Source: Minisyncoccota bacterium (GTDB taxonomy: Bacteria; Patescibacteriota; Minisyncoccia; Phycocordibacterales; UBA9973). Taken from it: a stretch of DNA of 64,000 bases. The DNA lies in contig JAGOQI010000001.1 in the NCBI GenBank assembly GCA_017991515.1, positions 41,641 through 105,640 on the forward strand. Direction: 5' to 3'. Of this stretch, positions 1-64,000 are shown piece after piece. The notes beneath the pieces were generated by a model that worked only from the letters and a program-made list of their open reading frames with translations, searched no databases and was not told the DNA's origin. Within the stretch, counting starts at the first letter, position 1; every line of letters begins with the position of its first letter. A program made the position numbers and the translations under genes.

Positions 1-606
1 GCAGCTCTTGGTGCCGGTGTTGCTATTAATGAAGCTCGTGGACACATGATTATCGATAGTGGAGGAGGGACAACAGATATCGCTGTTATATCACTCGGTG
101 GTGTTGTGGCTTCAACTTCTGTTAAATGTGCAGGAAATAAAATAGATAAAGCCATCGTTGAATATTTGAAAAAGACACATAACTTATCAATAGGAGATCA
201 AACAGCAGAAGAAACAAAGAAAAATTTATGTTCAGCTATGGCTGTTTCTCCTGATATGAAAGCTGATATAAAGGGTCGTGATAGCATCACCGGGCTACCA
301 AAAACAGTAACCGTCTCAACTAATGAACTTGTAAAAGCAATAGATCAAGAATTAAAAACAATAATTCGCGCTATTAAAGATGTACTCCAGCAAACTCCTC
401 CAGAACTTGCTTCAGATATTATTGATCACGGTATTGTTATGACTGGAGGAACAAGCCAGCTAGCTCATTTTGGAGACTTAGTAGCCAAACAAACAGGAGT
501 CTCAGTGAGAGTAGCTGACGAATCTCTGTACTGTGTAGTAAATGGCACAGGGGTACTTCTTGCTCACCTTGGGGATTATCAGAGATCTATTTTATCTAAA
601 AGATAA
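1..606 (+). CDS. mreB: Rod-shape determining actin-like protein MreB (5'-partial, continues upstream of window)
   Basis: Frame from nt 1 reads AALGAGVAINEARGHMIIDSGGGTTDIAVISLGGVV..., the MreB/actin ATPase phosphate-2 region; ends TAA at 604-606 overlapping the next ATG. Confidence 0.8.
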   Translation, partial: AALGAGVAINEARGHMIIDSGGGTTDIAVISLGGVVASTSVKCAGNKIDKAIVEYLKKTHNLSIGDQTAEETKKNLCSAMAVSPDMKADIKGRDSITGLPKTVTVSTNELVKAIDQELKTIIRAIKDVLQQTPPELASDIIDHGIVMTGGTSQLAHFGDLVAKQTGVSVRVADESLYCVVNGTGVLLAHLGDYQRSILSKR

Positions 607-1214
607 TGTTTAAAACATTACAAAGTTTTTCTCCTCAAAGAGTTTTCTTGGTTCAGGGAAATATAGAAACTTTTAATACATTAGTAGAAGACACTTTAGT
701 TCAAATTTCTGAATTGGAAAGTCAATCACTTTCTAGGTTTACCATGGAAGACGCGCAGAGAGTAGTTGAATTTAATTTAGAAAGAAAGTCTGGCTCTTGG
801 TGTATTGTTTATTTTGATGTTTTTGTTCCTGAAGCAGCGCAAGTGTTACTCAAAACACTAGAGGAACCTAGAGAAAATATTTATATAATTTTTGTTACCC
901 CTAGACCATATCTGATACCACAAACTATTCGCTCGAGAGTTAGACTTATTCCAAATATTATTTCAAACAAAGAACCAAAATACCTATCCTCAAAACAATC
1001 TCTTCTCGAATATGTAAAAGAAACTTTTGGAGATGATAGTGTAGATGCATCTGTTAGAAGAGCTAAGGCCACTACTTTATTTGATTCGCTTGAGCATTAT
1101 GTTCAAAAAGACAGCGAAAAGTTAAAAGTGGTTTATGAAGCAAAAGATATGCTATTTAAGGCTAATATGCCGACTAAACAAGTAGTGGAGTTCTTAGTAA
1201 CTATGCTCTATTGA
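606..1214 (+). CDS. holB: DNA polymerase III delta'-like clamp-loader subunit (short form)
   Basis: Motifs LLKTLEEP and TIRSRV match the delta'/AAA+ clamp-loader sensor region; 1-nt overlap with mreB stop; TGA stop. Confidence 0.5.
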   Translation: MFKTLQSFSPQRVFLVQGNIETFNTLVEDTLVQISELESQSLSRFTMEDAQRVVEFNLERKSGSWCIVYFDVFVPEAAQVLLKTLEEPRENIYIIFVTPRPYLIPQTIRSRVRLIPNIISNKEPKYLSSKQSLLEYVKETFGDDSVDASVRRAKATTLFDSLEHYVQKDSEKLKVVYEAKDMLFKANMPTKQVVEFLVTMLY

Positions 1215-1314
1215 GTTATCCACAGGTCACTATTGCTTTATTATTACCAATAATCTATATTATCTGAACTGGTCACCTTGAAATGTTTACATGGATTGGT
1301 GACCGGTACACAAC

Positions 1315-1336
1315 ATCCCCGCAAGGGGATTTTGTG
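1315..1336 (+). terminator. Hairpin ATCCCC-GCAA-GGGGAT with GNRA loop followed by TTTTG; likely terminator of mreB-holB unit
   Basis: Perfect 6-bp GC-rich stem with GCAA tetraloop then T-run, read directly. Confidence 0.4.
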
Positions 1337-1407
1337 CTTCTGGGTAAATGTTTGATTGACTGCGCAGGACAGAGAGGATAAAGTGTAAGAAACAAAACTT
1401 AAAGTTT

Positions 1408-1563
1408 ATGAAAAAAATATTATTTTTTGTATTTTTCTTATCCTTATTATCCTTGGCGGGTATATATGGAGGAAGAGATAGTGAAAGTAATGAAATAAAA
1501 AAAGTAGAAAAGGATTCTACTTTTTTACAAAAAAACGGAGGAATTCCTTCTTTAAATTTTTAA
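1408..1563 (+). CDS. Small secreted/lipo-like peptide (51 aa, N-terminal signal-peptide-like hydrophobic segment)
   Basis: ATG 1408..TAA 1563 gives MKKILFFVFFLSLLSLAGIYGGRDSESNEIKK...; below ORF-track size cutoff; preceded by TTGACT-N17-TAAAGT promoter-like sequence at 1353-1381 and followed by terminator. Confidence 0.3.
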   Translation: MKKILFFVFFLSLLSLAGIYGGRDSESNEIKKVEKDSTFLQKNGGIPSLNF

Positions 1564-1582
1564 ACAAAAACAAATTTAAAAA

Positions 1583-1617
1583 GCCGTTCAGTAATACTGA
1601 ACGGCTTTTATTTTTTT
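1583..1617. terminator. Bidirectional rho-independent terminator (GCCGTTCAG-taata-CTGAACGGC) flanked by A-run and T-run
   Basis: 9-bp perfect stem, T-run 1606-1617, A-run upstream; sits between + small ORF and - strand gene end. Confidence 0.6.
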
Positions 1618-1622
1618 AAACT

Positions 1623-2018
1623 TTAATACCTTTCTGTTTTTAGATATTCACCATTATTAGAATAATAAATATTTTTATTTTCTCCCCAATCACCAAATTC
1701 GTAAATCTCCCAACACCCATAATGTATTTCTTTTTCTTTAAAATACCTTGAGTAAGAAAAACCTATATAACAAAGAAGTTTAATATTTTGTTCTTCAAAT
1801 AAACTAAAATTAAATTCTGAATGAGGTATTTCTATTTCTTCCACAATAACGGTCACATCCTTGCTGAACCAATTTTGAGAAGAAAGAAGAGTTTCAATTT
1901 TTTGTCTACAAATTTCAATATCTTTTTCTTTAAGATATTTCATGTTGGCTTCGGCAGGAATAGAAAATTTTTCTATAATACCTTTAGAAAGTATTTTGAA
2001 TGTTTTTATTTTTTTCAT
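1623..2018 (-). CDS. Hypothetical protein (131 aa), first gene of divergent pair A
   Basis: Intact ORF; start sits beside the conserved promoter block; SD-like AAGGTGA upstream on minus strand. Confidence 0.5.
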   Translation of the reverse strand: MKKIKTFKILSKGIIEKFSIPAEANMKYLKEKDIEICRQKIETLLSSQNWFSKDVTVIVEEIEIPHSEFNFSLFEEQNIKLLCYIGFSYSRYFKEKEIHYGCWEIYEFGDWGENKNIYYSNNGEYLKTERY

Positions 2019-2033
2019 TTGTTAAGTTTTTTT

Positions 2034-2065
2034 TCACCTTACAACCATCTCTTGACTTTGTCAAA
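2034..2065. promoter_or_regulatory. Conserved bidirectional promoter/operator block copy A: TCACCTTACAACC-N5-CTTGACTTTGTCAAA (palindrome TTGACTTTGTCAA at 2052..2064)
   Basis: Near-identical block recurs at 3156..3187. On the + strand it reads TTGACT-N17-TAGAGT; on the - strand it reads TTGACA-N17-TAAGGT. Confidence 0.45.
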
Positions 2066-2115
2066 TAGAGAGGGTAGAGTACTAAAAAATTCATTCTTAA
2101 CTAAAGCAAAATAAT

Positions 2116-2649
2116 ATGAAAGTACTTACAGTAAAACCTGTTCAAAAGATTGAAAATCTAGAAGATTTCTTCAAGTCCAGGTCTTCCAAAAAAACTGAAC
2201 TCAATAATGAGATCCAAGAGCTTATAATTAAGCTAAAAAAAGAAGCTAAGAAACACGAGGAGATACTTCTCTATTCTCTGCAATTAGATGAAATAATTAC
2301 TTTTTTAGGGAAACAATTACGGGAAAATTTTTATAGTAACTTTGTTTATCCAGAAACTGGACTTTTCCTCAGACAAATTGATTTTGTTCACAGAGAATAC
2401 ATTGGTGATTTAGGTCTTAAGTACTGGAACAATGTTTTAATACTGTTTAAGTTTAATGACGAAAGATTCAATGGCGAAATGTCGTTGTCGTCACTTGGTT
2501 TTAATGACGAAAAATTAAGAATCACAGAACAGGTTGTTGGTCTTGGCTTCGACCCTTCATTCGCAGATAAAGATAAGTACCTTTTAGTAAAAACTCTTTT
2601 AAAAGAGGTGAGGAGCACTATTACAAAGGCTGGTGGTATGAGTAATTAG
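2116..2649 (+). CDS. Hypothetical protein (177 aa), second gene of divergent pair A
   Basis: Intact ORF downstream of conserved promoter block; no recognisable family. Confidence 0.5.
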   Translation: MKVLTVKPVQKIENLEDFFKSRSSKKTELNNEIQELIIKLKKEAKKHEEILLYSLQLDEIITFLGKQLRENFYSNFVYPETGLFLRQIDFVHREYIGDLGLKYWNNVLILFKFNDERFNGEMSLSSLGFNDEKLRITEQVVGLGFDPSFADKDKYLLVKTLLKEVRSTITKAGGMSN

Positions 2650-2660
2650 TAAACAATTTT

Positions 2661-2696
2661 AGCAGGCGACCAATAGGTTTCCTGCTTTTTTCTTTT
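2661..2696 (+). terminator. Rho-independent terminator (AGCAGG...CCTGCT + T10)
   Basis: 6-bp stem, 14-nt loop, long T-run directly after 2116..2649 stop. Confidence 0.45.
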
Positions 2697-2753
2697 GTAT
2701 TACAAATAGTATTAGTTTGCTCCGAACTTGGGATGATGTTCGAATAGAAATAA

Positions 2754-2776
2754 ATAAAAAACCGCCTAAAAGGCGG
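2754..2776 (-). terminator. Rho-independent terminator on minus strand (ACCGCC-taaaa-GGCGGT with T-run on minus strand)
   Basis: Reverse-complement reads GACCGCCTTTTAGGCGGTTTTTTAT just past the stop of 2798..3139. Confidence 0.55.
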
Positions 2777-2797
2777 TCATGAGATACTTAAAACTTT

Positions 2798-3139
2798 TTA
2801 ACATTCTTCATATGATACTTCTTTTCCAGTAATTAAACCCATTACACAAGCATCGTTGCCTCCTCCATAGTACAGATAAAGATTGTTTCCTGCCCATTTA
2901 TAATCTTGAATAGTTTCGCCAGGCATTTTGAAATTTTCTCCTGTATAAAATGGTCCATATAAAATTTCTTTACTGTTGTCCCACACTAAGACATTCTTCC
3001 AATTACGGTTTTCATCGAATGTTTTTATTAAGTAAAGGTTTTCAGTAAGTGGTTCATTTACCATGTTAAATAAGTAGTAAACTATTTTTTTCTGAAGTTC
3101 TGTAAGTTTAAGATATAAACTTCTGTCTTTGATTTGCAT
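2798..3139 (-). CDS. Hypothetical protein (113 aa, Tyr/Gly-rich C-terminal half), first gene of divergent pair B
   Basis: Intact ORF; start beside conserved promoter block copy B; SD-like AGGTGAGGG. Confidence 0.5.
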   Translation of the reverse strand: MQIKDRSLYLKLTELQKKIVYYLFNMVNEPLTENLYLIKTFDENRNWKNVLVWDNSKEILYGPFYTGENFKMPGETIQDYKWAGNNLYLYYGGGNDACVMGLITGKEVSYEEC

Positions 3140-3155
3140 AATTTTAAAGTTTCCC

Positions 3156-3187
3156 TCACCTTACAACCTAACCTTGACTTTGTCAAA
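3156..3187. promoter_or_regulatory. Conserved bidirectional promoter/operator block copy B (palindrome TTGACTTTGTCAA at 3174..3186)
   Basis: TCACCTTACAACC-N5-CTTGACTTTGTCAAA, same spacing as copy A. Confidence 0.45.
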
Positions 3188-3216
3188 CAAATAAGTAAAA
3201 TGAAGAAAAAAATAAA

Positions 3217-3549
3217 ATGACAGAGAAAACGAGGTTATTTATTCCTGTAGAAGAAAATTTTGAAATTCTTGATAAGATTCTATTATTTTGTCTAAAACAT
3301 GATTTTGAATCTAATTTTTATCCTAAGTACTCTGAGGAATTTAAAAAAGAAGAAAGGATGCATCAGCTAAAAGAAAACTTTAAAAATCAAAAATACTTAG
3401 TAATTGATTTTACAAAAGATGGGATAAAAGGGGAAGATAAACATGTTTATTTTTATAGAATAAAAAAGAAATATTTTGAACCAGAAGAATTAGAAATAAG
3501 AGTAGAAGATATCAGAAAAATCAAAAAATGGATCAAAGAGAAAAAATAA
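3217..3549 (+). CDS. Hypothetical Lys/Glu-rich protein (110 aa), second gene of divergent pair B
   Basis: Intact ORF after conserved block; terminator follows. Confidence 0.5.
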   Translation: MTEKTRLFIPVEENFEILDKILLFCLKHDFESNFYPKYSEEFKKEERMHQLKENFKNQKYLVIDFTKDGIKGEDKHVYFYRIKKKYFEPEELEIRVEDIRKIKKWIKEKK

Positions 3550-3556
3550 TTTAAAA

Positions 3557-3586
3557 GCCACACTTAAACAGTGTGGCTTTTTTCTT
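3557..3586 (+). terminator. Rho-independent terminator (GCCACAC-ttaaaca-GTGTGGC + T8)
   Basis: 7-bp perfect stem plus T-run read directly. Confidence 0.6.
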
Positions 3587-3604
3587 TGTGTTATAATCTC
3601 ACCT

Positions 3605-4141
3605 ATGTACAACTTAGATTTGTTTAAAAAAGAGGCGAGTGGAACGCAAGAATGGCTTTCCAAAGAATATAGCCAAATACACACAGGACGAGCAAATCCT
3701 GCACTTTTGGATGGTGTTCATGTAGAGAGTTATGGCGCTACACAGCCACTTAAAAATACTGCTTCTATATCTATTGAAGACCCTAAAACTTTGAGAGTTA
3801 TTCCTTGGGATAAAGGCTTGAATAAAGACATTGAAAGAGCTCTTCACGAAGCAAATCTTGGTTTTTCTATAGCACTGGACGATGCAGGGGTAAGAGTTAT
3901 TATCCCGGCTCTTACTACAGAGACTCGTACCAGACTTGTAAAAATAGCAAAAGAGCGAATGGAAGACGCGCGTATCGCTATTCGTAAAGCTCGCGAGAGT
4001 ATGCTTTCTGATTTGAAAGAACAGTCACTACCCGAAGATACTTTTATAAGAGCAAAAGAAGAAGTTCAAAAGTTGGTTGATAATGCTAATGCAAACCTCG
4101 AAGCTTTATTTGAAAAGAAGGAAGCTGAGATCTTAAACTAA
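3605..4141 (+). CDS. frr: Ribosome recycling factor
   Basis: 178 aa; RRF-like throughout (…RANPALLDGVHVESYGATQPLKNTASISIEDPKTL…RTRLVKIAKERMEDARIAIRKAR…). Confidence 0.85.
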   Translation: MYNLDLFKKEASGTQEWLSKEYSQIHTGRANPALLDGVHVESYGATQPLKNTASISIEDPKTLRVIPWDKGLNKDIERALHEANLGFSIALDDAGVRVIIPALTTETRTRLVKIAKERMEDARIAIRKARESMLSDLKEQSLPEDTFIRAKEEVQKLVDNANANLEALFEKKEAEILN

Positions 4142-4143
4142 AT

Positions 4144-5193
4144 ATGACTATCATTTTATTTATTATTGTTTTATTAGTAACTGTTTTAGTGCACGAATGG
4201 GGGCATTATATTGCTGCCAAAAAAAGCGGAATGACAGTCGAGGAATTTGGTTTTGGTATTCCACCTAGACTTTGTTCTTGGAAACGAGGCGAGACTACTT
4301 ATTCTATCAACGCTTTGCCTTTTGGTGGATTTGTGAAAATAGCTGGAGAAAATGGTTTAGAAGAAAAAACTCCTGTTGATAAGCAATTTGAATCAAAACC
4401 TTGGTATAAACAAAGCATTGTTTTGGTGGCTGGAGTAGTTTGCAATATATTGCTAGCTATTTTACTTTTTACTATTTCTTATAGTATTGGCACACCTTCT
4501 TTAAGTGACAATGGAACTCCAACAGTTCTTCATGTGACCAAAGGTTCTCCAATAGATGAAGCGGGTATTAAAATAGGCGACACTATTGTTTCTGTTTCAA
4601 AATACGACAAAGAAATCACGCCTATAGATACCGAGACACTGAGAAATGCGATTGCTGGCTCAAATGATCCATTAGAAATAACCTTTGTTCATGGTCAAAC
4701 AGAATCTAATGTTTCTGTTTCTCCAAGAACAGAAGATGGAGTAACAGCTATTGGTTTAGGAGTAGAAAAAGTTGCATTAGAAAAAACTTCTCTTGGTAAA
4801 TCATTTATCCAAGCCAACAAGCAAACATTTTTTATAACAAAAAGTATCTTTAAAACTGTTGGTAATCTTGTAGCTGGATTGTTTTCAAAAGATAAAAACT
4901 CTCAAGACCTAATAGGTCCTATAGGGCTCGCTACAGAGATCAAAAATGCCTCTAATATAGGCTTCGGATACTTACTGGCATTCACTGCTATGATCTCTAT
5001 AAACCTTGCTGTTATTAACATTTTGCCATTTCCAGCACTAGACGGAGGTAGACTTATAATAGTTCTTCTAGAAAGGATAACTCGTCGAAAATTCTCTAAA
5101 ACAGTGGTCGGAATTATCCATGCAACAGGCTTCGTTTTACTTATCGGCTTAATGATTTTTCTTAGTATTGGAGATGTCGGAAGACTATTATAA
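4144..5193 (+). CDS. rseP: Site-2 zinc metalloprotease RseP-like (M50 family, with PDZ region)
   Basis: N-terminal TM helix with HEWGH zinc motif, internal PDZ-like segment, C-terminal LDGG motif. Confidence 0.75.
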   Translation: MTIILFIIVLLVTVLVHEWGHYIAAKKSGMTVEEFGFGIPPRLCSWKRGETTYSINALPFGGFVKIAGENGLEEKTPVDKQFESKPWYKQSIVLVAGVVCNILLAILLFTISYSIGTPSLSDNGTPTVLHVTKGSPIDEAGIKIGDTIVSVSKYDKEITPIDTETLRNAIAGSNDPLEITFVHGQTESNVSVSPRTEDGVTAIGLGVEKVALEKTSLGKSFIQANKQTFFITKSIFKTVGNLVAGLFSKDKNSQDLIGPIGLATEIKNASNIGFGYLLAFTAMISINLAVINILPFPALDGGRLIIVLLERITRRKFSKTVVGIIHATGFVLLIGLMIFLSIGDVGRLL

Positions 5194-5284
5194 GGGGGAC
5201 TTGACATATTGTTGACTTTTTCTGTATCCATGATAAAGTTCTTCTATTGATATGTTAGTTTTAGATTAAATAAATATTATTTTT

Positions 5285-6325
5285 ATGGCAGTTATAAGCT
5301 TCAAACCAAAACAAGTCACCAAAAGATTGCTTAGCACTCTTCAAGACAGAGCACACGACATTATCCTAAATAGATATGGTCTTGGAGACGACGCTGATTC
5401 AAAAACTCTTGAAGCTATCGGTAAAAAATACGGTATAACCCGAGAGCGAGTAAGACAAATAGAAAATGCTGCATTAGCTGCTATTCGAAAAAGTGAAACT
5501 TTTAAATCTGAACATAAAACATTTTCTGAACTTAAAGATCTTGTAGAGAGTATGGGTACTCTTGTTCATGAAGAAGATTTTCTTTCTGCTGTAGCGAAAG
5601 ATGCTATTACTCAAAACCATATTCATTTCTATTTAGTTCTAGGTGATGAATTTAAAAAATTAAAAGAAGATGAACACTTCAAGTCAAGATGGACAATAGA
5701 TGAGACTTTGTCTGATGTTGTTCATGACGCACTTCATGATGTTTATAAAAACCTAAGTGATAAAGATCTCCTTTCTGAAAATGATTTAGTTTTGCGTTTT
5801 ATCGATGAACTTAAAGATGTTTCTGAACAATATAAAAATGAAGAGATCGCAAAGCGATGGTTATCTATTTCAAAGAAAATAGCAAAAAATCCACTAGGTG
5901 AGTGGGGTCCTTCTGATTCTCAAAATGTAAAAACTCGAGGTATCAAAGACTTTGCTTATTTAATGATGAAAAAACATGGTTCACCTATGCACTTCCGTGA
6001 AGTAGCTAAAGCTATTGTGGATACTTTTGGACGCAAAACTCATGTTGCAACTACTCACAATGAACTTATCAAAGACCCTCGTTTCGTTTTGGTAGGTCGT
6101 GGATACTACGCACTTCAAGAATGGGGCTACAAACCAGGTGTTGTAAAAGATGTTATCGCTGAAATTCTTATCAAAGAAGGTCCTCTTACAAAAGAAGATA
6201 TAGTTGATCGAGTTCTAAAAGAAAGATTCTTAAAGAAAAATACTATTTTGGTAAATCTACAAAACCCAGATCATTTCAAGAAAATGGAAGACGGTCGTTA
6301 TACTGTAGTAAGTAAGAAGAAATAA
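5285..6325 (+). CDS. Sigma-70 region-4-like HTH fused to a HARE-HTH (RNAP delta N-terminal-like) domain protein
   Basis: LEAIGKKYGITRERVRQIENAALAAIRK resembles sigma region 4.2; C-terminal MHFREVAKAIVDTFGRK…ELIKDPRFVLVGRGYYALQEWGY resembles HARE-HTH. Confidence 0.4.
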   Translation: MAVISFKPKQVTKRLLSTLQDRAHDIILNRYGLGDDADSKTLEAIGKKYGITRERVRQIENAALAAIRKSETFKSEHKTFSELKDLVESMGTLVHEEDFLSAVAKDAITQNHIHFYLVLGDEFKKLKEDEHFKSRWTIDETLSDVVHDALHDVYKNLSDKDLLSENDLVLRFIDELKDVSEQYKNEEIAKRWLSISKKIAKNPLGEWGPSDSQNVKTRGIKDFAYLMMKKHGSPMHFREVAKAIVDTFGRKTHVATTHNELIKDPRFVLVGRGYYALQEWGYKPGVVKDVIAEILIKEGPLTKEDIVDRVLKERFLKKNTILVNLQNPDHFKKMEDGRYTVVSKKK

Positions 6326-6331
6326 AATACT

Positions 6332-6826
6332 ATGGCAGATGCACCATCAGGAGGATCAGGCTGGGGAACATTTGAAATAATACTAGGACTTCTCTTGGCT
6401 ATCGCACTATTATCTAATATTGGAAACAAGGGTGAAGTCTATAAACCACTTGAAGTTAAAGATACTCTTAAACAAAAAGTTGTAGAAGACGACACATCAA
6501 ACAGATGTGGTCTTTCTGTTACAGCACCACTTTCATTACAAAAAGTTTCTAATTCAATAAGACTTTCTGGTTCTGTAAATGGGTGTAATTGGAAACCTGA
6601 TGGCAATACCGCACTTTTTGCTCAAGTTGTAGATAAATCAGGGAAACCTGTTTCAGAATTTATAACAGTTGAAAGTAATGGCTCAAGTATTTTAAATACA
6701 GCTTTTGATACAAATATAAATATTACAGGTAATCCATCTGGAGTTGGATATTTGATACTAATACCTGCAACAAAACAAGAAAAATCTATCACTGTTCGTA
6801 TTCCACTTACTTTTGTTCGAAACTAA
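6332..6826 (+). CDS. Hypothetical secreted/membrane-anchored protein (164 aa)
   Basis: N-terminal hydrophobic helix; no recognisable domain. Confidence 0.4.
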   Translation: MADAPSGGSGWGTFEIILGLLLAIALLSNIGNKGEVYKPLEVKDTLKQKVVEDDTSNRCGLSVTAPLSLQKVSNSIRLSGSVNGCNWKPDGNTALFAQVVDKSGKPVSEFITVESNGSSILNTAFDTNINITGNPSGVGYLILIPATKQEKSITVRIPLTFVRN

Positions 6827-6853
6827 TAGCTCTTAATGATATAATCATAAGGC

Positions 6854-8128
6854 ATGCAATCAACAGTTACATCCTCGTACATCTTTAGCCAGATAGGTGT
6901 TTTCATAGTCTTACCAATACTTGTAGTAATGGCTTGGAATTTATGGCTCAGTTATATTCAAACTGTTTTTTTAAAAAGTATCAAATGGAAACTTATTGAA
7001 ATAAAACCACCAAAAGATGTTTTCAAATCTCCACTTGCTATGGAGCTTATGTTGAACTCTCTGTACCAAACAGGAGGAACTGGAAATTGGTTTGATAAAC
7101 ACTGGAAAGGAAATGTTAGAAATTATTTTTCTCTAGAAATAGTTTCAACAGAAGGAAGTATTCACTTTTATATACGGACAAGTGAGAAGTTTAGAAAAAT
7201 AATAGAATCCCAAATTTATGCTCAGTATCCCCAAGCTGAGGTTTTTGAAGTAGAAGATTATGCGACTAAAATACCAGATGTTAAAAAAGATGGACCAACA
7301 TCTCTATGGGGTTGCAACTTTGTATTAACAAAAGACGATCCTTATCCAATAAAAACTTATATAGACTACGGGCTAGATAAAGCGGTAGGGTCTTTAGAGG
7401 AAGAAGAGAGAGTTGACCCTATAACTCCAATGCTTGAATTTATGGGTTCTATTGGTATAGGAGAACATATTTGGTTTCAAATAAATGTTAGAGCGGCAAC
7501 TGATAGATTTTCTATAAAGAAAGATGGTAAAGTAGAGGAAGGGAAGAAGTGGACAGAAAAATCTAAAGAGCTTATAAAAGAGCTTAACGATAAACTCAAG
7601 GAGAAAGAAAAAGATGCTGAGGGTAAAACTACAACTTCTACTCGTAGGGCTACTAAGGGAGAACAAAATGTTATTGAAGGAATAGAGCGAAATGCTAATA
7701 AGTTTGGTTTTGATGCCTCTATCAGAGCTATTTATGTGACTGATAGTGAACATTTTGACCCGAACCGCATTGGTGGACTTACTGGTATGATTCGTCAGTA
7801 CAATACAGGGGACTACAACTCTTTCAAACCAAGTGGTACAACTAGCTTTGATTTTCCATGGCAAGATGTTTTTGGTAATAGAATTATAAAAAAGAAAAAA
7901 CACATCCTTTCTGATTATAAAGATAGGTCTGCTTTCTATGGAAGCTTTAATTTCAAAAAGATCAAAAAGTATTTTACTCATCCGAATAAAAGCGGTGACA
8001 CTCCTTTTATTCTTTCGACAGAAGAGCTGGCTACTATATTCCACCTTCCAGGTCGTGTATCAGAAACTCCTACATTTGCTCGTATCGAATCTAAGAAAGC
8101 TGAGCCTCCAGTAAACCTACCTATATAA
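6854..8128 (+). CDS. Hypothetical membrane-anchored protein (424 aa) with Lys/Glu-rich central linker
   Basis: One N-terminal TM helix; intact long ORF; family not recognised. Confidence 0.45.
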   Translation: MQSTVTSSYIFSQIGVFIVLPILVVMAWNLWLSYIQTVFLKSIKWKLIEIKPPKDVFKSPLAMELMLNSLYQTGGTGNWFDKHWKGNVRNYFSLEIVSTEGSIHFYIRTSEKFRKIIESQIYAQYPQAEVFEVEDYATKIPDVKKDGPTSLWGCNFVLTKDDPYPIKTYIDYGLDKAVGSLEEEERVDPITPMLEFMGSIGIGEHIWFQINVRAATDRFSIKKDGKVEEGKKWTEKSKELIKELNDKLKEKEKDAEGKTTTSTRRATKGEQNVIEGIERNANKFGFDASIRAIYVTDSEHFDPNRIGGLTGMIRQYNTGDYNSFKPSGTTSFDFPWQDVFGNRIIKKKKHILSDYKDRSAFYGSFNFKKIKKYFTHPNKSGDTPFILSTEELATIFHLPGRVSETPTFARIESKKAEPPVNLPI

Positions 8129-8133
8129 AAAAT

Positions 8134-9099
8134 ATGAACTCAAAATCTCAAATAAAAAAAGAGGGGGTCTTATTGCTTATTGTAGGTGTACTTTATGTAA
8201 TGGTCGGTACTGTTAATTGGTTATTGTTACCTCCAAAAACTTTTGAGGCACCATATAGCTTCACAATAGATAGTGGACAGTCTTTATTTTCTATATCTAA
8301 AGAACTCTCTGATGAAGGAGTTATTCGTAGCAGAAGAATATTTGAAATGATAATGCTGACATTGGGTAACGATAAAACTATTAGTCTTGGTCAGTATTAT
8401 TTTGAAAAACCAGTTGGTGTAATAGCTGTAGCTATGCGTATATCAGGAAGAGACTTTGGCATAGATAGACAAAAAGTTACCTTTCCTGAAGGCTTCACTA
8501 ACAAACAAATGTCCGAGAGGTTAAAAAATCAACTACAAAACTTTGATAGTGAATTATTTTTAGAATTAACAAAAGATAAAGAAGGTTACTTATTCCCTGA
8601 TACTTATCATTTTATACCATGGTCTAACCCTGAAACAGTTATTAATACTCTAACAAAAACATTTGATCAAAAAATATCATCTTTAGATACAGAAATATCT
8701 TCTTCTAAAAGAACACTAGAAGAAAATATTATTATGGCTTCTATAATAGAAAAGGAAGCAAAGGGTGAAGAAGACAGATATTTTATCTCCGGTATTTTAT
8801 GGAAAAGAATAGATAGAGGAATTCCTCTTCAAGTTGACGCCCCATTTCTTTACATACTTGGAAAAGAAAGTAAGGATCTTACTCGTACAGACTTAGCTAT
8901 AAACTCACCATTTAACACTTACAAATACAAAGGCTTAACTCCTTCACCTATAGGAAATCCTGGTCTTGATTCTATCAAGGCGGCATTATCTCCAAAAGAG
9001 TCTCCTTATTTATACTATCTACATGATAAAAATGGCAAAATATACTATGCTAAAACCTACGAAGAACACAAACAAAACATTAGTAAATACTTAAAATAA
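8134..9099 (+). CDS. mltG: Endolytic murein transglycosylase MltG/YceG family
   Basis: N-terminal TM helix; YceG-like hallmarks (…LQVDAPFLYILGK…NSPFNTYKYKGLTPSPIGNPGLDSIKAAL…YLYYL…). Confidence 0.7.
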   Translation: MNSKSQIKKEGVLLLIVGVLYVMVGTVNWLLLPPKTFEAPYSFTIDSGQSLFSISKELSDEGVIRSRRIFEMIMLTLGNDKTISLGQYYFEKPVGVIAVAMRISGRDFGIDRQKVTFPEGFTNKQMSERLKNQLQNFDSELFLELTKDKEGYLFPDTYHFIPWSNPETVINTLTKTFDQKISSLDTEISSSKRTLEENIIMASIIEKEAKGEEDRYFISGILWKRIDRGIPLQVDAPFLYILGKESKDLTRTDLAINSPFNTYKYKGLTPSPIGNPGLDSIKAALSPKESPYLYYLHDKNGKIYYAKTYEEHKQNISKYLK

Positions 9100-9100
9100 T

Positions 9101-9640
9101 ATGTTGCAACAACCTCTCGCATTTATAGATATAGAGACTACAGGACTCGACAGAGACACTCACGAGATTATTGAGCTTGGTGCTGTAATAACCAAAATGA
9201 AAGATGGTGTACTAACTGTAGTTGATCAAATAGATTTCAAAATACAACCAAAACATATAGAAACTGCTGAACCTCAAGCTCTTCGTATAAATGGCTACAA
9301 CGAAACTGACTGGCTCTTTGCGGTTAGTTTGGAAGACGCTATTAAAGAACTAGCCAAGAAAACAGATGGAGCAGTCTTTGTCGCTCACAATGTAACTTTT
9401 GATTATGGATTTATAGAAACTGCATTCAAAAAAACTGGAGTAGAAAATAAAATGCATTATCACAAAATAGATACAATATCGCTGGCCTTTGGCATACTTC
9501 ATACAAACGATGATATAGGGAAGTTATCACTCCGGGTTTTGTGCGAAAAATATGGCATAGAAAATAAAAAAGCGCATAGTGCTTTTGCTGATGCCTATGC
9601 GCTTTATGAAGTTTTTAAGAAAATAATGAACTTAAAATAA
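9101..9640 (+). CDS. DEDDh 3'-5' exonuclease, DNA pol III epsilon-like
   Basis: Exo I FIDIETTGLD, Exo II HNVTFDYGFI, Exo III HSAFADAYA motifs. Confidence 0.7.
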   Translation: MLQQPLAFIDIETTGLDRDTHEIIELGAVITKMKDGVLTVVDQIDFKIQPKHIETAEPQALRINGYNETDWLFAVSLEDAIKELAKKTDGAVFVAHNVTFDYGFIETAFKKTGVENKMHYHKIDTISLAFGILHTNDDIGKLSLRVLCEKYGIENKKAHSAFADAYALYEVFKKIMNLK

Positions 9641-10324
9641 AGTTGTATTTTGTAGTATCCTTATTTTTTCCTTAAGAATTAAAAAATCTCCTTTATACAA
9701 CTTATCGCTATCAATTTCTTTTTTTGCTGTAATATTTTGTTTTTTTACAGTACTGTAATCTCTTCCTGAAAAAAATATTCCTATTTCTTTCAAAGAATCT
9801 TTAGTAAACAGTCTTACAAGGTACATTGCCATATTTCTTGCTTTTATAACTGTTTCTTTTCGAATTCTTCCTATTATTTCGTCTTTTGAAATAGAATAAT
9901 AATCACTGACAATAGAAACTATATCTTCCTTTTCAATTTTTTTTGTTCCTCTTATATTTGTTTCATCGCTATGAATTCCATTGTATTGTTTTTGAGTAAC
10001 GATTAACCCAAGTCTTACTAATAAAGATATTTGTTTTTTATAACCCGTAACTGCTATAAATTCAAAATGATCTTTTTGATGTTTTCTAGTATCTTCTACA
10101 AATTTTTCAAGATCACTAGGTTTTGCATCCCAAAATTCAGGTGAAAGAAAGTTAACGATAACAATTTTCCAAGGTGCATGATAGATAATCTCCTGACTAA
10201 AAGATTCTAAGTCTTCTACTTTATGTAAAGTAGCCAAAGGATCTTTTGTCCGATATTTCATTTTTTCTAAAACAGATTCTTCATCGAAAATTTCAGAATC
10301 AAAAATTAATATTTTATTTCTCAT
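9632..10324 (-). CDS. DnaA domain-IV (DnaA C-terminal HTH)-containing protein, not a full DnaA
   Basis: C-terminal …VIKARNMAMYLVRLFTKDSLKEIGIFFSGRDYSTVKK… resembles the DnaA DNA-binding domain; no AAA+ Walker motifs; 230 aa. Confidence 0.45.
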   Translation of the reverse strand: MRNKILIFDSEIFDEESVLEKMKYRTKDPLATLHKVEDLESFSQEIIYHAPWKIVIVNFLSPEFWDAKPSDLEKFVEDTRKHQKDHFEFIAVTGYKKQISLLVRLGLIVTQKQYNGIHSDETNIRGTKKIEKEDIVSIVSDYYSISKDEIIGRIRKETVIKARNMAMYLVRLFTKDSLKEIGIFFSGRDYSTVKKQNITAKKEIDSDKLYKGDFLILKEKIRILQNTTLF

Positions 10325-10391
10325 AATGTAAAAGTTTTTCTTTACTCTAAACCTAAATAGAATTTTGTCAAATTTATGTTAATATCTCTGT

Positions 10392-11444
10392 GTGAAAGAA
10401 AAAGCTAAGAAAATATTTGTTGGTATTTCAGGCGGAGTAGACAGCTCTGCTGTGGCTTATTTGCTTAAAAAAGAAGGTTACGATGTTCATGGAATATTTG
10501 TCAAAACTTGGTCTCCAGAATGGCTTCCTTGTACTTGGATAGAGGAGAAGCGTGACGCTATGCGTGTTTGTGCGACTCTTAATATACCATTTCACTTCCT
10601 TGATGCAGAACAGGAGTATAAAGATGGTGTTGCAGACTATATGATATCTGAATATAAAGCCGGCAGAACACCAAATCCAGATGTACTTTGCAATCGTGTT
10701 ATCAAATTTGGTGCTATGTGGGATTATGCAAAAAATCATGGTGCTGACTATGTAGCCACAGGCCACTACGCTCGAACTGATGGAAAGAGCCTTATGAAAG
10801 GTCTTGATAGTTCCAAAGATCAAAGTTATTTCCTTTGGATGCTTACAAAAGAAGATCTATCACACACTATGATACCAATAGGACATTTACAAAAAAGTAA
10901 AGTTAGAAAAATTGCAGAGAAGGCAAAACTTTTTACAAGTGATAAAAAAGATAGCCAAGGTATTTGTTTCTTAGGGGATGTAGATATGCGAGAATTCTTG
11001 TCACACTATATAGAGCAAAAAAAAGGTTTGGTGAAAAATACAGAAGGGGAAATAGTAGGCGAACATGATGGTATCTGGTTTTACACACTCGGAGAACGAC
11101 ACGGTTTTCGTATAACAAAAAACTCTACAGATCAAAAACCATATTATATTGTAAATAAAAACATAGAAGAAAATGTACTGATTGTTTCTCATAATTCAAA
11201 ATCTCAAACAACAAAATCAAAACAACTAGTCACACTAAGAGAAGTTTCTTGGTTAGAAGTTGTGAGGCAAGACCTCACAATCAGTGCGCAAATTCGCTAT
11301 CACGGAGAACTGATACCTGCCAAAGTTATTGATGAAAATACTGTAGAACTAACACACCAGGGTGTTATAGCCGAAGGTCAATCTCTAGTTTTATATAAAG
11401 GAGAGACACTAGTAGGAGGTGGAATTATAGAAAAAGTCTCATAG
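10392..11444 (+). CDS. mnmA: tRNA-specific 2-thiouridylase MnmA
   Basis: PP-loop ISGGVDSSAVAYLLKKEGYDVHG and conserved C-terminal region; GTG start per ORF track. Confidence 0.85.
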   Translation: MKEKAKKIFVGISGGVDSSAVAYLLKKEGYDVHGIFVKTWSPEWLPCTWIEEKRDAMRVCATLNIPFHFLDAEQEYKDGVADYMISEYKAGRTPNPDVLCNRVIKFGAMWDYAKNHGADYVATGHYARTDGKSLMKGLDSSKDQSYFLWMLTKEDLSHTMIPIGHLQKSKVRKIAEKAKLFTSDKKDSQGICFLGDVDMREFLSHYIEQKKGLVKNTEGEIVGEHDGIWFYTLGERHGFRITKNSTDQKPYYIVNKNIEENVLIVSHNSKSQTTKSKQLVTLREVSWLEVVRQDLTISAQIRYHGELIPAKVIDENTVELTHQGVIAEGQSLVLYKGETLVGGGIIEKVS

Positions 11445-11479
11445 ATTTTTAAGTTAAATCAAAGTATACTTATACCCAT

Positions 11480-11947
11480 ATGCAACAAATATTAAATAGT
11501 GAGTTTTTTGTTTCTTTAGTTATCGCTATGGCGCTCGGCATAGCTATCGGACTTGAAAGATTTATCGCTGGCAAGACTGCAGGTATGCGAACTTATACTC
11601 TTATCTCTATGGGCTCAGCACTTTTTATAATTATTTCCCAAATCGTAGCTTCACAGTCACTCTCTTATAATTTTGATCCACTTCGTATAGCAGCTCAAGT
11701 TGTAGCAGCCGCAGGTTTTCTGGGTGTTGGTGCTATTTTTCAAAAGAACAATCAGATAAGTGGAGTGACAACAGCAAGTGGTATGTGGGTAGCAGCTGGT
11801 GTCGGTATGGCTTGTGGATTTAAACTCTATAATTTAGCCATTACTGTAACCATACTGACTTTATTTACTTTTATAGTACTTTGGTTTATCGAAAAGCAAA
11901 TTTGGAGATTTTCTAGACAAAAACCAAGTTCTGAAGATGATTTATAA
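11480..11947 (+). CDS. MgtC/SapB family membrane protein
   Basis: Multi-TM protein with the GLER motif typical of MgtC N-terminal domain. Confidence 0.55.
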   Translation: MQQILNSEFFVSLVIAMALGIAIGLERFIAGKTAGMRTYTLISMGSALFIIISQIVASQSLSYNFDPLRIAAQVVAAAGFLGVGAIFQKNNQISGVTTASGMWVAAGVGMACGFKLYNLAITVTILTLFTFIVLWFIEKQIWRFSRQKPSSEDDL

Positions 11948-11966
11948 AATGTGTTAAAGTACGATC

Positions 11967-13715
11967 ATGACATCTAGTGAGATAAGGAGTAGATTTTTAG
12001 AATTTTTTGCCAAGCGAGGACATGCTGTGCTTCCAAGTGTCTCTCTAGTCCCTAAAAATGACCCTTCTGTGCTTTTTAATACTGCGGGTATGCAGCCACT
12101 TGTGCCATATCTTATGGGGCAACCACATCCATCTGGGAATAAATTAGCTAGTTGTCAGAAATGTGTTAGGACAGGTGATATAGATGAAATAGGTGATAGT
12201 AGGCATTTAACATTTTTTGAAATGCTTGGTAACTGGTCACTAGGAGACTACTTCAAAGAAGAAGCTATCGGCTGGAGCTATGAATTTTTAACTTCAAAAG
12301 AAGAAGGTTTGGGATTAGATCCAGCTCGCCTTTATATAACAGTTTTTGAAGGAGATGAAGACGCACCTCGCGATACAGAAGCAGTAGAGATTTGGAAAAA
12401 ATTTATTCCAGAGAACCGTATTTATTTTCTACCAAAAGAAAATAACTGGTGGAGTCCAGGAGATAATGGCCCATGTGGTCCTGATACTGAAATGTTTTAT
12501 GATACGACCGAGCAAGGCTTGGGAGATTTGTCACATGAACAATTTGTAACAGCAGATGAAAACGGTCAAGTTGTGGAGATTTGGAACGATGTTTTCATGG
12601 AATATGAAAAACGAGATGGCAAAGTAATAGGGAAATTGTCACAAAAAAATGTTGACACAGGGAGCGGACTTGAGCGCATATCTATGATTGTTCAAGGAAA
12701 AGATAATGTTTATGAAGCAGATATGTTTAAAACTGTTATGGATTTTATTTATACCAACACTCGCAAACCTTATGATTTAAAATCTGCCAGAATTATTGCT
12801 GATCATATTCGTACTGCGACTTTTCTTATTGCCGATGGAGTCACTCCAAGCAATAAAGACCAAGGTTATATCCTAAGACGCCTTATTCGTAGAGCGGTTG
12901 TTCAGGCTGATATCTTAGGGTTGACACATGGAGTTTTGGTTACTGTCAGAGGTTTCTTTGCTTCACAATACAAAGACCAATACCCAGAACTCGAAGGTGG
13001 GCTAGGTATTCAAAACGATATTTTTAAAAATGAATTAGAAAAATTTCAAAAAACTCTTGAGCAAGGACTAAAAGAATTTGAAAAAGGTACTGATCCATTT
13101 ATTTTAGCTACAACTTATGGTTTTCCTATTGAAGTCACTGAAGAAATTGCTAAAGCTCAAGGTTTAAATATAGATAGAGAATCTTTTGATAAACAAATGA
13201 AGGCTCATCAAGACGCATCTCGCTCTGGAGCAGAACAAAAGTTCAAAGGTGGACTTGCAAATACTAGCGAACAAACAACTCGTCTTCATACTGCGCATCA
13301 CTTACTTTTAAAAGCATTGCAAGAAGTAGTTAGCCCTGATATTCATCAAAAAGGCTCAAATATCACTGAGGAACGACTGCGTATAGACTTTAACTTTGAT
13401 AGAAAGCTGACAGATGAAGAGAAAACTTTAGTTGAAAACAAGGTGAACGAATGGATATCTCAAGATTTGAAAGTTGTTAAAAAAGATATGCCTAGAGCTG
13501 AGGCTGAAACTATTGGAGCTGAAATGGAATTTGGAGTTAAATATCCTGACCTTGTATCTGTTTATTTTATAGAAGATGCAGATGGTAATGTTATTTCAAA
13601 AGAATTCTGTGGTGGCCCGCATGTCCAAAGTATTGGCTCTCTAGGAGAATTCAAAATTCAAAAAGAAGAAGCTTCTTCTGCAGGAGTTAGGCGTATTAAG
13701 GCAGTTTTAATTTAA
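11967..13715 (+). CDS. alaS: Alanine--tRNA ligase, short form lacking C-Ala domain
   Basis: Class II AlaRS catalytic core plus editing domain HxxxH (HTAHHLL); only 582 aa. Confidence 0.85.
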   Translation: MTSSEIRSRFLEFFAKRGHAVLPSVSLVPKNDPSVLFNTAGMQPLVPYLMGQPHPSGNKLASCQKCVRTGDIDEIGDSRHLTFFEMLGNWSLGDYFKEEAIGWSYEFLTSKEEGLGLDPARLYITVFEGDEDAPRDTEAVEIWKKFIPENRIYFLPKENNWWSPGDNGPCGPDTEMFYDTTEQGLGDLSHEQFVTADENGQVVEIWNDVFMEYEKRDGKVIGKLSQKNVDTGSGLERISMIVQGKDNVYEADMFKTVMDFIYTNTRKPYDLKSARIIADHIRTATFLIADGVTPSNKDQGYILRRLIRRAVVQADILGLTHGVLVTVRGFFASQYKDQYPELEGGLGIQNDIFKNELEKFQKTLEQGLKEFEKGTDPFILATTYGFPIEVTEEIAKAQGLNIDRESFDKQMKAHQDASRSGAEQKFKGGLANTSEQTTRLHTAHHLLLKALQEVVSPDIHQKGSNITEERLRIDFNFDRKLTDEEKTLVENKVNEWISQDLKVVKKDMPRAEAETIGAEMEFGVKYPDLVSVYFIEDADGNVISKEFCGGPHVQSIGSLGEFKIQKEEASSAGVRRIKAVLI

Positions 13716-13769
13716 CTTTATAAACTTTTTACTTTATAACTTTCAACTTACTGCTATAATATAAACACA

Positions 13770-14930
13770 ATGCCGAAATCAAAAGGACATAGTTTGCCTA
13801 TTGCAGTATTTGATATTAGTTCAAGTTCTGTAGCTGGCGCACATGCAATAGTAAACAAAGAAAAGTCTTCTATTCTTGCAAGTACAAGGCTATTTTCTGT
13901 GCCTCAAGAAGATTTAAATGTAGAAAGATATATAAATGAAACAATAGAGCAATTAGACAAAGTAATATCCATTTTAAAAAAAGCTGACAACCATACTCCT
14001 TCTATTGTTCAGGTTCTTTTGGCATCACCATGGTTTATTTCTCAAACTAGAACAATTATTTACAACAAAGATAGTGGTTTTGTTTGTAGTGAAAAACTTA
14101 TAAACTCACTTATTGATAAAGAAGTTGCTTACATCATAAAAAATGATATAGAGAAATTTGGCAACTTAGGTAAAGACGCCATTATTATCGAGAAACAAAT
14201 ATCTCAAGTAAAGTTAAACGGGTATACAACCTCTAAGCCTTTTGGTAAAAAAACTAAAAATCTAGAGCTCTTTTTGGTTATAACTGTTTCTCCGAAATTT
14301 ATTATAGATAAAATAAAAGACCAACTTCTCAAAAACTACGCTTCCTCTAGTATCAAGTTTACAACAAGTCCTTACGCGACTTTTGTTGTAGCTAGAGATT
14401 TCTTGCAAGCTCAAGAAGAAATAATGTTATTAGATATTGGCGAAGAGGTGACGGATATGGCTCTGGTAAAAAATAATATTTTTCTTTACCAACATTCTTT
14501 TCCTGTGGGACTGTATAAGTTTTATAGAGATATAACTAAAGATGGTAAAACTAGTCTGACAGAGGCAAAAGCATTGGTAGAATCCTTTAGGCTAGGTAAA
14601 CTTAGTGCCAATATGACAAGTAATGTTCAAAAATCCTTAGACGAATTCAGTCAAACTTGGCAAAAATCCTTTCAGGAAATGATAGATAGTAGTCAAGAGA
14701 GTATAAAAATACCAGAATCTATATATTTTGTTTGTGATCCTAGGTTTAACTCTTTCTTTGAAGGCCTCCTAAAACAAGATATTTTTTTACAACATGCCAC
14801 TGGTTCAACTGATCTAAATCCAGTAGCCATAACATCACAATTATTATCTTCACATATTTCTTCACTTGATTCTGAAAAAATAGATGAAACTATTTCTATA
14901 GCTACATTATTTTCTTCTCGCATCTTGTAG
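13770..14930 (+). CDS. Hypothetical protein, possible actin-like ATPase fold (PilM/FtsA-like)
   Basis: IAVFDISSSSVAGAHAIV and later LLDIGEEVTDMALV resemble phosphate-1 and adenosine motifs of PilM/FtsA-like proteins; weak. Confidence 0.3.
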   Translation: MPKSKGHSLPIAVFDISSSSVAGAHAIVNKEKSSILASTRLFSVPQEDLNVERYINETIEQLDKVISILKKADNHTPSIVQVLLASPWFISQTRTIIYNKDSGFVCSEKLINSLIDKEVAYIIKNDIEKFGNLGKDAIIIEKQISQVKLNGYTTSKPFGKKTKNLELFLVITVSPKFIIDKIKDQLLKNYASSSIKFTTSPYATFVVARDFLQAQEEIMLLDIGEEVTDMALVKNNIFLYQHSFPVGLYKFYRDITKDGKTSLTEAKALVESFRLGKLSANMTSNVQKSLDEFSQTWQKSFQEMIDSSQESIKIPESIYFVCDPRFNSFFEGLLKQDIFLQHATGSTDLNPVAITSQLLSSHISSLDSEKIDETISIATLFSSRIL

Positions 14931-14946
14931 TACAATTAAGTCATAA

Positions 14947-16188
14947 ATGAAACTTTATGATGTTATAGTAAAAGATTCTCCAAAAAATAAATCTCAAGAA
15001 GAGAGTGAGAGAGTATTTGTCCCCACGGAAATTCCTACAAAAAAGAGAAAACCTATTTTAATTTTACTTTTAACAGTGGTAGGTATAGTTGGTGTCTATA
15101 TCGCTGGTGTGTATTTAAATCGTGCAACAATAACAATTGTAGAGAGGACTGTTCCATTTTCTTTAGAAGGAAACATTATAGAATTAACACATGAGACGAA
15201 AAGTGATACTGAGAGACTATCGTTTCAAACTATGACTGTTACCAGTGAAATAAAAAGAGAGGTTTTTGGATCAGAACTAAAAGAGGTAACAGGGAAAGCT
15301 AAAGGTTCAGTAGTTTTCTTTAATGAATACTCAAAAAGCAAAGAAACTATAAAAAGTGGTACTAAACTAGTGGCAACAAATGGAAAAGTATATACAACCC
15401 AACAAACTATTACCATCCCTGGTTATACACTCGATAGTAAAAATAAGAAAGTCCCGGGAACTTCTGAAAGTGTCTCTATCATAGCTTCGAGTACAGGCTC
15501 TTCTTATAACTCTGAGGGAACATCATTTTCTATATCAGGATTTAGTGGTTCTAAAAAAACCCAAATAACGGCTAGGTCTATAGGTAAATTAGAAGGAGGG
15601 GATTCAGGTATGAGATATACAGTTTCAGATGCTGAGAGGCCTGCAATACTTGAATCTCTTAAAACACAGTTGAACGAAAGGCTTCGTAGAGAAACTAGAG
15701 CTCAAATACCAGAGCACTTAATAACTTATCCTGATTTACAATTTATATCTATTGACCCTGATAGCTTAAAATTAGAAGGAGAAGGTATAAAGTTTACCTC
15801 TGCAATAAAAGGTACTTTAACTTCTTATCTTATTCCAATAAAATTATTTGAATCAGCTATAGCTAAAGAGGTGCTAAGTGATCACTCTTATACAAATGTT
15901 TCTATACCAAACATAGCTTCACTGGATGTAGTTCCAGAAAGTTCTATTCCGACAAATATTAAAACTCCTCCAGAATCTATATCTATCAATGTTTCAGGCG
16001 ACGGCACTCTTATAACTAAAGTTTCTATCCAAGACATAAAAGAAATATTACTGGGTTCACCTAGATCTTCTTTTGATACAAAAATATCTAGTTTTAAAGA
16101 GATTTCTTCTGCAAAATTTAAGATGTTTCCTTTTTGGTCACCCTTTTTCCCAAAACAAGACCGCTATATAAAGGTTAATATCAAATAA
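14947..16188 (+). CDS. Hypothetical membrane-anchored Ser/Thr-rich protein (413 aa)
   Basis: Single N-terminal TM helix then long extracytoplasmic region; adjacent to actin-like gene. Confidence 0.4.
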   Translation: MKLYDVIVKDSPKNKSQEESERVFVPTEIPTKKRKPILILLLTVVGIVGVYIAGVYLNRATITIVERTVPFSLEGNIIELTHETKSDTERLSFQTMTVTSEIKREVFGSELKEVTGKAKGSVVFFNEYSKSKETIKSGTKLVATNGKVYTTQQTITIPGYTLDSKNKKVPGTSESVSIIASSTGSSYNSEGTSFSISGFSGSKKTQITARSIGKLEGGDSGMRYTVSDAERPAILESLKTQLNERLRRETRAQIPEHLITYPDLQFISIDPDSLKLEGEGIKFTSAIKGTLTSYLIPIKLFESAIAKEVLSDHSYTNVSIPNIASLDVVPESSIPTNIKTPPESISINVSGDGTLITKVSIQDIKEILLGSPRSSFDTKISSFKEISSAKFKMFPFWSPFFPKQDRYIKVNIK

Positions 16189-16194
16189 CATTTG

Positions 16195-16225
16195 ACCTTT
16201 AAAAGTCATTGTAGTATTATAGATT
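16195..16225 (+). promoter_or_regulatory. Sigma-70-like promoter TTGACC-N17-TATTAT ahead of infA/ribosomal operon
   Basis: Read directly; about 10 nt upstream of infA ATG. Confidence 0.4.
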
Positions 16226-16234
16226 TTACAACTC

Positions 16235-16444
16235 ATGGTAGATCAGAAAAATATAATAAAAGGCGTCATACAAGAAGCCCTTCCAAACACAATGTTCCGA
16301 GTGGAACTAGAAAATGGCGTACTCCAAGTAGCATATTTAGCTGGGAAAATGAGACTGAATCGTATTAAGGTTCTTGTGGGAGATACTGTTGAAGTACTAC
16401 AAGATCCTTATGGTGGAAAAGGGCGTATTGTCAGAAGAATGTAA
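16235..16444 (+). CDS. infA: Translation initiation factor IF-1
   Basis: 69 aa S1-like fold; GKMRLNRIKVLVGDTV. Confidence 0.9.
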   Translation: MVDQKNIIKGVIQEALPNTMFRVELENGVLQVAYLAGKMRLNRIKVLVGDTVEVLQDPYGGKGRIVRRM

Positions 16445-16493
16445 ATAGTATATAATAGCCCGACCTAAAAAAGGTGTCGCTTTCTTATTTTTT

Positions 16494-16604
16494 ATGAAGA
16501 TAAAATCAACTGTAAAAAAAATGTGTGCTAAGTGTAAGATTGTTAAACGCAATAGGCACTTAGTAGTGATTTGCGACAATCCTAGACACAAACAAAAACA
16601 ATAA
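16494..16604 (+). CDS. rpmJ: 50S ribosomal protein L36 (zinc-binding form)
   Basis: [36 protein letters not shown]; below ORF-track cutoff, found by reading the gap between infA and rpsM. Confidence 0.85.
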
Positions 16605-16605
16605 T

Positions 16606-16986
16606 ATGCGTATATTAGGTATAAACATCCCAAACGAAAAGAGACTAGACATTGGATTAACCAGTTTATTTGGTGTTGGAACTACTACAGCTATAAAAGT
16701 TCTAAACCAAGTTAAAGTTTCTCCAGAGACAAAATCAAAAGATCTTACGATAGAGCAAGAAAATGCTATTCGTACTCTTATAGAAGAAATGACCATAGAA
16801 GGTAACCTCAAACGAGAAGTTGCTGGAAATGTTAAGAGATTAAAAGATATTAAATGTTACCGAGGTGTTCGTCACACCAAGAGATTGCCGGTCAAAGGTC
16901 AAAGAACAAAAACAAATTCTCGAACTGTTAGAGGAAATGTTCGAAACACTATGGCATCAGGTCGTCGTAAAGAGAGTAAAACATAA
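16606..16986 (+). CDS. rpsM: 30S ribosomal protein S13
   Basis: MRILGINIPNEKRLDIGLTSLFGVG…. Confidence 0.9.
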   Translation: MRILGINIPNEKRLDIGLTSLFGVGTTTAIKVLNQVKVSPETKSKDLTIEQENAIRTLIEEMTIEGNLKREVAGNVKRLKDIKCYRGVRHTKRLPVKGQRTKTNSRTVRGNVRNTMASGRRKESKT

Positions 16987-16989
16987 CAT

Positions 16990-17424
16990 ATGGGAAAGAA
17001 AAGAATTGCAACTCAAGAAGGTCAATTGGTGGACGCTGACAAGCGCTCTCGTGCTACAGCTCGTGCACCAAAGAAAAAACTTACTACATGCATTTTAGCT
17101 ATAGAGTCTACTTTTAATAATACAAAAGCAGTAGTAAGTGACCTTAAAGGCAATGTATTGTTTTGGTCTTCATCTGGGTCTCTAGGGTTTAAAGGAGCAA
17201 AAAAAGGAACACCTTTTGCTGCTTCAAAAGTAGGTGAAATACTAGCAGAAAAAGCTGTTACAGCAGGCATAAAGGAAGCACATGCTGTAGTAGTAGGAGT
17301 TGGTTCAGGCCGAGAACCATTGATTCGAGCCTTTGTTGCTCCTGGTATCGAACTTTTATCAATCAAGGACCGAACACCTGTTCCACATAATGGTCCAAAG
17401 CCTAAGAAGCCTCGAAGAGTATAA
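16990..17424 (+). CDS. rpsK: 30S ribosomal protein S11
   Basis: Conserved S11 core …GNVLFWSSSGSLGFKGAKKGTPFAA…. Confidence 0.9.
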   Translation: MGKKRIATQEGQLVDADKRSRATARAPKKKLTTCILAIESTFNNTKAVVSDLKGNVLFWSSSGSLGFKGAKKGTPFAASKVGEILAEKAVTAGIKEAHAVVVGVGSGREPLIRAFVAPGIELLSIKDRTPVPHNGPKPKKPRRV

Positions 17425-17427
17425 AAT

Positions 17428-18039
17428 ATGAAAACAGTTGCAAAATACAAAATGTGTCGTCGTCTTGGTTCTGGTGTGTTTGAAAAATGTCAAACACAAA
17501 AGTTTGCTGCAGTTGAACAAAAAACTGTTCGAGGTGGAGCAAATGCAAAGCGCCCTAAGGCTCCATCTGGTTTCGGTCTTCAGCTTTTAGAAAAACAAAG
17601 AGTACGATTTTCATACGGTATCAGTGAGAGACAATTACAAAACTATGTGAAAACAGCTTCACATGTCAAAGGTATGCCTGTTACTGATAAACTACATGAA
17701 GTACTAGAAACTAGACTTGATAATACGGTTTACAGACTAGGCTTCGCTCCAACTCGAAGACAAGCAAGACAAATGACTTCTCATGGACATTTCGTTGTTA
17801 ATGGCAAGAAGTCTACTATTCCATCTCAACAACTACACATCGGAGACATAGTAGCTGTTAGAGAAGGCTCTCGAGGATCTGTCTTATTTACAGACTTCGC
17901 GAAAAAGGTAAAAGATGTAATAACGCCAAATTGGCTAAAATTAAATGCTGAGCAATTATCAGCTGAAGTCGTTGCAAAACCAAAGAACGACGAAGAATTT
18001 CTAAAGTTCGAAACGGTACTTGAGTTCTATAGTCGTTAA
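17428..18039 (+). CDS. rpsD: 30S ribosomal protein S4
   Basis: MKTVAKYKMCRRLG… S4 N-terminus and S4 RNA-binding domain. Confidence 0.9.
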   Translation: MKTVAKYKMCRRLGSGVFEKCQTQKFAAVEQKTVRGGANAKRPKAPSGFGLQLLEKQRVRFSYGISERQLQNYVKTASHVKGMPVTDKLHEVLETRLDNTVYRLGFAPTRRQARQMTSHGHFVVNGKKSTIPSQQLHIGDIVAVREGSRGSVLFTDFAKKVKDVITPNWLKLNAEQLSAEVVAKPKNDEEFLKFETVLEFYSR

Positions 18040-18090
18040 AATAGAACACGAAGTTGCACAAATTACAAAATAATTGTATTATTTAAAACC

Positions 18091-19080
18091 ATGAGTCAGC
18101 AAACAATCATACTTCCATCAAAACCAAAAGCAGTATTAGAAGAAGGATCTAAAGGTGTGTACGAGATAGACGGTCTTGTGCCAGGATACGGATACACCCT
18201 TGGAAACTCACTAAGACGCATTATATTATCTTCACTTCGTGGAGCAGCTCTTACTGCTGTTAAAATCGACGGAGTAAGTCACGAATTTGCAACGATAGAT
18301 GGCATCAAAGAAGATGTTATTGTTATCCTTTTAAATCTAAAAAATATTCGTTTCAACTTAGTAGGTGATGAGCCACAAAAAGTTACTCTTTCTGTAAAAG
18401 GTCCTAAAGTAGTTACAGCAGCTGATATCAAATCAAATGCTTCAGTAGAAGTAATGAACCCTGAACAATTTGTTTGCGAAATAACAGGAAAGTCATCATT
18501 AGAGATAGAACTAACTATTGAAAAAGGTCTTGGATTTGTGCCACGAGATCAGCAACACAAACAAAAAGCTGAAATAGGAACAATTTTCCTTGATGCTATT
18601 TTTTCTCCTATTCGTCGTGTATCTTACGATGTTGAAGAAATGCGTGTGGGGGACAAAACAAACTTCAACAGACTTCGTATGACTATTGAAACAGATGGTA
18701 CTATTTCTCCAAGAGAAGCACTAGAGCAATCAGTTTCTACTATGATTGAACAACTTGCGGCTATTATTTCTGTAAACAGCCAAGAAATTATCGATCAAGT
18801 TCAATCAACATTTGTAACTCCTAAAATAGAAGAGAAGGTAGAAGCTTCAGAAGATGATGATTCTAGTGAAGATGTTACAGATGTTTTGAAAAATCGTATC
18901 GACACAATAGGTCTATCTACTCGAACATTGAACGCTCTTTCTGCGGCAAATATCAGAACAGTTGGAGGTATTGCTCGCAAGAAAATAGAAGACCTTTTAG
19001 AAGTTGACGGTATTGGAGACAAAGGTATTTCTGAAATAAAGGAAGTATTAGCCCAATTTAACTTGTCACTAAAGGATTAA
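18091..19080 (+). CDS. rpoA: DNA-directed RNA polymerase alpha subunit
   Basis: GYGYTLGNSLRRILLSSLRGAA… plus C-terminal alpha-CTD. Confidence 0.9.
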   Translation: MSQQTIILPSKPKAVLEEGSKGVYEIDGLVPGYGYTLGNSLRRIILSSLRGAALTAVKIDGVSHEFATIDGIKEDVIVILLNLKNIRFNLVGDEPQKVTLSVKGPKVVTAADIKSNASVEVMNPEQFVCEITGKSSLEIELTIEKGLGFVPRDQQHKQKAEIGTIFLDAIFSPIRRVSYDVEEMRVGDKTNFNRLRMTIETDGTISPREALEQSVSTMIEQLAAIISVNSQEIIDQVQSTFVTPKIEEKVEASEDDDSSEDVTDVLKNRIDTIGLSTRTLNALSAANIRTVGGIARKKIEDLLEVDGIGDKGISEIKEVLAQFNLSLKD

Positions 19081-19113
19081 TCTGGTAGGCTATTCCCACA
19101 TAAACAAAACATC

Positions 19114-19467
19114 ATGAGACACCATAACGCAAACAGAACATTTGGAAGAAGCAAGAACGGAAGAAGCGCTCTTTTGAAGGGTCTTGCTGCGTCTCTTATA
19201 GAACATGGTAGTATTTTAACTACTGAAGCTAAAGCCAAAGAACTTCGACCAAAAATAGAGAAAATGCTTACAAAAGCAAAAAACCCTACTCTTTCAAATC
19301 GAAGACTTCTTCTTTCTTCTTTATATAACAACACAGAAGTAGTAGAGAAACTTATTTCTGGTATTGCTCCAAAGTTTGCAGAAACAAACGGTGGCTATAC
19401 TCGTATTACAAAAATAGTACAAAGAAAAGGGGACGCAAGTAAAATGGCAGTAATAGAATTTGTATAA
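19114..19467 (+). CDS. rplQ: 50S ribosomal protein L17
   Basis: MRHHNANRTFGRSKNGRSALLKGLAASLIEHG…. Confidence 0.9.
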   Translation: MRHHNANRTFGRSKNGRSALLKGLAASLIEHGSILTTEAKAKELRPKIEKMLTKAKNPTLSNRRLLLSSLYNNTEVVEKLISGIAPKFAETNGGYTRITKIVQRKGDASKMAVIEFV

Positions 19468-19478
19468 TAATAAAATTT

Positions 19479-19826
19479 ATGGAATACACAGTAGACGCAA
19501 CAAATAAATCATTAGGGAGAGTAGCTTCAGAAGCCGCGGCTCTTTTGATGGGCAAAAATACAACTGACTTTGTTCGTAACTCGACTCCAGGTGTTACAGT
19601 TAAACTTACAAACGCTTCAAAGATCAGTATTCCTAATACAAACAAGATGCTTGAAAAGACTTATAACTCTTTCTCTGGTTATCCAGGTGGTTTGAAGCAA
19701 TGGACTATGGCTCATGTCATTAGTAAAAAAGGTTACTCTGAAATCCTAACTCAAGCTGTAAAAGGAATGCTTCCGAAGAATAAACTTCAAAAAGATTTAA
19801 TGAAGCACTTGATAGTTACTGAATAA
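19479..19826 (+). CDS. rplM: 50S ribosomal protein L13
   Basis: L13 core …GYPGGLKQWTMAHV… ; position before rpsI. Confidence 0.85.
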   Translation: MEYTVDATNKSLGRVASEAAALLMGKNTTDFVRNSTPGVTVKLTNASKISIPNTNKMLEKTYNSFSGYPGGLKQWTMAHVISKKGYSEILTQAVKGMLPKNKLQKDLMKHLIVTE

Positions 19827-19833
19827 TAAACAT

Positions 19834-20241
19834 ATGGAAAAAACAACAAAGAAAACATATATAGAAACTATTGGACGACGCAAAACATCAACTGCGCGTG
19901 TTCGAATGACTCCATCTACAAAACAAAGTTATGAAATTAACGGTAAAGACTTGGCGACTTACTTTGCAACTGAAGCCCTCCAAAAAGCTGTTACTGATGC
20001 TTTTACAGCCCTAGAATCAAAAGGCCACTACACTATCACTATCAAGGTTTCTGGTGGAGGTATTAGTTCTCAATCTGAAGCAATTCGTCACGGTATTTCT
20101 CGTGGTCTTGTAAAAGAAGAAGAGACAAACAAAAGTCCTCTGAAAAAAGCAGGTTACCTAAAAAGAGACCCTAGAATGAAAGAGCGACGTAAGTTCGGTC
20201 TCAAGAAAGCTCGAAAAGCTCCACAGTGGAGTAAGCGTTAA
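19834..20241 (+). CDS. rpsI: 30S ribosomal protein S9
   Basis: …GRRKTSTARVRM…GGGISSQSEAIRHGISRGL… C-terminal KR tail. Confidence 0.9.
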   Translation: MEKTTKKTYIETIGRRKTSTARVRMTPSTKQSYEINGKDLATYFATEALQKAVTDAFTALESKGHYTITIKVSGGGISSQSEAIRHGISRGLVKEEETNKSPLKKAGYLKRDPRMKERRKFGLKKARKAPQWSKR

Positions 20242-20250
20242 TCTAAAAAA

Positions 20251-20279
20251 CATCCTCAAAAGAGGATGTTTTTGTTTTA
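20251..20279 (+). terminator. Rho-independent terminator after rpsI (CATCCTC-aaaag-GAGGATG + T-run)
   Basis: 7-bp perfect stem and T-run read directly. Confidence 0.6.
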
Positions 20280-20304
20280 TTTAGAAAAGATATATAATTT
20301 ATGT

Positions 20305-20757
20305 ATGGAAAATATAATGGAAAATCAACAAAGTCCTCGAGAGGTAGGTGAGTCCTTAGGGGTAACTTGTGAACAGCTAAAAACTGAAGTTCAAGAACTT
20401 ATGGATAAAAATGAATACCTTGCCAAAGCAATTAATAAATTTGGAGGAATTGGCATGTTTAATACTTCAGAATCGTTTCGATTTAATGCATTTTCTGGAT
20501 CAGAGTCCGACTCAGAAAGTATTTACCGTTTAATAGATAGTAAAGATAATCTTATAGAGCATTGGGCTTCTGATGGAAAACAAATATCAAATGACGGATT
20601 ATTGTCAATTAAAGAAGAGCTCGAAAATAGAAAAACAAAAATAATAGAAGCTCTATCAAAAGACTTTTCTAATGAAGATGAAGCGTATGAAGCAGTTGAG
20701 AGTATTCATTCAGAATATATTACTCCTTCACTAAATAAAGATCCTATTTTTATATAA
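20305..20757 (+). CDS. Hypothetical acidic protein (about 150 aa)
   Basis: ORF-track start 20266 lies inside the rpsI terminator; an in-frame ATG at 20305 sits 8 nt after a TATAAT (20291-20296), so a later, possibly leaderless, start is more plausible; no family recognised. Confidence 0.4.
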   Translation: MENIMENQQSPREVGESLGVTCEQLKTEVQELMDKNEYLAKAINKFGGIGMFNTSESFRFNAFSGSESDSESIYRLIDSKDNLIEHWASDGKQISNDGLLSIKEELENRKTKIIEALSKDFSNEDEAYEAVESIHSEYITPSLNKDPIFI

Positions 20758-20821
20758 AATTAAAATAAAAAAGTCTTTATACAGGGCTTTTTTTATTGGG
20801 AAAAATCGGTATAATAGCGAC

Positions 20822-21385
20822 ATGAAAGAAGAGGAAGATATTACTATTGAAGATATTGAAATAGAGCCTAGTACTGAGGAAGGACAAGCCCTCTCTGGTG
20901 GCCACAAAATAAAAGAGCTCAAAGAGAAAATCAAAGAGCTCCAAAAAGAAAAACAAGAGTATCTTGATGGCTGGCAACGCGCTCGTGCTGACTATGCAAA
21001 TCTACAAAAAACTTCTGATGAAGAACGCAAAAGAATGCGAACGCTTATCGAAGAGAACTTTATCGAAGAGTTACTACCAACAGTCGATAGCTTTCTAATG
21101 GCTATGAGCAACAAGGAAGCTTGGGAGCGCGTTGAGCCGGCTTGGCGCACAGGTGTAGAATATATTTACAACCAACTCATGAATACCTTAGAATCTCACA
21201 AACTCAAAATCTTTGGAGAAATAGGGGATAGTTTTGATCCACTTAAATATGAAGGTGTAAGTGACGAAACTACAGATGATAAGAAAAAAGATCACACTGT
21301 TTCAAAAGTCCACCAAAAAGGCTTTATGCTAGGCGACTCAATCCTACGACCTGCTAGAGTTTCGGTGTATATACTTAAGAAATAA
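20822..21385 (+). CDS. grpE: Nucleotide exchange factor GrpE
   Basis: Coiled-coil N-term then GrpE core (…LDGWQRARADYANLQKTSDEERKRM…LLPTVDSF…). Confidence 0.85.
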   Translation: MKEEEDITIEDIEIEPSTEEGQALSGGHKIKELKEKIKELQKEKQEYLDGWQRARADYANLQKTSDEERKRMRTLIEENFIEELLPTVDSFLMAMSNKEAWERVEPAWRTGVEYIYNQLMNTLESHKLKIFGEIGDSFDPLKYEGVSDETTDDKKKDHTVSKVHQKGFMLGDSILRPARVSVYILKK

Positions 21386-21417
21386 TAGTTTTTAAATAAA
21401 ATGATATAATTCTATAT

Positions 21418-23037
21418 ATGACAACACAACTACAACAAAGAACTGTCAAGGAAGTTGTACAACAGTATTCTAGTCTATATGGACTACAAGAGTCGAAAGC
21501 TTTTTTATTTTTAGTTATTGAAAAGTATTTTTCAGATAATGATTTAAATAGTATAGATATTGAAGAGGCAATTGTTGATGGTAGTGATGATTGTGGTATT
21601 GATGCAATTGTTATTGATGATTATGGAGACCAACGACCTAATGTATACTTTTTTCAATCTAAATTTTATCAATCCGAAGATGCTTTTGAAAAAAATTTTG
21701 AAGGAGAAGCATTAGACAAAATAAAAAGCTCTATAAACGATTTTGTTTTACAAGGAAAGATAAACAAAAAATATCAAAATACTAGGTTAGTAGACAAACT
21801 TCAATCAGTTAAAAACTTAGGATCTAGAAATCCTCTATACACAATTGTGCTTTGTTCTAATTCAAAAGAACCAACAGATATTGCAAAATCAAGACTTGAA
21901 GAATTTATTACCGAAACAAACAACAGTGCAGCCGGTGAGTATATTTCTATTGAATATCTTCACCTAGACCGAATAACTAAAGAGTTAATCGCACCTCAAC
22001 AACAAAGATTGATTGATATAAACCTACAAACTTCTGGAAAGTTCCTAACTGAAGATACTGGAAATGTTCGATTATTTGTTGGGGCTGTAGAAGCACAGAT
22101 TCTAGCAAGTCTTGTAGAGCAATATGGTAATGATTTGTTTGAGAAAAATGTTAGAGGATTTTTGGGGTCAAATAGTTTAAATAAAAATATTATTCGTACA
22201 GCAACAACAGAACAAAGCCCTTACTTTGTATACATGAATAATGGTATAACTTTAACATGTGAAAGATTTACACATTCTCCAACATCTAACTCTCCATTAC
22301 TAGAAATAAAAAACGCTCAAATTGTTAACGGTCAACAAACAGTTAGATCTTTACACCAAGCAAGTAAATCAGATGAATTAAAACCCGATGTGAAAGTTTT
22401 AATAAGAATAGTAGAGACTACCAACGCCGACTTGTTAAATCAGATAATTGAAGCAACAAATAGTCAAACAAAAGTTACTTCTAGAGATTTACATTCAAAC
22501 GATGAAGTACAAAGACTTATAGAGGAGCATCTAAAAACAAAAGGTTTTTTCTATGAGGCTAGGAAAAATAAATATAAAGGTAAGGATGTATCAAAAAGGG
22601 TTGATGCTGAGATCGCAGCACAGTCTTATTATTCAATTTTTTTTGAACAACCAGCTATAGCTAAGGATAAGAAAAAACTATTATTTGGTGATAAGTACGA
22701 TGAATTGTTTAATCAATACACAAAATCTGAAGATATACTTTACAGTTTTAAACTACTAAGAACTGTTCAAAAATTAAATAATCAAGATAAATATACTAAA
22801 TTTACATTTCTAAACGATGCGACTTTACATATTATTACTTTAATGCAAAAAATATCTGGCAAATTTGATTTTGATAATGACGAAGACATAACGACTAGTT
22901 ATGAAAGGGTCTTAAAAGCATTAAAAATAGTTGTTGATGAAAGAGCAAAAGAAGAGGGTGATAAGTACGAACATAGGAGAACATTTAAAGACCCAGAAAC
23001 ATACGGTAGGGTTGTAGAGGTTTTATTAAAAAAATAA
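21418..23037 (+). CDS. AIPR-family (abortive-infection phage-resistance) protein-like
   Basis: N-terminal region …EAIVDGSDDCGIDAIVIDD…VYFFQSKFY… matches, from memory, the AIPR pattern (D-G-x-D-D-x-G-I-D-A … Q-S-K-Y); 539 aa; inserted between grpE and dnaK. Confidence 0.5.
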   Translation: MTTQLQQRTVKEVVQQYSSLYGLQESKAFLFLVIEKYFSDNDLNSIDIEEAIVDGSDDCGIDAIVIDDYGDQRPNVYFFQSKFYQSEDAFEKNFEGEALDKIKSSINDFVLQGKINKKYQNTRLVDKLQSVKNLGSRNPLYTIVLCSNSKEPTDIAKSRLEEFITETNNSAAGEYISIEYLHLDRITKELIAPQQQRLIDINLQTSGKFLTEDTGNVRLFVGAVEAQILASLVEQYGNDLFEKNVRGFLGSNSLNKNIIRTATTEQSPYFVYMNNGITLTCERFTHSPTSNSPLLEIKNAQIVNGQQTVRSLHQASKSDELKPDVKVLIRIVETTNADLLNQIIEATNSQTKVTSRDLHSNDEVQRLIEEHLKTKGFFYEARKNKYKGKDVSKRVDAEIAAQSYYSIFFEQPAIAKDKKKLLFGDKYDELFNQYTKSEDILYSFKLLRTVQKLNNQDKYTKFTFLNDATLHIITLMQKISGKFDFDNDEDITTSYERVLKALKIVVDERAKEEGDKYEHRRTFKDPETYGRVVEVLLKK

Positions 23038-23047
23038 AATTAATAAA

Positions 23048-23066
23048 CTAGCAAGAACGGCCCTAG
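23048..23066. repeat. Copy 1 (degenerate) of palindromic element CTAGCAAGAACGG…CTAG
   Basis: CTAGCAAGAACGGCCCTAG; shares the 13-nt left arm with copies at 33869 and 34681; overlaps stop codon of 23063..23599. Confidence 0.45.
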
Positions 23067-23599
23067 TTAATCTTTGCTAAATGAAAAAATGCTTGTTCGG
23101 TTTCTTTGTCGAGGGTATTTGTTACAAAAACCATTATTTCGGTAGTGAGTCCGAAATCTTTTTTGATATTTGTGAAGAGATGTTCATAAGGGAAAGGGGA
23201 AACCCAGACACTATTTTTCAAACACATAAAACCAGCCTTCTTTAGAAGGTAACGAAGTGACTCTCTTTCATCTTTTCGAGTCTCTGGAAGATCAAGTATT
23301 ATGATGCGCCATTTACCATCCCATGATGGACTAACTAAGCCATTATCATTATCAAGTTTCAGACTATTTAGCTTCTTTTTACCTTCTTTTGTCAGTCTAG
23401 CGTATTCATTTTGTCCAGAAAAACTTTGTTCTACTAACCCAGTCTCTAGAAGCCCCTTTAAAGAGCGAGAAATGGCCATTTTAGAGCTTTTTTTGTCCTT
23501 TTGAGTACTTACTCGTTCCACTATCTCAGGCACTGAAATAGCCGGCTTTTCAGCTAATAGTTTCAATATTTTCTTCGAGAATGAAGGTTTTATTGACAT
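23063..23599 (-). CDS. PaaX-like winged-helix transcriptional regulator
   Basis: N-terminal wHTH-like (AISRSLKGLLETGLVEQ) and C-terminal WDGKWRIIILDLPETRKDERESLRYLLKKAGFMCLKNSVWVSP motif typical of the PaaX family; divergent from dnaK. Confidence 0.45.
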   Translation of the reverse strand: MSIKPSFSKKILKLLAEKPAISVPEIVERVSTQKDKKSSKMAISRSLKGLLETGLVEQSFSGQNEYARLTKEGKKKLNSLKLDNDNGLVSPSWDGKWRIIILDLPETRKDERESLRYLLKKAGFMCLKNSVWVSPFPYEHLFTNIKKDFGLTTEIMVFVTNTLDKETEQAFFHLAKIN

Positions 23600-23714
23600 A
23601 GTAATATCGTATCAGCTATACTCTTTATATACAAGTATTTCGCGACCGCAAAATTTATGTATTTCTGCACAAAATACTTGCGTTTTTATAAACTTTTAAT
23701 TTTAAAACAAAACT

Positions 23715-25598
23715 ATGGGAAAAATAATTGGAATTGACTTAGGAACTACAAACAGTGCTGTCTCTATCATCGAAGGAGGACAGCCAAAAATTATTGAAAA
23801 TATTGAAGGTTCACGAACTACTCCTTCTATTGTTGCTATTGGAAAAAATGGTGACAGACTTGTTGGCTTGCTTGCCAAAAGACAATCAGTAACAAATCCA
23901 CAAAATACTATCTACGGTATCAAGCGTTTTATGGGTCACAAATATGACGACCATGGTATGGAAAAAGTTATAAAGACTTCACCTTTTAAGGTTTCAAAAG
24001 ATGCCAACGGTGGCGCACTTATAAAACTTGCTGACAAAGACTATAGACCAGAAGAAATCTCTGCTATGATTTTGCAAAAGATCAAAGCAGATGTTGAAGC
24101 AAAGACAGGTGAGAAAATAACAGAAGCTATCATCACTGTTCCTGCATATTTCAACGATGCACAAAGAAAAGCTACGAAGGATGCTGGTGCTATTGCAGGT
24201 CTTGATGTGAAGCGCATCATCAATGAACCAACAGCAGCAGCACTTGCTTACGGATTTAACACTAAAAAAAATGAAAAAATAGTTGTTTATGACTTTGGAG
24301 GTGGAACATTTGATGTTTCAGTTCTTGAAGTAACAGAAGATGTTATTGAAGTTAAATCTACAGATGGAGACTCACTCATGGGTGGACGAGATATTGATTT
24401 GGATATTATCAACTGGATTGCTGAAGAATTTAAAAAGTCATCAGGTATTGATGTTTCCAAAGATCCTCTTGCTTTACAGAGACTAGATGAAGCAGCAGAG
24501 AAAGCCAAGATTGAGCTCTCTACAACTACAGAAACAGAAATAAATATTCCGTTTATTACTTCAACTGATGCTGGACCTCAACACTTACTGTTGAAAATGA
24601 CTCGTGCAAAGCTTGAAGAATTAGCTGATGAGTTTATTGCTCGTTCTATTGAGATAACAAAACGAGCTATGGATGCTTCTCCGTTTAAAGTAGGAGATAT
24701 TAATGAAATCATTATGGTTGGAGGTCAAACTCGAATGCCAAAGATTGTTGAAGAAGTTAAGAAGCTCTTTGGTAAAGAACCAAATCGTTCTATCAATCCA
24801 GATGAAGTTGTAGCTCTCGGTGCTGCAGTTCAAGGTGGAGTTCTTCAAGGAGATGTTCGTGATGTTTTACTTCTTGATGTTATCCCTCTATCTCTAGGTA
24901 TTGAAACTATGGGAGGCGTAGCAACAAAACTTGTTGAAAGAAATACGACTATTCCTTCATCAAAGTCTCAAGTCTTCTCAACTGCTGCTGACAATCAAAC
25001 TTCTGTAGAAATTCATATCGTTCAAGGTGAGCGACCAATGGCGGGAGATAATAAATCTATTGGGCGATTTGTCCTAGAAGGTATTGCTCCAGCACCAAGA
25101 GGTATTCCTCAAGTGGAAGTTTCTTTTGATGTGGATGCCAATGGTATTTTGGCTGTAAAGGCAAAAGATAAAGCAACCGGCAAAGAGCAGTCTATCCGCA
25201 TCGAAGCTTCTTCTGGGCTTTCTGCAGATGATATTGAAAAAATGAAAAAAGATGCAGAGCTTCATGCAGATGAAGATGCTAAGAAAAAAGAATTGGTAGA
25301 TACAAAAAATACTGCTGATCTAACTATCTTCACAGCAGAAAAAGCTCTTACAGAACACAAAGAGCACATAACAGAAGACATCAAAACTGCTGTAGAAGAT
25401 AAAATCAAAACACTTAAAACCACAAAAGAAGGTGATGACAAAAGTGCTATCGAAACTGCAATTCACGAACTCTCTACAGAAATGCAAAAGATAGGTGAAG
25501 CAGTTTCAAAGGCTAAACCAGAAGAAGGTACTGAACCAAAAGAAGGGGGAGTAAAAGACGCAGAAGCCGAAGAGACGTCTGAGGAAAAATCAGAATAA
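23715..25598 (+). CDS. dnaK: Chaperone DnaK (Hsp70)
   Basis: [18 protein letters not shown] and remaining Hsp70 signatures; 627 aa. Confidence 0.95.
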
Positions 25599-25666
25599 AC
25601 AATACTTGACAGTTTTCAAGTAACATGCTATCTTATATCTAGAATTTAATGGGTTAGTAAGTAAAA

Positions 25667-25695
25667 GGGGTTCCAGCCATGGAACCCTTTTTTTG
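25667..25695 (+). terminator. Rho-independent terminator after dnaK (GGGTTCC-agccat-GGAACCC + T8)
   Basis: 7-bp stem and T-run read directly. Confidence 0.65.
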
Positions 25696-25730
25696 TAGCT
25701 TATTTACAGCTTTGTGATACAATCTTGGGC

Positions 25731-25808
25731 ATGAATAAGAAGCGAAAAATTGCAGCAAAGAAAAAGCGAAAGGCTGATGGTAAAACAGTAAATCTAAGAC
25801 ATAGATAA
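25731..25808 (+). CDS. Possible 25-aa very basic peptide (MNKKRKIAAKKKRKADGKTVNLRHR)
   Basis: ATG..TAA in frame, preceded by extended -10-like TGATACAAT; 7 nt before the HAD gene; may be non-coding. Confidence 0.2.
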   Translation: MNKKRKIAAKKKRKADGKTVNLRHR

Positions 25809-25815
25809 TTTTTCT

Positions 25816-26586
25816 ATGACTATACTAAACTCCGAAAAGTATAGCGTTGTCTCATTTGATCTCGACGGTACTATAACTGAAAGTCGACAACCCATAGAGC
25901 CCTACATGGTAAATCTTTTAAATAAGCTCACTGAAAAAGTGTTGGTTGTTATTATATCTGGAAGTTCATTTAAAAATCTTTTAAACCAATTAGATCTATT
26001 TCTAAATCAAGAAAATAAAGAAATATTTAAAAACATACTTCTAATGCCAGCTAATGGTAGCGAGACTTATATCTATAAAACTACAAATTGGGAGATTTCT
26101 GATTCTGAAACTATGGGGAATGAAACTAAGAGTAAAATTATTGAAGTTTTAGAAAAATTAATAGATTCAAAAAATTTTAATATTCCAGAGATGGAAGTAG
26201 GCACTAAAATTGAAGATAGAGGAACTCAAATATCTTTTGCAGCACTTGGTATAGATGCTTCGATAGAAGAGAAAAAACTTTGGGACCACGATCAAGAGAA
26301 AAGAAAAAAGATAGTAAACTTTATAAAGCCACTACTTCCTGAAACTGACATTTTTATTGCTGGAACTACAACAATAGATATTTTACCGAAAGGAATAACA
26401 AAAGGAGTAATGTTAAGAAAAATGTTATCAAAAAGAACTCTCCTTGATACTGACTTACTATTTATTGGGGATGCACTATTTGAAGGAGGGAATGACTACG
26501 AAGTAAAAAAGGAGGGATTTAATACCATTTCAACAACAGGACCAAAAGAGACAGCAAAGATTATAGAAAGTATCTTAGAGAAGTAA
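25816..26586 (+). CDS. HAD-superfamily (IIB/Cof-like) sugar-phosphatase
   Basis: Motif I FDLDGTIT at N-terminus; motif IV-like FIGDALFEGGNDYEV near C-terminus. Confidence 0.55.
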   Translation: MTILNSEKYSVVSFDLDGTITESRQPIEPYMVNLLNKLTEKVLVVIISGSSFKNLLNQLDLFLNQENKEIFKNILLMPANGSETYIYKTTNWEISDSETMGNETKSKIIEVLEKLIDSKNFNIPEMEVGTKIEDRGTQISFAALGIDASIEEKKLWDHDQEKRKKIVNFIKPLLPETDIFIAGTTTIDILPKGITKGVMLRKMLSKRTLLDTDLLFIGDALFEGGNDYEVKKEGFNTISTTGPKETAKIIESILEK

Positions 26587-26588
26587 GA

Positions 26589-28262
26589 CTACTTATACTT
26601 GTGGTCGTGTTTATTATTTAATATTGGTATATAGCATTTATCTGTATATTCTTTCATAACCCTATTGGTTGAAAAATGTTCCTCTATAAGAGACCTAGAA
26701 TTTTTCATACGAGATAGCCATTTAGAATTACCTTGATCAAGAATATGACTATAATACATAGGCAAGATTTCTTCTTCAGTTATATCAAGCATTTTTTTAG
26801 ATAAATTTTCTGATTCATTTAAGACCCAGCCACAATCATTAACATCAACTTCAGCAATCCATCCATCTTTTGTAGAAAATGGAAGAACTCCATTTAATGC
26901 GGCCTTCATTCCGCTTGTACCACACGCCTCTCTACCTATCTCGGGAGTATTAAGCCATACATCACAACCAGCGACCATCAAAGTAGCTATATCGATATTA
27001 TAATGTGGCAAGAAAACAGCAACACCAGAAAGCTTTTCACTTATAATATTTTTGAGCTGTGCTAATAACTCATTATGGTGAACATTATTTGTTGGTCCTG
27101 AAAAAACAATTCTAAAAGGTTTATCACTATTTTGAGCTAATGCTACAAATCTTTCGACATCTTGAATAAAAGCAAGAGGTTGTTTGTATGGAACCATACG
27201 ACGCCCCCAACCAAAAAGTAATGTGTTTTCATCCCAAAGTTCTCCAGTTTCTTCTTTTATATATTGTAATAATTTCTTTTTATTTTCTTGGTGCAATCCC
27301 CATATATTTATACTGTCACTAATTTTGTCCCATCTAGGAATATAAATACCGTTAGTAATATTATCCATTTTATATTCAGGCCAAACATTTTGAGCTTCTT
27401 TGCCATGAAGAATACTGACAGAATTAGCTATAGAAGAAAATCTAAAAGAAAACATAGTCATTGAAAATAGTTTCGGATCATCTGTTATACCCATAGATAT
27501 AATCTCGTCAGTCGTAACACATATCTCTTTTGCATAACCATCTAATGCTTTAGCAATACTATCAACAGCAAAAATCTCTTGCCCAGCAGCAACCAATGTG
27601 TGATTGGTAAACAAAATATGTTTACTCGCATAACTACAAGCTGTACTAAAATCAACACGCTGATGTATCATTTCATGATTGACTAGTTCTAATGCCAAAA
27701 AAGCACTATGTCCTTCATTGAGGTGATAGACACTAGGATGTAACCCTAACAAATGCCTGAGAAATCGAAATCCTCCAATACCTAAAAGTATTTCTTGTTT
27801 CAAACGCAACTCTCTATCTTCTACATATAATTGCTCAGTAATAAGTCTGTCTTCAGCGGTATTTTGTTCAACATCAGTATCAAGCAAGTAAACATTAGCT
27901 CCATTTTCATTCCAGTGCCATATCTGAAAATATATTTGCCTACCACTAATAGGTATAGAGATTACAACAGGAGACTCCTTTACTGAAATAATTTTAATCT
28001 CTTTATTGCTTTCCGAATTATTGGTAATAATGTCGTTTTGTCCTTTTTTATACAAAAGACCAATAAAAACTATTGGTAGATCTTGCTCTGCAGACTCTTT
28101 CACAATATCTCCAGCTAGTATTCCTAAGCCCCCAGCATATATTGGTAGGGTAGGAGATAGTGCATATTCGGCTGAAAAATAAGCAACTGGATTTTCTTTT
28201 AGTGTTTTATAATCTTCTGTTTCTTTAAATTTTGAAGCCCATGTATCTTTGTTTGTTTGCAT
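26589..28262 (-). CDS. Alpha-glucan phosphorylase (GT35 family, short archaeal-like form)
   Basis: GGLGILAGD near N-terminus and the PLP-lysine region EACGTSGMKAALNG. Confidence 0.6.
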   Translation of the reverse strand: MQTNKDTWASKFKETEDYKTLKENPVAYFSAEYALSPTLPIYAGGLGILAGDIVKESAEQDLPIVFIGLLYKKGQNDIITNNSESNKEIKIISVKESPVVISIPISGRQIYFQIWHWNENGANVYLLDTDVEQNTAEDRLITEQLYVEDRELRLKQEILLGIGGFRFLRHLLGLHPSVYHLNEGHSAFLALELVNHEMIHQRVDFSTACSYASKHILFTNHTLVAAGQEIFAVDSIAKALDGYAKEICVTTDEIISMGITDDPKLFSMTMFSFRFSSIANSVSILHGKEAQNVWPEYKMDNITNGIYIPRWDKISDSINIWGLHQENKKKLLQYIKEETGELWDENTLLFGWGRRMVPYKQPLAFIQDVERFVALAQNSDKPFRIVFSGPTNNVHHNELLAQLKNIISEKLSGVAVFLPHYNIDIATLMVAGCDVWLNTPEIGREACGTSGMKAALNGVLPFSTKDGWIAEVDVNDCGWVLNESENLSKKMLDITEEEILPMYYSHILDQGNSKWLSRMKNSRSLIEEHFSTNRVMKEYTDKCYIPILNNKHDHKYK

Positions 28263-28269
28263 AATTAAT

Positions 28270-29760
28270 TTATCCTCGTTGTTCTGGCTGTCCGCCTCTT
28301 ATATGTTTATATTTTTCGGTGTAACGATCAAGTGTCTCTTCGACTTCAAAATTAGGAATCTCTAAACGCAATAACTCTATAGCATGTACTGCATCATAAA
28401 TATCATTTTTTGTTTCAATTTTGTAAATTGCATCACGCCACAAAATAGCTTTTTCATATTCACTGTTAGAAGAAGCTTTTTTCTCTAATGATTTTAACAT
28501 ATCCATAAATGCTTCATATATCCCTTGTTCAACACCACCTTTTTCAAATGTCCTTTCTTTGAAAGGTATTTTTACATTGTTTTGTTGCCCTGCCATCATT
28601 TTATAAATTTTGCCGCTTCTTTTCCATTGAAATGCTGTTGAGACAATTTTTTCATATAAATCCAAAGCTTTGTTTTTATCTTCTTGGCTAACCTTAACAA
28701 TAGACCTAACTATTGATAAATTAGCAAAAGCTCCTTGTTCTATTTCTTCTAAACTCCACCATGGTTTTGCAGATGCCCACCAAAAGTGATCTGACGCTAA
28801 AGCTTGGTCTAGCATACTTCTTATTTTTTTATATTCAGGATCTGCTTCAGACATTAGTTTTACAGATTCTTGCGCCAAATTAACCAAAGACCATTGCCAA
28901 GTGTGTATTTGATTTTCTGGATCAGACCATGATAAAAACTGAATGCCATTTTCAATATCAGACTGACTAGAAGCCCAGGTTGAAGCAATAGGGACAACCT
29001 CATCTGAAACAGGGAAGCTTTCTACTAATTCTGAAATCTTAACTAATTCAAAATCAGGGGAATCAAAAATTTCAAAAAGTAATTTTTCAAGACCTGGACG
29101 ATGGTGACCAAAAGTTTCTCCATCCATAGCTGTTAACAAATATGATTTATTATCCAACTCTTCTCCAAGTGCACTAACTAAAGATTGAGCCGAACGAACC
29201 ATAGAACTCATTATAAGATTACTCGGCCTTCTTTCTCTAAAGAAAACCTTAAGATCTGTACCTTTTAATCTATGGATACCCTCATATGAAAGTTGTTCAG
29301 TCTTACCATTAAAACTAATCTCATCTAATATTATCCATTCAAATCCTAGCTCAGCTATTATTTTCCCAACCTCTTCATCATAGGCCATCTCTGGTGGGAA
29401 AAAACCTTTAGGTTGGAAATCATTTCCTAAATATTTTTGAAGAGTTAGGGTATTAATTTTTATCTGACGGATAACTTCTTCTTTAGTTAAAAATGGTAAG
29501 AGTGCATGGTACTTTGCAGTTCCAGTAATCTCTAGTCTTCCTTCGTCAACTAATTTTTTAATAATATCAATAACATCTGAGTATCCATTTTCATCTAATA
29601 ACTCAAAAAGAGCACCAGTGATATTGATAGTCATCTTAACTTTTGGATTGTTAAGCATTTCGGAGAATATTGGTCTATAACTTTGGTGTACTACCGCTTC
29701 CAAAATATCAGGCTGTTGATTTGCAGGTTGATATATATGTAAAAAGTTGGCCCATTTCAT
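28270..29760 (-). CDS. Glycoside hydrolase family 57 alpha-glucan-active enzyme (branching enzyme or amylase-like)
   Basis: N-terminal …FLHIYQP… and overall GH57-like layout; sits between glgA and the phosphorylase. Confidence 0.5.
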   Translation of the reverse strand: MKWANFLHIYQPANQQPDILEAVVHQSYRPIFSEMLNNPKVKMTINITGALFELLDENGYSDVIDIIKKLVDEGRLEITGTAKYHALLPFLTKEEVIRQIKINTLTLQKYLGNDFQPKGFFPPEMAYDEEVGKIIAELGFEWIILDEISFNGKTEQLSYEGIHRLKGTDLKVFFRERRPSNLIMSSMVRSAQSLVSALGEELDNKSYLLTAMDGETFGHHRPGLEKLLFEIFDSPDFELVKISELVESFPVSDEVVPIASTWASSQSDIENGIQFLSWSDPENQIHTWQWSLVNLAQESVKLMSEADPEYKKIRSMLDQALASDHFWWASAKPWWSLEEIEQGAFANLSIVRSIVKVSQEDKNKALDLYEKIVSTAFQWKRSGKIYKMMAGQQNNVKIPFKERTFEKGGVEQGIYEAFMDMLKSLEKKASSNSEYEKAILWRDAIYKIETKNDIYDAVHAIELLRLEIPNFEVEETLDRYTEKYKHIRGGQPEQRG

Positions 29761-29766
29761 AATGTA

Positions 29767-31224
29767 CTATTTATTAAATTGATTAAGAGCCCTTTCAAAA
29801 AGTTTTATGTATTCTTTTGCTGACTTTTCCCAAGAAAAATTTGTTCCCATAGCTCTCTTTTGTATTTCTCTCCAAACTTTTGGATACCTATATGTCTCAT
29901 AAGCCCTAACAAAAGCCCCAAACAATGCATAGTGATCATAAGCTTCAAAAACAAAACCTGTTCCAAGATTATTTTTTAAGTCGACATCTTCAACGCTATC
30001 TACTAGTCCTCCAACATGACGAACAATAGGAACAACACCGTAACGCATTGCTTCCATTTGAGTAAGACCAGATGGTTCAAACCTAGATGGTATTAATATA
30101 GCATCAGCTCCCGAGTATATAACATGGGGAAGTATGTCGTCATAAGAGAGGTGAGTAGCAACATTTTTGTATTTTTTATCCAGTTCTTCAAAGAAGGATA
30201 AGTACTTAGAATCTCCAGAACCTAAAATAACAAATTGAAAATCAAAGTTATTCAAAAGTGGTTCTACTACCTCCATAACCAAATCAAAACCTTTCTGTTC
30301 CGCCAAGCGCCCTACCATAGCAACAACAAAAGTTTCTTTGTTCTCTGGTAAGTTAAATTTTTGTTGTAAGATTTTTTTATTTTTAAGTCTTTCGTTTAAA
30401 TCTTTAGAGTCGTATTTATATTCAACATAAGGATTAGTCTCTGGATTGTAAGCATCATAATTAATACCATTTAAGATACCAAAGAGTCTGGAGCGTCTCT
30501 CTTGCAACAAAGTATCCAAGGTCTCTCCGTATTCTGGACTAGTTATTTCTCGAGCATAGTTAGGGGAGACAGTATTGATAACATCAGCATAGCGAATACC
30601 TCGACGCATAAAATTTAATTTCAAGAGCCTGGGGTCTGAAATAGATGGGATTTCTGATTGACCATCATCATAATCAAGTTCGCTAATATGGTGATAGTCG
30701 TATGTTCCTTGAAAATGAATATTGTGAATTATAAAAATACTCGCAATAGTAGAGACAATAGGGTCGTCTTTATAATTACACTTCATATAGTTGGCGATTA
30801 ATCCTCCTTGCCAATCATTTCCGATGATAATATCAGGTTTCCATCCATCTTTACTTTTTGCAAATTCAATAGCTCCACGAGCAAGCAACGCCCACCGAGA
30901 CGCGTCATCATCATAACCATAAACACTACCTCTTTTTTCATAATACTCTTCGTTCTCAAGAAAATAAGTAATTAAACCTTCTGAAGACGAATACTCTTTA
31001 ACATTACAAATAATATCTTCGTGTTCTAAATCTGGAACATGCATTTGGTTGACCTTTGTTTTAAATTCAAATTTTTCCTGATCGATAATGCCGTATTTAG
31101 GAATAAGTGTTCGAGCATCATGACCTATTTCATTTAAGGCTTTTGGTAGGGCGTATAAAACTTCTCCTAAACCACCAACCTTAACAAAAGGAGCACATTC
31201 TGATCCCACAAAAAGTATTTTCAT
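29767..31224 (-). CDS. glgA: Glycogen/starch synthase (GT5)
   Basis: MKILFVGSECAPFVKVGGLGEV… ; ORF-track N-terminal extension to 31323 overlaps the upstream cupin gene, so the internal ATG at 31224 is used. Confidence 0.75.
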   Translation of the reverse strand: MKILFVGSECAPFVKVGGLGEVLYALPKALNEIGHDARTLIPKYGIIDQEKFEFKTKVNQMHVPDLEHEDIICNVKEYSSSEGLITYFLENEEYYEKRGSVYGYDDDASRWALLARGAIEFAKSKDGWKPDIIIGNDWQGGLIANYMKCNYKDDPIVSTIASIFIIHNIHFQGTYDYHHISELDYDDGQSEIPSISDPRLLKLNFMRRGIRYADVINTVSPNYAREITSPEYGETLDTLLQERRSRLFGILNGINYDAYNPETNPYVEYKYDSKDLNERLKNKKILQQKFNLPENKETFVVAMVGRLAEQKGFDLVMEVVEPLLNNFDFQFVILGSGDSKYLSFFEELDKKYKNVATHLSYDDILPHVIYSGADAILIPSRFEPSGLTQMEAMRYGVVPIVRHVGGLVDSVEDVDLKNNLGTGFVFEAYDHYALFGAFVRAYETYRYPKVWREIQKRAMGTNFSWEKSAKEYIKLFERALNQFNK

Positions 31225-31252
31225 TTTTTTGCCTTGCTTCATAAAATTCATA

Positions 31253-31843
31253 CTAATTTTTCTCAATAATAATGTTTGGTACATTTTTATAATTAGGATT
31301 TTTAATAAAATCAGGATTACCATCTTTACTTACTACATAATAAGCAAAACCTCTATTGTCTTTAACTGGCTTATAGTCAGCATGTATTGGCCACGAAGCT
31401 TTTTCGTTTTTAGACATTGCCACAGGGCTATCATCAGATGTTACTAACCAAGACTCTCCTATATTAATAATAAGATGTCCTGATTTTGGTGGAACAGTAA
31501 TAACACTTCCTGCGCTAAAATAAATAGCTTTTATACTCTCTACTTCGTTATCGATCAGTTCTCCACTTGAAAGCTTTTTTCTTTCTTGTAAAAGCATTAT
31601 TCCTTCACCGGACAAAACTGTATAAATTTCTGGCAATTCATCTACATGATAGTGACCATAAGCCTTTATATACTCACCACCAACATTTCCACTTTCCAGT
31701 ACTGTGATATTTTTTTTCTGACTTCCACCTCGAATCATATAATAGTGAACATTTGGTCCTGAGCTTTCAGGAGACATCAAAACATCTTTCATCTCTTCAT
31801 GAGTGCGTACAGCCATGATGTCTGTCTTATGCAAAGTATCCAT
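31253..31843 (-). CDS. Cupin-type glucose-6-phosphate isomerase (archaeal cPGI-like)
   Basis: Core GEYIKAYGHYHVDELPEIYTVLSGEG plus later PPKSGHLIIN matches the metal-binding cupin PGI signature (T-x-G-H-x-H … E-x-Y … H) as recalled from Pyrococcus/Thermococcus PGI. Confidence 0.5.
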   Translation of the reverse strand: MDTLHKTDIMAVRTHEEMKDVLMSPESSGPNVHYYMIRGGSQKKNITVLESGNVGGEYIKAYGHYHVDELPEIYTVLSGEGIMLLQERKKLSSGELIDNEVESIKAIYFSAGSVITVPPKSGHLIINIGESWLVTSDDSPVAMSKNEKASWPIHADYKPVKDNRGFAYYVVSKDGNPDFIKNPNYKNVPNIIIEKN

Positions 31844-31965
31844 AGTGAATAAATTGTAACACGGGAAGCCTATATAAATTATTTATTTGAGCGATACAAA
31901 ATAGAAAAAATGTGTTATAATATGCAAATAATAAAGGTTTTTGTAACAAATATACTTATCAAAAT

Positions 31966-33048
31966 ATGTCAAAAGATTATTACAATATATTAGGAGTCGA
32001 TAAGTCAGCTTCAAAAGATGAAATAAAAAAAGCTTTTCATAAAATGGCTCATAAATATCATCCTGATAAATCTGGTGGGGATGAAGCTAAATTTAAAGAA
32101 GTAAATGAAGCTTATCAAACTCTTCATGATGATCAGAAGCGTGCTGGCTATGATCAGTTCGGTAGCGATGGACCACAAATGGGTGGCTTCGGTGGACAAT
32201 CAAGCGGCTTTGGTGGCTTTGACTTTTCTGGATTTAATCAAAGTGGTGGTTCCGGTGAAGCTTTCGAATTCGACCTAGGAGATATGTTTGGAGGGATGTT
32301 CGGTGGCGGACGACAAGCGCGCAAACCTCGAGGAAACGACTTACAAACATCTATGACTATTGATTTCAAGGATTCTATTTTTGGAATTGAAAAAGAACTC
32401 AAAGTTACCAAGCCTTCTGTTTGTAATACATGTAAGGGAGACGGTGCAACGCCTGGAACAAAGCTTGAAACTTGTAGTACTTGTAATGGTAACGGAGTAG
32501 TTCGAAATATCCAACGAACAATCCTTGGTTCTATCGCTACAAATCAAACTTGTACCAAATGTGCCGGCTCAGGAAAAATACCAAAAGACCCATGTAAAAC
32601 TTGTCGTGGAACAGGAGTCGTAAACGACACTCGCACTATCAAACTCTCTGTTCCTGCAGGTATCCAAAATGGCGAGACGCTAAGACTCTCAAGTATGGGT
32701 GAAGCTGTCCAAGGCGGACCTTCTGGAGACTTATATGTACACATCACAGTCACGCCTCACAAAACTATTGCTCGAAAAGGTGCTGACCTCTATACAAACC
32801 TAGACATCAAACTCACTGATGCATTACTTGGCGCACAATACGCCGTTGAAACTCTTGATGGTTCTATGCCTATAGCTATACCTTCTGGAACAAAAATAGG
32901 AAGCACTGTTGTACTCAAAGACAAAGGTGTACCGATAAATAAAAACAAAAGAGGGAGTTTCGTAGTAAATCTAAATATCAAACTCCCAGAAAAACTTTCA
33001 AAAGAAGCTAAAGCTATTATTGAACAGTTGAAAAACGAAGGAATATAA
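31966..33048 (+). CDS. dnaJ: Chaperone DnaJ
   Basis: J-domain HPD motif (KYHPDK), G/F-rich linker, four CxxCxGxG zinc-finger repeats. Confidence 0.9.
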   Translation: MSKDYYNILGVDKSASKDEIKKAFHKMAHKYHPDKSGGDEAKFKEVNEAYQTLHDDQKRAGYDQFGSDGPQMGGFGGQSSGFGGFDFSGFNQSGGSGEAFEFDLGDMFGGMFGGGRQARKPRGNDLQTSMTIDFKDSIFGIEKELKVTKPSVCNTCKGDGATPGTKLETCSTCNGNGVVRNIQRTILGSIATNQTCTKCAGSGKIPKDPCKTCRGTGVVNDTRTIKLSVPAGIQNGETLRLSSMGEAVQGGPSGDLYVHITVTPHKTIARKGADLYTNLDIKLTDALLGAQYAVETLDGSMPIAIPSGTKIGSTVVLKDKGVPINKNKRGSFVVNLNIKLPEKLSKEAKAIIEQLKNEGI

Positions 33049-33051
33049 AAA

Positions 33052-33543
33052 TTAATGCTCGTGCTTATGAGTATGAGGAAGTAGGTGAGAGAGCACACAG
33101 CCCATAACTCCACCAAGGACTATGAACTCAAGTATTGAGGAATGACTCTCTGTTATCGCACTTGCGACTCTAGGAACAAAGAAGTAAATACATATCACGC
33201 CAAGTGTAATACTAGAATACATTTGGTAGCGAACATTATAAAAATGCTTTTTAACTTCTCCCCATAGAAATACATAGTCCATGGCAACATGAACAAGTAT
33301 CCAAAATAGTACAACTGAGGTGAAAGAAAATCCAAGCGAAGCATATTCAATAGCTTCTATGGTCATGTGAGCTACAAGAAAAAGCAAGCTTATGACATGG
33401 CTAGTACGGTGGGAGACCAAAGCTACAACAAATCCTAGTGCTAGAAAAGGCGCAAGGCTCCAAGAAATACCTGTTTCAAAAACATGTACTAATAAAACAC
33501 CTAGATATAAAGCCAAAAAAATTTTCCAAATATATTTCTTCAT
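33052..33543 (-). CDS. Hypothetical polytopic membrane protein with His-rich ends
   Basis: Four or five predicted TM helices; convergent with dnaJ. Confidence 0.4.
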   Translation of the reverse strand: MKKYIWKIFLALYLGVLLVHVFETGISWSLAPFLALGFVVALVSHRTSHVISLLFLVAHMTIEAIEYASLGFSFTSVVLFWILVHVAMDYVFLWGEVKKHFYNVRYQMYSSITLGVICIYFFVPRVASAITESHSSILEFIVLGGVMGCVLSHLLPHTHKHEH

Positions 33544-33570
33544 AGTTATACACCATCATAACATTGACCG

Positions 33571-33600
33571 ACATACTTTAAAATAGTTATAATATTAAGC
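33571..33600 (+). promoter_or_regulatory. Sigma-70-like promoter TTGACC-N17-TTATAAT
   Basis: Read directly; about 40 nt upstream of small ORF 33642. Confidence 0.4.
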
Positions 33601-33641
33601 GAATTAAGTCCAATTCTAAACTCTTTTTAAAAATAGCAAGT

Positions 33642-33818
33642 ATGATAATAAAAAATATTTTTATTGCTTTTGTTGCGGGTATTATTATAGGGTTAATACT
33701 AGGAGTAGTATTTAAAGTACATGGTTGGTGGTGGATGACACTACTATCTTTTTACACAGTATTAATAATAGCTGGATATAAAAGAAATGAAAGAATAGAA
33801 AAAATACAAAACAATTGA
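33642..33818 (+). CDS. Small membrane protein (58 aa, two hydrophobic helices, WWW motif)
   Basis: ATG 33642..TGA 33818; strong promoter upstream and terminator immediately downstream. Confidence 0.3.
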   Translation: MIIKNIFIAFVAGIIIGLILGVVFKVHGWWWMTLLSFYTVLIIAGYKRNERIEKIQNN

Positions 33819-33857
33819 CATCCAGTTTTAATTTATAACTGGATGTTTTTATTTTTT
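33819..33857 (+). terminator. Rho-independent terminator (CATCCAGTT…AACTGGATG + T-run)
   Basis: 9-bp perfect stem and T-run. Confidence 0.6.
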
Positions 33858-33868
33858 AAAACAAAAAA

Positions 33869-33891
33869 CTAGCAAGAACGGTTCTTGCTAG
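33869..33891. repeat. Copy 2 of palindromic element: perfect 23-bp palindrome CTAGCAAGAACGGTTCTTGCTAG
   Basis: Perfect inverted repeat around a central G; flanked by A-run and T-run, so can act as bidirectional terminator for GNAT gene (minus) and small ORF (plus). Confidence 0.55.
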
Positions 33892-33899
33892 TTTTGATT

Positions 33900-34460
33900 T
33901 CATTTTCTTAACTTTAACCAATCTCTTTTGAAAACTGAAAGTAGTACTTGATCATGGTATTTTCCATCACGATAATGATGTCTTTTTAAAACACCTTCTA
34001 CTTTGTAACCACAATTTTGATTATGCTTGATACTTCCTTTGTTTTTTGCAAAAGCATCACTACATATCTTACGGAGATTAAGAGTCATGAAAGCATACTC
34101 CAACAAAAGCATTTTTGCTTCTCTGGCATACCCTTTGTTCCACTCTTCTTTTGCGCCAAGCATAGAACCTGTACAAGCTATACCGCTTACATAATCAATA
34201 CGATGTAGCCCCATAGTACCAAGGAATTTATTGTCTTTTTTCAAAACAACAGCTAAGACAATGTTGTTAGGGTTTCTCGAAGAAACTCTTTTTATCCATT
34301 CTTCTTCGTCTCCTTTAGATAAAGGGTAAGTACTTGATAGATATTTCCTAACATCAGGGTCATTAACAAACCTTTGAACTAAACTCAAATCACTAAGATC
34401 AAGTGGTCTTAAGTAGAGTCTTTTGCCTTGCAAGAAAATTACCGGGGTTTTCTTTTTCAT
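33900..34460 (-). CDS. GNAT N-acetyltransferase (RimJ/RimL-like)
   Basis: …LYLRPLDLSDLSLVQRFVNDPDVRKYL… and GNAT motif A region; internal ATG at 34460 preferred because a hairpin lies inside the ORF-track extension 34461..34526. Confidence 0.6.
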   Translation of the reverse strand: MKKKTPVIFLQGKRLYLRPLDLSDLSLVQRFVNDPDVRKYLSSTYPLSKGDEEEWIKRVSSRNPNNIVLAVVLKKDNKFLGTMGLHRIDYVSGIACTGSMLGAKEEWNKGYAREAKMLLLEYAFMTLNLRKICSDAFAKNKGSIKHNQNCGYKVEGVLKRHHYRDGKYHDQVLLSVFKRDWLKLRK

Positions 34461-34680
34461 AATTTTAATTTTTAAAGTTAAATAATAAAAGAACAACCGA
34501 CTCATCATGAGCCGGTTGTTATACAAGATTGAGAAATAATTACTTATTTATACAAATACCGGACCACGAGAAAAAGCGACAGGGAAGTGAGCTCCTGACC
34601 AAACTTGTTTCATATTAGTTTGTATACATAAATAATGCATAAGCCATATAATACTATATTTTTTGTTTTTGTAAAGTTTA

Positions 34681-34703
34681 CTAGCAAGAACGGTTCTAGC
34701 TAG
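34681..34703. repeat. Copy 3 of palindromic element CTAGCAAGAACGGTTCTAGCTAG
   Basis: Differs from copy 2 by two substitutions in the right arm; about 15 nt upstream of the promoter for 34822. Confidence 0.5.
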
Positions 34704-34719
34704 TTTGAGACTATAAAGA

Positions 34720-34748
34720 TTGACAAAAGGGTATAAATATGCTATTAT
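34720..34748 (+). promoter_or_regulatory. Near-consensus sigma-70 promoter TTGACA-N17-TATTAT
   Basis: Read directly; gives a roughly 65-nt leader before ATG 34822. Confidence 0.5.
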
Positions 34749-34821
34749 ATGGATATAGTTCTTTGAATGTTTTAGTTGGTTTTCCAGAGTTTCTGAAGGG
34801 GGTTTTGGTAAATCAACTAAA

Positions 34822-35226
34822 ATGCAAAATAAAATAATAAATTTAGGAATGCTAAACGCAAGACTCGGTTCAGCAATATTTAAGAATATAGAAAAATTAA
34901 TTCAATTATTTAAATTCACTGAGGATGTAAGAACCTATCAGTTCAGCCACGAAGAAGCTTCTACACATCTTCAGCGTATTTTTACTAATTATAATGGAGG
35001 TCTATTAATTGAACCATCATTCTTAAATGAAGAAAATTACCTCGCAATAAGAGAAGGAGTAGTTGTTGAAATCAGAGGAACTTGGTGTTCAAAATCAACT
35101 ATTATACGAGTTAATAAAACATCAACAGTAGAATCCGTTCTATACGATATTAACCCTTGTAATGGATTGGACAGTTACAGGATGTACCAACATTCACAAC
35201 CTTATCCTTCCTGGATAAAACATTGA
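34822..35226 (+). CDS. Hypothetical protein (134 aa)
   Basis: Intact ORF between strong promoter and strong terminator; no family recognised. Confidence 0.5.
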   Translation: MQNKIINLGMLNARLGSAIFKNIEKLIQLFKFTEDVRTYQFSHEEASTHLQRIFTNYNGGLLIEPSFLNEENYLAIREGVVVEIRGTWCSKSTIIRVNKTSTVESVLYDINPCNGLDSYRMYQHSQPYPSWIKH

Positions 35227-35241
35227 TCTTAATTTAATGAC

Positions 35242-35275
35242 CCCGTATTAATAAAACTAATACGGGTTTTTTTAT
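35242..35275 (+). terminator. Rho-independent terminator (CCCGTATTA…TAATACGGG + T9)
   Basis: 9-bp perfect stem and T-run. Confidence 0.65.
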
Positions 35276-35305
35276 TCGTAAATTCTTGCTAGAATATAGC
35301 TATAT

Positions 35306-36766
35306 ATGGCATCGCTTGAAGAGCTTCGAGAGGAGCGACTTAAAAAGAGACAAATTCTCGAAGAGAAGGGTTTTGATACCTATCCTGCCAAAAGCACTCG
35401 AACACACACTATTTTTGATTTCAACATAGCTTTTGATACTTTGGCGGAGTCTAAGGAGGTAGTTACTATTGCAGGTAGAGTAATGAGTCAAAGAGGTCAG
35501 GGAGCGCTCGCTTTTGCTGACATGTTCGATGGAACGGGAAAAACTCAATTATTCCTGAAGTCAGATGAAATGGATTCTGATATTTATACTCTTTGGAATG
35601 ACACTACAGATGTGGGTGACTTCGTTGAAGCGACCGGTATTGCTTACCTTACAAAGCGTGGAGAGAAAGCACTCTTTGTAAGTGATTGGAAGATGCTAAC
35701 CAAAAGTTTACTTCCGCTTCCTGAAAAGTGGCACGGCATCACAGATCCTGACGAAAGATATCGTAAGAGATATTTGGATATCCTTACTGATCCAGAACTT
35801 CAAGACCTCTTTTATAAGAAATCACAATTTTGGGAAGTCACTAGAAACTTTATGAAAGAAGCAGGTTTTCTAGAAGTAGAAACTCCGACTATCGAAGTCA
35901 CTACTGGTGGAGCCGAGGCCAATCCTTTCAAAACTCGACACAATGACTTTGATATTGATGTCTTTATGCGTATCTCGGTGGGGGAGCTTTGGCAAAAGCG
36001 TTTGATGGCGGCAGGTTTTGCCAAGACTTTTGAAATAGGAAGAGTATATAGAAATGAAGGCTCTAGTCCTGACCACTTACAAGAATTCACAAATATGGAA
36101 TTCTATTGGGCATACGCTGACTATGAAATGGGAATGGATATAGTTGAAAGACTTTATAAGAAGATAGCAGTGGATGTATTTGGAAAAACAGAGTTCACAA
36201 CCCGTGGACATACTTTTGATCTCAACGATACTTGGAAAAAGATTGATTATGTAGAAGAAATAGAAAAACAAACTGGTATCAATGTACTAGATGCAAGTGA
36301 TGCCGATATGAAAGCCAAACTTGATGAACTCGGCGTGAAGTACACAGGAGAGAACAGAGAGAGACTGACAGACACACTTTGGAAGTATTGTCGTAAATCT
36401 ATCTCTGGTCCTGCATTTCTCGTGCGAGTACCGAAACTTGTTTCGCCACTGGCAAAAGCTTGTACTGATGACCCAAGAGTGACTGAGCGTTTCCAAGTAC
36501 TTCTTGCAGGGAGCGAGGTAGGAAACGGTTTTTCTGAACTAAATGATCCTATAGACCAAAGAGCTCGTTTTGAACTCCAACAATCCTTAATAGAAGCAGG
36601 GGATGAAGAAGCTATGATGCCTGAATGGGAATTCGTAGAGATGCTAGAGCACGGCATGCCACCGACCTGTGGCTTCGGCTTCGGCGAAAGACTCTTTGCT
36701 TTCCTTGTCGACAAACCCCTCCGCGAAACACAACTCTTTCCACTACTAAAACCTAAAAATGAGTAG
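35306..36766 (+). CDS. lysS: Lysine--tRNA ligase (class II)
   Basis: Anticodon-binding OB fold then class II motifs (…RVYRNEGSSPDHLQEFTNMEFYWAY…GFGFGERL…). Confidence 0.9.
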   Translation: MASLEELREERLKKRQILEEKGFDTYPAKSTRTHTIFDFNIAFDTLAESKEVVTIAGRVMSQRGQGALAFADMFDGTGKTQLFLKSDEMDSDIYTLWNDTTDVGDFVEATGIAYLTKRGEKALFVSDWKMLTKSLLPLPEKWHGITDPDERYRKRYLDILTDPELQDLFYKKSQFWEVTRNFMKEAGFLEVETPTIEVTTGGAEANPFKTRHNDFDIDVFMRISVGELWQKRLMAAGFAKTFEIGRVYRNEGSSPDHLQEFTNMEFYWAYADYEMGMDIVERLYKKIAVDVFGKTEFTTRGHTFDLNDTWKKIDYVEEIEKQTGINVLDASDADMKAKLDELGVKYTGENRERLTDTLWKYCRKSISGPAFLVRVPKLVSPLAKACTDDPRVTERFQVLLAGSEVGNGFSELNDPIDQRARFELQQSLIEAGDEEAMMPEWEFVEMLEHGMPPTCGFGFGERLFAFLVDKPLRETQLFPLLKPKNE

Positions 36767-37145
36767 TATGAGAGGTGTAATTTTTATTATTACAAAGCCA
36801 GATAAAACATTCCTTCTACAACTTCGTGATGGTAACTCAAAAAAGTTTCCTTGGACATGGTGTTTTCCTGGAGGATCTTCTGAAAATAACGAGCAACCTC
36901 AAGAAACAGTTATTCGGGAAGTAAAAGAAGAATATAATATTGATTTAAATAGAGAGAATATAAAATACTTAACAAATTTTCCAGACGAAAATAATAGTGT
37001 TTACATTTGCCATGTAGAACAAGATTGTAAACCAAAACTCCAAGAGGGTGCTGATATGAAATGGGTTACAATAGAAGAACTCAAGCAAATTGAACTAGGT
37101 TTTGATCAAAAGCCTTTAATAGAATTGTTAGAGAATATATTATGA
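36759..37145 (+). CDS. NUDIX hydrolase
   Basis: Nudix box GGSSENNEQPQETVIREVKEEYNI; 8-nt overlap with lysS. Confidence 0.7.
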   Translation: MSSMRGVIFIITKPDKTFLLQLRDGNSKKFPWTWCFPGGSSENNEQPQETVIREVKEEYNIDLNRENIKYLTNFPDENNSVYICHVEQDCKPKLQEGADMKWVTIEELKQIELGFDQKPLIELLENIL

Positions 37146-37636
37146 AAATCACAGAGGAGCATATAGGATACACTGGGATAAAATATATTCTTGAATACCA
37201 AGATACTGATTCTTTTGATGAATTACCGCTTGATAGATGCAAGCAGTGTTATGGTGTATGTTTTTATGAGGATAAAATATTTATAGGTTACGATGGGAAT
37301 AAAAACTTCTGGGGACTAGTTGGCGGATCAGTTGAAGAAGGAGAATCTTTAGAGCAAACACTGGGAAGAGAAGTCCGAGAGGAATCTAATACAGAAATTT
37401 TAAACTTTATACCTATTGGATACCAAAAAGTGACAAACACTGAGAATGATAAAAATTTTTACCAACTCCGCTACGCTTGTTTGGTTAAACCATACGGGCC
37501 TTTTATCGCAGACCCTGCTGGTTCTGTAACTGAAATTAAACTTATTGACCCGAAAGACTACAAGCAATATTTTGATTGGGGTAAAATAGGAGAGAGAATT
37601 ATAAACCGAGCTATAGAACTAAAAGAAAAATTATGA
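37142..37636 (+). CDS. NUDIX hydrolase (second, divergent paralogue)
   Basis: Nudix box GGSVEEGESLEQTLGREVREESNTEI; ATGA overlap with previous gene. Confidence 0.6.
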   Translation: MKITEEHIGYTGIKYILEYQDTDSFDELPLDRCKQCYGVCFYEDKIFIGYDGNKNFWGLVGGSVEEGESLEQTLGREVREESNTEILNFIPIGYQKVTNTENDKNFYQLRYACLVKPYGPFIADPAGSVTEIKLIDPKDYKQYFDWGKIGERIINRAIELKEKL

Positions 37637-38061
37637 AAATAACAAAATTTGAACAATCTGATTTTAATGCTTTAGAAAATTTAAAAATAAAAGCATGGAG
37701 TTCTGCTGATAAAGAACATTATGGAGATAATCAACCAAATTTCTTTAAAGAAACATTCACACTTATTGCAAAAGATGATTATGAGGTTGTAGGATATATA
37801 ACTATTATTTGTGATAGTGGTGTCGCACAAATAGAGCCTCTTATGGTGGATCCTGACAAAAAAGGACAAGGTATTGGATCAGTGCTCCTACAAGAAGCCG
37901 AAAAGATAGCAAAAGAAAAAAGCATTCATAAACTTTGGCTTGAAACAGGCAAAGACTGGAAATCAAAAGATTTTTACATAAAGCATGGATATATTATTCG
38001 AGTAGAACTTCCGAATCATACTGGTAATTACGACTTTGTTTTAATGGATAAGATGATTTAG
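37633..38061 (+). CDS. GNAT N-acetyltransferase
   Basis: Acetyl-CoA-binding motif QGKGIGSVLLQEAEKIAKE; ATGA overlap with previous gene. Confidence 0.7.
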   Translation: MKITKFEQSDFNALENLKIKAWSSADKEHYGDNQPNFFKETFTLIAKDDYEVVGYITIICDSGVAQIEPLMVDPDKKGQGIGSVLLQEAEKIAKEKSIHKLWLETGKDWKSKDFYIKHGYIIRVELPNHTGNYDFVLMDKMI

Positions 38062-38063
38062 TT

Positions 38064-38633
38064 ATGAAAAACGCAATTATAATTCACGGGATGCCGAGCA
38101 AAGAAGAATATTTTGATGCTTCTTTACCAAAACCTTCAAAAGCACATTGGATACCTTGGTTAAAAGGCGAACTTGAACAAAAGGGAATCAAAACAGAAAC
38201 TCCTGAAATGCCAGAGCCTTATGAACCTAAATATGATTTGTGGGTTAGTGAATTTGAAAAATTAAATGTTGATGAAGATACAATCCTAGTAGGGCACTCA
38301 TGTGGTGGGGGATTTTTGCTACGATATTTTTCTGAACATCCAGAACTTAAACCAAAAAAAATAATACTTGTAGCTCCCTGGATAGATCCAGAACCTCGAG
38401 AGCTAGCTACAGGATTTTTTGAATTTGAAATAGATAAAACTCTAACAGATAGAGTAGAGCTTGTTGTATTTTATTCTACAGACGATGATGAAGTATGTAT
38501 TCGCTCTGCAAACATTATTGAACAAACTCTTCCTAATGCTACATATCACAAGTTCACAGACAAAGGACACTTTACCGAAGGCGACCTTGGTACAAAAGAA
38601 TTCCCAGAGTTGTTAGAGGAAGTATTAAATTAA
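38064..38633 (+). CDS. Alpha/beta-hydrolase fold serine hydrolase (YdeN/RBBP9-like)
   Basis: Nucleophile elbow GHSCGG; later Asp and His in appropriate order; 189 aa. Confidence 0.5.
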   Translation: MKNAIIIHGMPSKEEYFDASLPKPSKAHWIPWLKGELEQKGIKTETPEMPEPYEPKYDLWVSEFEKLNVDEDTILVGHSCGGGFLLRYFSEHPELKPKKIILVAPWIDPEPRELATGFFEFEIDKTLTDRVELVVFYSTDDDEVCIRSANIIEQTLPNATYHKFTDKGHFTEGDLGTKEFPELLEEVLN

Positions 38634-39257
38634 ATCTTTTATCTCACTCAAATTCTCAACATGTTTCCAAGCGTGCTCTTTGAGAGGTTCATAGTCACCA
38701 ATTTGGATAGATTTGTTAGTTTTCTTAAATACTTCAATATCGTTCCCACCATCTCCAACCATAATAGTTTCTTTTGGATCTACTCCATGTTCTGCACAAA
38801 CTCTTTCAAAGATACGTAACTTAGCAGGAGCTTCATCTTTATCATTTGCAATATCTTCAAATGTACCGTCGTCACGAAAAACTATTTCAGAGCAAGTGTA
38901 AGACAGATCAATACCCAGACGAGAACGAAAACTCTCTGCTATTTGCTTCATTGTCCCAGATAAAATAATAGTAATATAGCCAGCTTCTTTACAAGCATTT
39001 ACAAGCTCTTGGGTTTCAGGGCGGGGGACTATAGTCTTTACAAATTCTTCTACTTTATCTTTTGTACACTGATTCTTTTCTCGAAGAATTTTTACTATCA
39101 TTTCATCCCACTCGGAGTAGGTAAGTAATCCGCGCTTATACCAATCAAACATAATATTATCTTCAGCTTCAGACATACCAAAAGCTAAGTTAAATAAATA
39201 CCAACTATTTGTCGGTGAAAGAGTTCCGTCTAGGTCAAAAAATATAAGCTTTTTCAT
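38625..39257 (-). CDS. HAD-IB hydrolase (phosphoserine-phosphatase-like)
   Basis: Motif I FFDLDGTL, motif IV VGDGGND. Confidence 0.6.
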   Translation of the reverse strand: MKKLIFFDLDGTLSPTNSWYLFNLAFGMSEAEDNIMFDWYKRGLLTYSEWDEMIVKILREKNQCTKDKVEEFVKTIVPRPETQELVNACKEAGYITIILSGTMKQIAESFRSRLGIDLSYTCSEIVFRDDGTFEDIANDKDEAPAKLRIFERVCAEHGVDPKETIMVGDGGNDIEVFKKTNKSIQIGDYEPLKEHAWKHVENLSEIKDLI

Positions 39258-39295
39258 GGATTTATTTTAGCACATAAGTTATCCCCAGCTTTTTT

Positions 39296-39325
39296 CTTGC
39301 ATGTGAACGATTGTTCACATATAAT
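39296..39325 (+). promoter_or_regulatory. Promoter TTGCAT-N17-TATAAT with embedded SOS box TGAACGATTGTTCA (39304..39317; GAAC-N4-GTTC, Cheo-box type)
   Basis: Read directly; GAAC at 39305-39308 and GTTC at 39313-39316 lie in the spacer of a good -35/-10 pair upstream of the small-ORF/lexA operon. Confidence 0.55.
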
Positions 39326-39356
39326 AAAAACATAGAAGAATAGTAGAAAAAGGCAT

Positions 39357-39548
39357 ATGACAACAACACAATATCAAAAATCATTACAAAGAGAATTAGT
39401 ACAACTAAACCGTCGCATCGATATGATGATCATAAGAGGACAGTCATATGTAGCAGAATCTAGAAAGCACAAAATGCTATTGCGACAACTACGAGCAATG
39501 CAAGGGCAAAGCTTCTTTGGCAGACTAACTAGTTCAATGAGTTTCTAA
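39357..39548 (+). CDS. Small protein (63 aa), SOS-operon member 1
   Basis: MTTTQYQKSLQRELVQLNRRIDMMI…; paralogous to next ORF; first gene after SOS-box promoter. Confidence 0.4.
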   Translation: MTTTQYQKSLQRELVQLNRRIDMMIIRGQSYVAESRKHKMLLRQLRAMQGQSFFGRLTSSMSF

Positions 39549-39549
39549 T

Positions 39550-39741
39550 ATGACAACCAGTCCACAATTTAAAAAAGCTATACTAAGTAACTTAGAGAGA
39601 CTCAACTCTCTACATATACAAATAGATAGAAGTGCTACAATATATGATATGAGTCTTAGAGATTATTCAAAACGAATATATTTGAGAAATCAAAAGTCTC
39701 CGAGCATATTTCGTCATTTCTTCCTACAGAAAGTTTTCTAA
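39550..39741 (+). CDS. Small protein (63 aa), SOS-operon member 2, paralogue of 39357..39548
   Basis: MTTSPQFKKAILSNLERLNSLHIQI…; same length, same MTT start, alignable pattern; 1-nt gap from previous ORF. Confidence 0.4.
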   Translation: MTTSPQFKKAILSNLERLNSLHIQIDRSATIYDMSLRDYSKRIYLRNQKSPSIFRHFFLQKVF

Positions 39742-39746
39742 TATTT

Positions 39747-40316
39747 ATGAATAGCAACGAACCAACAGAACAATTAAAATCTTTTTATCATTCCGAAAAG
39801 CGTATGCCAAGCTACAGTGAAATGATGGATATGTTTGGCTTCAAATCTAAAAATGCTGTTTATAGATTGGTTCAGAAAATGCTAGACGCTGGCATTGTCG
39901 CCAAAGATCATTTGGGACGACTTTTGCCAACCTCACTTTTCAATGACATACCAGTTGGTGGACTTGTTAAAGCAGGCTTACCATCATCAGTAGACGCTCA
40001 GAGTGAGTCTATTAACCTCAATGATTTATTGATAAGTAAAAAGAGGGAGACTTATATACTAGAAGTAGAAGGACTCTCTATGATAGAAGCTCATATAGAA
40101 CCAGGGGACATGGTAATAGTCGAAAAGACTAATACTGCCAAAGAAGGTGAGATAGTGATAGCTATGGTAGACGGGGAGCATACTATGAAATATTTCCGTA
40201 AAGACAAGTCTGGCAAAGTATATCTAGAACCAGCAAATAAAAGTTTCAAGAATATTTATCCTGAAGAGTCTTTGGAAATAACTGGAGTAGTGAAAGGGGT
40301 AGTTAGAAAGTATTAA
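39747..40316 (+). CDS. lexA: LexA repressor (S24 peptidase)
   Basis: N-terminal wHTH; C-terminal S24 domain with LEVEGLSMIEAHIEPGDMVIVEK (catalytic Ser) and downstream Lys region. Confidence 0.8.
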   Translation: MNSNEPTEQLKSFYHSEKRMPSYSEMMDMFGFKSKNAVYRLVQKMLDAGIVAKDHLGRLLPTSLFNDIPVGGLVKAGLPSSVDAQSESINLNDLLISKKRETYILEVEGLSMIEAHIEPGDMVIVEKTNTAKEGEIVIAMVDGEHTMKYFRKDKSGKVYLEPANKSFKNIYPEESLEITGVVKGVVRKY

Positions 40317-40529
40317 AAAAAGCCCTTAAAGGACTCTTTTGTTTAACATTTTCTTTTTTTTGTTCAGATTCTTTTCGAGCATTTTCTGCTCTAGGCTTTT
40401 CAATGATAATCCAAATTACTAGGATTATCATTGTGGTATAAAAAAATATGTTAAATTGAAGACTATCTCCACTATCTTTTTTCATAAGCTTTTTCTTTTA
40501 GAATACTACTATATAAATATTTGTCAATA

Positions 40530-41384
40530 CTATATTTCTGAAAGAATAGGGGACAAAACGGCGCTAATATCTTCATTAGTTATAGTCATGATATAAGGAT
40601 CCTCAGCAAGCTTTTTCCACGGAGCTACGCTGTCATAACCATATTTACCAAATATAAGAACTGGCGTACCTTCTTCTAGTACTTCATCTTGGTCTGAAAG
40701 CTTCCACTGGTCTACCCAATCATAAAACCATTTGGCGTCTGAGGCAGATAGCCTAACACACGAGTGTGAAGCTGGGTAGCCAGGTAATTCGTACTCATGA
40801 ATACCAATACCGTTAAAATTATCAACATTTACATTCCATTTGAGTATCCATTCATCATTTGAAGTACTTATGACTTCTTTACCTTTCCAGTTAGAATGAA
40901 AAAGCTTGCTCATAGTTGGAGTTGATTTCTTGCCGGTACTTATCCCACCAAAACGAACAAGTGCGCCGTACTCATAAGCCCCAAATTCTTGAATTTCCTG
41001 AGAGATAAGCATCATTTTAGGCACTTCTTTAAGTTCTGGAATATTTCTAGGAAAAGAAGACAGTGAGAATAGGTCATCATATCTATCTGGATAAACAAAG
41101 GTCATACCTTTTTGAAAATGTTTCTGGTCTATTCTATTTAGAGACAAAACAGCGTCTAAATTTTCAAATCCGATTAATTCTGTAGCTTCTTTGGCAGGAT
41201 TTTCTGAATCAAGAACAACAGATGAGTACTTAACTGGTTTTATTTCAGGTTTAATAACTTCATGGACTATATCAGGAATTACAGGGATACTGCCTACTTT
41301 TGAACCACTATTCTTATTGAGAATAAAAATAACACCAATGACTACTACCAACGAAACAGCAATATTTATGTATATTTTTTTCAT
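40530..41384 (-). CDS. L,D-transpeptidase (YkuD-domain) with N-terminal membrane anchor
   Basis: Catalytic motif HEYELPGYPASHSCVRLS (His…Cys) typical of YkuD L,D-transpeptidases. Confidence 0.6.
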   Translation of the reverse strand: MKKIYINIAVSLVVVIGVIFILNKNSGSKVGSIPVIPDIVHEVIKPEIKPVKYSSVVLDSENPAKEATELIGFENLDAVLSLNRIDQKHFQKGMTFVYPDRYDDLFSLSSFPRNIPELKEVPKMMLISQEIQEFGAYEYGALVRFGGISTGKKSTPTMSKLFHSNWKGKEVISTSNDEWILKWNVNVDNFNGIGIHEYELPGYPASHSCVRLSASDAKWFYDWVDQWKLSDQDEVLEEGTPVLIFGKYGYDSVAPWKKLAEDPYIMTITNEDISAVLSPILSEI

Positions 41385-41431
41385 GTTTATATCTATATTA
41401 TATATGAAACTGATGCGCTATAATAGATTAT

Positions 41432-42187
41432 ATGAAATTAATCACACTTAATACCTGGGCGGGAAGAGTAAAAGAGCCTTTTGAAGCATTTTTGAAATCA
41501 CATGCTCCATTTACTGATATTTTCTGTTTTCAGGAAATATACAATGACCTCGATGAATCTTTAGAAACAAATATTGATGAGGAAAATCGTAACATGCATA
41601 TATTAAAAGAAATTACTGAAGTGCTTCCTGATTTTGATGTTTATTTTTGTCCTGTAATTGAAAATGTATATGGTATAGCTATATTTCTTAAAAAGGAATT
41701 TGAAGTTGTAGCCAGCGGAGAAATTATGCTCTATGAAAACCCGAACTTTACTTCTTTTGAAGATACTGAAGATCACGACAGGAAAATGCAATGGGTTCAT
41801 ATCAAAAAAGATAGAAAGGATGTAATTATTATGAATGTTCACGGACATTGGGATGCTGTAGATAAAAAGATAGATACTCCAAATAGGATTGAACAATCTC
41901 AAGCTATTATTGATTTTATTGTAAAAACAGGATCTATACCTAAAATCCTAGTAGGAGACTTCAATTTACTTCCTGAGACAGAAAGTATAAAAATGATAGA
42001 ACAAAACTTCATAAACCTTATTACTAAATACAACATTCCATCAACTCGTACAGAACTGTATAAAGGGGATCTTAAACACGCCGATTATGCTTTTGTTTCG
42101 AATGAAATATTGGTTGAGAAATTTGAGGCCTTGCCCGATGTTGTCTCTGACCATGTACCACTATCACTATCATTTGATGTATTTTAG
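41432..42187 (+). CDS. Endonuclease/exonuclease/phosphatase (EEP) family protein
   Basis: N-terminal LNTWAG…FCFQEI and C-terminal SDHVPLSLSF motifs. Confidence 0.6.
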   Translation: MKLITLNTWAGRVKEPFEAFLKSHAPFTDIFCFQEIYNDLDESLETNIDEENRNMHILKEITEVLPDFDVYFCPVIENVYGIAIFLKKEFEVVASGEIMLYENPNFTSFEDTEDHDRKMQWVHIKKDRKDVIIMNVHGHWDAVDKKIDTPNRIEQSQAIIDFIVKTGSIPKILVGDFNLLPETESIKMIEQNFINLITKYNIPSTRTELYKGDLKHADYAFVSNEILVEKFEALPDVVSDHVPLSLSFDVF

Positions 42188-42280
42188 GCAAAAAGTCTAA
42201 AATTTGACAAATATTATAATATATTGTCTTTTGAAGAGTAAGTGAGCAATATATTTTTTTTGCAGTAGTATATTGATTAT

Positions 42281-42826
42281 ATGAACAACATCACCAACAG
42301 AACCTTGCTGACAGCCATGATTATTATCGGGGCTATTATAGCTATTATGATAGTGCCTCTATACCCGAACAAAGTAGGTGTTTTAAATACTAGAAACCTA
42401 GGTGCTACAGCCTATATAGATAATAACGACTATGCATATACAGGAGGAGCTTACTTAAATACAAACTATCCAGTAACAGCCTTCCGAACAAGTGCTACAG
42501 ACACAATTACAACAACTCAAGTTGTACCCCAGACTACAAGCTACACAACTTATACTTATTCATACCCAGAAACAACAACTCAAAATTATCCTTATGGAAA
42601 TGATGGTATATCTGTATACGACTCATACGGATGTAAAGCTGGTGCTAACTATAGCGTAACAACAGGACAACCTTGTTATGGCTACAACAATAACAATAAC
42701 TACAATCCTTACAACTATAATTACAACAATAACAATGGCGGATACTATAGTAATGGAGTTTATGTAGATTATCGTGGTTGTGGTACAGGCATCATCTACA
42801 GCGTGACAACAGGTCAGCGTTGTTAA
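42281..42826 (+). CDS. Secreted Asn/Tyr/Thr-rich protein with two copies of a Cys-bracketed motif (GC-x2-G-x3-YSVTTGQ-x-C)
   Basis: N-terminal TM/signal helix; internal repeats DSYGCKAGANYSVTTGQPC and YRGCGTGIIYSVTTGQRC; low-complexity NYN tracts. Confidence 0.45.
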   Translation: MNNITNRTLLTAMIIIGAIIAIMIVPLYPNKVGVLNTRNLGATAYIDNNDYAYTGGAYLNTNYPVTAFRTSATDTITTTQVVPQTTSYTTYTYSYPETTTQNYPYGNDGISVYDSYGCKAGANYSVTTGQPCYGYNNNNNYNPYNYNYNNNNGGYYSNGVYVDYRGCGTGIIYSVTTGQRC

Positions 42827-42835
42827 AAAATAAAA

Positions 42836-42860
42836 CCCTCCTGAGAACAGGAGGGTTTTT
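42836..42860 (+). terminator. Rho-independent terminator (CCCTCCTG-agaa-CAGGAGGG + T5)
   Basis: 8-bp perfect stem and T-run. Confidence 0.65.
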
Positions 42861-43240
42861 GGTCGAATACTCTTTGACCTCTAAAGGACTGACCTTAAGA
42901 ATACCAAATAAATATAAATTAGCAAATAAAAATTAATATATCTTATATTAGGTCAAATTTTATAAAAATTAGCAGGGAAGTGGTAAAAGTGGGTTTTTGG
43001 GGTTGGATCAATATATGACCTTTTTTGTATAAATAATATATCCTTCTAGAAAATTATTTATAAATATTTTGACTTCAATGTATAAGAAAGTTGATATATG
43101 TATCAAGTCTCAAAAATTCAAAATAAGCCCTAGAAGTGTATGGTTATGATATGGGCCTTATTTACTCAGTATGAGTTACCGTAAAGATATATTGTGCGAC
43201 ACTATTACAATTTATAAGCACCACTCCCCGAATGGACAAA

Positions 43241-44047
43241 CTACTGAAATGTGGCAATGCATCTATTGAACTCTTTCACTTGAGAATTGTAATTATTAAT
43301 TTTTTGTTTTGATACTTGAAGTTTACTATTATAGTCATCAACATTTTTATTAAACAGTTTTATATTTTCAGAATAGTTTGGACTAGATGATGCGCCTGGT
43401 GCTTCAAGTGCTCTTTTTAAAATATTTATAGTACTCTCCTCCCCTTTAAGCTCGTTATTTGTAACATCTATATCTGTCTTTAATGATTGGTCTATACTTG
43501 GGCAAACAGATCTATTGGTACCAAAATGCTGAACAGCGAACCAAACTTCATCGCCTTTATATAAAGCTCTCTTTACTGAGACACCTATATCTTGATAATT
43601 TTTATTTAAAATATTAGCTCTATGTCCAGGGCTATCCATCCAAGCTTGTACTATTTCTGCAGAATTAGAAAATGTCCCTAATGCCAAGTTCTCTCCCATA
43701 ACAACATAGTCATACCCAACCTTGGTACCCAAATCAGAAACACTGTCACCGTTTGGAGATTGATGTTCAAAATATTGCAAAGCTATCATGTCGTCAACTT
43801 TTAAATCGGCAGAATCACTTAGTAAATTGTTCGTAGATAATGGTGGGAGTCCAGCTAAAACTCTTTCTTTGTTTGTAAGCTCTATAATATCTACAATATT
43901 TATTTTTAGTTCCGCAGCTTGCTTAATAGAGACTTTGCTAGAGAGAATACTACGAGGACCATCTATCCCTTTGATTTTGTTTGCGGTAATCCACAATAGC
44001 GGAACTCCTACAAAAAATATTAAAATGAGTAAAATTCTTTTTAGCAT
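43241..44047 (-). CDS. Secreted CAP/SCP/PR-1-like domain protein with C-terminal coiled-coil
   Basis: Signal/TM N-terminus; CAP signature region …AWMDSPGHRANILNKNYQDIGVSV…VWFAVQHFG. Confidence 0.55.
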   Translation of the reverse strand: MLKRILLILIFFVGVPLLWITANKIKGIDGPRSILSSKVSIKQAAELKINIVDIIELTNKERVLAGLPPLSTNNLLSDSADLKVDDMIALQYFEHQSPNGDSVSDLGTKVGYDYVVMGENLALGTFSNSAEIVQAWMDSPGHRANILNKNYQDIGVSVKRALYKGDEVWFAVQHFGTNRSVCPSIDQSLKTDIDVTNNELKGEESTINILKRALEAPGASSSPNYSENIKLFNKNVDDYNSKLQVSKQKINNYNSQVKEFNRCIATFQ

Positions 44048-44442
44048 GATCCTTTACTATACCCTTGTAGAGTAGCATCTTCTACACTTTGAAACCAAAT
44101 ATAATTTTCTGGTTTTATCCGACTTGTACCAGAACAGCCTGGAGTGTAGTACTTAGTACCATTTTTTGAACCGACAAACATTCCCCTAACTTGATCAGAA
44201 CTCGATACCTCTACAGTAGCTGGTGTATCCAAATTATCTTCTTCAGGTATTTTTTTTTCTTCCATTACAAAAGAGATTTTTTGTTTATCTAAAACAGTAT
44301 TTGGGCAAGAAAAAGTTATACTTTCAGACTCTGATATGTTTCCTCTTCCCTCTTGAAAGCCTAGATAAAAAGAAAGACCTATTGTAATTACTAAAAATAA
44401 TAGGAAAAGTAGTGAATAATATTTTTTAACAAATACTTCCAT
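44041..44442 (-). CDS. Membrane-anchored protein with Ada-like zinc-binding-domain-like C-terminus
   Basis: C-terminal YYTPGCSGTSRIKPENYIWFQSVEDATLQGYSKGSC resembles the Ada N-terminal metal-binding pattern (YHxPxCx5KPENxxxFxSxExAxxxGYxPC); overlaps CAP gene by 7 nt (operon). Confidence 0.3.
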   Translation of the reverse strand: MEVFVKKYYSLLFLLFLVITIGLSFYLGFQEGRGNISESESITFSCPNTVLDKQKISFVMEEKKIPEEDNLDTPATVEVSSSDQVRGMFVGSKNGTKYYTPGCSGTSRIKPENYIWFQSVEDATLQGYSKGSC

Positions 44443-44606
44443 AATAGCTAAATTATACCTGAAAAAGCTTAAATTGTAGCTAAAAAGCCTTAAAATAAGC
44501 CTAAAATTGACAAAAAACTCCCCTATTGAGAAATATCCTTATTTTATTGACATAAATGCTTATTCGCGATATATTATGTGTCTAATTAATATTATTTCTT
44601 AAGAAT

Positions 44607-44885
44607 ATGGCACATAAAAAGCAAGGAGCGGCATCGAAAAACTTAAAAGATTCAAATCCACAATATCTTGGTACTAAGATATATGATGGTGGTCATGCTA
44701 CAGCAGGTGCTATTATTGTGCGCCAAAGAGGGACAAAAATCATGGCGGGTGCTAATGTAGGCGTTGGGAAAGACCATACTTTATTTGCTCTTAAAGAAGG
44801 AGTAGTAAAATTTTCAAATAAAAGAAAACTAAACTTCGATGGTACTACTAGTACTAGAAAAGCTGCAAATATAATAATCGCATAG
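44607..44885 (+). CDS. rpmA: 50S ribosomal protein L27
   Basis: [22 protein letters not shown]…. Confidence 0.9.
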
Positions 44886-44893
44886 TAAATAAA

Positions 44894-44925
44894 AACCCTT
44901 ACAAAAGTAAGGGTTTTTATTTACT
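44894..44925. terminator. Bidirectional terminator (AACCCTTAC-aaaa-GTAAGGGTT) shared by rpmA (+) and rplI (-)
   Basis: 9-bp perfect stem with A-run and T-run on either side. Confidence 0.65.
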
Positions 44926-45361
44926 CTTTTATAACACTGATAGAAATACTTTTTTGATATTCCCCTTCTTTAATTAAAACTTCATAAGTTCCTATGTTTT
45001 TTATAGGGCTCTCTAGTATTATATTTTTTGTAGAAATACTTATACGGTGTTCAAGTAAAGATTCAACTATATTAGTTTCGTCTATTTTAGAAAAAAGATG
45101 CCCTTGTTCGTTAGCCTTAGCTTTTATTTCCAAAGTAGTGTCCGGCAAAGTATTGATAGCTTTTTCAAGAAGTTCGTGTTGTAAAGCCTTTGAATCAGCC
45201 TCAGATTTATTTTTACGATTTAAAGACTCTAAGTTTTTTACTGTTGCAGGTATAGCGAGCTTGTTCGGAAAAAGAGCATTAGCCGCATATCCATCACTAA
45301 CACTGACAATATCTCCTTTCTTCCCTACCTTTGGTACTGATTTTGTTAAAATTACTTTCAT
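44921..45361 (-). CDS. rplI: 50S ribosomal protein L9
   Basis: MKVILTKSVPKVGKKGDIVSVSDGYAANALFP…. Confidence 0.85.
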   Translation of the reverse strand: MKVILTKSVPKVGKKGDIVSVSDGYAANALFPNKLAIPATVKNLESLNRKNKSEADSKALQHELLEKAINTLPDTTLEIKAKANEQGHLFSKIDETNIVESLLEHRISISTKNIILESPIKNIGTYEVLIKEGEYQKSISISVIKE

Positions 45362-45362
45362 A

Positions 45363-46595
45363 TTACTTGAAAAAATTTATCGCATCTTCTAATTGTTGAT
45401 CTTTAATATTGTCTTTATTTGGTTCAAGTTTAATATCTGGAGTTAATCCACTGTCTGAAATAGAAACACCATTTGGTGTATACCACTTTGCAATAGTTAT
45501 TTTAATAGAAGTGTCATTTGTAAGCTTCATCAACTCTTGAACAGAACCTTTACCAAATGTTTGAGTCCCCATAAGTGTTGCTACTCCATGTTCACTCAAT
45601 GCTCCAGCCAAAATCTCTGAGGCAGAGGCTGAGCCTTTATTAACAAGTACTACCATTTGTATTTTATCTTTGAAAATTCCTGGTCCTCTACTCTTATGTA
45701 GTATTATATCTTTGTCTGTTTTACCTATTTCTTTAACTACTACCTTACCATCAGGCAAGAACCAGCCAGCCATAGAAACTGCTGCTTCGAGATATCCTCC
45801 TGGGTTATTACGCAAATCAAGAACTAGTTTGGTATAGCCAGAGTTTGCAAATTCATTTAATGCACCGCGGAATAATTCTGGAGACTGAGCAGAGAAACTA
45901 TAAAGCTTTATAACAAAGACACCTTTTTCTGGATGCTTTTCTGTATCTATTGTTGGTATAGCTATTTTTGCTCTAACTATTTCTATATCTTTTATTTGCA
46001 ACAATCCTTCCCGAACAATAGAAAGCGTCACAGTTGTTCCTGGTTCTCCTCTGATAAGAGTAACTGCTTTATCAACACTGATATCTGCACTTTCTACACC
46101 ATCTATTTTGACTATTTTATCTCCAGATAAAATACCTGCTTTAAAAGCTGGAGTGTCTTTCAACGGGGCAACTACGGTGAGTATCCCGTCTTTTTGTCCC
46201 ATTTCCATACCAACTCCACCAAACTCACCTGAAATTTCACTTTCAAACAACTTGCTTTCTTCAGGTGTAAAAAAAGTAATATAAGGATCTCCAAATGAAG
46301 CTAACATCCCTTTTATAGCACCGTAAACATGCTCTTGATTGTCTGTCTTGTTAGCATCAGGGTATTTTTCTTTTACCAATTGCCAAGCTTTCCAAAAAGG
46401 CTCAAAGTCTGTGTTAACAGCTATTTCTTCTGGAACTTCTTTATTTACTACTCCTACTATCTTCTGAGAAGCTGGTCTATTTTCGAAGCCGATATAAATA
46501 CCAAACAAAAAAATACCTATTATACATAGTAGACCTATAAATACCTGAAAGCCCTTTTTTATATGATGTGTTTCGTTTTGCATAGACTTATCCAA
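45363..46595 (-). CDS. ctpA: C-terminal processing peptidase (S41, CtpA/Prc-like) with PDZ domain
   Basis: N-terminal TM helix, PDZ region, S41 motif GTQTFGKGSVQ. Confidence 0.8.
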   Translation of the reverse strand: MDKSMQNETHHIKKGFQVFIGLLCIIGIFLFGIYIGFENRPASQKIVGVVNKEVPEEIAVNTDFEPFWKAWQLVKEKYPDANKTDNQEHVYGAIKGMLASFGDPYITFFTPEESKLFESEISGEFGGVGMEMGQKDGILTVVAPLKDTPAFKAGILSGDKIVKIDGVESADISVDKAVTLIRGEPGTTVTLSIVREGLLQIKDIEIVRAKIAIPTIDTEKHPEKGVFVIKLYSFSAQSPELFRGALNEFANSGYTKLVLDLRNNPGGYLEAAVSMAGWFLPDGKVVVKEIGKTDKDIILHKSRGPGIFKDKIQMVVLVNKGSASASEILAGALSEHGVATLMGTQTFGKGSVQELMKLTNDTSIKITIAKWYTPNGVSISDSGLTPDIKLEPNKDNIKDQQLEDAINFFK

Positions 46596-46797
46596 TCATT
46601 GTTCCTTGCTGACCTTCTATTCTTTTGAGCTTCAACCTAAGTGTTTTAACACCTCTCTTTATACCAAATGCTAAAAAAACTATACTTATTCCTAGTATAA
46701 AAATTATCATATTTTTTATACTTCTTGGAAAATTTAAAACTGGAACTAGTGCAGTTATAACACCTACTAATAATAGCAATTTGATTTTACTGTTCAT
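46588..46797 (-). CDS. Small membrane protein (69 aa)
   Basis: Two hydrophobic helices; 8-nt overlap with ctpA start suggests co-transcription; weak. Confidence 0.3.
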   Translation of the reverse strand: MNSKIKLLLLVGVITALVPVLNFPRSIKNMIIFILGISIVFLAFGIKRGVKTLRLKLKRIEGQQGTMIG

Positions 46798-46835
46798 GAA
46801 TACTATTGTAACAAAATCTTAGCCAAGGTGGTAGT

Positions 46836-47516
46836 TTAATTTTGAGAAATAACACAAACGAACTCTCCTTTGCATTTACCTGGATTATTTTGATAATAAT
46901 CAAGATGATCTTTTGCAAATCCCCATCGATATTCTTCAAACATTTTTGTCATTTCTCTCCCAATAAACATTTCCCTGTTTGGAATATTTTTGTCTAATTC
47001 TTCTAAGGTCTTTAGTATGCGATGTGGAGATTCATAAAAAGCCACCACATGTTCTAGTTCGCTTATTCGCGCAAATAAAGTCTGACGACCTTTTTTGTGT
47101 GGGATAAAACCTAGAAATTCAAAATGACTTGTAGGATAACCACAAACAGATAAAGCAGAGATAACAGCTGAGGGACCTGGTACCGGTACAATAGACGCTT
47201 CTGGAAAAGCCTTGCGAAATTTGGAGATAAAAAAGCTTCCTGGATCAGAAATAGCTGGTGTTCCGGCATCGGTAACTAAGACTATAAACTCATGGCTCTG
47301 ACAGCGTTCCAGAGCCTTTTTAAGGTCATTTTCACTACTAAATGCATGAGAAGATACAAACTCCCTATCACCCTCTATACCGAGCAATTTGAAGAGTTGT
47401 CCACTAGTGCGAGTATCCTCTGCTACCACCAAAGTCGCCTGTTCCAAGACCTCTTTTGCCCGAACAGAAATGTCCTTCAAATTCCCTATTGGAGTTGCGA
47501 CGATTGAAAGAATCAT
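46836..47516 (-). CDS. rsmI: 16S rRNA (cytidine1402-2'-O)-methyltransferase RsmI
   Basis: …IVATPIGNLKDISVRAKEVLEQATLVVAEDTR… tetrapyrrole-methylase fold; start moved to the in-frame ATG at 47516 because the ORF-track start 47531 would overlap the tRNA. Confidence 0.75.
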   Translation of the reverse strand: MILSIVATPIGNLKDISVRAKEVLEQATLVVAEDTRTSGQLFKLLGIEGDREFVSSHAFSSENDLKKALERCQSHEFIVLVTDAGTPAISDPGSFFISKFRKAFPEASIVPVPGPSAVISALSVCGYPTSHFEFLGFIPHKKGRQTLFARISELEHVVAFYESPHRILKTLEELDKNIPNREMFIGREMTKMFEEYRWGFAKDHLDYYQNNPGKCKGEFVCVISQN

Positions 47517-47520
47517 GATG

Positions 47521-47592
47521 TGCGTGTACATGGAATCGGACCATGGACCTCCGTCTTATCAGGACGGCGTTCTACCACTGAACTATACACGC
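47521..47592 (-). tRNA. tRNA-Ile (anticodon GAU)
   Basis: Minus-strand read GCGTGTA-TA-GTTC-AGTGGTA-GAAC-G-CCGTC-CTGATAA-GACGG-AGGTC-CATGG-TCCGATT-CCATG-TACACGC-A folds as a cloverleaf (7-bp acceptor, 4-bp D, 5-bp anticodon and T stems); anticodon GAT; CCA not encoded. Confidence 0.8.
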
Positions 47593-47653
47593 GTGGGATT
47601 ATTATACTTAATTTCCTTATTTTTTCAACCTTTAACTACTTATTTCTTAAGCG

Positions 47654-47729
47654 AGGGAGCACTTTATAATCTGTGCAGTGAGGACTCTGCGTAGGCATCC
47701 GCAACAAGCAGGTTATAAAGTGCTCCCGA
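47654..47729 (-). other. Long imperfect hairpin (about 15-bp stem GGGAGCACTTTATAA/TTATAAAGTGCTCCC enclosing a roughly 46-nt GC-richer loop) between prfA stop and tRNA-Ile
   Basis: Inverted repeat read directly; function unknown (terminator, processing site or small structured RNA). Confidence 0.3.
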
Positions 47730-47733
47730 GCGA

Positions 47734-48675
47734 CTACTCTTCATCTTCCACTTCCCCAAACTCCCCGCCCTGAAGCGCATCAACAATCTTATCTATTTTG
47801 CCGAGCATTATGCCTTCAATATTTGAAAAGTTTTGTTTAATACGATGATCAGTAACCCTGTCTTGAGGGAAGTTATAAGTACGAATTTTTTCACTTCGGT
47901 CTGCTGTACCTATCTGTGCCTTTCTATCTCCTGAATATTTTTGTGCTTCTTCTGCTTCTTTAAGTTGTTGAAGTTTGGCTGTTAATATTTGCAAAGCTTT
48001 TTCTCTATTGGCCAGCTGACTTCTCTCACTGGTACTTCTCACATCTATACCTGTAGGCTTGTGAATAAGCCTTACTGCTGTTTCAACCTTGTTTACATTT
48101 TGCCCTCCTGCTCCACCACTTCTAGAATATTCCATGTCTAAATCAACAGGATTTATTTCAAATGTTACTTTTTTACGAATTGGTAAAATAGCAACAGAAG
48201 CAGTCGATGTATGTATTCGTCCATTTTTTTCTGTTGCGGGTATTCTTTGAACTCTATGAACACCAGTTTCAAATCTTAGTATTTTGTAAACATCTTTACC
48301 TTTTATTTCCAAAGTGTATGGATCTAATTGTTTAGAGTTCCAACCCTTAGTACTAGAGAACCTCTCGTACATAGCTACAAGTTCAACAGCAAATATTGCT
48401 GCCTCGTCCCCTCCTGCCCCAGCTCTTACTTCCAAAATAATTTCATTTGGAAATTCTTCTTCCTCTTGTTCACTTTTAGCCATAGCTTCAAACTGTTCTT
48501 CTAGAGCTTTCTTTTGTACTAAAATAGTAGCTTTTTCTTCTTCCACCATAGAGGCCAAAGAGTTGTCACTTTCAAGAAGTATATCGAGTTCTTTTTCTTG
48601 CGACAAAAAACCTTCATATTGAGATGCGAGGAATTGAGTTTTTGGATTCTTTTTTAACGATTCTATATCTATCAT
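47734..48675 (-). CDS. prfA: Peptide chain release factor 1 (short form)
   Basis: PAT tripeptide ([17 protein letters not shown]) identifies RF1 rather than RF2; GGQ motif [15 protein letters not shown]; 313 aa. Confidence 0.8.
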
Positions 48676-48706
48676 AATACTTAGACAAATTTACCATAAA
48701 TAAAAA

Positions 48707-48737
48707 CCCTAGGGTACAAATAGACGCTAGGGTTTTT
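48707..48737 (-). terminator. Terminator hairpin (CCCTAG…CTAGGG) after rpmE on minus strand
   Basis: 6-bp stem, flanking A-run/T-run usable from either strand. Confidence 0.55.
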
Positions 48738-48739
48738 AT

Positions 48740-48997
48740 TTATTTTTTCTTTGCACTAGCAGCTCTTCGTTTGTTGAACTTATCAACTCGTCCAGCAGTA
48801 TCGATAACCTTTTCATTACCTGTAAAGAATGGGTGCGAAGCACTTGAGATTTCTACTCGAAAAAGAGGATATTCCTTGCCTTCAAATTTAGCTGTCTCTG
48901 TAGTCTGTACAGTAGAACCAATAACAAATTGCGCCTCAGACGAGTTGTCTGAGAACAATACTTCTCTAAAGTTTTTTGGATGTAGATCCTTTTTCAT
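48740..48997 (-). CDS. rpmE: 50S ribosomal protein L31 (type B, no CxxC zinc motif)
   Basis: [15 protein letters not shown]…HPFFTG…; no cysteines. Confidence 0.85.
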
Positions 48998-49053
48998 AGG
49001 GGCTTATTGTAGCACAACTAATAGTATTTTCAAGTTTTTTTTAAATAGTTATT

Positions 49054-50448
49054 TTATCTTCTAGAAATACCATATTGTACCAAATAGTCAATATCAGACT
49101 GGACAGAGCGAGCAATAGCCATAACACTATTACCATAAAAACTGTTTGCTGGCTTTTTACCATCACAAGCTCGTCCTGAATAGTATCTACAAGCAGCATT
49201 TCTTTCATTTGTCTCACTTCCTACTGCCCCTCTTTTCTTTAGGTATACAGCAGAAGCCATAATAGCGTCTTGTGCTCTCCAAGGGTTTGCGATAGAAACA
49301 CCTAAGTCTGCCGCAACCTCTCCAGCAACTTCTTCCCAAGTAGAAGGAATAAACTGAGCTGGACCCATAGCTCCACCGTAACCTCCCCCAAACGGACAAG
49401 ATACTGGTGTTATATCTGGGTCTAAACCAAGAGATGAGGTAATACGCTTGAAAGGCTCTATATCTCTAGTTGGTTTCATAATATTTACCCAACTCTTAGA
49501 TGGTGGATCTCCTGCTCTATTACAAGTTCCTACATTCTTACCTAGATTTGATTCTTGGGTCAAAATAGCCAAAATAAACGCTGTTCTAACTCCTGTTTTT
49601 CCAGAAGCAACTTCGGCATACGCATAAGCGTCAGCAAAAGGAATAGCTTTTGTACTTCCACCGGCAAAACTAAAAAGTTTATTTTTAATTTCTGTTACTT
49701 TCTTTTGTCTTTCCGCTAAAACTTTTTGATATTCACTTTCCTTACTTTGACTAATTTTGAGCAGGTCTTTCTTTTCTTGTTCAGATTTTTCTACAACTTT
49801 CTTTTGATAGTCTAGAGAGTTTTTTGCATCAAGTTCATCTTCCTTCTTTGCTAGAAGTTGCTCCTTTTGATTTTCATTTAAACTCTTTACTTGCTTGATT
49901 TTGTTTACAGACGCATACAAAGATCTCTTGATAGAAAGAAAATCATCTAAGTCTTTATAAAAGTCAGACACAGAATCAGAGCTCAAAAGTAAATAAGCTG
50001 GACCTTTTTGGTCTATTTCATTTGTTCTCTTTACTAGTTGAGTTAGGGAGTTTTTTTCTCTATCTATTTCAGACTCAAGATCTGTAATAGTCTTTGCTTT
50101 TTGGTTAATTTCTTGGCCTATTCTGTTAATAGCTATAGTTTTAGCTTGTATTTTAAGCCTTGCTGTGTTGATTTGAGAAGTAAGCAAAGATACATCTTTT
50201 TTAAGTGTTCCTGTCTGATTTTGCTGTTGTTTTAGAATAGCCTCTTTTTCTTTGATTTCTTGTTCCAAAATCTTAAGTTCTGCCTCAAGCCTTGCTCTCT
50301 CTTCTGCATCAGTAACCTGTGCAAATACAGAACTTACCTCTGGGGTAAAGTTATCGTAAGAGATACCAAATGGTGCAATTACAGAGAACATCAATATAAG
50401 AATAAAAAGTTTACGCATATAAATAAGACTTGTATTATAACAAATCAT
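49054..50448 (-). CDS. Secreted coiled-coil protein with C-terminal SLT-type lytic transglycosylase domain
   Basis: Signal/TM N-term, long heptad-repeat region, C-terminal …LAILTQESNLGKN…GGAMGPAQFIPSTW… SLT catalytic signature. Confidence 0.6.
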   Translation of the reverse strand: MICYNTSLIYMRKLFILILMFSVIAPFGISYDNFTPEVSSVFAQVTDAEERARLEAELKILEQEIKEKEAILKQQQNQTGTLKKDVSLLTSQINTARLKIQAKTIAINRIGQEINQKAKTITDLESEIDREKNSLTQLVKRTNEIDQKGPAYLLLSSDSVSDFYKDLDDFLSIKRSLYASVNKIKQVKSLNENQKEQLLAKKEDELDAKNSLDYQKKVVEKSEQEKKDLLKISQSKESEYQKVLAERQKKVTEIKNKLFSFAGGSTKAIPFADAYAYAEVASGKTGVRTAFILAILTQESNLGKNVGTCNRAGDPPSKSWVNIMKPTRDIEPFKRITSSLGLDPDITPVSCPFGGGYGGAMGPAQFIPSTWEEVAGEVAADLGVSIANPWRAQDAIMASAVYLKKRGAVGSETNERNAACRYYSGRACDGKKPANSFYGNSVMAIARSVQSDIDYLVQYGISRR

Positions 50449-50493
50449 TACATATTAGACTCTTGACCGATTAGAATTTGTGTCCAGTAATTA

Positions 50494-51126
50494 TTATTCA
50501 GCTGGCTCTGCTTCCTCTTCTTTCTTACCTTTCTTTTCTACTTCAATAGCATCAACATCTAGAACTGGAGCTTCTTCTTTTTCTTCTGCGAAGCCTGTAA
50601 CAGCTGCTACAACTTCTTCAGCATCATCTACAAGAGTTACACCCTTTGGGAGAACAACATCTTTTGCATGTATTGCATCACTAAGAGTTGCCAAACTACT
50701 AACATCAACATGTATTGAGTGAGGTAGGTCTGCAGGCAAAGCACTAACTGTTATTTCATGCATAACCTTCACAACCATACCAATACCACTCTTTTCAGCT
50801 TCAGAAATACCGCTAAATTCTAGAGGGACAGAAACTTCTGTAATCTTGTTCATATCAACAACCAAGAAATCCACATGCACAGGAGCTCCTGTTACTGGGT
50901 CTCTTTGAACATCGTGAATAAGAGTAGAGATTTTCTCACCAGCAACATCTAAAGTTATAGCAGTAGTTTCTCCTGCTTCTCGGAAGAGCTTGATAAAGTC
51001 TACAGATGGTACAGAAATAGAAGTAGCCTCCTTTTTAAATCCATAAAATACAGCTGGAACTAGTCCTTCTGCTCTGATATCTACCATCTTCTCCCCTGCT
51101 CTTTTGTTGGCTTTTAGTATTAACAT
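50494..51126 (-). CDS. rplY: 50S ribosomal protein L25 / general stress protein Ctc
   Basis: N-terminal L25 beta-barrel …RAEGLVPAVFYG… and acidic C-terminal extension typical of Ctc form. Confidence 0.8.
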   Translation of the reverse strand: MLILKANKRAGEKMVDIRAEGLVPAVFYGFKKEATSISVPSVDFIKLFREAGETTAITLDVAGEKISTLIHDVQRDPVTGAPVHVDFLVVDMNKITEVSVPLEFSGISEAEKSGIGMVVKVMHEITVSALPADLPHSIHVDVSSLATLSDAIHAKDVVLPKGVTLVDDAEEVVAAVTGFAEEKEEAPVLDVDAIEVEKKGKKEEEAEPAE

Positions 51127-51183
51127 AGGGCTTCATTATACGGCAAAAGTCTAAAAATGCAACTAGAATTACCAATAAATTTA

Positions 51184-51975
51184 CTACTGCATTGAAGTGT
51201 CTTCGGGATAAATATTTATCGGTATAATCTTATTAATCCCTTGGTAACTAACAGACAAAGTTGTTTCTCCTTCTTTTTTACCCCTAATAGTTAAAGATGT
51301 TCCATTTTTGCGTGTTATTTCTGCATAAGAACTGTCTGAAATTTTAAAATTAAAATCAGATGTATTTACATCTTTTTTTGTTCCATCAGAATAAACTACC
51401 TTAAAAGAAAGAGTGCTTCCTAATTCTAAATTTCTCGTATTAGTCATAATAAAGACGCTTTCTGGATAATACTCAATATCTTTTACAGAAATATTATTTG
51501 AGGCAACTAAGATTAACTTTCCTTGAGCTTTCTCTTCTTTTACGCCAGGAGAATAGATTAATTCCTGTAGTCCTATTTTTATTTCACCTATTTGGTCGGA
51601 TAAATTGCAAGTAAAAGAATGTTCACCTATTCCCTCTTCTTCATTTATCATATGAGTGCAAGACTCTGAGGGACCTATAATAATCGTTCCAAATTTTACT
51701 TGTTGAGATAGTTTATATTTAACCTCTATACTACTCCCAGATGTAAATTTTTGATTGTCTATAGGCGAAATTAGCGTAATTGATCCTGCTTTTAGTAGAG
51801 TACCTTTTTGTTCAGTCAAAGAGTCCTTACTAGTATTAACTTCTTTCGATATATCTTCTTTGTTTATATCATCAACTTTTATAATTTCCTCTGTCTTTAT
51901 CTCATTATTTTTAAGGAAATAATAACCTCCTCCTAAAATAACGACTAAACATAATCCTGCTATTACTTTTTTCAT
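51184..51975 (-). CDS. Secreted protein with C-terminal bacterial Ig-like (Big_2-like) region
   Basis: N-terminal TM/signal; C-terminal …SSYAEITRKNGTSLTIRGKKEGETTLSVSYQG… resembles Big_2 pattern. Confidence 0.4.
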   Translation of the reverse strand: MKKVIAGLCLVVILGGGYYFLKNNEIKTEEIIKVDDINKEDISKEVNTSKDSLTEQKGTLLKAGSITLISPIDNQKFTSGSSIEVKYKLSQQVKFGTIIIGPSESCTHMINEEEGIGEHSFTCNLSDQIGEIKIGLQELIYSPGVKEEKAQGKLILVASNNISVKDIEYYPESVFIMTNTRNLELGSTLSFKVVYSDGTKKDVNTSDFNFKISDSSYAEITRKNGTSLTIRGKKEGETTLSVSYQGINKIIPINIYPEDTSMQ

Positions 51976-52001
51976 TTTATAATTATATCAGTTTTGTTAA
52001 T

Positions 52002-53663
52002 TTACGAAGCGTGATGATCATTATGATCCTTAATCACATGGTCTTGAATGTATTTGAACGAACCGCCAACTTTTTTACCAGGATTGAATATGTTTTGTGG
52101 ATCAAAAATATCTTTGGTCTTTTGGAAAATATCCAGTATTTCTGGAGAGAACATATACGAAAGATATGGTGTTCTGATGATGCCATCATTGTGCTCAGCT
52201 GTAATAGAACCACCAAACTCTCGAACCAAAGAATAAACCTTCTCTGATAAATCTAAAATAATATCTGAAGAAAACGGATTGTTAAGGTCCATAAGAGGAA
52301 TTATGTGGAAGTTTCCATTTCCAGCGTGTCCAGCGATAGTGTAGTCAAGTTTATAGTGAGAAAGTATTTCTTGAAGACGAGGCAGGAACACCGGCATATC
52401 GTGAGGATTTACTATTATGTCATCTATAAATGGTGCAGTTCTTTTGCCTTTTGCATGATTGCGAAGTAAGGCAAAGCTCTCACGACGAATAGTCCAATAC
52501 TTTTCTATCTCACCTTTTGTTTTTGCTATTTTTGTTTGGAAGTTGTATTTACCTACTGCTTCTTTTATTGTTTCCGCTTTTTTTATTAACTCATCTTCAT
52601 CATCCCCTGTCACTTCTATCATTAAAATAAGTTTTGGTACTCCACCTCGAAGAATCAAAAGCATATCAGGTATAAACTGTAGTCCAAGTTTGATAGCCCC
52701 CCAGAATCCAAGCCTTTTGAAAAAGTCTTTCATAAACCGTATAGCGAGTTTCATACTGTAGTCATCAAAAGACTCAAAACTCTCTGGTTCATAATCCATA
52801 ACAGTATCGACGACTTCTCCAAGCCTATCGATTTTGTTCATATATATAACTACCATTTTTGAATATTTTGGTACTGGTACAAGTCCGAGTTCTGCTTCAA
52901 TTGTGATACCGAGAGTCCCTTGAGCTCCAACAAGCAATTTATTTAAATCAAAAATTTGTGTTTCTCTGTCCCAAACATTCCAAAGATAATACCCAGCAGA
53001 GTTTTTTGAAACTTTTGGTTTAGCTTTTTGAATAACATCATAATTATTTTCTATAAGTTCAAAAAGTTTTTTGTAAACACTACCTTCAAAATCATTTTGT
53101 GCCATTTTTTGATCAAGTTGTGACTTGGTCAAAGGTTTTATTTCATAAATATTTCCATCAGAGAAAACCATTTTTTGTCTTTGAAGATATCTTTCTACCT
53201 TGCCGTACTTAATAGTCTTTTCTCCACCTGAGTTGTTACTAACCATTCCACCAATAGCACAAATAGTTTTTGAAGCAGTATAGGCTGGCATTACTCTATC
53301 TATCTTCAAAGTTTCTTTTTCAAAATCACGATAAAAGACACCGGGCTCTGCAATACCCTTATTTTCATCTATAGAAATAATATTATTCAGATAACGAGTC
53401 ATATCCAAAATAATAGAATCATTTAATGGTCCTCCTGACATATCTGTCCCTGCGCTCCTTGCAGTGATAGATAAAGTAGAGTCACTTGGCTTCTGTCCGC
53501 TAATATATTTCACCAAAGCTTTTACATCGTTTGCGTCCTTCGGAAAAACTACCACTTCAGGCATCACTTCAAATAATGATGCATCATGAGAATAACTTTC
53601 AAGAATATCTTTTTCTACTTCAACATCTCCTTTAAAATTCTCTTTTAGTTTTTCTATGTTCAT
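52002..53663 (-). CDS. FAD-linked oxidase (GlcD/D-lactate dehydrogenase-like, PCMH-type FAD-binding)
   Basis: FAD-binding region …ICAIGGMVSNNSGGEKTIKYG… and C-terminal oxidase domain. Confidence 0.55.
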   Translation of the reverse strand: MNIEKLKENFKGDVEVEKDILESYSHDASLFEVMPEVVVFPKDANDVKALVKYISGQKPSDSTLSITARSAGTDMSGGPLNDSIILDMTRYLNNIISIDENKGIAEPGVFYRDFEKETLKIDRVMPAYTASKTICAIGGMVSNNSGGEKTIKYGKVERYLQRQKMVFSDGNIYEIKPLTKSQLDQKMAQNDFEGSVYKKLFELIENNYDVIQKAKPKVSKNSAGYYLWNVWDRETQIFDLNKLLVGAQGTLGITIEAELGLVPVPKYSKMVVIYMNKIDRLGEVVDTVMDYEPESFESFDDYSMKLAIRFMKDFFKRLGFWGAIKLGLQFIPDMLLILRGGVPKLILMIEVTGDDEDELIKKAETIKEAVGKYNFQTKIAKTKGEIEKYWTIRRESFALLRNHAKGKRTAPFIDDIIVNPHDMPVFLPRLQEILSHYKLDYTIAGHAGNGNFHIIPLMDLNNPFSSDIILDLSEKVYSLVREFGGSITAEHNDGIIRTPYLSYMFSPEILDIFQKTKDIFDPQNIFNPGKKVGGSFKYIQDHVIKDHNDHHAS

Positions 53664-53665
53664 AG

Positions 53666-54541
53666 CTATATATTATTAAAAACTTTTAGTTTTTGTAAAA
53701 CTACTTGTTTGATAGCATCTTTAGCCATAGGTAAATATTTGTATGGTGCTATTTCGTCTTTGTTTTCAACTGTCATGCTTTCTATTAAAGCATCTTTATA
53801 GGCGACACGAATCTCTGTGTTGATATGAACTATGGCGACCCCTGCTTCTATGCACGCTCTCACATCTTCATCTGTATTTCCTGAAGCGCCATGGAGAACC
53901 ATGGAAACTTTTGTCTTTTCATATATCTGCGCCACTCTATCTGGGTGAAGTGCTGGTTCCCCACTTTTAACCATACCGTGAATGTTTCCTACTGACGGAG
54001 CAAGCAAATCAATACCAGTATTATCTATAAAATATTTTGCGTCTTCTGGTTTTGTCATAGTCTCTTCGCCTGCACCTTCTGGAACATCATCGAGCATTTT
54101 TGAGGAGCTACCGATAAAACCAAGTTCTGCTTCTATCAAAACATCTTTACCGAGCTCTTTAGAAATTTTGCGTGCATAGTCCACACACTGTTTTGTTATT
54201 TTTATATTTTCTTCAAGTGGAAGTTTTACCAAATCAATAATAGCCATATCAAAACCTGCATCTATTGATTTCTTTACTGATTCAAAAGAGTAGTGATGAT
54301 CAGCGTTTAAGAAAACTGGCACTTTAGCTGTTTGTTTTAGGACACTGACAATGCCTGCTAAAACTTCAGTGCCTATGTACCCCTCCTCTCCTTCTGTTGC
54401 TCCGAGTATAATAGGAACATTTAACTCCTCTGCAGCTTCGACTATGGCATGTATTGCATCTAGATTTGAAACATTGAAATGCCCAATAGCTCTTTTCTCT
54501 TTTCTAGCTTCTTCGATATAACTTCGCAGAGTTTTTTGCAT
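53666..54541 (-). CDS. fba: Class II fructose-1,6-bisphosphate aldolase
   Basis: …GHFNVSNLDAIHAIVEAAEELNVPIILG… and metal-binding His residues in class II order. Confidence 0.8.
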   Translation of the reverse strand: MQKTLRSYIEEARKEKRAIGHFNVSNLDAIHAIVEAAEELNVPIILGATEGEEGYIGTEVLAGIVSVLKQTAKVPVFLNADHHYSFESVKKSIDAGFDMAIIDLVKLPLEENIKITKQCVDYARKISKELGKDVLIEAELGFIGSSSKMLDDVPEGAGEETMTKPEDAKYFIDNTGIDLLAPSVGNIHGMVKSGEPALHPDRVAQIYEKTKVSMVLHGASGNTDEDVRACIEAGVAIVHINTEIRVAYKDALIESMTVENKDEIAPYKYLPMAKDAIKQVVLQKLKVFNNI

Positions 54542-54590
54542 ATAATAATTGTATCACAAAGTAAAAAACCTATTATGTTATAATTATCTT

Positions 54591-55586
54591 ATGCAAAATG
54601 AACAAATAGACTTTTTAGCTATCGGTGACATTGTGACCGATGCTTTTATAAAAATTAAAGACGCTAGAGTAAGTTGTGATGTAGACGACCACAATTGTAG
54701 AATATCTCTTAGTTTCGGCGACAAAGTTCCTTATGAATCAGTAGAAGAAGTACGAGCTGTTGGTAACAGTTCTAATGCGGCTATTTCTGCCGCTCGCTTA
54801 GGGGTAAAAACTGCTTTGATGGCCAATGTTGGTAAAGATATTCATGGGGACAACTGTTTATCTGAATTACAGAAAAATAATGTCAGTACACAATACATGG
54901 GTGTTCACGATGGTATCCCGACCAACTACCACTATGTGCTTTGGTATGATGTAGATCGAACTATTTTGGTAAAACATGCACACTTCCCTACTTCATTCCC
55001 AAAAGACATGACTCCTCCAAAAATGATTTATCTTTCTTCTTTGGGAGAAGGTACAGAAGAATATCATGCACAAATATCTGACTATGTTTCTAAAAATCCA
55101 GAAATAAAATTAGTTTTTCAACCTGGAACATTTCAAATGAAAATGGGTGTAGAAAAATTAAAGGATATTTATGCTAATACAGATATATTTTTCTGTAATG
55201 TTGAAGAAGCACAAAGAATTTTGGGTAATAAAGAAACTGATATCAAAGTACTAGTTTCTTCTTTGCATGCTTTAGGTCCGAAAACTGTTTTTATAACAGA
55301 CGGCATAAAAGGAGCTTATGCTTCAGACGGAAAAGAAGTTTGGTTCATGCCTATCTATCCTCAAACGCCATTTGAAAGAACTGGTGCAGGAGATGCATTT
55401 TCATCAACAGTTTCTGCGGCATTACTTATGGGTAAGACTTTGAGCGAAGCATTATCTTGGGGTCCTATAAACTCTATGTCAGTAGTTCAATATGTTGGAG
55501 CACAAAAAGGTTTACTTACAAAAGAAAAACTTGAAGAGTATCTAAAAAATGCTCCTTCACAATACGCTCCACAACTACTTTCTTAA
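54591..55586 (+). CDS. PfkB-family carbohydrate kinase
   Basis: N-terminal GG-like region and C-terminal TGAGDAFSST anion-hole motif; ORF-track start 54549 trimmed to the in-frame ATG at 54591. Confidence 0.6.
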   Translation: MQNEQIDFLAIGDIVTDAFIKIKDARVSCDVDDHNCRISLSFGDKVPYESVEEVRAVGNSSNAAISAARLGVKTALMANVGKDIHGDNCLSELQKNNVSTQYMGVHDGIPTNYHYVLWYDVDRTILVKHAHFPTSFPKDMTPPKMIYLSSLGEGTEEYHAQISDYVSKNPEIKLVFQPGTFQMKMGVEKLKDIYANTDIFFCNVEEAQRILGNKETDIKVLVSSLHALGPKTVFITDGIKGAYASDGKEVWFMPIYPQTPFERTGAGDAFSSTVSAALLMGKTLSEALSWGPINSMSVVQYVGAQKGLLTKEKLEEYLKNAPSQYAPQLLS

Positions 55587-55610
55587 AAGTTTTAGCTATA
55601 AAAATTAAAA

Positions 55611-55638
55611 ATCCTCACACTATCGTGAGGATTTTTCA
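55611..55638. terminator. Bidirectional terminator (AATCCTCAC…GTGAGGATT)
   Basis: 9-bp perfect stem with flanking A/T runs between convergent genes. Confidence 0.65.
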
Positions 55639-55639
55639 A

Positions 55640-55987
55640 CTAAAGATAATATAATAATCCTGCAGATTGTGGATTATCTTTAACATCAAGATTATGAAAA
55701 CCAACTTCCTCAGATAACCCAGGAGAAAAATAATCTATAGGTTTTTTATCATCATTTATTAAAAAGAAAAAACTATCAAGTTGAGTATTGAACTTAGTTT
55801 GAATTTTAAGATCATTTTTAATTCTAACCAAAGGAACTTCAACAAAGTTGTTTTTGATTATTAGTAGTTCTTCTTTTTCCAAACTTGATCCAAGATCTTG
55901 GTTTGTTTCAAAATCATTAAACAATTTCTTTATTATTTTATCTAATACTTCTCCTGGAAATACTGAATATTCAATTTTTAATTCCAT
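55640..55987 (-). CDS. Hypothetical protein (115 aa), last gene of tkt-containing minus-strand unit
   Basis: Intact ORF; no family recognised. Confidence 0.4.
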   Translation of the reverse strand: MELKIEYSVFPGEVLDKIIKKLFNDFETNQDLGSSLEKEELLIIKNNFVEVPLVRIKNDLKIQTKFNTQLDSFFFLINDDKKPIDYFSPGLSEEVGFHNLDVKDNPQSAGLLYYL

Positions 55988-56040
55988 AACGGTATATTTT
56001 TAATCAAAATACCACAGTATTACACAGAGAGCAATTATCT

Positions 56041-57033
56041 TTATTTCCTGTCCAATACTTTCAATACTGCACTCATGATAGCGTCTCGTCCCATGCCATA
56101 ATGCTCTATGAGTTGTAGTGGTGTGCCAGACTGACCAAATTCATCTTTTACTCCGATAAATTCTATAGGAGTAGGTGTAGACTTCGCCAAACATTCTGCC
56201 ACAGCAGATCCAAGACCTCCTGCTATTTGATGCTCTTCAACTGTCACAATAGCTTTTGTTTCTCTTGCAACTTTTATTATAAGCTCCTCGTCAAGAGGTT
56301 TGATAGTATGAATATTCACCACTATAGCTTTGATATTTTTCTTTTCTAAATCTTTCGCCACTCTCATAGCATTGGCCACAAGTCCTCCTGTAGCAATGAT
56401 GGCTACATGGGCAATACCTTCAGGTCTAAAAAATATTTGTCCCTTTCCAAGTTCAAAAGGCGTGTCTTCACTAGTGATGATAGGAGTCTTTTCTCGAGCA
56501 AGTCGCAGGTATGCAATCTTTGGATCTGCTCCTAGAGCAAGAGTTGCTTTCTTAGCCTGTATAGCATCACAAGGTGATATTACGGTCATACGAGGCAATA
56601 CCCGCATCAAGGCAATATCTTCTACAGCTTGGTGAGTTCCCCCGTCTGGTCCGACAGATATACCAGCGTGGGAACCTACAACTACAGCCGGTCTATCGTT
56701 ATAACAAATAGTAGTTCTTATCTGTTCCCAATTTCTCCCGGGAGAGAACATGGCATAAGAAGAAAAGAATGGATACTTGCCCATCGCACTCATACCAGAG
56801 GCAACAGTTGCTAAGTTTTGCTCTGCTACACCTATCTCTACAAACCTCTCTGGAAATTTATTTTTGAAAAAATGCATTTGTGTAGACTCTGTTAGGTCAG
56901 CAGACAAAGCCACAATGTTTTTGTTTGTTTCCCCTGCCTGCGCCAAGCCTTCACCAAAGCCTTTACGAATAGGTACTTGTTCTACATCGTCATTAAAAAC
57001 TTTATTATTTAATTTTAAATCAGGATTTAACAT
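56041..57033 (-). CDS. Transketolase, C-terminal subunit (pyrimidine-binding and C-terminal domains)
   Basis: Split-tkt organisation; …GEGLAQAGETNKNIVALSADLTESTQ… and C-terminal domain. Confidence 0.8.
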   Translation of the reverse strand: MLNPDLKLNNKVFNDDVEQVPIRKGFGEGLAQAGETNKNIVALSADLTESTQMHFFKNKFPERFVEIGVAEQNLATVASGMSAMGKYPFFSSYAMFSPGRNWEQIRTTICYNDRPAVVVGSHAGISVGPDGGTHQAVEDIALMRVLPRMTVISPCDAIQAKKATLALGADPKIAYLRLAREKTPIITSEDTPFELGKGQIFFRPEGIAHVAIIATGGLVANAMRVAKDLEKKNIKAIVVNIHTIKPLDEELIIKVARETKAIVTVEEHQIAGGLGSAVAECLAKSTPTPIEFIGVKDEFGQSGTPLQLIEHYGMGRDAIMSAVLKVLDRK

Positions 57034-57036
57034 ATT

Positions 57037-57918
57037 TTAATTATGTTCACTCTTAATCTTACCGTTTAATGTTCGAAGTTCTTGAAGAGCCATATTTGCT
57101 TCTTCTTTATTTGGAGCTTTGCCATGCCATTCAAACTTGCGTTCGAATTCACGCACACCTTTTCCGGGAATAGTGCGAGCAATGATCACCGACGGTTTTT
57201 CAAAGACAGCTTTTGACTTGTGAACTGCATCTATTATTTCCTCTATATTGTGCCCATCTATTTCCTGAACATGCCAGTTAAATGCTTCCCACTTTGCAAT
57301 GAGAGAGTCTAGTGGCATCACATCTTCAGTGTAGCCATCTATTTGAATATTGTTTCTATCTACTATCGCTATCAAGTTACGAAGTTTTTCTTTACCAGCG
57401 AGCATCATAGCCTCCCAGTTATTTCCCTCGTTAAGCTCTCCATCTCCTAGTAAACAATAAAAATACTTATCACTTGTGACTCCATGATCCATCCGCTCTG
57501 CCAGAGCCATGCCTACTGCTTGAGAAAGACCTGAACCAAGAGGTCCTGAAGAGTTTTCAAGCATTGGCAACCATTCTCTATGAGGATGCCCTTGGAGTCG
57601 TGAACCAAACTTGCGAAGCGTCTGTAGTTCTTCTACTGGGAAATATCCTGCATGTGCCATGGTCGCGTATAAAACAGGATTTATATGTCCATTTGAAAGT
57701 ACTAGGCGATCTCTATCTTCCCAATCGGGTTTCTTGGGATTGTGACGAAGTAAATCAAAATAAAGTGCAGTAAAAACATCAGCCATACCGAGGGGTCCAG
57801 CGGTGTGACCTGAACCAGCAGATAAAAGCATTGAAATAATACTTTCTCTTATTTCATTTGCCTTAAGTGCCAGCTCTCTAGTTGTATACGTGCCAATATT
57901 TTTCATTAAATTTTTCAT
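57037..57918 (-). CDS. Transketolase, N-terminal subunit (TPP-binding)
   Basis: …RHNPKKPDWEDRDRLVLSNGH… and GDGELNEG TPP motif. Confidence 0.8.
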   Translation of the reverse strand: MKNLMKNIGTYTTRELALKANEIRESIISMLLSAGSGHTAGPLGMADVFTALYFDLLRHNPKKPDWEDRDRLVLSNGHINPVLYATMAHAGYFPVEELQTLRKFGSRLQGHPHREWLPMLENSSGPLGSGLSQAVGMALAERMDHGVTSDKYFYCLLGDGELNEGNNWEAMMLAGKEKLRNLIAIVDRNNIQIDGYTEDVMPLDSLIAKWEAFNWHVQEIDGHNIEEIIDAVHKSKAVFEKPSVIIARTIPGKGVREFERKFEWHGKAPNKEEANMALQELRTLNGKIKSEHN

Positions 57919-57923
57919 TTAAA

Positions 57924-58622
57924 TTAAGAGTGTGCAGTATCTTGTAACATCTCTATTGTACCGTGTGGATCGACACTTTCAAATATAGCAGAGCCAACAA
58001 CAAGTCTGGTAGCTCCTGCTTCAACAAGAGCTGGTATATTTTCTTTATTTACTCCCCCATCAACACTCACTCTGATAGACTCTCCATAAAGTTCATAAAC
58101 CTTTTTTACCAAAGGAATAACTTTGTCAGAAAAAGGCTCTCCTTGAACACCAATATGCTCTATACCCATACACTGTACTCGTCGCAAATAAGGTATCAGT
58201 GGAGCTATCTCTGCGGGATCATCATCGTGACAAAGCGCAATACCAAAAGAAATAGTTTGTCTAACAGCTTCAGGTAAAGATTCAAAATATTCTACTAAAG
58301 CATCGACTGAAATAGTTTTCTTATGGAAAATTATTTTTGATGGACCAAGCGCAATGAATGTGTCCATCAGAGACAATGGATCTGAAACCATCAAATCAAA
58401 TTCATAATTTACACTTTGCCAAAACGGCATCCCCTCCTCTTCTTTTACAATAGCGTCTTTTGCAAATACATCTTTGCCATTGAACCACCAAGTTTTACTC
58501 TCTACATATTTACCATCACAAAAATCCACCTGTATAGTCGGCGCTATAGACCGTACTACTCCTACAGAGTCTTCTAGTTGTTTATATGTTTGTGGCAATA
58601 CTGCTGGAATTATTTCTATCAT
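57924..58622 (-). CDS. rpe: Ribulose-phosphate 3-epimerase
   Basis: …VDFCDGKYV… and C-terminal VDGGVN…AGATRLVVGSAIF TIM-barrel phosphate-binding motifs. Confidence 0.7.
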   Translation of the reverse strand: MIEIIPAVLPQTYKQLEDSVGVVRSIAPTIQVDFCDGKYVESKTWWFNGKDVFAKDAIVKEEEGMPFWQSVNYEFDLMVSDPLSLMDTFIALGPSKIIFHKKTISVDALVEYFESLPEAVRQTISFGIALCHDDDPAEIAPLIPYLRRVQCMGIEHIGVQGEPFSDKVIPLVKKVYELYGESIRVSVDGGVNKENIPALVEAGATRLVVGSAIFESVDPHGTIEMLQDTAHS

Positions 58623-58623
58623 C

Positions 58624-59058
58624 TTAAAACTTAGCTAATCTTCTGATATGACGCTCTTCGCCTGAGAAAGGGGTATTTAACCACAAAGTAACTGCTTCAT
58701 AGGATTCTTCTGCTGTTACAAATCTAGCACCGATGGACAAAATATTTGCGTCGTTGTGCTCTCTTGAAAATTTCAAGATATCTTTATTTCCACCATAATA
58801 AACAACAGCCCGAACTCCAGAAATACGGTTGGCACACATAGCTTCACCTTCTCCTGACCCACCGAATATAACGGCCTTATCTCCTTCCGAAATAGATATC
58901 GCTTTAGCGCATGGAGTTATAAAATCTGGGTAGTCATCATTCTCATCGAGTTTCTCTGGACCATGATCAAATATTTCATATCCATGAGCCAACAAATAAC
59001 CTTTCAAAGATTCTTTGTGTTCAAAACCAGCATGATCTGTAGCTAAATGTATTTTCAT
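58624..59058 (-). CDS. rpiB: Ribose-5-phosphate isomerase B
   Basis: MKIHLATDHAGFEHKESLKGYL… RpiB/LacAB fold. Confidence 0.85.
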   Translation of the reverse strand: MKIHLATDHAGFEHKESLKGYLLAHGYEIFDHGPEKLDENDDYPDFITPCAKAISISEGDKAVIFGGSGEGEAMCANRISGVRAVVYYGGNKDILKFSREHNDANILSIGARFVTAEESYEAVTLWLNTPFSGEERHIRRLAKF

Positions 59059-59063
59059 ATTAA

Positions 59064-59705
59064 TTAAGGTGTATAAAATGATAACTTCTTAAGTGGTACT
59101 ACTACAGAAACCTCTACTACTTCATTGGCAAATGTCTGATCAATACCGAACTCTTTCATATCAATGTTGAACTTTGCTGTATAAGATCTTGTAGCACTTG
59201 AGAAAGATATAGGGAAAGACACTTTCTTTGTTACTCCGTGAATAGTAAATGTCCCCGTAGCATTAGCGCCTTGAGCATCTAAACCAGTAACACTTTCGAG
59301 TGTGAACTTTGCTGTTGGATATTTTACTACATCAAAGAATGCATCTGTCTTGAGGTGTTTTGTTACATCATCAACGTTTGCCTTAAGACTATCCATACCA
59401 ACAATTATGGTACCTGTTAGGTTGTCCGATGCATCATAAGAAAGGTTTGACCTAACATCAGAAAAATCTCCTGTATGCTCCTTTCCTGGACCAAAACCTT
59501 TGAAAGAAATAGTTACTTTTTCATTATCTATTTCTTGGCCGGCCGGCATAGTTTTTGTTATATCTCCTTGAAAATTTACATTTTCATTTTCTGGAACATC
59601 ACTTACTGTTGCAGTTGGAAGACTTGCATCTGGTTTTGTTTGAATAGTTTTCCAAATAAAGTATCCTGCTACTAAAACGATGATTGTGATTAAAATTGCT
59701 TTCAT
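59064..59705 (-). CDS. Secreted YceI-like family protein
   Basis: Signal/TM N-term and YceI-like beta-barrel region (…GTFTIHGVTKKVSFPISF…). Confidence 0.6.
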   Translation of the reverse strand: MKAILITIIVLVAGYFIWKTIQTKPDASLPTATVSDVPENENVNFQGDITKTMPAGQEIDNEKVTISFKGFGPGKEHTGDFSDVRSNLSYDASDNLTGTIIVGMDSLKANVDDVTKHLKTDAFFDVVKYPTAKFTLESVTGLDAQGANATGTFTIHGVTKKVSFPISFSSATRSYTAKFNIDMKEFGIDQTFANEVVEVSVVVPLKKLSFYTP

Positions 59706-59722
59706 AATATTCTTACTCTAGA

Positions 59723-60745
59723 TTATTTAATAGTATTGGCTGTCTTTATAACATGGTCAACTAGTGTATATGTATACCCCATTTCATTATCATACCACCC
59801 CATAACTTTCACCAAGTTTCCTCCCACCACCCGAGTCATTTCAAGGTCGGCAATAGAAGCGTGACTGTTGCCAAGTATATCGCTTGAAACAAGATGATCC
59901 TCGGTAACATCAAAAAGATTTTTCCATTTTGGATCTTGTGAAGCTTTTTTCAAAACCGCATTTACTTCTTCGGCTGTGGTATCTTTTTTAGAGATAAATG
60001 TCACATCCACAATAGACCCGGCTGGTACCGGTACTCTGATAGATATGCCATCAAAGAGACCTTCAAGTTCTGGAAAGGCCTTTGTTACCGCAATAGCAGC
60101 ACCGGTTGAAGATGGCACTATATTTTGTGCAGCCGCTCTCCCCTCTCTCAAATCCTTTTTACTTGGACCGTCCACGAGAGATTGCGAAGCAGTATATCCG
60201 TGAACAGTATTTAAAATAGCTTTTTCAATACCGAAAGCTTCGTGAAGTATCGCAATCAAAGGACTTGAGGCATTTGTAGTACAAGAAGCATTACTTGTTA
60301 TGTCGCAAGTACCGAACTTCTCTTCATTAACACCGAGAAGAATAGTTTCCCCTGGGAAAGATCCGTCTCCTTTACTAGGAGCTGAAATAACCACCTTTTT
60401 TGCTCCTTGGTCTAGGTGGAACTTTGCTTTTTCAAAGGCAGTAAATAATCCTGTAGACTCTACAACTACATCTATGTCCAAATCTTTCCAAGGAAGTTTT
60501 GTAGTATCTTTTTCTGAAATAAATTTCACTTGCTTACCATCTATAACAAGGTCGCTTCCAGAAACTTCTACTTTGTGTCCCCAAGACCGATAGACAGTAT
60601 CGTGTCGGAGCAAATAAGAAAGACTTTCTATAGAGCCAAGATCATTGACCGCCACTATTTCTATCTCTGGTCTCTCCCATGCTATTTTCAAAAATGCTCG
60701 ACCGATACGCCCAAAACCGTTTATTGCTACTTTTATCTTTTTCAT
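59723..60745 (-). CDS. gap: Glyceraldehyde-3-phosphate dehydrogenase
   Basis: NGFGRIGR Rossmann motif and catalytic SCTTN. Confidence 0.9.
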   Translation of the reverse strand: MKKIKVAINGFGRIGRAFLKIAWERPEIEIVAVNDLGSIESLSYLLRHDTVYRSWGHKVEVSGSDLVIDGKQVKFISEKDTTKLPWKDLDIDVVVESTGLFTAFEKAKFHLDQGAKKVVISAPSKGDGSFPGETILLGVNEEKFGTCDITSNASCTTNASSPLIAILHEAFGIEKAILNTVHGYTASQSLVDGPSKKDLREGRAAAQNIVPSSTGAAIAVTKAFPELEGLFDGISIRVPVPAGSIVDVTFISKKDTTAEEVNAVLKKASQDPKWKNLFDVTEDHLVSSDILGNSHASIADLEMTRVVGGNLVKVMGWYDNEMGYTYTLVDHVIKTANTIK

Positions 60746-60803
60746 ATACTTAGTATACCAAACAAAAAAGCCCTTTAATATGGCTTTTTTATCAATATAT
60801 TGT

Positions 60804-62219
60804 CTAGCTAGATAATTCCTCTTTAAAGAGCTTCAAAGCTACTTGAGGATTTGCGCTACCTTTTGTCTCTTTCATCATTACTCCAACAAGAGCTTGGAGG
60901 ATAGACTCTTTGCCTCCTTTGTATTGTTCTACCAGAGAAGTTTGTTCAGAAATAATTTTCTTTACTATTTCACGAAGTGACTCTTCATCGTTTTGTTGAA
61001 GTAGTCCCTCTTTTTCAGCTAGAGCTCTTGGGTTACTATCTTCTTTCATCATCATAGAGAGTATATCTTTTGCTCCACGAGAAGTAAGTTCGGCATTTGC
61101 TACCATATTTATAAGAGCAGAAAAATTATCCGGTGACGGCATTTTTGCCTCGCTATCCTTTTTAAGAATTCCAAGCATATCTGAAACTATATAGTTTGAA
61201 GCAGTTTTTATTTGTTCTTTTGAAGCAAGAGCGCGGACTACTGTTTCAAAATATTTGGACAAAGATTCGTCTTGAACAAATATTTCTGACTCTTCGCCAA
61301 GACCAAAGTCTTTCTCATACCTTTGTCTCTTTTGCCAAGGTAGCTCAGGTAAAGAAGATTGCAATACTCCAATGTCAAACAGCTCATTTAACATAAACTT
61401 TGGAATATCCGGATCTGGAAAATACCGATAGTCATTTGCGTTTTCTTTTGAGCGCTGTGAAAAAGTAGTTTGTTTAGATTCATCCCACCCACGAGTCTCT
61501 TGTACTATTTCGTCTTCTCTTCCCGCTTCATACAATGCTTGCATTCGAGCAAGTTCATATGCTATAGCTTTTTCAACACTTTTAAATGAGTTTAAATTTT
61601 TGATCTCAACTTTAGTACCAAAGTTATTTGGATCATCTGAAATAGAGATATTTGGCTCAACCCGCATTTCCCCTTTTTCCATATTTGCTTCTGACACTCC
61701 GAGAGTTCGTAATAGTAGTTGAAGTTCACGAGCAAAATCAGCCGCCTCTTTGGCACTGTGAATAACAGGTTCTGTCACCATTTCCATCAGAGGAACACCA
61801 GCACGATTAAAATCAACGAGAGTAAAATCTCCTCTATCGTGTTTTGAAAGACCTGTATCTTCTTCTAAGTGAATACGAGTAATATCAAAACTGTTAAGAG
61901 TACCTTTTGTAACTATTGGATATTTGTACTGAGAGATTTGATAACCTTTTGGGATATCAGGGTAAAAATAATTCTTCCGATCAAACTCTGTAAAGTTCGC
62001 AATATCTGACCCTAAAGCTAGTCCAACTTTGATAACATTTTCAATAGCCTTTTTGTTGGGTACTGGCAGAGTTCCTGGGTGCCCCATACATATAGGACAG
62101 ATATTTGTGTTCTGTTTTGTCTCATCAGGGTCATTTTTGCACCCACAAAACATCTTGCTGGCAGTAGAAAGCTCAGCATGTATCTCAAGTCCGATAACAG
62201 GATAATAAGTCTTTGACAT
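60804..62219 (-). CDS. gatB: Asp-tRNA(Asn)/Glu-tRNA(Gln) amidotransferase subunit B
   Basis: …YYPVIGLEIHAEL…CGCKND…CPICMGHPG…; internal start (MSKTYY…) preferred over ORF-track 62297. Confidence 0.85.
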   Translation of the reverse strand: MSKTYYPVIGLEIHAELSTASKMFCGCKNDPDETKQNTNICPICMGHPGTLPVPNKKAIENVIKVGLALGSDIANFTEFDRKNYFYPDIPKGYQISQYKYPIVTKGTLNSFDITRIHLEEDTGLSKHDRGDFTLVDFNRAGVPLMEMVTEPVIHSAKEAADFARELQLLLRTLGVSEANMEKGEMRVEPNISISDDPNNFGTKVEIKNLNSFKSVEKAIAYELARMQALYEAGREDEIVQETRGWDESKQTTFSQRSKENANDYRYFPDPDIPKFMLNELFDIGVLQSSLPELPWQKRQRYEKDFGLGEESEIFVQDESLSKYFETVVRALASKEQIKTASNYIVSDMLGILKKDSEAKMPSPDNFSALINMVANAELTSRGAKDILSMMMKEDSNPRALAEKEGLLQQNDEESLREIVKKIISEQTSLVEQYKGGKESILQALVGVMMKETKGSANPQVALKLFKEELSS

Positions 62220-62601
62220 GGAAGAAGTATACATTACATGCTGATTTGAACAAAAATAGCCTAGTCTCCCCACTAAATCGGCGAGGATGATTGACAAAAA
62301 ATCTCAAAGTTGTAGACTATATACAAACTTATTGATAACCCAAAATCCATTTATTATGAGCTCTAAAAAAGCTAATTGTTCCTCTGCGGCGCAAAAAGAA
62401 GGATTACGCCTTAATGGTGCAAATCATCCAAAAGCCCAACCTCTTGATTACAGGTCTAATAGTGATCAAGGTGTTTTCTTACCATTAGAAAAGAGATCTC
62501 CTCTCTTTAGAACAGATGGTAGAGTAAACAAAACACCTGGCTTAGATCATTACGATCACAGGTAAAACCAGCTTGCTAAACAAAGTAATTAATGAAAGAT
62601 T

Positions 62602-62627
62602 GCCCTGAATGTTGTTCAGGGCTTTTT
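62602..62627. terminator. Terminator hairpin (GCCCTGAA-tgttg-TTCAGGGC + T5) just downstream of obg on minus strand and of a plus-strand promoter/ORF
   Basis: 8-bp perfect stem; T-run on plus strand, A/T-rich flank on minus. Confidence 0.55.
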
Positions 62628-63602
62628 CTATTCCTTATTTTTCAAAAAGTGTATTAAGTCGTCAGAAAAATCTTTGACTTCTTTGTCATCAAATAGTGTT
62701 ATATCAAAAACTTTCTTTCCTAAAGCTCCAAAATCTTTTTTAACCTTTTCTATATTTTCAGTATTTGTCATATCTGTTTTCGTCAGAAGTATTATCTCTT
62801 CTTTTTCTGAAAGACCTTGTCCGAAAGTTTCAAGCTCCCCTCTTATTATCTTGTAAGCATTCATCATGTCTTCTTGTTCAAAAGAAACAAGGTGCAAGAT
62901 TATTTTTGTCTTTGTGATATGGCGAAGAAATGTAGAGCCGAGACCTTTACCTCCGCTTGCTCCCTCAATAAGCCCTGGAATATCAGCAATAATAAAGCCA
63001 AACAAATCCCCCAAATTTGGATCAATGGTAGTGAAAGGATAAGCTCCTACTTTTGCTTGAGCATTTGTCAGAGCATTTAAAAGACTACTCTTGCCTGCAT
63101 TTGGAAAACCGACAAGCCCAACATCAGCGATCAGAGATACCTCTATGTGTAGTTCTGCAAAACCTCCTTCTTTACCAGGAGTCGCTTCTTTAGGAGCTTG
63201 GTTTGTAGAGCTTTTGAAATGTTCGTTACCATGACCACCTTGTCCACCTCGAAGGATTCTTATTTCTTGTCCTTCTTTTGTCAGTTCGTAAATCTCACCT
63301 GATGTTTTATTTGTTATCTTTGAACCTATTGGAAACTCTATATATAAGTCTTCACCATTTGCACCTTTAAAAGACCTCTTACCTCCCGGTATACCGTCTT
63401 CTGCAAAAAATTCTTTCTTGGCTCTATACTGATCAAGTACTCGAAGCGAGCGAATAGCCTTGATGAAAACATCTCCACCTTGACCACCATCTCCACCATT
63501 TGGACCACCTTTTGCGATAAATTTCTCGCGCCTCCAAGAAACGATACCATTACCGCCTTTCCCTGCCTGAGCTGTTATTGTAATTTCATCTAAAAATGCC
63601 AT
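62628..63602 (-). CDS. obg: GTPase Obg/CgtA
   Basis: Gly-rich Obg fold (GGNGIVSWRREKF…GGDGGQGGDV) then G domain GLVGFPNAGKSSLLNA. Confidence 0.9.
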   Translation of the reverse strand: MAFLDEITITAQAGKGGNGIVSWRREKFIAKGGPNGGDGGQGGDVFIKAIRSLRVLDQYRAKKEFFAEDGIPGGKRSFKGANGEDLYIEFPIGSKITNKTSGEIYELTKEGQEIRILRGGQGGHGNEHFKSSTNQAPKEATPGKEGGFAELHIEVSLIADVGLVGFPNAGKSSLLNALTNAQAKVGAYPFTTIDPNLGDLFGFIIADIPGLIEGASGGKGLGSTFLRHITKTKIILHLVSFEQEDMMNAYKIIRGELETFGQGLSEKEEIILLTKTDMTNTENIEKVKKDFGALGKKVFDITLFDDKEVKDFSDDLIHFLKNKE

Positions 63603-63607
63603 AAGTT

Positions 63608-64000
63608 CTAATACTCTACAGCAAGTCGCGCTAATTCCAAAGCACCTTCTTTAGAAGCTGCTGCTGCTAAAAATAAAGCTTTGTGGCAAAATACTGCATC
63701 ATGAACACCTGTTAACTTCTGAAGTGCTTCATCTCGAAGACCTGACCATTCTTTTGGTAAGTCTTTTCTATTATCAAAACTTTTATCTTTTGCGCGAACA
63801 CACTTTAATCCCCACCTGCCATCTTGTCTTAACTTTACAATATATAGTGGCTCACTGTATTTCTGTAGAACATCGTCAGCAGGATATGGTCCGTCTAAAA
63901 CAATAATTCTTTTATCTTCAGTATTTTTATATACATCCTCTACTATACTTTGTGCTTTCAGAAAATCATTAGCTAATACGATTTCTCTTAAAATAATATC
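63608..64000 (-). CDS. Hypothetical protein, 3' portion only (gene continues beyond window end)
   Basis: Minus-strand frame reads …DGRWGLKCVRAKDKSFDNRKDLPKEWSGLRDEALQKLTGVHDAVFCHKALFLAAAASKEGALELARLAVEY* ending at TAG (rc of 63608-63610); family not recognised. Confidence 0.35.
   Translation of the reverse strand, partial: DIILREIVLANDFLKAQSIVEDVYKNTEDKRIIVLDGPYPADDVLQKYSEPLYIVKLRQDGRWGLKCVRAKDKSFDNRKDLPKEWSGLRDEALQKLTGVHDAVFCHKALFLAAAASKEGALELARLAVEY

What the first reader, a model, noticed from the sequence alone, without database searches (positions are those of the whole stretch)
2034..3187. Duplicated compact bidirectional promoter/operator built on a perfect 13-bp palindrome, each driving a divergent pair of orphan genes
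The 32-nt block TCACCTTACAACC-N5-CTTGACTTTGTCAAA occurs twice (2034..2065 and 3156..3187). Each copy sits in the about 80-100 bp gap between a minus-strand orphan gene (1623..2018; 2798..3139) and a plus-strand orphan gene (2116..2649; 3217..3549). The palindrome TTGACTTTGTCAA supplies a -35 hexamer on both strands (TTGACT on +, TTGACA on -). On the minus strand the conserved left part gives TTGACA-N17-TAAGGT followed by an AGGTGA Shine-Dalgarno. On the plus strand it gives TTGACT-N16/17-TAGAGT or TAAAAT. A perfect palindrome overlapping both -35 elements is also what a dimeric repressor site would look like. This would be a duplicated, co-regulated cassette of uncharacterised small proteins.
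Basis: seen in the sequence. Interest (0 to 1): 0.7.

Follow-up and report, generated by a model that had tools for sequence, protein, structure and literature searches.

The report
Conserved two-way promoter framing swappable genes
The repeated 32-base block is the core of a roughly 70-base two-way promoter that recurs dozens of times in a group of ultra-small Patescibacteria, always at fast-changing islands of small unknown genes, so it offers a handle on how these reduced genomes express and exchange new genes.

Summary
The block is real at 2034-2065 and 3156-3187, but its spacer is N4, not N5. The "perfect palindrome" is TTGAC-TTT-GTCAA, two abutting -35 hexamers on opposite strands. It is not a local duplication. 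The 22-nt core has 38 exact matches in 31 stretches from 19 MAG assemblies (about 0.07 expected), plus metagenome copies. The full element (A) is a mirror-symmetric module of about 70 nt: on each side -35, a 16-17-nt spacer, TAnnnT, a G-rich stretch and a conserved AAA, with start codons about 33 nt from the core. 54 of 55 copies keep TAnnnT on each side, even when the hexamer has diverged (background 7%). Arm covariation is absent. Cargo is hyperdiverse (73 of 94 singletons, about 93% without a Pfam family) yet under purifying selection. The two sides are not functional pairs: homologous cargo keeps its side while the partner differs. A second element (B, window 2717-2753) marks unit boundaries and is co-oriented with A in 17 of 17 loci. 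Homology breakpoints fall on A and B, and island content differs between strains that are 96% identical. Best reading: a conserved bidirectional sigma70-type promoter that, with B, frames exchangeable half-cassettes. Operator, Shine-Dalgarno and toxin-immunity ideas are unsupported. No transcript data exist.

The parts
2022..2089 (.). Module A, copy 1: the full ~68-nt bidirectional promoter module (core TTGACTTTGTCAA at 2052-2064)
   Evidence: Profile built from 39 copies in other genomes matches here with E=6e-18. Exact 32-nt block at 2034-2065.
2052..2080 (+). Rightward promoter P_R1: -35 TTGACT 2052-2057, 17-nt spacer, -10 TAGAGT 2075-2080. Predicted start about 2087. Drives g2.
   Evidence: Consensus scan. 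Same layout in 54 of 55 copies. Start position inferred from the conserved AAA 22-24 nt from the core edge.
2036..2064 (-). Leftward promoter P_L1: -35 TTGACA 2064-2059, 17-nt spacer, -10 TAAGGT 2041-2036. Predicted start about 2029. Drives g1.
   Evidence: The start is inferred.
3142..3208 (.). Module A, copy 2 (core 3174-3186). Its right arm has diverged but keeps a -10-like hexamer.
   Evidence: Profile match E=2.2e-15. Exact 32-nt block at 3156-3187.
3174..3201 (+). Rightward promoter P_R2: TTGACT, 16-nt spacer, TAAAAT. Drives g4 (ATG at 3217).
3158..3186 (-). Leftward promoter P_L2: TTGACA, 17-nt spacer, TAAGGT, then GAGGGAAAC. Drives g3 (ATG at 3139).
1623..2018 (-). g1, 131-aa cargo gene of unknown function
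   Evidence: ORF. No family hit. One homologue at 59% identity, elsewhere and without the module.
2116..2649 (+). g2, 177-aa cargo gene: a PH/EVH1/PTB-like beta-sandwich with an extra N-terminal helix, member of a small family of ~175-aa proteins
2798..3139 (-). g3, 113-aa orphan cargo gene
   Evidence: ORF. Only a 99%-identical copy of itself among 5.8e9 proteins.
3217..3549 (+). g4, 110-aa orphan cargo gene
   Evidence: ORF. Only itself found.
2717..2753 (+). Element B: TTGCT-CCGAAC-TTGGGATGAT-GTTCG-AAT, a conserved boundary element between the convergent terminators of g2 and g3
   Evidence: 47 pattern matches on both strands in the module-bearing loci plus the window, about 39 distinct oriented copies. 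Profile E=1e-11, the only significant copy in the window. Co-oriented with A in 17 of 17 loci. Homology between L007 and L031 starts at B.
1579..1609 (.). Bidirectional terminator-like hairpin at the left edge of the island (ends g1 and the 51-aa ORF)
2661..2692 (+). Terminator-like hairpin plus T-run after g2
   Evidence: Read from the sequence: AGCAGG...CCTGCTTTTTT.
2760..2778 (-). Terminator-like hairpin after g3
3553..3581 (.). Bidirectional terminator-like hairpin at the right edge of the island (after g4)
1355..1563 (+). Tentative: a degenerate right half-module (ATTGACT-17-TAAAGT-GTAAGAAAC, shares GAGAGGr-TArAGT with P_R) driving a 51-aa hydrophobic peptide ORF (1408-1563)
   Evidence: Similarity judged by eye; not significant in the profile search.

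Best explanation
Each copy is a member of a conserved, mirror-symmetric module of about 70 bp (A) made of two sigma70-type promoters placed back to back. Their -35 hexamers (TTGACT on +, TTGACA on -) are separated by a single base pair, and this alone creates the TTGAC-N3-GTCAA inverted repeat. On each side there follow a 16-17-bp spacer, a TAnnnT -10 (TAGAGT on the right, TAAGGT on the left), a 5-nt G-rich discriminator-like stretch and a conserved AAA where transcription is predicted to start. This gives an A/U-rich leader of about 10 nt with no Shine-Dalgarno, a small gene and an intrinsic terminator. Because the two -35 sites abut, the two polymerases probably compete (inferred). The module occurs several times per genome (at least 7 in one MAG) in a clade of Paceibacteria/Nomurabacteria-like Patescibacteria. 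It is confined to islands of small, mostly family-less genes that sit between housekeeping genes at conserved positions and turn over at strain level. Together with a second co-oriented element (B) at unit boundaries, A provides the conserved frame between which half-cassettes (B/terminator-gene-A or A-gene-terminator/B) are exchanged. The most likely route is homologous recombination using A and B as portable homology (inferred). Shown: the anatomy, conservation, distribution, cargo diversity and breakpoints. Inferred: transcription starts, polymerase competition and the recombination mechanism.
For: Distribution: 38 exact matches of the 22-nt core in 31 stretches from 19 MAG assemblies (my calculation gives about 0.07 expected in 596 Gbp). 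There are 8 more metagenome contigs found with a pattern that left the core unspecified: all 8 carry the TTGAC/GTCAA arms and 7 of 8 have identical core and spacing. Promoter anatomy: the conservation profile is mirror-symmetric, with -35, spacer, TA..GT, G-rich stretch and AAA 22-24 nt from the core edge on both sides. TAnnnT at 16-18 nt occurs in 54 of 55 copies on each side, including 18 of 19 and 11 of 12 copies with non-consensus hexamers, against a 6.9% background. Start codons are mostly 32-35 nt from the core on both sides. Other promoters in the window use the same -35/-10 grammar. Selection: synonymous divergence between most carrier genomes is about 1, yet the core is invariant. Not base-pairing: no arm covariation and no consistent folding. 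Cargo: 73 of 94 are singletons, about 6 of 91 have any Pfam family, there are no defence or phage families apart from one HTH protein, and dN/dS is 0.10-0.19, like housekeeping genes. Exchange: homologous cargo is always on the same side (16 of 16) and the opposite partner is unrelated in 11 of 11 evaluable pairs. Homology blocks end at module edges and at B. L012 and L042 are 96-97% identical in flanking genes but have different island content. The window and L024 share the same site with different cargo. Copies within a genome are more alike at variable positions (63 vs 47.5%, 0 of 2000 permutations). A copies are co-oriented in every locus that has several, and B is co-oriented with A in 17 of 17 loci. 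Neighbouring large genes are housekeeping, and no recombinase appears among the 25 recurrent families listed. There are no viral or phage matches.
Against: There are no transcript 5' ends or expression data, so promoter activity and start sites are inferred from sequence grammar only. The -10 hexamers TAGAGT and TAAGGT are non-canonical for a 33% GC genome. Positions with no known promoter role are as invariant as the hexamers: TTACAACC in the left spacer, the C before the core and the centre T. Part of that invariance is imposed by my search pattern, and the rest may need an extra binding protein or continual gene conversion to explain it. Over the full 73 nt, pairwise identity (median 72% over the central 61 nt, ungapped) is not higher than that of coding DNA; only the central ~45 nt is exceptional. 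The strict co-orientation of a nearly symmetric promoter, and of B, is not required by a pure promoter function or by plain homologous recombination. The carrier genomes are fairly close relatives (about 78% nucleotide identity in housekeeping genes), so the family may be clade-restricted.
Confidence: 0.7

Rival explanations
1. Operator/regulon: the TTGAC-N3-GTCAA inverted repeat is the binding site of a dimeric transcription factor that blocks both -35 elements and co-regulates all module-driven genes. This is compatible with, and additional to, the promoter reading.
For: The arms are invariant in all copies, including the 8 found without specifying the core. The centre T and flanking C are conserved beyond the hexamers. 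One module-adjacent gene encodes an XRE-type HTH protein (L020).
Against: The repeat is fully accounted for by two consensus -35 hexamers. Two related copies (L027) change GTCAA to GTAAA, which breaks the palindrome but still reads as a -35-like TTTACA. No regulator gene recurs near the modules: no protein family is present in more than 4 source genomes. Five-bp arms with a 3-bp centre are short for a specific dimer site.
Confidence: 0.25
2. Site-specific cassette system: B (and possibly A) is the target of a dedicated recombinase that inserts and excises promoter-carrying cassettes in one orientation, making it an integron-like platform of Patescibacteria.
For: B sits at unit boundaries whatever the gene direction and is co-oriented in arrays (up to 6 in 8 kb), always in the same sense as A, in 17 of 17 loci. 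Homology between genomes starts at the first bases of B. Island content is replaced between 96%-identical strains. B has AAC...GTT-type inverted arms around an asymmetric conserved spacer.
Against: No integrase or recombinase family appears among the 25 recurrent families listed for the 150 neighbouring ORFs (the other 91 matching families were not shown), and no recurring island-linked protein was found. B (about 27-35 nt, 6-bp arms, 10-nt spacer) does not have attC architecture. Many breakpoints lie at A or at terminators rather than B. Concerted evolution of A fits homologous recombination.
Confidence: 0.2
3. Mobile or viral origin: the module is the end or internal repeat of a transposon, MITE or prophage (for example repeated early promoters of an integrated phage).
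For: It is a multi-copy, highly conserved repeat next to small orphan genes with their own promoters and terminators. Contigs often break at it (L014, L016, L019, L024, L033).
Against: There are no matches in 2.9 million viral contigs for A or B or in 50,697 phage records. Cargo has no PHROG affiliation apart from one HTH protein. Neighbours are housekeeping genes. No terminal inverted repeats or target duplications flank the module. Copies lie between start codons at fixed distance.
Confidence: 0.04
4. Structured nucleic acid: the pseudo-palindrome acts as an RNA hairpin or a DNA cruciform.
For: Copy 2 on the minus strand folds with z=-4.2. The module weakly matches its own reverse complement.
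Against: The other three strand/copy folds have z of -0.7 to -1.3. The covariation score of 0.071 is matched by 60 of 500 shuffles and by the slid controls, and the extended arms pair in only 60% of cells. Most of the module would lie upstream of both predicted transcripts.
Confidence: 0.02

Closest known systems
Back-to-back divergent sigma70 promoters (the class described by Beck and Warren 1988; e.g. lambda PR/PRM, Tn10 tetA/tetR) - cited from my own knowledge
   Same: Two outward-facing -35/-10 promoters share one short intergenic region, predicted starts are about 60-70 bp apart, and mutual interference is possible.
   Different: The known cases are single loci with operators for a linked regulator. 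Here the -35 hexamers abut (1 bp apart), no linked regulator was found, and the whole unit is a multi-copy family conserved across species with unrelated cargo.
Promoter-bearing intergenic repeats of viruses (halovirus HF2 class I/II repeats, PMC8707807; T4 early promoters, from my own knowledge)
   Same: A long, highly conserved promoter sequence is repeated many times in front of many small genes of unknown function.
   Different: Those are viral and unidirectional. Here the repeat is chromosomal, bidirectional, absent from viral collections and embedded among housekeeping genes.
Integron cassette arrays and attC clusters without integrase (CALINs) - from my own knowledge
   Same: Arrays of small, mostly unknown, rapidly exchanged genes are separated by co-oriented short imperfect inverted repeats (B).
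   Different: Integron cassettes are usually promoterless and depend on Pc. attC sites are 57-141 nt with R''/L''/L'/R' boxes and are recombined by IntI. Here cassettes carry their own conserved bidirectional promoter, B is about 30 nt with a different architecture, and no integrase was seen.
Positionally conserved hypervariable regions / flexible genomic islands of streamlined genomes (e.g. SAR11, PMC2217521)
   Same: Islands sit at fixed chromosomal positions, differ in gene content between close strains, and are thought to be exchanged by homologous recombination through conserved flanks.
   Different: In those cases the flanks are housekeeping genes. Here dedicated short non-coding elements (A and B) inside the island act as the conserved frame, and one of them is also the promoter.
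Symmetry-driven bidirectional promoters (Warman et al. 2021, Nature Microbiology) - from my own knowledge
   Same: Divergent transcription follows from the symmetry of promoter DNA.
   Different: There the symmetric element is the -10 region, with starts about 18 bp apart. Here the symmetry axis lies between two -35 hexamers and each side has its own -10.

Membership tests
sigma70-type promoter | -35 hexamer close to TTGACA | tested here: met
   TTGACT (+) and TTGACA (-) in both window copies and in 54-55 of 55 copies.
sigma70-type promoter | -10 hexamer TAnnnT 16-18 bp downstream of the -35 | tested here: met
   54 of 55 on each side, retained in diverged arms (18 of 19 and 11 of 12), against a 6.9% background.
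sigma70-type promoter | Transcription starts 6-8 nt downstream of the -10 | not testable with these tools
   No RNA data. Only indirect support: a conserved AAA at that position on both sides and start codons about 10 nt further on.
Bidirectional (back-to-back) promoter | Divergent genes on both sides at promoter-compatible distance | tested here: met
   Start codons on both sides, mostly 32-35 nt from the core, in nearly all of 48 copies.
Repressor operator / regulon | Inverted repeat conserved beyond what the promoter needs | tested here: inconclusive
   The arms coincide exactly with the -35 hexamers. The centre T is conserved but so is much else. The L027 copies break the palindrome while keeping a -35-like hexamer.
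Repressor operator / regulon | A cognate DNA-binding protein, often linked | tested here: not met
   No recurrent protein family near the modules. Only 1 of 91 flanking proteins is an HTH. Whole genomes were not searchable.
Integron / CALIN | IntI tyrosine recombinase adjacent to the array | tested here: not met
   Not among the 25 recurrent families listed for the 150 neighbouring ORFs (singleton families were not all displayed) and no recurring island protein.
Integron / CALIN | attC sites (57-141 nt, R''-L''...L'-R', RYYYAAC...GTTRRRY) | tested here: not met
   B is about 27-35 nt: CCGAAC-N10-GTTCG. Only the AAC/GTT triplets agree, read from the sequence.
Integron / CALIN | Co-oriented recombination sites separating cassettes | tested here: met
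   B elements are co-oriented within arrays and with A in 17 of 17 loci.
Transposon / MITE | Terminal inverted repeats, target-site duplication, transposase | tested here: not met
   None seen around the copies. The module lies between start codons, not as a discrete insertion.
Toxin-antitoxin or effector-immunity gene pair | Two genes co-inherited as a unit | tested here: not met
   Partners are unrelated whenever one side recurs, in 11 of 11 cases. There are no TA, defence or other families.
Structured RNA / cruciform | Compensatory base changes and stability above shuffles | tested here: not met
   No Rfam match.
PH-like fold (g2 only) | Seven-stranded beta-sandwich capped by a C-terminal helix | tested here: met

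The most novel reading that the evidence does not exclude
A and B are the two conserved sites of a previously undescribed gene-cassette exchange platform in Patescibacteria. Promoter-carrying half-cassettes of small orphan genes are inserted, swapped and lost between co-oriented A and B sites at fixed chromosomal hot spots. The mechanism would be either an unidentified site-specific recombinase or transformation-driven homologous recombination that uses these elements as built-in portable homology. Functionally this would be an analogue of integrons in which every cassette brings its own ready-made bidirectional promoter.
Probability: 0.3. Interest if true: 0.85.

Novelty: new variant of a known kind. 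Interest (0 to 1): 0.62.

Why it matters
Almost nothing is known about promoters, regulation or gene flux in Patescibacteria/CPR, which make up a large share of bacterial diversity and are mostly uncultured. This module gives three things. First, a concrete and testable native promoter architecture (abutting -35 elements, TAGAGT/TAAGGT -10, G-rich discriminator, short SD-less leaders) that could serve as an expression tool now that some CPR are genetically tractable (PMC10633639). Second, a sequence tag that pinpoints the hypervariable accessory compartment of these reduced genomes. Its cargo consists of hundreds of family-less proteins that are nevertheless under purifying selection, which makes them prime candidates for host interaction or conflict functions. 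Third, a possible new way of organising gene exchange, through short dedicated non-coding frames (A and B) rather than integrases or flanking core genes. If the exchange is site-specific, it would be a new recombination platform.

Tried and rejected
- The literal N5 pattern gives 0 matches and was corrected to N4.
- Paralogy of g1/g3 and g2/g4 was rejected.
- Pfam, PHROGs, PADLOC and NCBIfam on the four proteins gave only sub-threshold noise, e.g. Cas2_IIIa at E=1.3e-4 over 40 residues and NYN at E=0.012.
- Homologue searches: g3 and g4 are orphans and g1 has one relative.
- I expected g1 and g2 homologues to carry the module upstream, but they do not.
- Viral and phage origin: no matches.
- Rfam, at gathering and at E<=1 thresholds: nothing relevant.
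- The RNA hairpin or cruciform idea was rejected by folding and covariation controls.
- The 13-mer alone with up to 2 mismatches is not enriched in the window (4 found, 4.7 expected), so there are no hidden diverged copies there. The profile search agrees.
- A search for an island-linked regulator or recombinase by clustering 403 ORFs found nothing present in more than 4 source genomes.
- Defence-island idea: PADLOC on 91 cargo proteins hit only the single HTH protein.
- Literature: the 13-mer string appears only in two unrelated papers, and no CPR promoter or cassette description was found.
- The afdb50 fold library was unavailable.
- One malformed structure string, one over-long fold request and one rejected literature query produced no data.
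Full report
**Source and setting**

The window is a 64-kb piece of a 66-kb metagenome-assembled contig (GCA_020049755.1, JAHZTO010000593.1). NCBI labels the organism a Candidatus Pacebacteria bacterium. GC content is about 33%. The finding lies in a 2-kb stretch between a holB-like gene (606-1214) and frr (3605-4141), surrounded by mreB, rseP and other housekeeping genes.

**Checking the observation**

- The pattern as written, with N5, has no match. With N4 it matches exactly at 2034-2065 and 3156-3187 and in none of 100 shuffles.
- Weaker similarity extends to 68 nt.
- There is no further copy in the window by pattern or profile search.
- The four ORFs are as stated and each transcription unit ends at a terminator-like hairpin.
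- The 13-mer is not a perfect palindrome. It is TTGAC-TTT-GTCAA, which is the first five bases of a -35 hexamer on each strand, with the two hexamers (TTGACT and TTGACA) one base pair apart.

**It is a dispersed family, not a local duplication**

- A scan of one genome per species (596 Gbp) with the 22 specified bases TTACAACC-N4-CTTGACTTTGTCAA returned 38 exact matches in 31 stretches from 19 assemblies. Nearly all are labelled Paceibacterota, Nomurabacteria, Patescibacteria or (in one large MAG series) Saccharibacteria. By my calculation chance predicts about 0.07.
- Two hits are on short contigs of MAGs labelled Pseudobdellovibrionaceae and Daejeonella. I take these to be binning contaminants.
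- A profile built from the copies found about ten more diverged copies in the same loci.
- A metagenome scan anchored only on the outer arms, with the core unspecified and the spacing free (23-29), gave 8 contigs. All 8 have the TTGAC/GTCAA arms, and 7 have identical core and spacing.
- Lower-bound copy numbers per MAG reach 7 and 6.
- Viral contigs and phage genomes have none.

**Anatomy of module A**

Aligned, the element is about 70 nt: CAT...aaaGTTTCCCTCACCTTACAACC-N4-CTTGACTTTGTCAA-ayrGrGAGGGTAGAGTAGGGGAAA...ATG.

- The conservation profile is mirror-symmetric. On each side there is a -35, a 17-nt spacer (16 nt on the right in 11 copies), a TA..GT hexamer (TAGAGT right, TAAGGT left), five mostly G residues, then AAA 22-24 nt from the core edge. 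The AAA is 91-98% conserved on the right, and its mirror TTT is 93-96% conserved on the left.
- That AAA is where a sigma70-type polymerase would start.
- Start codons lie mostly 32-35 nt from the core on both sides, so leaders would be about 10 nt long.

**The strongest test of the promoter reading**

- 54 of 55 copies keep TAnnnT 16-18 nt from the -35 on each side.
- This includes 18 of 19 right arms and 11 of 12 left arms whose hexamer differs from the consensus. Window copy 2, with TAAAAT at spacer 16, is one such case.
- The background frequency is 6.9%.
- Other consensus -35 promoters in the window use the same grammar with varied -10 hexamers.

**Base-pairing is not what is conserved**

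- The extended arms pair in only 60% of cells.
- The covariation score (0.071) is reached by 60 of 500 shuffles and by the slid controls.
- Folding z-scores are unremarkable except for one strand of one copy.
- There is no Rfam match.

- AGGTGA overlaps the -10 (TAAGGTGA), so it would not be transcribed from this promoter. It also lies 15-16 nt from the ATG.
- SD-like tetramers occur within 14 nt of the start of 0 of 94 cargo genes and only 3 of 41 large ORFs in the window. This organism seems not to rely on Shine-Dalgarno pairing.

**Cargo**

- The 94 genes directly flanking the copies have a median length of 110 aa, and 18 have a strongly hydrophobic segment.
- 73 are singletons within the set.
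- About 6 of 91 match any Pfam family: an XRE HTH, a free-standing RNAP alpha-CTD, an HD domain, SecG and a bestrophin-like protein.
- Apart from that one HTH protein, none matches defence or phage families.
- They are real genes. Cargo shared between genomes has dN/dS of 0.10-0.19, like housekeeping genes in the same loci (0.03-0.18).
- In the window, g3 and g4 are orphans among 5.8 billion proteins and g1 has one 59% relative.

**The two sides are not partners**

- g1/g3 and g2/g4 are not paralogues.
- Homologues of g2 (L045, L046) and g1 (L049) sit behind unrelated promoters.
- Whenever a cargo gene recurs next to a module in another genome, it is on the same side (16 of 16). The gene across the module is unrelated in all 11 evaluable pairs from non-identical loci.

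**A second element and island polarity**

- blastn of the loci against the window revealed a second recurrent sequence at window 2717-2753, between the convergent terminators of g2 and g3.
- Its consensus is tTGCT-CCGAAC-tTggGAcGAT-GTTCG-aAt.
- It is the only significant copy in the window and is absent from viral contigs.
- It shows no folding signal (z about 0), and its arms are invariant rather than covarying.
- B lies at boundaries between transcription units whatever the direction of the flanking genes. Arrays reach up to 6 copies in 8 kb.
- All A copies in a locus share one orientation, in every locus with two or more copies. B has the same orientation as A in 17 of 17 loci.
- Half-modules (one -35/-10/GGGAAA arm) occur directly downstream of some B copies. 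A degenerate right half may sit at window 1355-1392, driving a 51-aa hydrophobic peptide.

**Mosaic exchange**

Homology between genomes begins and ends at these elements.

| Loci compared | Shared block | Where homology ends |
|---|---|---|
| L007 / L030 | module + right gene + terminator (92%, 746 nt) | starts at the module's left edge |
| L007 / L030 | terminator + left gene + module | ends at the module's right edge |
| L007 / L031 | B + terminator + left gene + module | unrelated sequence outside |

- The window shares only the B and A frame with those loci and has a different gene in between.
- Islands are positionally conserved. L024 is syntenic with window 1-1348 at 78% and has a module right after holB with different cargo. 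Its contig breaks inside a B element downstream.
- L012, L032, L036 and L042 share housekeeping neighbours and a module site.
- L012 and L042 are 96-97% identical in the flanking genes, yet differ in left cargo, module variant (73%) and everything beyond. Turnover is therefore at strain level.
- Copies within a genome resemble each other more at the variable positions than copies from different genomes (63 vs 47.5%, 0 of 2000 permutations). This means concerted evolution or recent intragenomic spread.
- With synonymous divergence of about 1 between most carrier genomes, the invariance of the central ~45 nt requires selection, homogenisation or both.
- Neighbouring large ORFs are housekeeping genes (UvrD, KsgA, pyruvate kinase, PBPs, RNase J, YchF and others). 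No recombinase appears among the 25 recurrent families listed, and no protein family recurs in more than 4 source genomes.

**Interpretation**

- Shown: a conserved, symmetric double -35/-10 architecture at fixed distance from divergent start codons; multi-species and multi-copy distribution; hyperdiverse but selected cargo; independence of the two sides; co-oriented A and B; breakpoints at A and B; strain-level turnover.
- Inferred: that the module fires in both directions from the conserved AAA; that the abutting -35 sites make the two polymerases compete; that A and B act as portable homology for exchange of half-cassettes, plausibly by transformation, since natural competence is documented in cultivated Saccharibacteria (PMC10633639).
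- The operator idea remains possible as an add-on, but nothing requires it.
- A dedicated site-specific system is the most interesting reading that the evidence does not exclude. The strict co-orientation and the junction position of B favour it. The lack of any linked recombinase, the non-attC architecture of B and the concerted evolution of A count against it.

**Novelty**

I found no description of this motif or of such cassette-like islands in CPR in the searchable literature. The promoter itself is of a known kind. The packaging appears to be new: a multi-copy, cross-species bidirectional promoter module paired with a co-oriented boundary element, framing strain-variable orphan genes. I rate it a new variant of a known kind, with moderate to high interest.

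Noticed in passing
window 1216-1352 (+): A conserved non-coding stretch just downstream of the holB-like gene is 78% identical to L024 5068-5202. It folds well above shuffles (z=-4.4) into a closing stem plus two hairpins, with one compensatory and two wobble-compatible changes, and has no Rfam match. It is a candidate small ncRNA.
   Followed up: partly
window 3585-3607 and genome-wide: frr has TGTTATAAT ending about 7 nt before its ATG, which suggests a leaderless mRNA. SD-like tetramers precede only 3 of 41 large ORFs, so this organism seems largely SD-independent.
   Followed up: partly
window 34718-34822: A promoter-like region (TTGACA-17-TATTAT) and the sequence downstream are 72-78% conserved with L013 (two places) and L042. 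Its nature is unknown.
   Followed up: no
L049 about 660-1290: On the contig that carries the g1 homologue, a tRNA gene appears to be interrupted by an insert of about 600 nt encoding a 110-aa Cys/His-rich (HNH-like) ORF. This is consistent with the group I introns reported in Patescibacteria tRNA genes (PMC13011429).
   Followed up: no
window 2694-2715; L007, L010, L025, L027, L043 upstream of B: Further conserved intergenic blocks accompany B. One is GTATTAC-N4-AGTATTA(C), directly upstream of B in the window, L024, L031 and L042. Another is a block of about 45 nt, AGGTATCAAAAATAACCATTACAAAATAAGCTTCAAAAAAGT, that looks like a conserved leftward promoter and leader.
   Followed up: partly
L012 7165-7214 vs L042 6620-6643 and 7400-7449: Relative to its 96%-identical relative L012, L042 carries an extra 219-aa gene inserted after a housekeeping gene. 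The insertion is flanked by a duplicated 50-nt copy of that gene's 3' end and terminator lead-in.
   Followed up: no
one module-adjacent gene among L006-L036 (locus not identified): One module-adjacent gene encodes a free-standing RNA polymerase alpha C-terminal domain (Pfam E=1.7e-17). This is curious next to a promoter whose upstream-element region is occupied by the opposing promoter.
   Followed up: no
window 5285-6325: A 346-aa protein combines sigma70 region 4 with a HARE-HTH domain and has no other sigma regions. It is an unusual architecture close to the island.
   Followed up: no

Follow-up and report, generated by a model that had tools for sequence, protein, structure and literature searches.

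In the Minisyncoccota contig studied here, two genes separate the chaperone genes grpE and dnaK: one encodes a 539-aa protein of the AIPR family, and the other, on the opposite strand, a 178-aa PaaX-like protein. This raises the question of whether both genes were inserted together, as partners in phage defence, or whether they are unrelated neighbours. The first-pass annotation of the window, i.e. of the whole 64-kb stretch of DNA that was analysed, had called the following four open reading frames, and their coordinates were confirmed:

20822..21385, plus strand: grpE (Pfam GrpE, E=1.9e-37), left anchor of a variable slot
21418..23037, plus strand: AbiU/AIPR-family gene, 539 aa (Pfam AIPR, PADLOC AbiU), the sole inserted gene
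23063..23599, minus strand: short PaaX-family gene, 178 aa (PaaX_M), conserved locus resident and candidate dnaK regulator
23715..25598, plus strand: dnaK (Pfam HSP70, E=2e-240), right anchor; the promoter and candidate operator described below are predicted to act on it

A TATAAT box was seen by sequence inspection at 20810-20815, 6 nt 5′ of the grpE ATG. The junction of grpE, the AIPR gene and the PaaX-like gene recurs in two more assemblies, Logan SRR11088410 and SRR11088409, which are possibly from the same project as the MAG; because of this recurrence, a mis-join of the MAG alone is unlikely.

Gene content between grpE and dnaK in related genomes

The assumption that grpE and dnaK are normally adjacent fails in this lineage. 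In 34 of the 34 nearer relatives, a PaaX-like gene lies between them, on the minus strand and divergent from dnaK, and all of these loci are without the AIPR gene, which is present in 0 of 46 related grpE loci. The GC content of the AIPR gene, 0.301, is the fourth lowest of 67 ORFs (ORF mean 0.354). The absence from related loci and the low GC content support the claim of a gene acquired within a chaperone locus, and point to a strain- or species-specific acquisition. The gap between grpE and the PaaX-like gene measures 3-40 bp in about 14 relatives and 290-800 bp in about 20, where it holds unrelated ORFs (NUDIX, GrpB, SET); judged by these comparisons, the slot between grpE and the next gene is variable across the Paceibacteria/Nomurabacteria-like lineage.

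Thus, of the two genes that had been described as inserted, the AIPR gene is indeed lineage-specific, and the PaaX-like gene is not an insertion. Conservation at this position throughout the lineage, which had been named as an outcome that would speak against insertion, was likewise found for the PaaX-like gene and not for the AIPR gene. By its synteny, the PaaX-like gene is a resident of the locus, not cargo or a defence partner.

A two-gene defence cassette, i.e. an effector and a dedicated regulator acquired together, might be read from the adjacency and convergent orientation of the two genes, from the 13-mer element between them, and from the winged-helix regulators that many defence systems carry. 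The synteny already contradicts this reading. The PaaX-like gene occupies the same spot without the AIPR gene in all 34 relatives, and a PaaX-like neighbour was found in 0 of about 90 AIPR loci inspected, close or distant; all 13 contexts of the close AIPR clade and 80 metagenomic loci are without one. The 13 close contexts are all different, the AIPR gene is solitary in them, and they have no neighbour in common. Furthermore, a palindrome and a promoter (see below) connect the PaaX-like gene with the dnaK side. We regard a cassette as extremely improbable, and the proposal that the regulator is a functional partner of the AIPR protein fails on the same counts.

The 13-mer element between the two genes is the following:

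23048..23060, plus strand: exact CTAGCAAGAACGG between the two stop codons (AIPR and PaaX-like), corresponding to the left arm of a 23-bp palindrome that is specific to the window

It had been described as a degenerate copy of a palindromic element, a fair description of a copy that has no right arm. Elsewhere in the window, exact copies are limited to the left arms of two full palindromes (33869-33891 and 34681-34703), and in a set of 140 fetched loci the sequence is confined to copies of the contig studied here. A similar hairpin, AAGCAAGGAC-AG-GTCCTTGCTT, is found in one relative (L006) where grpE meets the PaaX-like gene. The element at 23048 is probably what remains of a bidirectional terminator, or one half of such a terminator. 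A role as cassette boundary was rejected, as there is no copy 5′ of the AIPR gene and none in any relative. The C-terminus of the PaaX-like protein of the window (…HLAKIN) differs from those of other homologues (…ELAK or …DLAKNS) and was checked as a possible right-hand insertion junction; any effect is limited to the last two codons.

Searches for terminal inverted repeats or a target-site duplication around the AIPR insert yielded nothing beyond AT-rich chance matches, and no integrase or transposase was found in its neighbourhood. Relatives of the AIPR gene are carried by P2-like prophages and by plasmids, including Lactococcus plasmids. Taken together, we favour, with a probability of roughly 0.7, the reading that the locus consists of two unrelated things side by side, i.e. 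a solitary AbiU-type defence gene and a resident PaaX-like regulator of dnaK.

The AIPR protein and its position in the chaperone interval

Membership in the AIPR family, as proposed by the first-pass annotation, was verified with Pfam PF10592, which matches residues 241-486 of the 539-aa protein (E=1.2e-42, 147.2 bits versus a gathering cut-off of 25), and the NCBI label of the protein is already “AIPR family protein”. The PADLOC AbiU model matches with E=5.7e-70 and aligns residues 7-492 with model positions 3-488 of 537, i.e. with the N-terminal domain included. By profile matching, the gene itself is ordinary and fits the AbiU model end to end. The AIPR signature had been placed at the N-terminus; the Pfam domain lies further downstream, and the quoted residues (DGSDDCGIDA...FFQSK) represent a PD-(D/E)xK nuclease motif. 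Two domains are encoded as follows:

21418..21987, plus strand: N-terminal PD-(D/E)xK (Mrr/MspJI/FokI-like) nuclease domain, about residues 1-190
22138..22875, plus strand: AIPR domain proper, residues 241-486, with the invariant motifs NNGxT..C, QIVNGxQT and TNSQ...RDL..N

Positions 21589-21663 encode the catalytic motif D58, D62 ... Q80-S-K82; the nuclease-like fold has its catalytic residues intact, and these residues are invariant. The AF2 model of the 539-aa protein has a pLDDT of 84.7. The AIPR domain probably adopts a ParB/Srx (DUF262-like) fold, and Makarova et al. reportedly described the AIPR core in 2013 as a ParB-superfamily fold. Pfam DUF262 gave no match in the protein, and a PDB sequence search with the AIPR profile gave no significant match. 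A HEPN fold, which had been suggested for the C-terminal half, was not found there, and neither was the Rx4-6H motif. The protein is composed of three parts: the N-terminal PD-(D/E)xK endonuclease, the AIPR domain, which is probably ParB/DUF262-like, and a C-terminal domain made of helices.

A putative promoter element precedes the gene:

21402..21410, plus strand: extended −10-like box TGATATAAT, 7 nt 5′ of the AIPR ATG, found by sequence inspection

This box is possibly the gene's own promoter, which would give a leaderless or short-leader mRNA. No terminator-like site was found between grpE and the AIPR gene in the window, and therefore read-through from grpE is also possible. Transcription would probably make use of both the extended −10 box and the grpE read-through.

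Concerning the mode of action, the ParB-like module would sense or bind a nucleotide or nucleic acid and would then license the N-terminal nuclease to cut invading DNA, which we infer to be the likely mechanism, and the gene would act without a partner. AbiUi on its own gives phage resistance and delays phage transcription (reviewed in PMC13064643). The delayed phage transcription of lactococcal AbiU would fit such a sense-then-cut mechanism. For the AIPR protein described here, anti-phage activity and nuclease target are predictions. The sharper domain reading, with an Mrr/MspJI-type D…QxK nuclease in front of a probably ParB-like AIPR core, offers a testable mechanism for the AIPR family.

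Three of the 13 contexts of the close AIPR clade touch the chaperone operon, each at a different position, i.e. grpE>AIPR (window), S9>AIPR>grpE>dnaK (L141) and hrcA>grpE>dnaK>AIPR (L056), and the AIPR gene is always co-directional with the operon in these. Since the three proteins are not sisters in a neighbour-joining (NJ) tree, the placements would seem to be independent events, and the three contexts hint that the location may be non-neutral. One explanation would be that the clade was repeatedly recruited to grpE-dnaK units, either for co-expression with a phage-triggered stress response or for monitoring DnaK/GrpE when exploited by phages; the lack of a terminator-like site in front of the AIPR gene in the window is compatible with this. 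However, the interval from S9 to dnaJ is a general accessory-gene hotspot, with 60 unrelated ORFs in 48 loci (MazF, NUDIX, SET, GrpB, methyltransferases) and few matches to defence models, and therefore hotspot bias alone could give 3 of 13. In addition, the remaining ten contexts follow gyrA, gyrB, mnmA, ddl and other genes, and the sample of 13 is small and non-random, with long contigs preferred. Functional recruitment is thus rather unlikely.

PADLOC matched 4 of the 60 ORFs of variable-slot cargo, each with a different weak model, and a dedicated defence island was rejected as a description of the variable slots. The S9-grpE-dnaK-dnaJ hotspot lies between core genes, and at least three seemingly independent arrivals of the AIPR clade in it make it useful for finding defence genes in genomes without classical defence islands. 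More interesting than the AIPR gene as such are the three placements of its clade beside grpE-dnaK and the candidate chaperone regulator.

The PaaX-like protein and the dnaK promoter

The prediction of a PaaX-like winged-helix protein was borne out by a match of PaaX_M (PF20803) to residues 91-169 of the 178-aa protein (E=8e-22). An ArsR-type HTH was matched at residues 10-76 (E=1.5e-5), and the HTH_5 and ArsR-type matches are weak. An N-terminal winged helix is followed by a central, Cas2-like PaaX_M domain; the chain stops at residue 178, without a match to the C-terminal ligand (CoA) domain of PaaX. More than 1800 proteins belong to the family, and identity is at least 63% for the best 120. 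A PDB sequence search with the protein gave no significant match.

Two elements were found between the PaaX-like start codon and dnaK:

23593..23622, plus strand: sigma-70-like promoter facing dnaK (TTGACA, 18 nt, TATACT), with 11/12 consensus matches the strongest of the region
23631..23660, no strand: conserved palindrome ACAAGTATTTCGCG-AC-CGCAAAATTTATGT, candidate operator, with the core GTATTTCGCGACCGCAAAAT at 23635-23654

The −35 box of the promoter and the start codon of the PaaX-like gene (CAT at 23597-23599) overlap. The same architecture (TTGACA/TTGCAT, 16-18 nt, TATACT) is present in 25 of 30 related loci with a strict pattern and in two near-variants, and the distance from the end of the −10 box to the palindrome core is 9-16 nt in 25-27 of the 30. 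The deepest PaaX-like branches (L029, L036-L038) have a different promoter layout around the palindrome.

The palindrome has the consensus ACAAGTATTTCGCG-RY-CGCGAAAT across loci and a length of 20-30 bp. All 32 evaluable PaaX-like loci (32/32) contain one copy, always adjoining the PaaX-like start, about 35-45 bp 5′ of the start codon. It occurs once in the 64-kb window, with 0 occurrences expected by shuffling, and at ≤4 mismatches 0 copies were found in 883 kb of loci without a PaaX-like gene. Where genes are inserted before dnaK (L019, L030, L032, L034), it stays with the PaaX-like gene. No PaaX-like sites were found in front of the AIPR gene in the window.

The co-distribution with the palindrome, the synteny in 34 of 34 relatives and the adjoining dnaK promoter make an autoregulated dnaK repressor the most likely reading of the PaaX-like gene. 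A dimer, formed via the Cas2-like domain, would bind the palindrome just 3′ of the dnaK −10 box and would repress dnaK as well as the PaaX-like gene itself, as a functional analogue of HrcA/CIRCE, HspR/HAIR or RheA. DNA binding, repression and heat-shock responsiveness are predicted properties of the protein.

The palindrome could also be an RNA element, i.e. a 5′-UTR hairpin that serves as thermometer or attenuator, with another role for the PaaX-like protein. It lies just 3′ of the predicted transcription start and thus within the dnaK leader, and some of its symmetric variants (CGCG/CGCG, CGTG/CACG, CACG/CGTG, AGTG/CACT) keep complementarity. However, complementarity at positions 3 and 5 from the centre is seen in only 57% and 43% of 30 loci, respectively, and C/A and C/T combinations occur there; the flanks, which do not pair, are conserved as well (ACAAGTA, and AC...GT at distance 14-15). 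The palindrome also lies at a constant distance from the PaaX-like start, follows the PaaX-like gene and not dnaK upon gene insertions, and is strictly co-distributed with the PaaX-like protein. No Rfam family matches it; a scan of 20000-26000 at E≤1 returned two sub-threshold chance matches near 20245 and none in the dnaK leader. An RNA hairpin was rejected as the main model because of the non-complementary positions and the conserved non-pairing flanks, and we consider an RNA element decidedly unlikely.

The window and the 46 flanks (L005-L050, ≤8 kb each) gave neither an HrcA match (tblastn with the HrcA of L056) nor a CIRCE-like site, and the positive control, L056, has both hrcA and CIRCE; an hrcA gene may lie elsewhere in these genomes. 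No other chaperone genes are present within the 64-kb window. A literature search for chaperone-gene control in the candidate phyla radiation found no paper. We put forward, tentatively and at somewhat less than even odds, a wider proposal: the PaaX-like protein would be an undescribed chaperone repressor that replaces HrcA/CIRCE in a large clade of Patescibacteria (Paceibacteria/Nomurabacteria-like) by means of the palindrome at the dnaK promoter, and the locus would be a preferred landing or expression site for AbiU-type genes. If true, stress response and anti-phage defence would be linked in the minimal genomes of Patescibacteria. The protein and the palindrome represent a directly testable protein-site pair, which resides at the dnaK locus clade-wide.

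Comparison with known systems

The AIPR protein belongs to the same family as AbiU of Lactococcus lactis (AbiUi/AbiU1; PF10592, AbiU in PADLOC/DefenseFinder). In contrast to the plasmid-borne lactococcal gene, it is encoded on the chromosome of an ultra-small Patescibacteria genome, within a chaperone locus, and AbiU2 (HEPN) is lacking from its neighbourhood. Its AbiU-type matches from phages and plasmids are distant, the best of them with about 25-30% identity. Type IV restriction and defence enzymes such as GmrSD, BrxU, SspE and DndB/DndI combine a ParB/DUF262 module with a nuclease, and the mechanism proposed for the AIPR protein would follow the logic of GmrSD, BrxU and SspE, with another nuclease and another domain order. 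The nuclease of the AIPR protein is an N-terminal PD-(D/E)xK domain with a D...QxK motif, a motif also known from MspJI and Mrr, and not a C-terminal DUF1524/HNH domain. MzaE of the MZA system has the AIPR core in common, and NCBIfam MzaE matches residues 209-370. However, the score of 50.4 bits is far below the equivalog cut-off of 1050, and the gene is flanked by grpE and the PaaX-like gene, with no MzaABCD-like genes nearby, so that membership in an MZA system was rejected.

The PaaX-like protein shares the winged helix and the central Cas2-like PaaX_M domain with PaaX of E. coli and Pseudomonas. In contrast to PaaX, it has 178 aa instead of about 300, is without the C-terminal domain that binds phenylacetyl-CoA, scores 40 with the PaaX equivalog TIGR02277 (threshold 264.55), and has no paa genes at its locus. 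E. coli PaaX represses its own gene; it binds to an inverted repeat that overlaps promoters, and it blocks RNA polymerase (PMC9493321). The candidate site described here is a compact palindrome and not TGATTC-N27-GAATCA.

With HrcA/CIRCE, HspR/HAIR and RheA, the predicted system has in common a regulator gene tied to the dnaK operon and a palindrome that coincides with or closely follows the chaperone transcription start, although the PaaX-like protein belongs to a family unrelated to HrcA, HspR and RheA. RheA and hsp18 have a divergent, autoregulated layout, and the arrangement of the PaaX-like gene and dnaK is similar, with autoregulation as a prediction.

Organization of the grpE-dnaK locus

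The four genes of the locus named in the first-pass annotation were all recovered in the window.

ORF calls at the grpE-dnaK locus
20822-21385, plus strand, grpE
21418-23037, plus strand, AIPR gene (539 aa)
23063-23599, minus strand, PaaX-like gene (178 aa)
23715-25598, plus strand, dnaK

Upstream of grpE lie an S13-S11-S4-rpoA-L17-L13-S9 block and a 163-aa orphan (20266-20757, plus strand, GC 0.299), which has no match in Pfam or NCBIfam and, among the relatives, is detectable in L009 alone (28% identity). The grpE-AIPR-PaaX-like junction is also found in two Logan assemblies, so that a mis-join of the MAG alone is unlikely, although the Logan runs may share the MAG's project.

A GrpE scan of the GTDB species representatives yielded 46 related loci with GrpE proteins 38-81% identical to that of the window. 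The first-pass annotation had both the AIPR and the PaaX-like gene inserted between grpE and dnaK, which it took to be normally adjacent. Searches with the window's proteins (tblastn) found AIPR in none of the 46 loci, whereas the PaaX-like gene is present between grpE and dnaK, on the minus strand, in all 34 relatives with GrpE roughly 44% or more identical. It is missing from 11 more distant relatives, where grpE is followed directly by dnaK or the two are separated by another ORF of about 100 aa. By this sequence comparison, only the AIPR gene is an insertion. The ORF of the distant relatives (about 100-108 aa; L040 1550-1873, L047 4129-4440, L048 8462-8764, L049 8566-8892) is conserved, lies on the strand of grpE and dnaK, and has shared features such as F.V.F.V…G…K…PY…RAP.

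The gap between grpE and the next gene is 3-40 bp in about 14 loci and 290-800 bp in about 20, the latter with unrelated small ORFs inside (NUDIX, GrpB, SET, unknown proteins). The S9…dnaJ intervals of 48 loci contain 60 unrelated ORFs 110 aa or longer, including several methyltransferases and hydrolases and, in the related grpE loci L005-L050, three MazF/PemK-type toxins; only four of the ORFs have PADLOC matches, all weak. The interval is a general hotspot for accessory genes amid core genes. Its other ORFs include NUDIX, SET, GrpB, methyltransferase and trypsin-like peptidase genes and, in L029, a 547-aa peptidoglycan-binding protein. The dnaK-dnaJ gap of the window (25816-31843, ~6 kb) carries genes of glycogen and sugar metabolism (PMM-like HAD, glycogen phosphorylase, GH57, glycogen synthase, GPI); most relatives have dnaJ within 0.1-2.5 kb of dnaK, and L006 has PMM and GlgP genes after dnaK, as in the window.

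The insert extends from about 21386 to 23062 and comprises a 32-bp leader that contains a TGATATAAT box, the AIPR ORF, and 25 bp with a 13-mer. The GC content of the AIPR gene, 0.301, is the fourth lowest among 67 ORFs (mean 0.354, sd 0.034). Inverted repeats, target duplications and recombinase genes are all absent from its flanks. The 13-mer, CTAGCAAGAACGG, is an exact copy at 23048-23060, between the AIPR and PaaX-like stop codons, and full 23-bp palindromes (33869-33891 and 34681-34703) flank a GNAT acetyltransferase gene (33900-34526, minus strand). These are near-identical, CTAGCAAGAACGGTTCTTGCTAG and ...GGTTCTAGCTAG; one is terminator-like, at the 3′ end of the GNAT gene, and the other lies in a divergent promoter region, 155 bp 5′ of that gene's start, at which a terminator is not expected. 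Among 140 fetched loci, the sequence is found in no relative, save copies of the window contig, and a comparable hairpin occurs at the grpE/PaaX-like junction of L006. The 13-mer was therefore set aside as a cassette boundary, and the copy at 23048 is interpreted as one half of a putative bidirectional terminator.

Hexamers resembling -10 boxes precede grpE, AIPR and the PaaX-like gene (TATAAT, TATAAT and TACGAT; 20810-20824, 21402-21420 and 23597-23611). They end just 6-7 nt upstream of the ATG, and Shine-Dalgarno motifs are absent, which suggests that the organism has leaderless mRNAs.

The AIPR protein and its relatives

Pfam AIPR matches residues 241-486 (147 bits, E=1.2e-42), and the PADLOC AbiU match runs end to end (residues 7-492, E=5.7e-70), making the profile-based assignment to the AIPR/AbiU family secure. 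The MzaE equivalog was rejected (50 bits, far under the cut-off of 1050). The stretch DGSDDCGIDA…FFQSK, initially taken as an AIPR signature, lies outside the AIPR domain and is instead a PD-(D/E)xK nuclease motif in its D…QxK variant, in agreement with the alignment of lactococcal AbiU to FokI in a 2026 review (PMC13064643). D58, D62 and K82 never vary in 50 homologues, with identities down to 25%, and at least 90% of these keep Q80. The motifs NNGxT..C, QIVNGxQT and TNSQ…RDL are also invariant. AbiU1/AIPR/COG1479 has been placed in the ParB superfamily (PMC3632139), and the structural matches bearing on this part are modest. From the architecture, an N-terminal endonuclease would be gated by a ParB-like domain.

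About 40 AIPR proteins are 45-74% identical to that of the window; those with a named source are from Paceibacterota MAGs. In all 13 contexts of the close clade inspected, the gene is solitary, usually in the direction of the preceding housekeeping gene. It is found after gyrA, after gyrB and one ORF, after mnmA, after ddl, adjoining PDDEXK_1 and AAA_15/21 genes, close to a DndB-like gene, after a pair of genes for an ABC-ATPase and a RhuM-family protein, and in several more contexts with unremarkable neighbours. A PaaX-like neighbour is found in none of these 13 contexts and in none of 80 more distant metagenomic loci, and the 34 relatives with the PaaX-like gene lack AIPR, which speaks against the proposed partnership. 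Distant members occur in P2-like prophages, among them Salmonella phage RE2010 (30% identity across the full length), and others are plasmid-borne, some of them in Lactococcus. This distribution is consistent with a mobile defence gene.

Three of the 13 contexts adjoin the grpE-dnaK unit, at three distinct positions.

AIPR genes adjoining grpE-dnaK
Window: grpE, AIPR
L141, AIPR at 5001-6620: S9, AIPR, grpE, dnaK
L056, AIPR at 6001-7632: hrcA, grpE, dnaK, AIPR

The L141 and L056 proteins, both from other Patescibacteria, are 62% identical to that of the window. In a neighbour-joining tree the three are non-sister, and the nearest relative of the window's protein is encoded after gyrA. Recurrence at this position could reflect a functional coupling of AIPR to the stress response, which we consider improbable; the hotspot nature of the S9…dnaJ interval can suffice to explain it. 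The L141 slot, between S9 and grpE, is occupied by the 163-aa orphan in the window.

The PaaX-like protein and a conserved palindrome

In the 178-aa protein an ArsR-type winged helix is weakly matched (residues 10-76) and a central PaaX_M Cas2-like domain clearly so (E=8e-22); the protein stops where the C-terminal ligand-binding domain of PaaX would start. With this domain missing and a TIGR02277 score of 40 (cut-off 264.55), it is assigned to the PaaX family at the domain level, and its identification as a phenylacetate repressor was rejected. The family numbers over 1800 proteins; its best 120 share 63% identity or more and have a length of about 176 aa. Together with the synteny in 34 relatives, this indicates that the gene is about as conserved as GrpE and behaves like a core gene.

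Elements between the PaaX-like gene and dnaK
23593-23622, towards dnaK, sigma-70-like promoter (TTGACA, 18 nt, TATACT; 11 of 12 consensus matches)
23635-23654, palindrome core GTATTTCGCGACCGCAAAAT, 12 nt past the -10 box

The promoter is the best sigma-70-like one of the 5.7-kb region, and its -35 box overlaps the PaaX-like start codon. The core is part of a longer palindrome, ACAAGTATTTCGCG-AC-CGCGAAAT…GT, present once in the window (0 expected from shuffling) and exactly once in each of the 32 PaaX-like loci whose sequence covers the intergenic region. In 24 of 30 aligned loci, 46-60 nt separate its centre from the PaaX-like start, and in the other six the distance is larger; the promoter-palindrome arrangement is kept in 25-27 of the 30. 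The palindrome stays with the PaaX-like gene when added genes part the latter from dnaK (L019, L030, L032, L034), and with up to four mismatches it is absent from 883 kb of loci without a PaaX-like gene.

No Rfam family matches the palindrome. Across the 30 aligned loci, some positions of the arms are always complementary and others in only 43-57%, and the flanks, though conserved, are non-pairing; this speaks more for a protein operator than for an RNA hairpin. E. coli PaaX represses its own expression and, at inverted repeats, occludes RNA polymerase (PMC9493321). By analogy, we read the PaaX-like protein as a candidate autoregulated repressor, which would repress dnaK as well as its own gene. 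HrcA genes and CIRCE are absent from the window and the 46 flanks; both are present in the unrelated L056. Literature searches turned up no work on either PaaX-like regulators or the control of heat shock for the candidate phyla radiation. A candidate regulator of the chaperone locus with its operator in a large clade of Patescibacteria, and AbiU-type genes repeatedly landing at grpE-dnaK, are both moderately interesting and experimentally tractable.

The initial observation is partly confirmed and its interpretation partly supported: the AIPR gene is real and was acquired, the PaaX-like regulator is not its partner, and by its profile matches it belongs to the already known AbiU/AIPR type.

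Follow-up and report, generated by a model that had tools for sequence, protein, structure and literature searches.

A palindromic repeat in Patescibacteria seems to be a REP-type element with a RAYT-like transposase

Three copies of a palindrome in the window

The window (the whole stretch of 64,000 nucleotides of Patescibacteria DNA that we analyzed) contains three copies of a short palindrome near genes for a GNAT protein, an AIPR protein, and a PaaX_M-like protein (Table 1). The 13-mer CTAGCAAGAACGG has exactly three occurrences in the window, with starts at 23048, 33869, and 34681, which is far above chance. If up to two mismatches are allowed, there are 6 matches, versus 0.97 expected, and 6 was not reached in any of 100 shuffles. 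All three of the copies that had been proposed in an earlier note on this DNA, with their shared arm, were located: the one at 33869 is perfect, the one at 34681 has one change, and the one at 23048 is degenerate. We will call them copies 1, 2, and 3.

Table 1. Features of the window (coordinates are positions in the window)
Feature	Coordinates	Strand	Description
Putative REP copy 1	33869..33891	no strand	Perfect 23-bp palindrome CTAGCAAGAACGGTTCTTGCTAG, which is CTAGCAAGAAC-G-GTTCTTGCTAG
Putative REP copy 2	34681..34703	no strand	Variant CTAGCAAGAACGGTTCTAGCTAG, with the single change T18A
Putative REP copy 3	23048..23066	no strand	CTAGCAAGAACGGCCCTAG: left arm and terminal CTAG kept, inner right arm gone
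GNAT (Acetyltransf_3) gene	33900..34526	-	Pfam hit of 88.3 bits; bracketed by copies 1 and 2; context only
TTCTTGCTAG half-site	35283..35292	no strand	Overlaps the -10 box of lysS, TAGAAT (35290-35295)

Copy 1 lies 9 nt past the stop codon of the GNAT gene, with convergent genes on either side, and A/T pairs (A4/T4) lengthen its dyad to a hairpin at 33865-33895. (In public gene calls, the GNAT gene starts at 34460.) Copy 2 is flanked by two divergent promoter-like sites, at 34675..34648 on the - strand and at 34720..34748 on the + strand. Copy 3 lies between the stop codon of the AIPR gene (23037) and that of the PaaX_M-like gene (23063-23065). Neither the rest of the window nor 13.3 kb of this organism's adjoining sequence contained any further copies. 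In Rfam, no family passed the gathering threshold, and the hits at E values of up to 10 were just noise. The palindrome is not known to match established operators such as CIRCE, the LexA (Cheo) box, or parS.

The palindrome across genomes

We scanned 185,579 species genomes from GTDB (596 Gb) for the palindromic 23-mer. It was found only in metagenome-assembled genomes of Patescibacteria, at 27 loci with unrelated flanks in 20 genomes; the hosts were Paceibacterota, Nomurabacteria, Zambryskibacteria, and Saccharibacteria. The matches outside the CPR were all non-palindromic and were put down to chance. Viral contigs were considered as carriers as well, and their two matches were also non-palindromic chance hits.

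A transposase gene (described below) was present at 7 of the 27 loci, and the other 20 had no such gene. Copy 1 is identical to the palindrome that flanks the transposase genes at L053, L027, and L059; the exact variant in copy 2 flanks the transposase gene in L013, where it has four copies, and is also present in L026 and L039. Within the 8-kb pieces around the palindromes, we never saw more than one transposase locus per genome, and genomes with one transposase locus have solo palindromes at 2-4 loci. Distant extra copies numbered 13 in 287 kb (~0.45 per 10 kb), and the window has 3 copies in 64 kb. Extrapolated to a genome of ~1 Mb, a density of ~0.45 per 10 kb would correspond to tens of copies.

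Elsewhere, unrelated genes carry most copies of the palindrome at their 3' ends, and other copies lie within genes, some of them in frame in conserved genes. For instance, the MYG1 gene of L052 contains the exact 23-mer in frame, where LARTVLAR replaces WAKDIILR. In this one case that we examined, simple insertion is ruled out, as the length of the protein is unchanged.

A transposase gene between two copies

Across genomes, the sole recurrent neighbor of the palindrome is a gene for a Y1 transposase. At all seven of the gene-bearing loci from GTDB, the gene is bracketed by the repeat on both sides: it encodes 222-230 amino acids, and one copy of the palindrome lies 27-32 nt upstream of the ATG and another at the stop codon or up to ~50 nt after it. 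We also examined independent loci from metagenomes, which were chosen by protein homology alone (41-74% identity), and we compared the 100 nt upstream of each gene to the 160 nt downstream. The two flanks shared an 11-mer or longer at 69 of 72 loci, as compared to 5 of 154 displaced controls.

The sequence of the palindrome varies with the clade of the transposase. The arms that we found were CTAGCAAGAAC, TAAGCAAGGAC, CAGCAAGGAC, TGCGCAAGAAC, and CTAGCTAGGAC, and distant clades have xCAAGG..CCTTGx. The inner stem CAAG(G/A)AC is conserved, while the outer 4 nt differ by class (CTAG, TAAG, CAG, TGCG, CTCG, or ACGG). The immediate flanks show only a preference for M/K, which lengthens the stem. 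Because the dyad is nearly perfect, orientation can be read from the central base alone. By this sole mark, the flanking pairs are mainly direct, with C/C on the coding strand, apart from a few mixed pairs. The transposase's mRNA looks leaderless, and the place expected for the -35 box of the transposase's promoter is occupied by the right arm (TTGCTA).

These results support the earlier note's suggestion of a dispersed, REP/MITE-like element that has a conserved sequence and is recognized by a protein. In the window itself and its 13.3-kb extensions (L144 and L147; ~77 kb in total), tblastn found no transposase gene, so for this genome, the link to the transposase is by sequence identity with other genomes.

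Identity of the transposase

The protein matches Y1_Tnp in Pfam (34.8 bits, versus a cutoff of 23). In 80 diverse homologs, the putative HUH motif (HxH; H85 and H87) and the putative catalytic tyrosine (Y146) show conservation of 90% or more. With these 80 sequences aligned, AlphaFold 2 gave a model with a pLDDT of 94.4, as compared to 34 with a shallow alignment of 28 sequences. The best match to this model in the PDB, using Foldseek, was 4ER8 (E = 9.5e-5), the structure of E. coli TnpA-REP in complex with a REP hairpin; the next matches were the TnpA proteins of IS608 and ISDra2. When we searched the PDB by sequence, the alignment of close homologs gave no hits and the diverse alignment gave only marginal ones. 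The protein scored 24.9 bits against NCBIfam's model for RAYT (NF047646), which is under the cutoff of 80. It has ~225 amino acids, including a C-terminal extension of roughly 75 amino acids, and its family comprises at least 2,893 clusters at 90% identity. As judged from its sequence and its predicted structure, the protein between the palindromes is a Y1/HUH transposase and is RAYT-like.

Could the transposase and its two palindromes instead be an ordinary autonomous insertion sequence of the IS200/IS605 type, so that the copies in the window are solo ends or MITE-like derivatives? In favor of this, the protein matches Y1_Tnp; the family is annotated in our sources as "transposase IS200-like"; the profile match to ISDra2 TnpA in the PDB is as good as the match to TnpA-REP; the left end holds a promoter, as in IS200 or IS608; and the copy numbers are low. 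But an insertion sequence of this type would be multicopy as a whole unit and would have distinct left and right ends. Here the same palindrome is at both ends, and among the palindrome-bearing loci, we saw at most one copy of the gene per genome. Also, solo palindromes occur at more loci per genome than the transposase does, and the closest structure is that of a REP-associated enzyme. In two Saccharibacteria, the gene is in the same neighborhood, adjoining a gene for a 770-amino-acid TPR protein, which suggests vertical descent. Overall, we think that an ordinary insertion sequence is unlikely.

Hairpins and termination

In RNA, copy 1 is predicted to form a strong hairpin (+ strand, -16.9 kcal/mol; - strand, -16.4 kcal/mol; z scores of about -6 to -7), and terminator prediction flagged both of its strands. 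The hairpin of copy 2 is weaker (-11.2 kcal/mol) and lacks a T-run, and copy 3 folds no better than shuffled sequences (z scores of -0.9 and +0.1). An intrinsic terminator would be a GC-containing hairpin with a U-run after it, at the 3' end of a transcription unit; copy 1 has this form, and copies 2 and 3 do not.

At the position of copy 1, related genomes carry a short terminator hairpin, AAAACTAGCATTTCTGCTAGTTTT. Comparison with these relatives suggests that in the window, the palindrome replaced the loop of an older terminator with which it shares its outer stem. Copy 1 probably terminates transcription, at the same position as the GNAT terminator of the relatives; it has probably been taken over as that gene's intrinsic terminator or has replaced an earlier one. 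Copy 2 would be a harmless passenger between two divergent promoters, and copy 3 a decayed one. We also considered an arm of the palindrome as a promoter element inside the window, but by eye, no -10 box lies at a suitable distance.

The earlier note's proposal of a bidirectional terminator fits copy 1 but neither of the other two copies in the window, and of 40 copies in other genomes, just 11 are next to a T-run, counting both sides. A stronger version of this idea is that the palindromes are mere intrinsic (bidirectional) terminators that resemble each other due to local duplication or convergence. This would account for copy 1, with its strong hairpin, its A and T runs, and its counterpart at the same spot in the relatives. 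It would not explain why the exact 23-mer is found in 20 genomes from different classes with unrelated flanks, why its sequence is linked with that of a gene for a transposase, or why copy 2 is placed between divergent promoters and copy 3 fails to fold. We consider this explanation to be very unlikely.

The same sites in sister genomes

At the site of copy 3, the sister genome L140 has a perfect palindrome of another class, and L141, L142, and L143 have none. At the site of copy 2, L140 again has another class of palindrome, and L141 is empty. Comparisons with relatives indicate that the AIPR gene is an accessory insertion and that the interval from dnaJ to lysS is variable, which is in line with the proposal that the palindromes mark insertion junctions. 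However, the PaaX-like gene is core, and one sister genome has the palindrome at the spot of copy 3 without AIPR, so this proposal holds only in part.

The perfect dyad, the position of copy 2 between divergent promoters, the bracketing of a single gene by copies 1 and 2, and the placement of copy 3 against the PaaX-like gene might suggest an operator for a transcription factor (such as the PaaX_M-like neighbor) or a recombination site, as in integron cassettes. But L141-L143 retain the PaaX-like gene with no palindrome nearby. More broadly, the location of most other copies at the 3' ends of unrelated genes, or even within genes, is not expected for an operator or a cassette boundary, and the recurrent neighbor is a Y1 transposase, with no integrase or other recombinase among the neighbors. 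Also, integron attC sites are imperfect, span 57-141 bp, and have R and L boxes, unlike this perfect dyad of 23 bp. An operator or cassette site therefore seems extremely improbable, and we would caution against annotating the palindromes in this window as either.

Comparison with known repeats

The most similar systems that we are aware of are the REP/RAYT (TnpA-REP) systems of Gammaproteobacteria (Nunvar 2010, PMC2817692; Bertels & Rainey 2011, PMC3116915; structure 4ER8). As in those systems, short palindromes are scattered in mostly intergenic locations, and a Y1/HUH gene is enclosed by two copies, the second of which coincides with the stop codon or closely follows it. Similarly, the palindrome and the transposase co-vary, dispersed repeats without the gene outnumber the gene, which is about single-copy (as seen in 8-kb pieces), and there are inverted, REPIN-like doublets (in L064, L086, L101, L117, L120, L130, and L134). 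The closest structure, 4ER8, is from such a system.

There are also differences. The two REPs that flank gammaproteobacterial RAYT genes are inverted (Nunvar 2010, PMC2817692), while the flanking copies here appear mostly to have the same orientation, as far as the central base alone can tell. The palindromes lack a GTAG or GTGG head on the 5' side of the hairpin, and only one base at the center separates the arms of their almost perfect dyad. The protein, with its size and its C-terminal extension, is under NCBIfam's cutoff for RAYT. We estimate tens of copies per genome, not hundreds; some copies are in frame within genes; and the right arm is at the expected position of the -35 box of the apparently leaderless transposase mRNA.

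The resemblance to the IS200/IS605 family (the TnpA proteins of IS608 and ISDra2) lies in the Y1/HUH fold, the predicted recognition of a hairpin, a unit of ~0.7 kb that carries a hairpin at each end, and a promoter within the left end. Unlike in that family, the palindromic ends are identical, the transposase is apparently single-copy and is outnumbered by solo hairpins, and there is no tnpB.

The Rickettsia palindromic elements, reportedly described by Ogata et al. in 2000, are said to be palindromic repeats in a reduced genome, some of them in frame within protein-coding genes. Our palindrome is also a repeat in a reduced genome that can be in frame inside genes. To our knowledge, the Rickettsia elements are 100-150 bp, add a segment of peptide, and have no known cognate transposase; in contrast, ours is 23 bp and left the protein's length unchanged in the one case that we examined.

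Interpretation

Since the same 23-mer brackets a transposase gene in other genomes, and the palindrome tracks the clade of the transposase, we interpret the copies in the window as solo REPs. Very probably, they belong to a family of repeats that is recognized, and presumably spread, by a RAYT-like Y1/HUH transposase that is widespread in Patescibacteria. By analogy to E. coli TnpA-REP and IS608 TnpA, the 23-mer would fold into a hairpin of 9-11 bp on single-stranded DNA; the transposase would bind the hairpin, nick beside it via a covalent 5'-phosphotyrosine link, and move or copy the element. The copies in the window would be passengers.

As far as we know, REP/RAYT systems have been studied almost exclusively in Proteobacteria. 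Our literature searches did not find any paper that ties REP/RAYT to Patescibacteria or that includes the sequence of the palindrome. The palindrome seems to be a REP-type mobile repeat, an ordinary kind of element, in the ultrasmall Patescibacteria (CPR), where it is apparently undescribed. If so, three odd palindromes in the window are accounted for. The cognate palindromes are easily recognized, so they could serve as markers for intergenic turnover, for strain typing, and for assembly breaks in CPR genomes. They also offer a compact system for the co-evolution of HUH transposases and hairpins in very small genomes.

A more speculative scheme, which we consider unlikely, is that a largely single-copy RAYT-like transposase across the Patescibacteria does not simply insert REPs but spreads them by overwriting the sequence that was already there, and that the REP also acts as a portable -35 or terminator module. 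Three observations point to overwriting: the in-frame 23-mer that did not alter the length of MYG1, the apparently replaced loop of the older terminator, and the fact that the class of REP at a given site differs between sister genomes.

The half-site before lysS

The earlier note also listed a half-site just before lysS. This sequence exists, although one base away from the reported 35284-35293 (Table 1), and it forms no hairpin. We considered it as a remnant of a REP and dropped this idea after comparing it to four relatives. In those genomes, the TTCTTGC part is not conserved, and TTTCAGG, TTTTAAGG, or a similar sequence takes its place. Given these differences and the overlap with the -10 box, kinship with the palindrome is doubtful. 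The -10 box itself is conserved in all four relatives, as TAGAAT or TAAAAT, and judging from these alignments, the half-site is probably part of the promoter of lysS and not a copy of the REP.

A REP-like palindrome dispersed among Patescibacteria

The palindromes in the window were proposed in an earlier note to be a REP/MITE-like dispersed element, and our results support their identification as a REP-like element (REP, repetitive extragenic palindrome), a known kind of system. The 13-mer CTAGCAAGAACGG is found exactly at 23048, 33869, and 34681 and nowhere else in the window, which confirms the three proposed copies. Allowing as many as two mismatches gives 6 matches (0.97 expected), a number that none of 100 shuffles reached.

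We also scanned one genome per species (185,579 species) for CTAGCAAGAACGG-N2-6-CTAG, which returned 53 stretches. Palindromic 23-mers were found only in MAGs of Patescibacteria (27 loci in 20 genomes), and all matches from other groups were non-palindromic. The 20 genomes are labelled Paceibacterota, Nomurabacteria, Zambryskibacteria, Saccharibacteria, and similar. The loci have 31-45% GC and unrelated flanks, and the stem is often extended by AC..GT or CA..TG. Just 11 of 40 palindrome copies are bordered by a T-run, counting both sides, so the family is more than a collection of terminators. The bidirectional terminator that had been suggested describes copy 1 (see below), not the family at large.

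A Y1/HUH transposase gene bracketed by the palindrome

The sole recurrent neighbor of the palindrome is a gene encoding 222-230 amino acids, present in 7 of the 27 loci. One copy lies 27-32 nt upstream of its ATG, and a second lies at its stop codon or up to ~50 nt downstream. The protein is a Y1/HUH transposase: it matches Y1_Tnp in Pfam (34.8 bits; cutoff 23), and an HxH motif and Tyr146 are conserved across 80 diverse homologs. The best PDB match of an AF2 model built from the alignment of these homologs (pLDDT 94.4) is 4ER8, the REP-associated tyrosine transposase (RAYT) of E. coli bound to a REP hairpin, followed by IS608 TnpA and ISDra2 TnpA. Sequence searches of PDB gave marginal matches, and the score for the curated NCBIfam RAYT model was 24.9 bits, below the cutoff of 80. 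The protein belongs to a large family (2,893 clusters at E ≤ 1e-10; 13,164 representatives at E ≤ 1e-3), whose members are annotated just as "transposase."

As an independent test, we examined 80 metagenome loci that were selected by transposase protein similarity alone (41-74% identity). Where both flanks were available, an 11-mer or longer was common to the 100 nt upstream and the 160 nt downstream of the gene in 69/72 loci, versus 5/154 displaced controls. The palindrome's sequence differs among transposase clades: it is CTAGCAAGAAC, TAAGCAAGGAC, CAGCAAGGAC, TGCGCAAGAAC, CTAGCTAGGAC, or CTCGCAAGGAC in close relatives and xCAAGG-loop-CCTTGx in distant ones. Several loci contain REPIN-like inverted doublets of REPs. 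We found 13 copies over 300 nt from the transposase gene in 287 kb (~0.45 per 10 kb), which agrees with 3 in the window's 64 kb.

An ordinary IS200-type insertion sequence whose ends also occur solo is a less likely explanation, because the two ends are identical, the gene is single-copy (at most one locus per genome among REP-bearing GTDB loci), and the gene's neighborhood is shared by two Saccharibacteria genomes. Instead, the layout and the enzyme are like those of REP/RAYT systems (Nunvar 2010, PMC2817692; Bertels 2017, PMC5581495). Unlike in canonical systems, the palindrome has no GTAG head, its dyad is nearly perfect, the copies that flank the gene mostly share their orientation, the transposase is longer, and the palindrome's copy number is lower. 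A literature search found no paper that ties RAYT or REPIN elements to Patescibacteria or that contains this palindrome.

Anatomy of the transposase unit

Among 52 transposase loci with an upstream palindrome, 44 have a -10 box with 5 or 6 of the 6 TATAAT positions. For 32 of these boxes, the distance from the end of the box to the ATG is exactly 6 nt, and the mRNA would then be leaderless. The hexamer 17 nt upstream of the -10 box (TTGCTA, TTGCGA, TTGACA, or similar) lies within the palindrome's right arm; from this spacing, we infer that the REP occupies the expected place of the -35 box. The transposase's stop codon is often within the downstream copy.

Most of the transposase genes (L053-L139), as well as lysS in the window, have -10 boxes 6-10 nt before the ATG, which suggests that many mRNAs in these genomes are leaderless or nearly so. 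Some full copies are adjoined by partial tandem copies of a single palindrome arm, such as CCTAGCAAGAA-CCTAGCAAGAAC-full REP; these partial copies may have been left by repeated rounds of cleavage and joining.

In-frame copies

Exact REP 23-mers are also found in frame within Pfam-supported genes, and the reading is always LARTVLA. In-frame REPs occur in genes for a MYG1 exonuclease, the linker of an AddA-like helicase-nuclease, and a Peptidase_S74 protein. In the MYG1 gene, which is in L052, the REP stands in place of eight codons, and the length is unchanged relative to the ortholog from the window's organism and to human MYG1. Also, copy 1 resembles the terminator of the organism's relatives with the loop swapped, and the window's organism and L140 (a relative) differ in the REP class that they have at two shared sites. 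These observations hint that REPs may arise by in-place replacement, not simple insertion (compare "orthoswitch"; Nunvar 2013, PMC3686654).

Copies in the window and in four relatives

The window (~34% GC) is matched by a 66-kb metagenome contig (JAHZTO010000593.1) and by near-identical Logan contigs. The DnaJ encoded here shares 84% identity with one from a "Candidatus Nomurabacteria bacterium," which places the organism in Patescibacteria, and 83-86% identity with those of four relatives, L140-L143, that we compared. Neither further REPs nor a transposase homolog turned up in the window or its 13.3 kb of extensions, and no copy in the window matched Rfam.

Features in the window and at related loci
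Feature	Location	Strand	Description
Copy 1	33869-33891		perfect 23-bp dyad CTAGCAAGAAC-G-GTTCTTGCTAG, lengthened by A4/T4
Copy 2	34681-34703		one base different from copy 1
Copy 3	23048-23066		left arm and final CTAG retained
Half-site	35283-35292		overlaps conserved -10 box of lysS
lysS -10 box and start	35290-35308		
AIPR gene	21418-23037	+	abortive infection
PaaX_M-like gene	23063-23599	-	PaaX_M (Cas2-like) domain, 178 aa
Glycogen-metabolism block	25816-31843		five genes, between dnaK and dnaJ
Leader or small RNA	34470-34660	-	~170 nt, non-coding
Its promoter-like site	34675..34648	-	
Its terminator hairpin	34520..34492	-	strong, with U-run
Promoter region	34720-34821	+	near-consensus TTGACA-17-TATTAT with TG
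In-frame REPs (exact or near-exact)	L052 5877-5899; L017 3102-3124; L034 987-1009, 1608-1630; L042		
Partial arm copies	L053 3090-3140, 3860-3920; L059, L013, L054, L074, L078		near transposase gene

Copy 3 lies between the stop codons of the AIPR gene and the PaaX_M-like gene. None of the four relatives has AIPR, which was thus inserted between grpE and the PaaX_M-like gene, itself conserved. At this site, L140 lacks AIPR and carries a perfect REP that belongs to a different class (TAAGCAAGGACCGTCCTTGCTTA), and L141, L142, and L143 have no REP. Copy 3's fold is no longer better than shuffles. No other boundary of AIPR or of the glycogen-metabolism block, which is found in the window and L140 only, has a REP. 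In the window and each of the four relatives, the PaaX_M-like gene is flanked by grpE and dnaK and is oriented divergently from the latter. Many bacteria have hrcA in this place, which makes the PaaX_M-like gene a candidate heat-shock regulator.

Copy 1 is 9 nt past the stop codon of the GNAT gene. Three relatives have a short terminator here (AAAACTAGCATTTCTGCTAGTTTT in L140 and L141; AAAACCAGCATTTCTGCTGGTTTT in L143), whose outer stem, CTAGCA/TGCTAG, is common to the REP. Because copy 1 has a strong fold (-16.9 kcal/mol, z -6.1) and U-runs on both strands, it very probably terminates transcription of GNAT.

A promoter-like site lies on each side of copy 2, and the two sites are divergent. 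A variant with exactly the same sequence as copy 2 flanks a transposase gene in another genome (L013). In L141, the site of copy 2 is empty. L140 has its own REP class there, 13 nt upstream of the same TTGACA-17-TATTAT promoter. The ~70-nt transcript start after this promoter is kept in L140 and L141, upstream of differing small ORFs.

The half-site that was reported near lysS is present, one base from the reported position, and we did not count it as a copy: only the -10 box that it overlaps is conserved, and its other bases vary among the relatives.

On the other side of copy 2, a conserved leader or small RNA lies between a promoter-like site and the GNAT start, and is kept in L140 and L141. 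It comprises a long closing stem and a conserved core (GGTCAGGAGC...CTCGTGGTCCGG), followed by the terminator hairpin. No Rfam family matched it; an attenuator or riboswitch-like role is possible.
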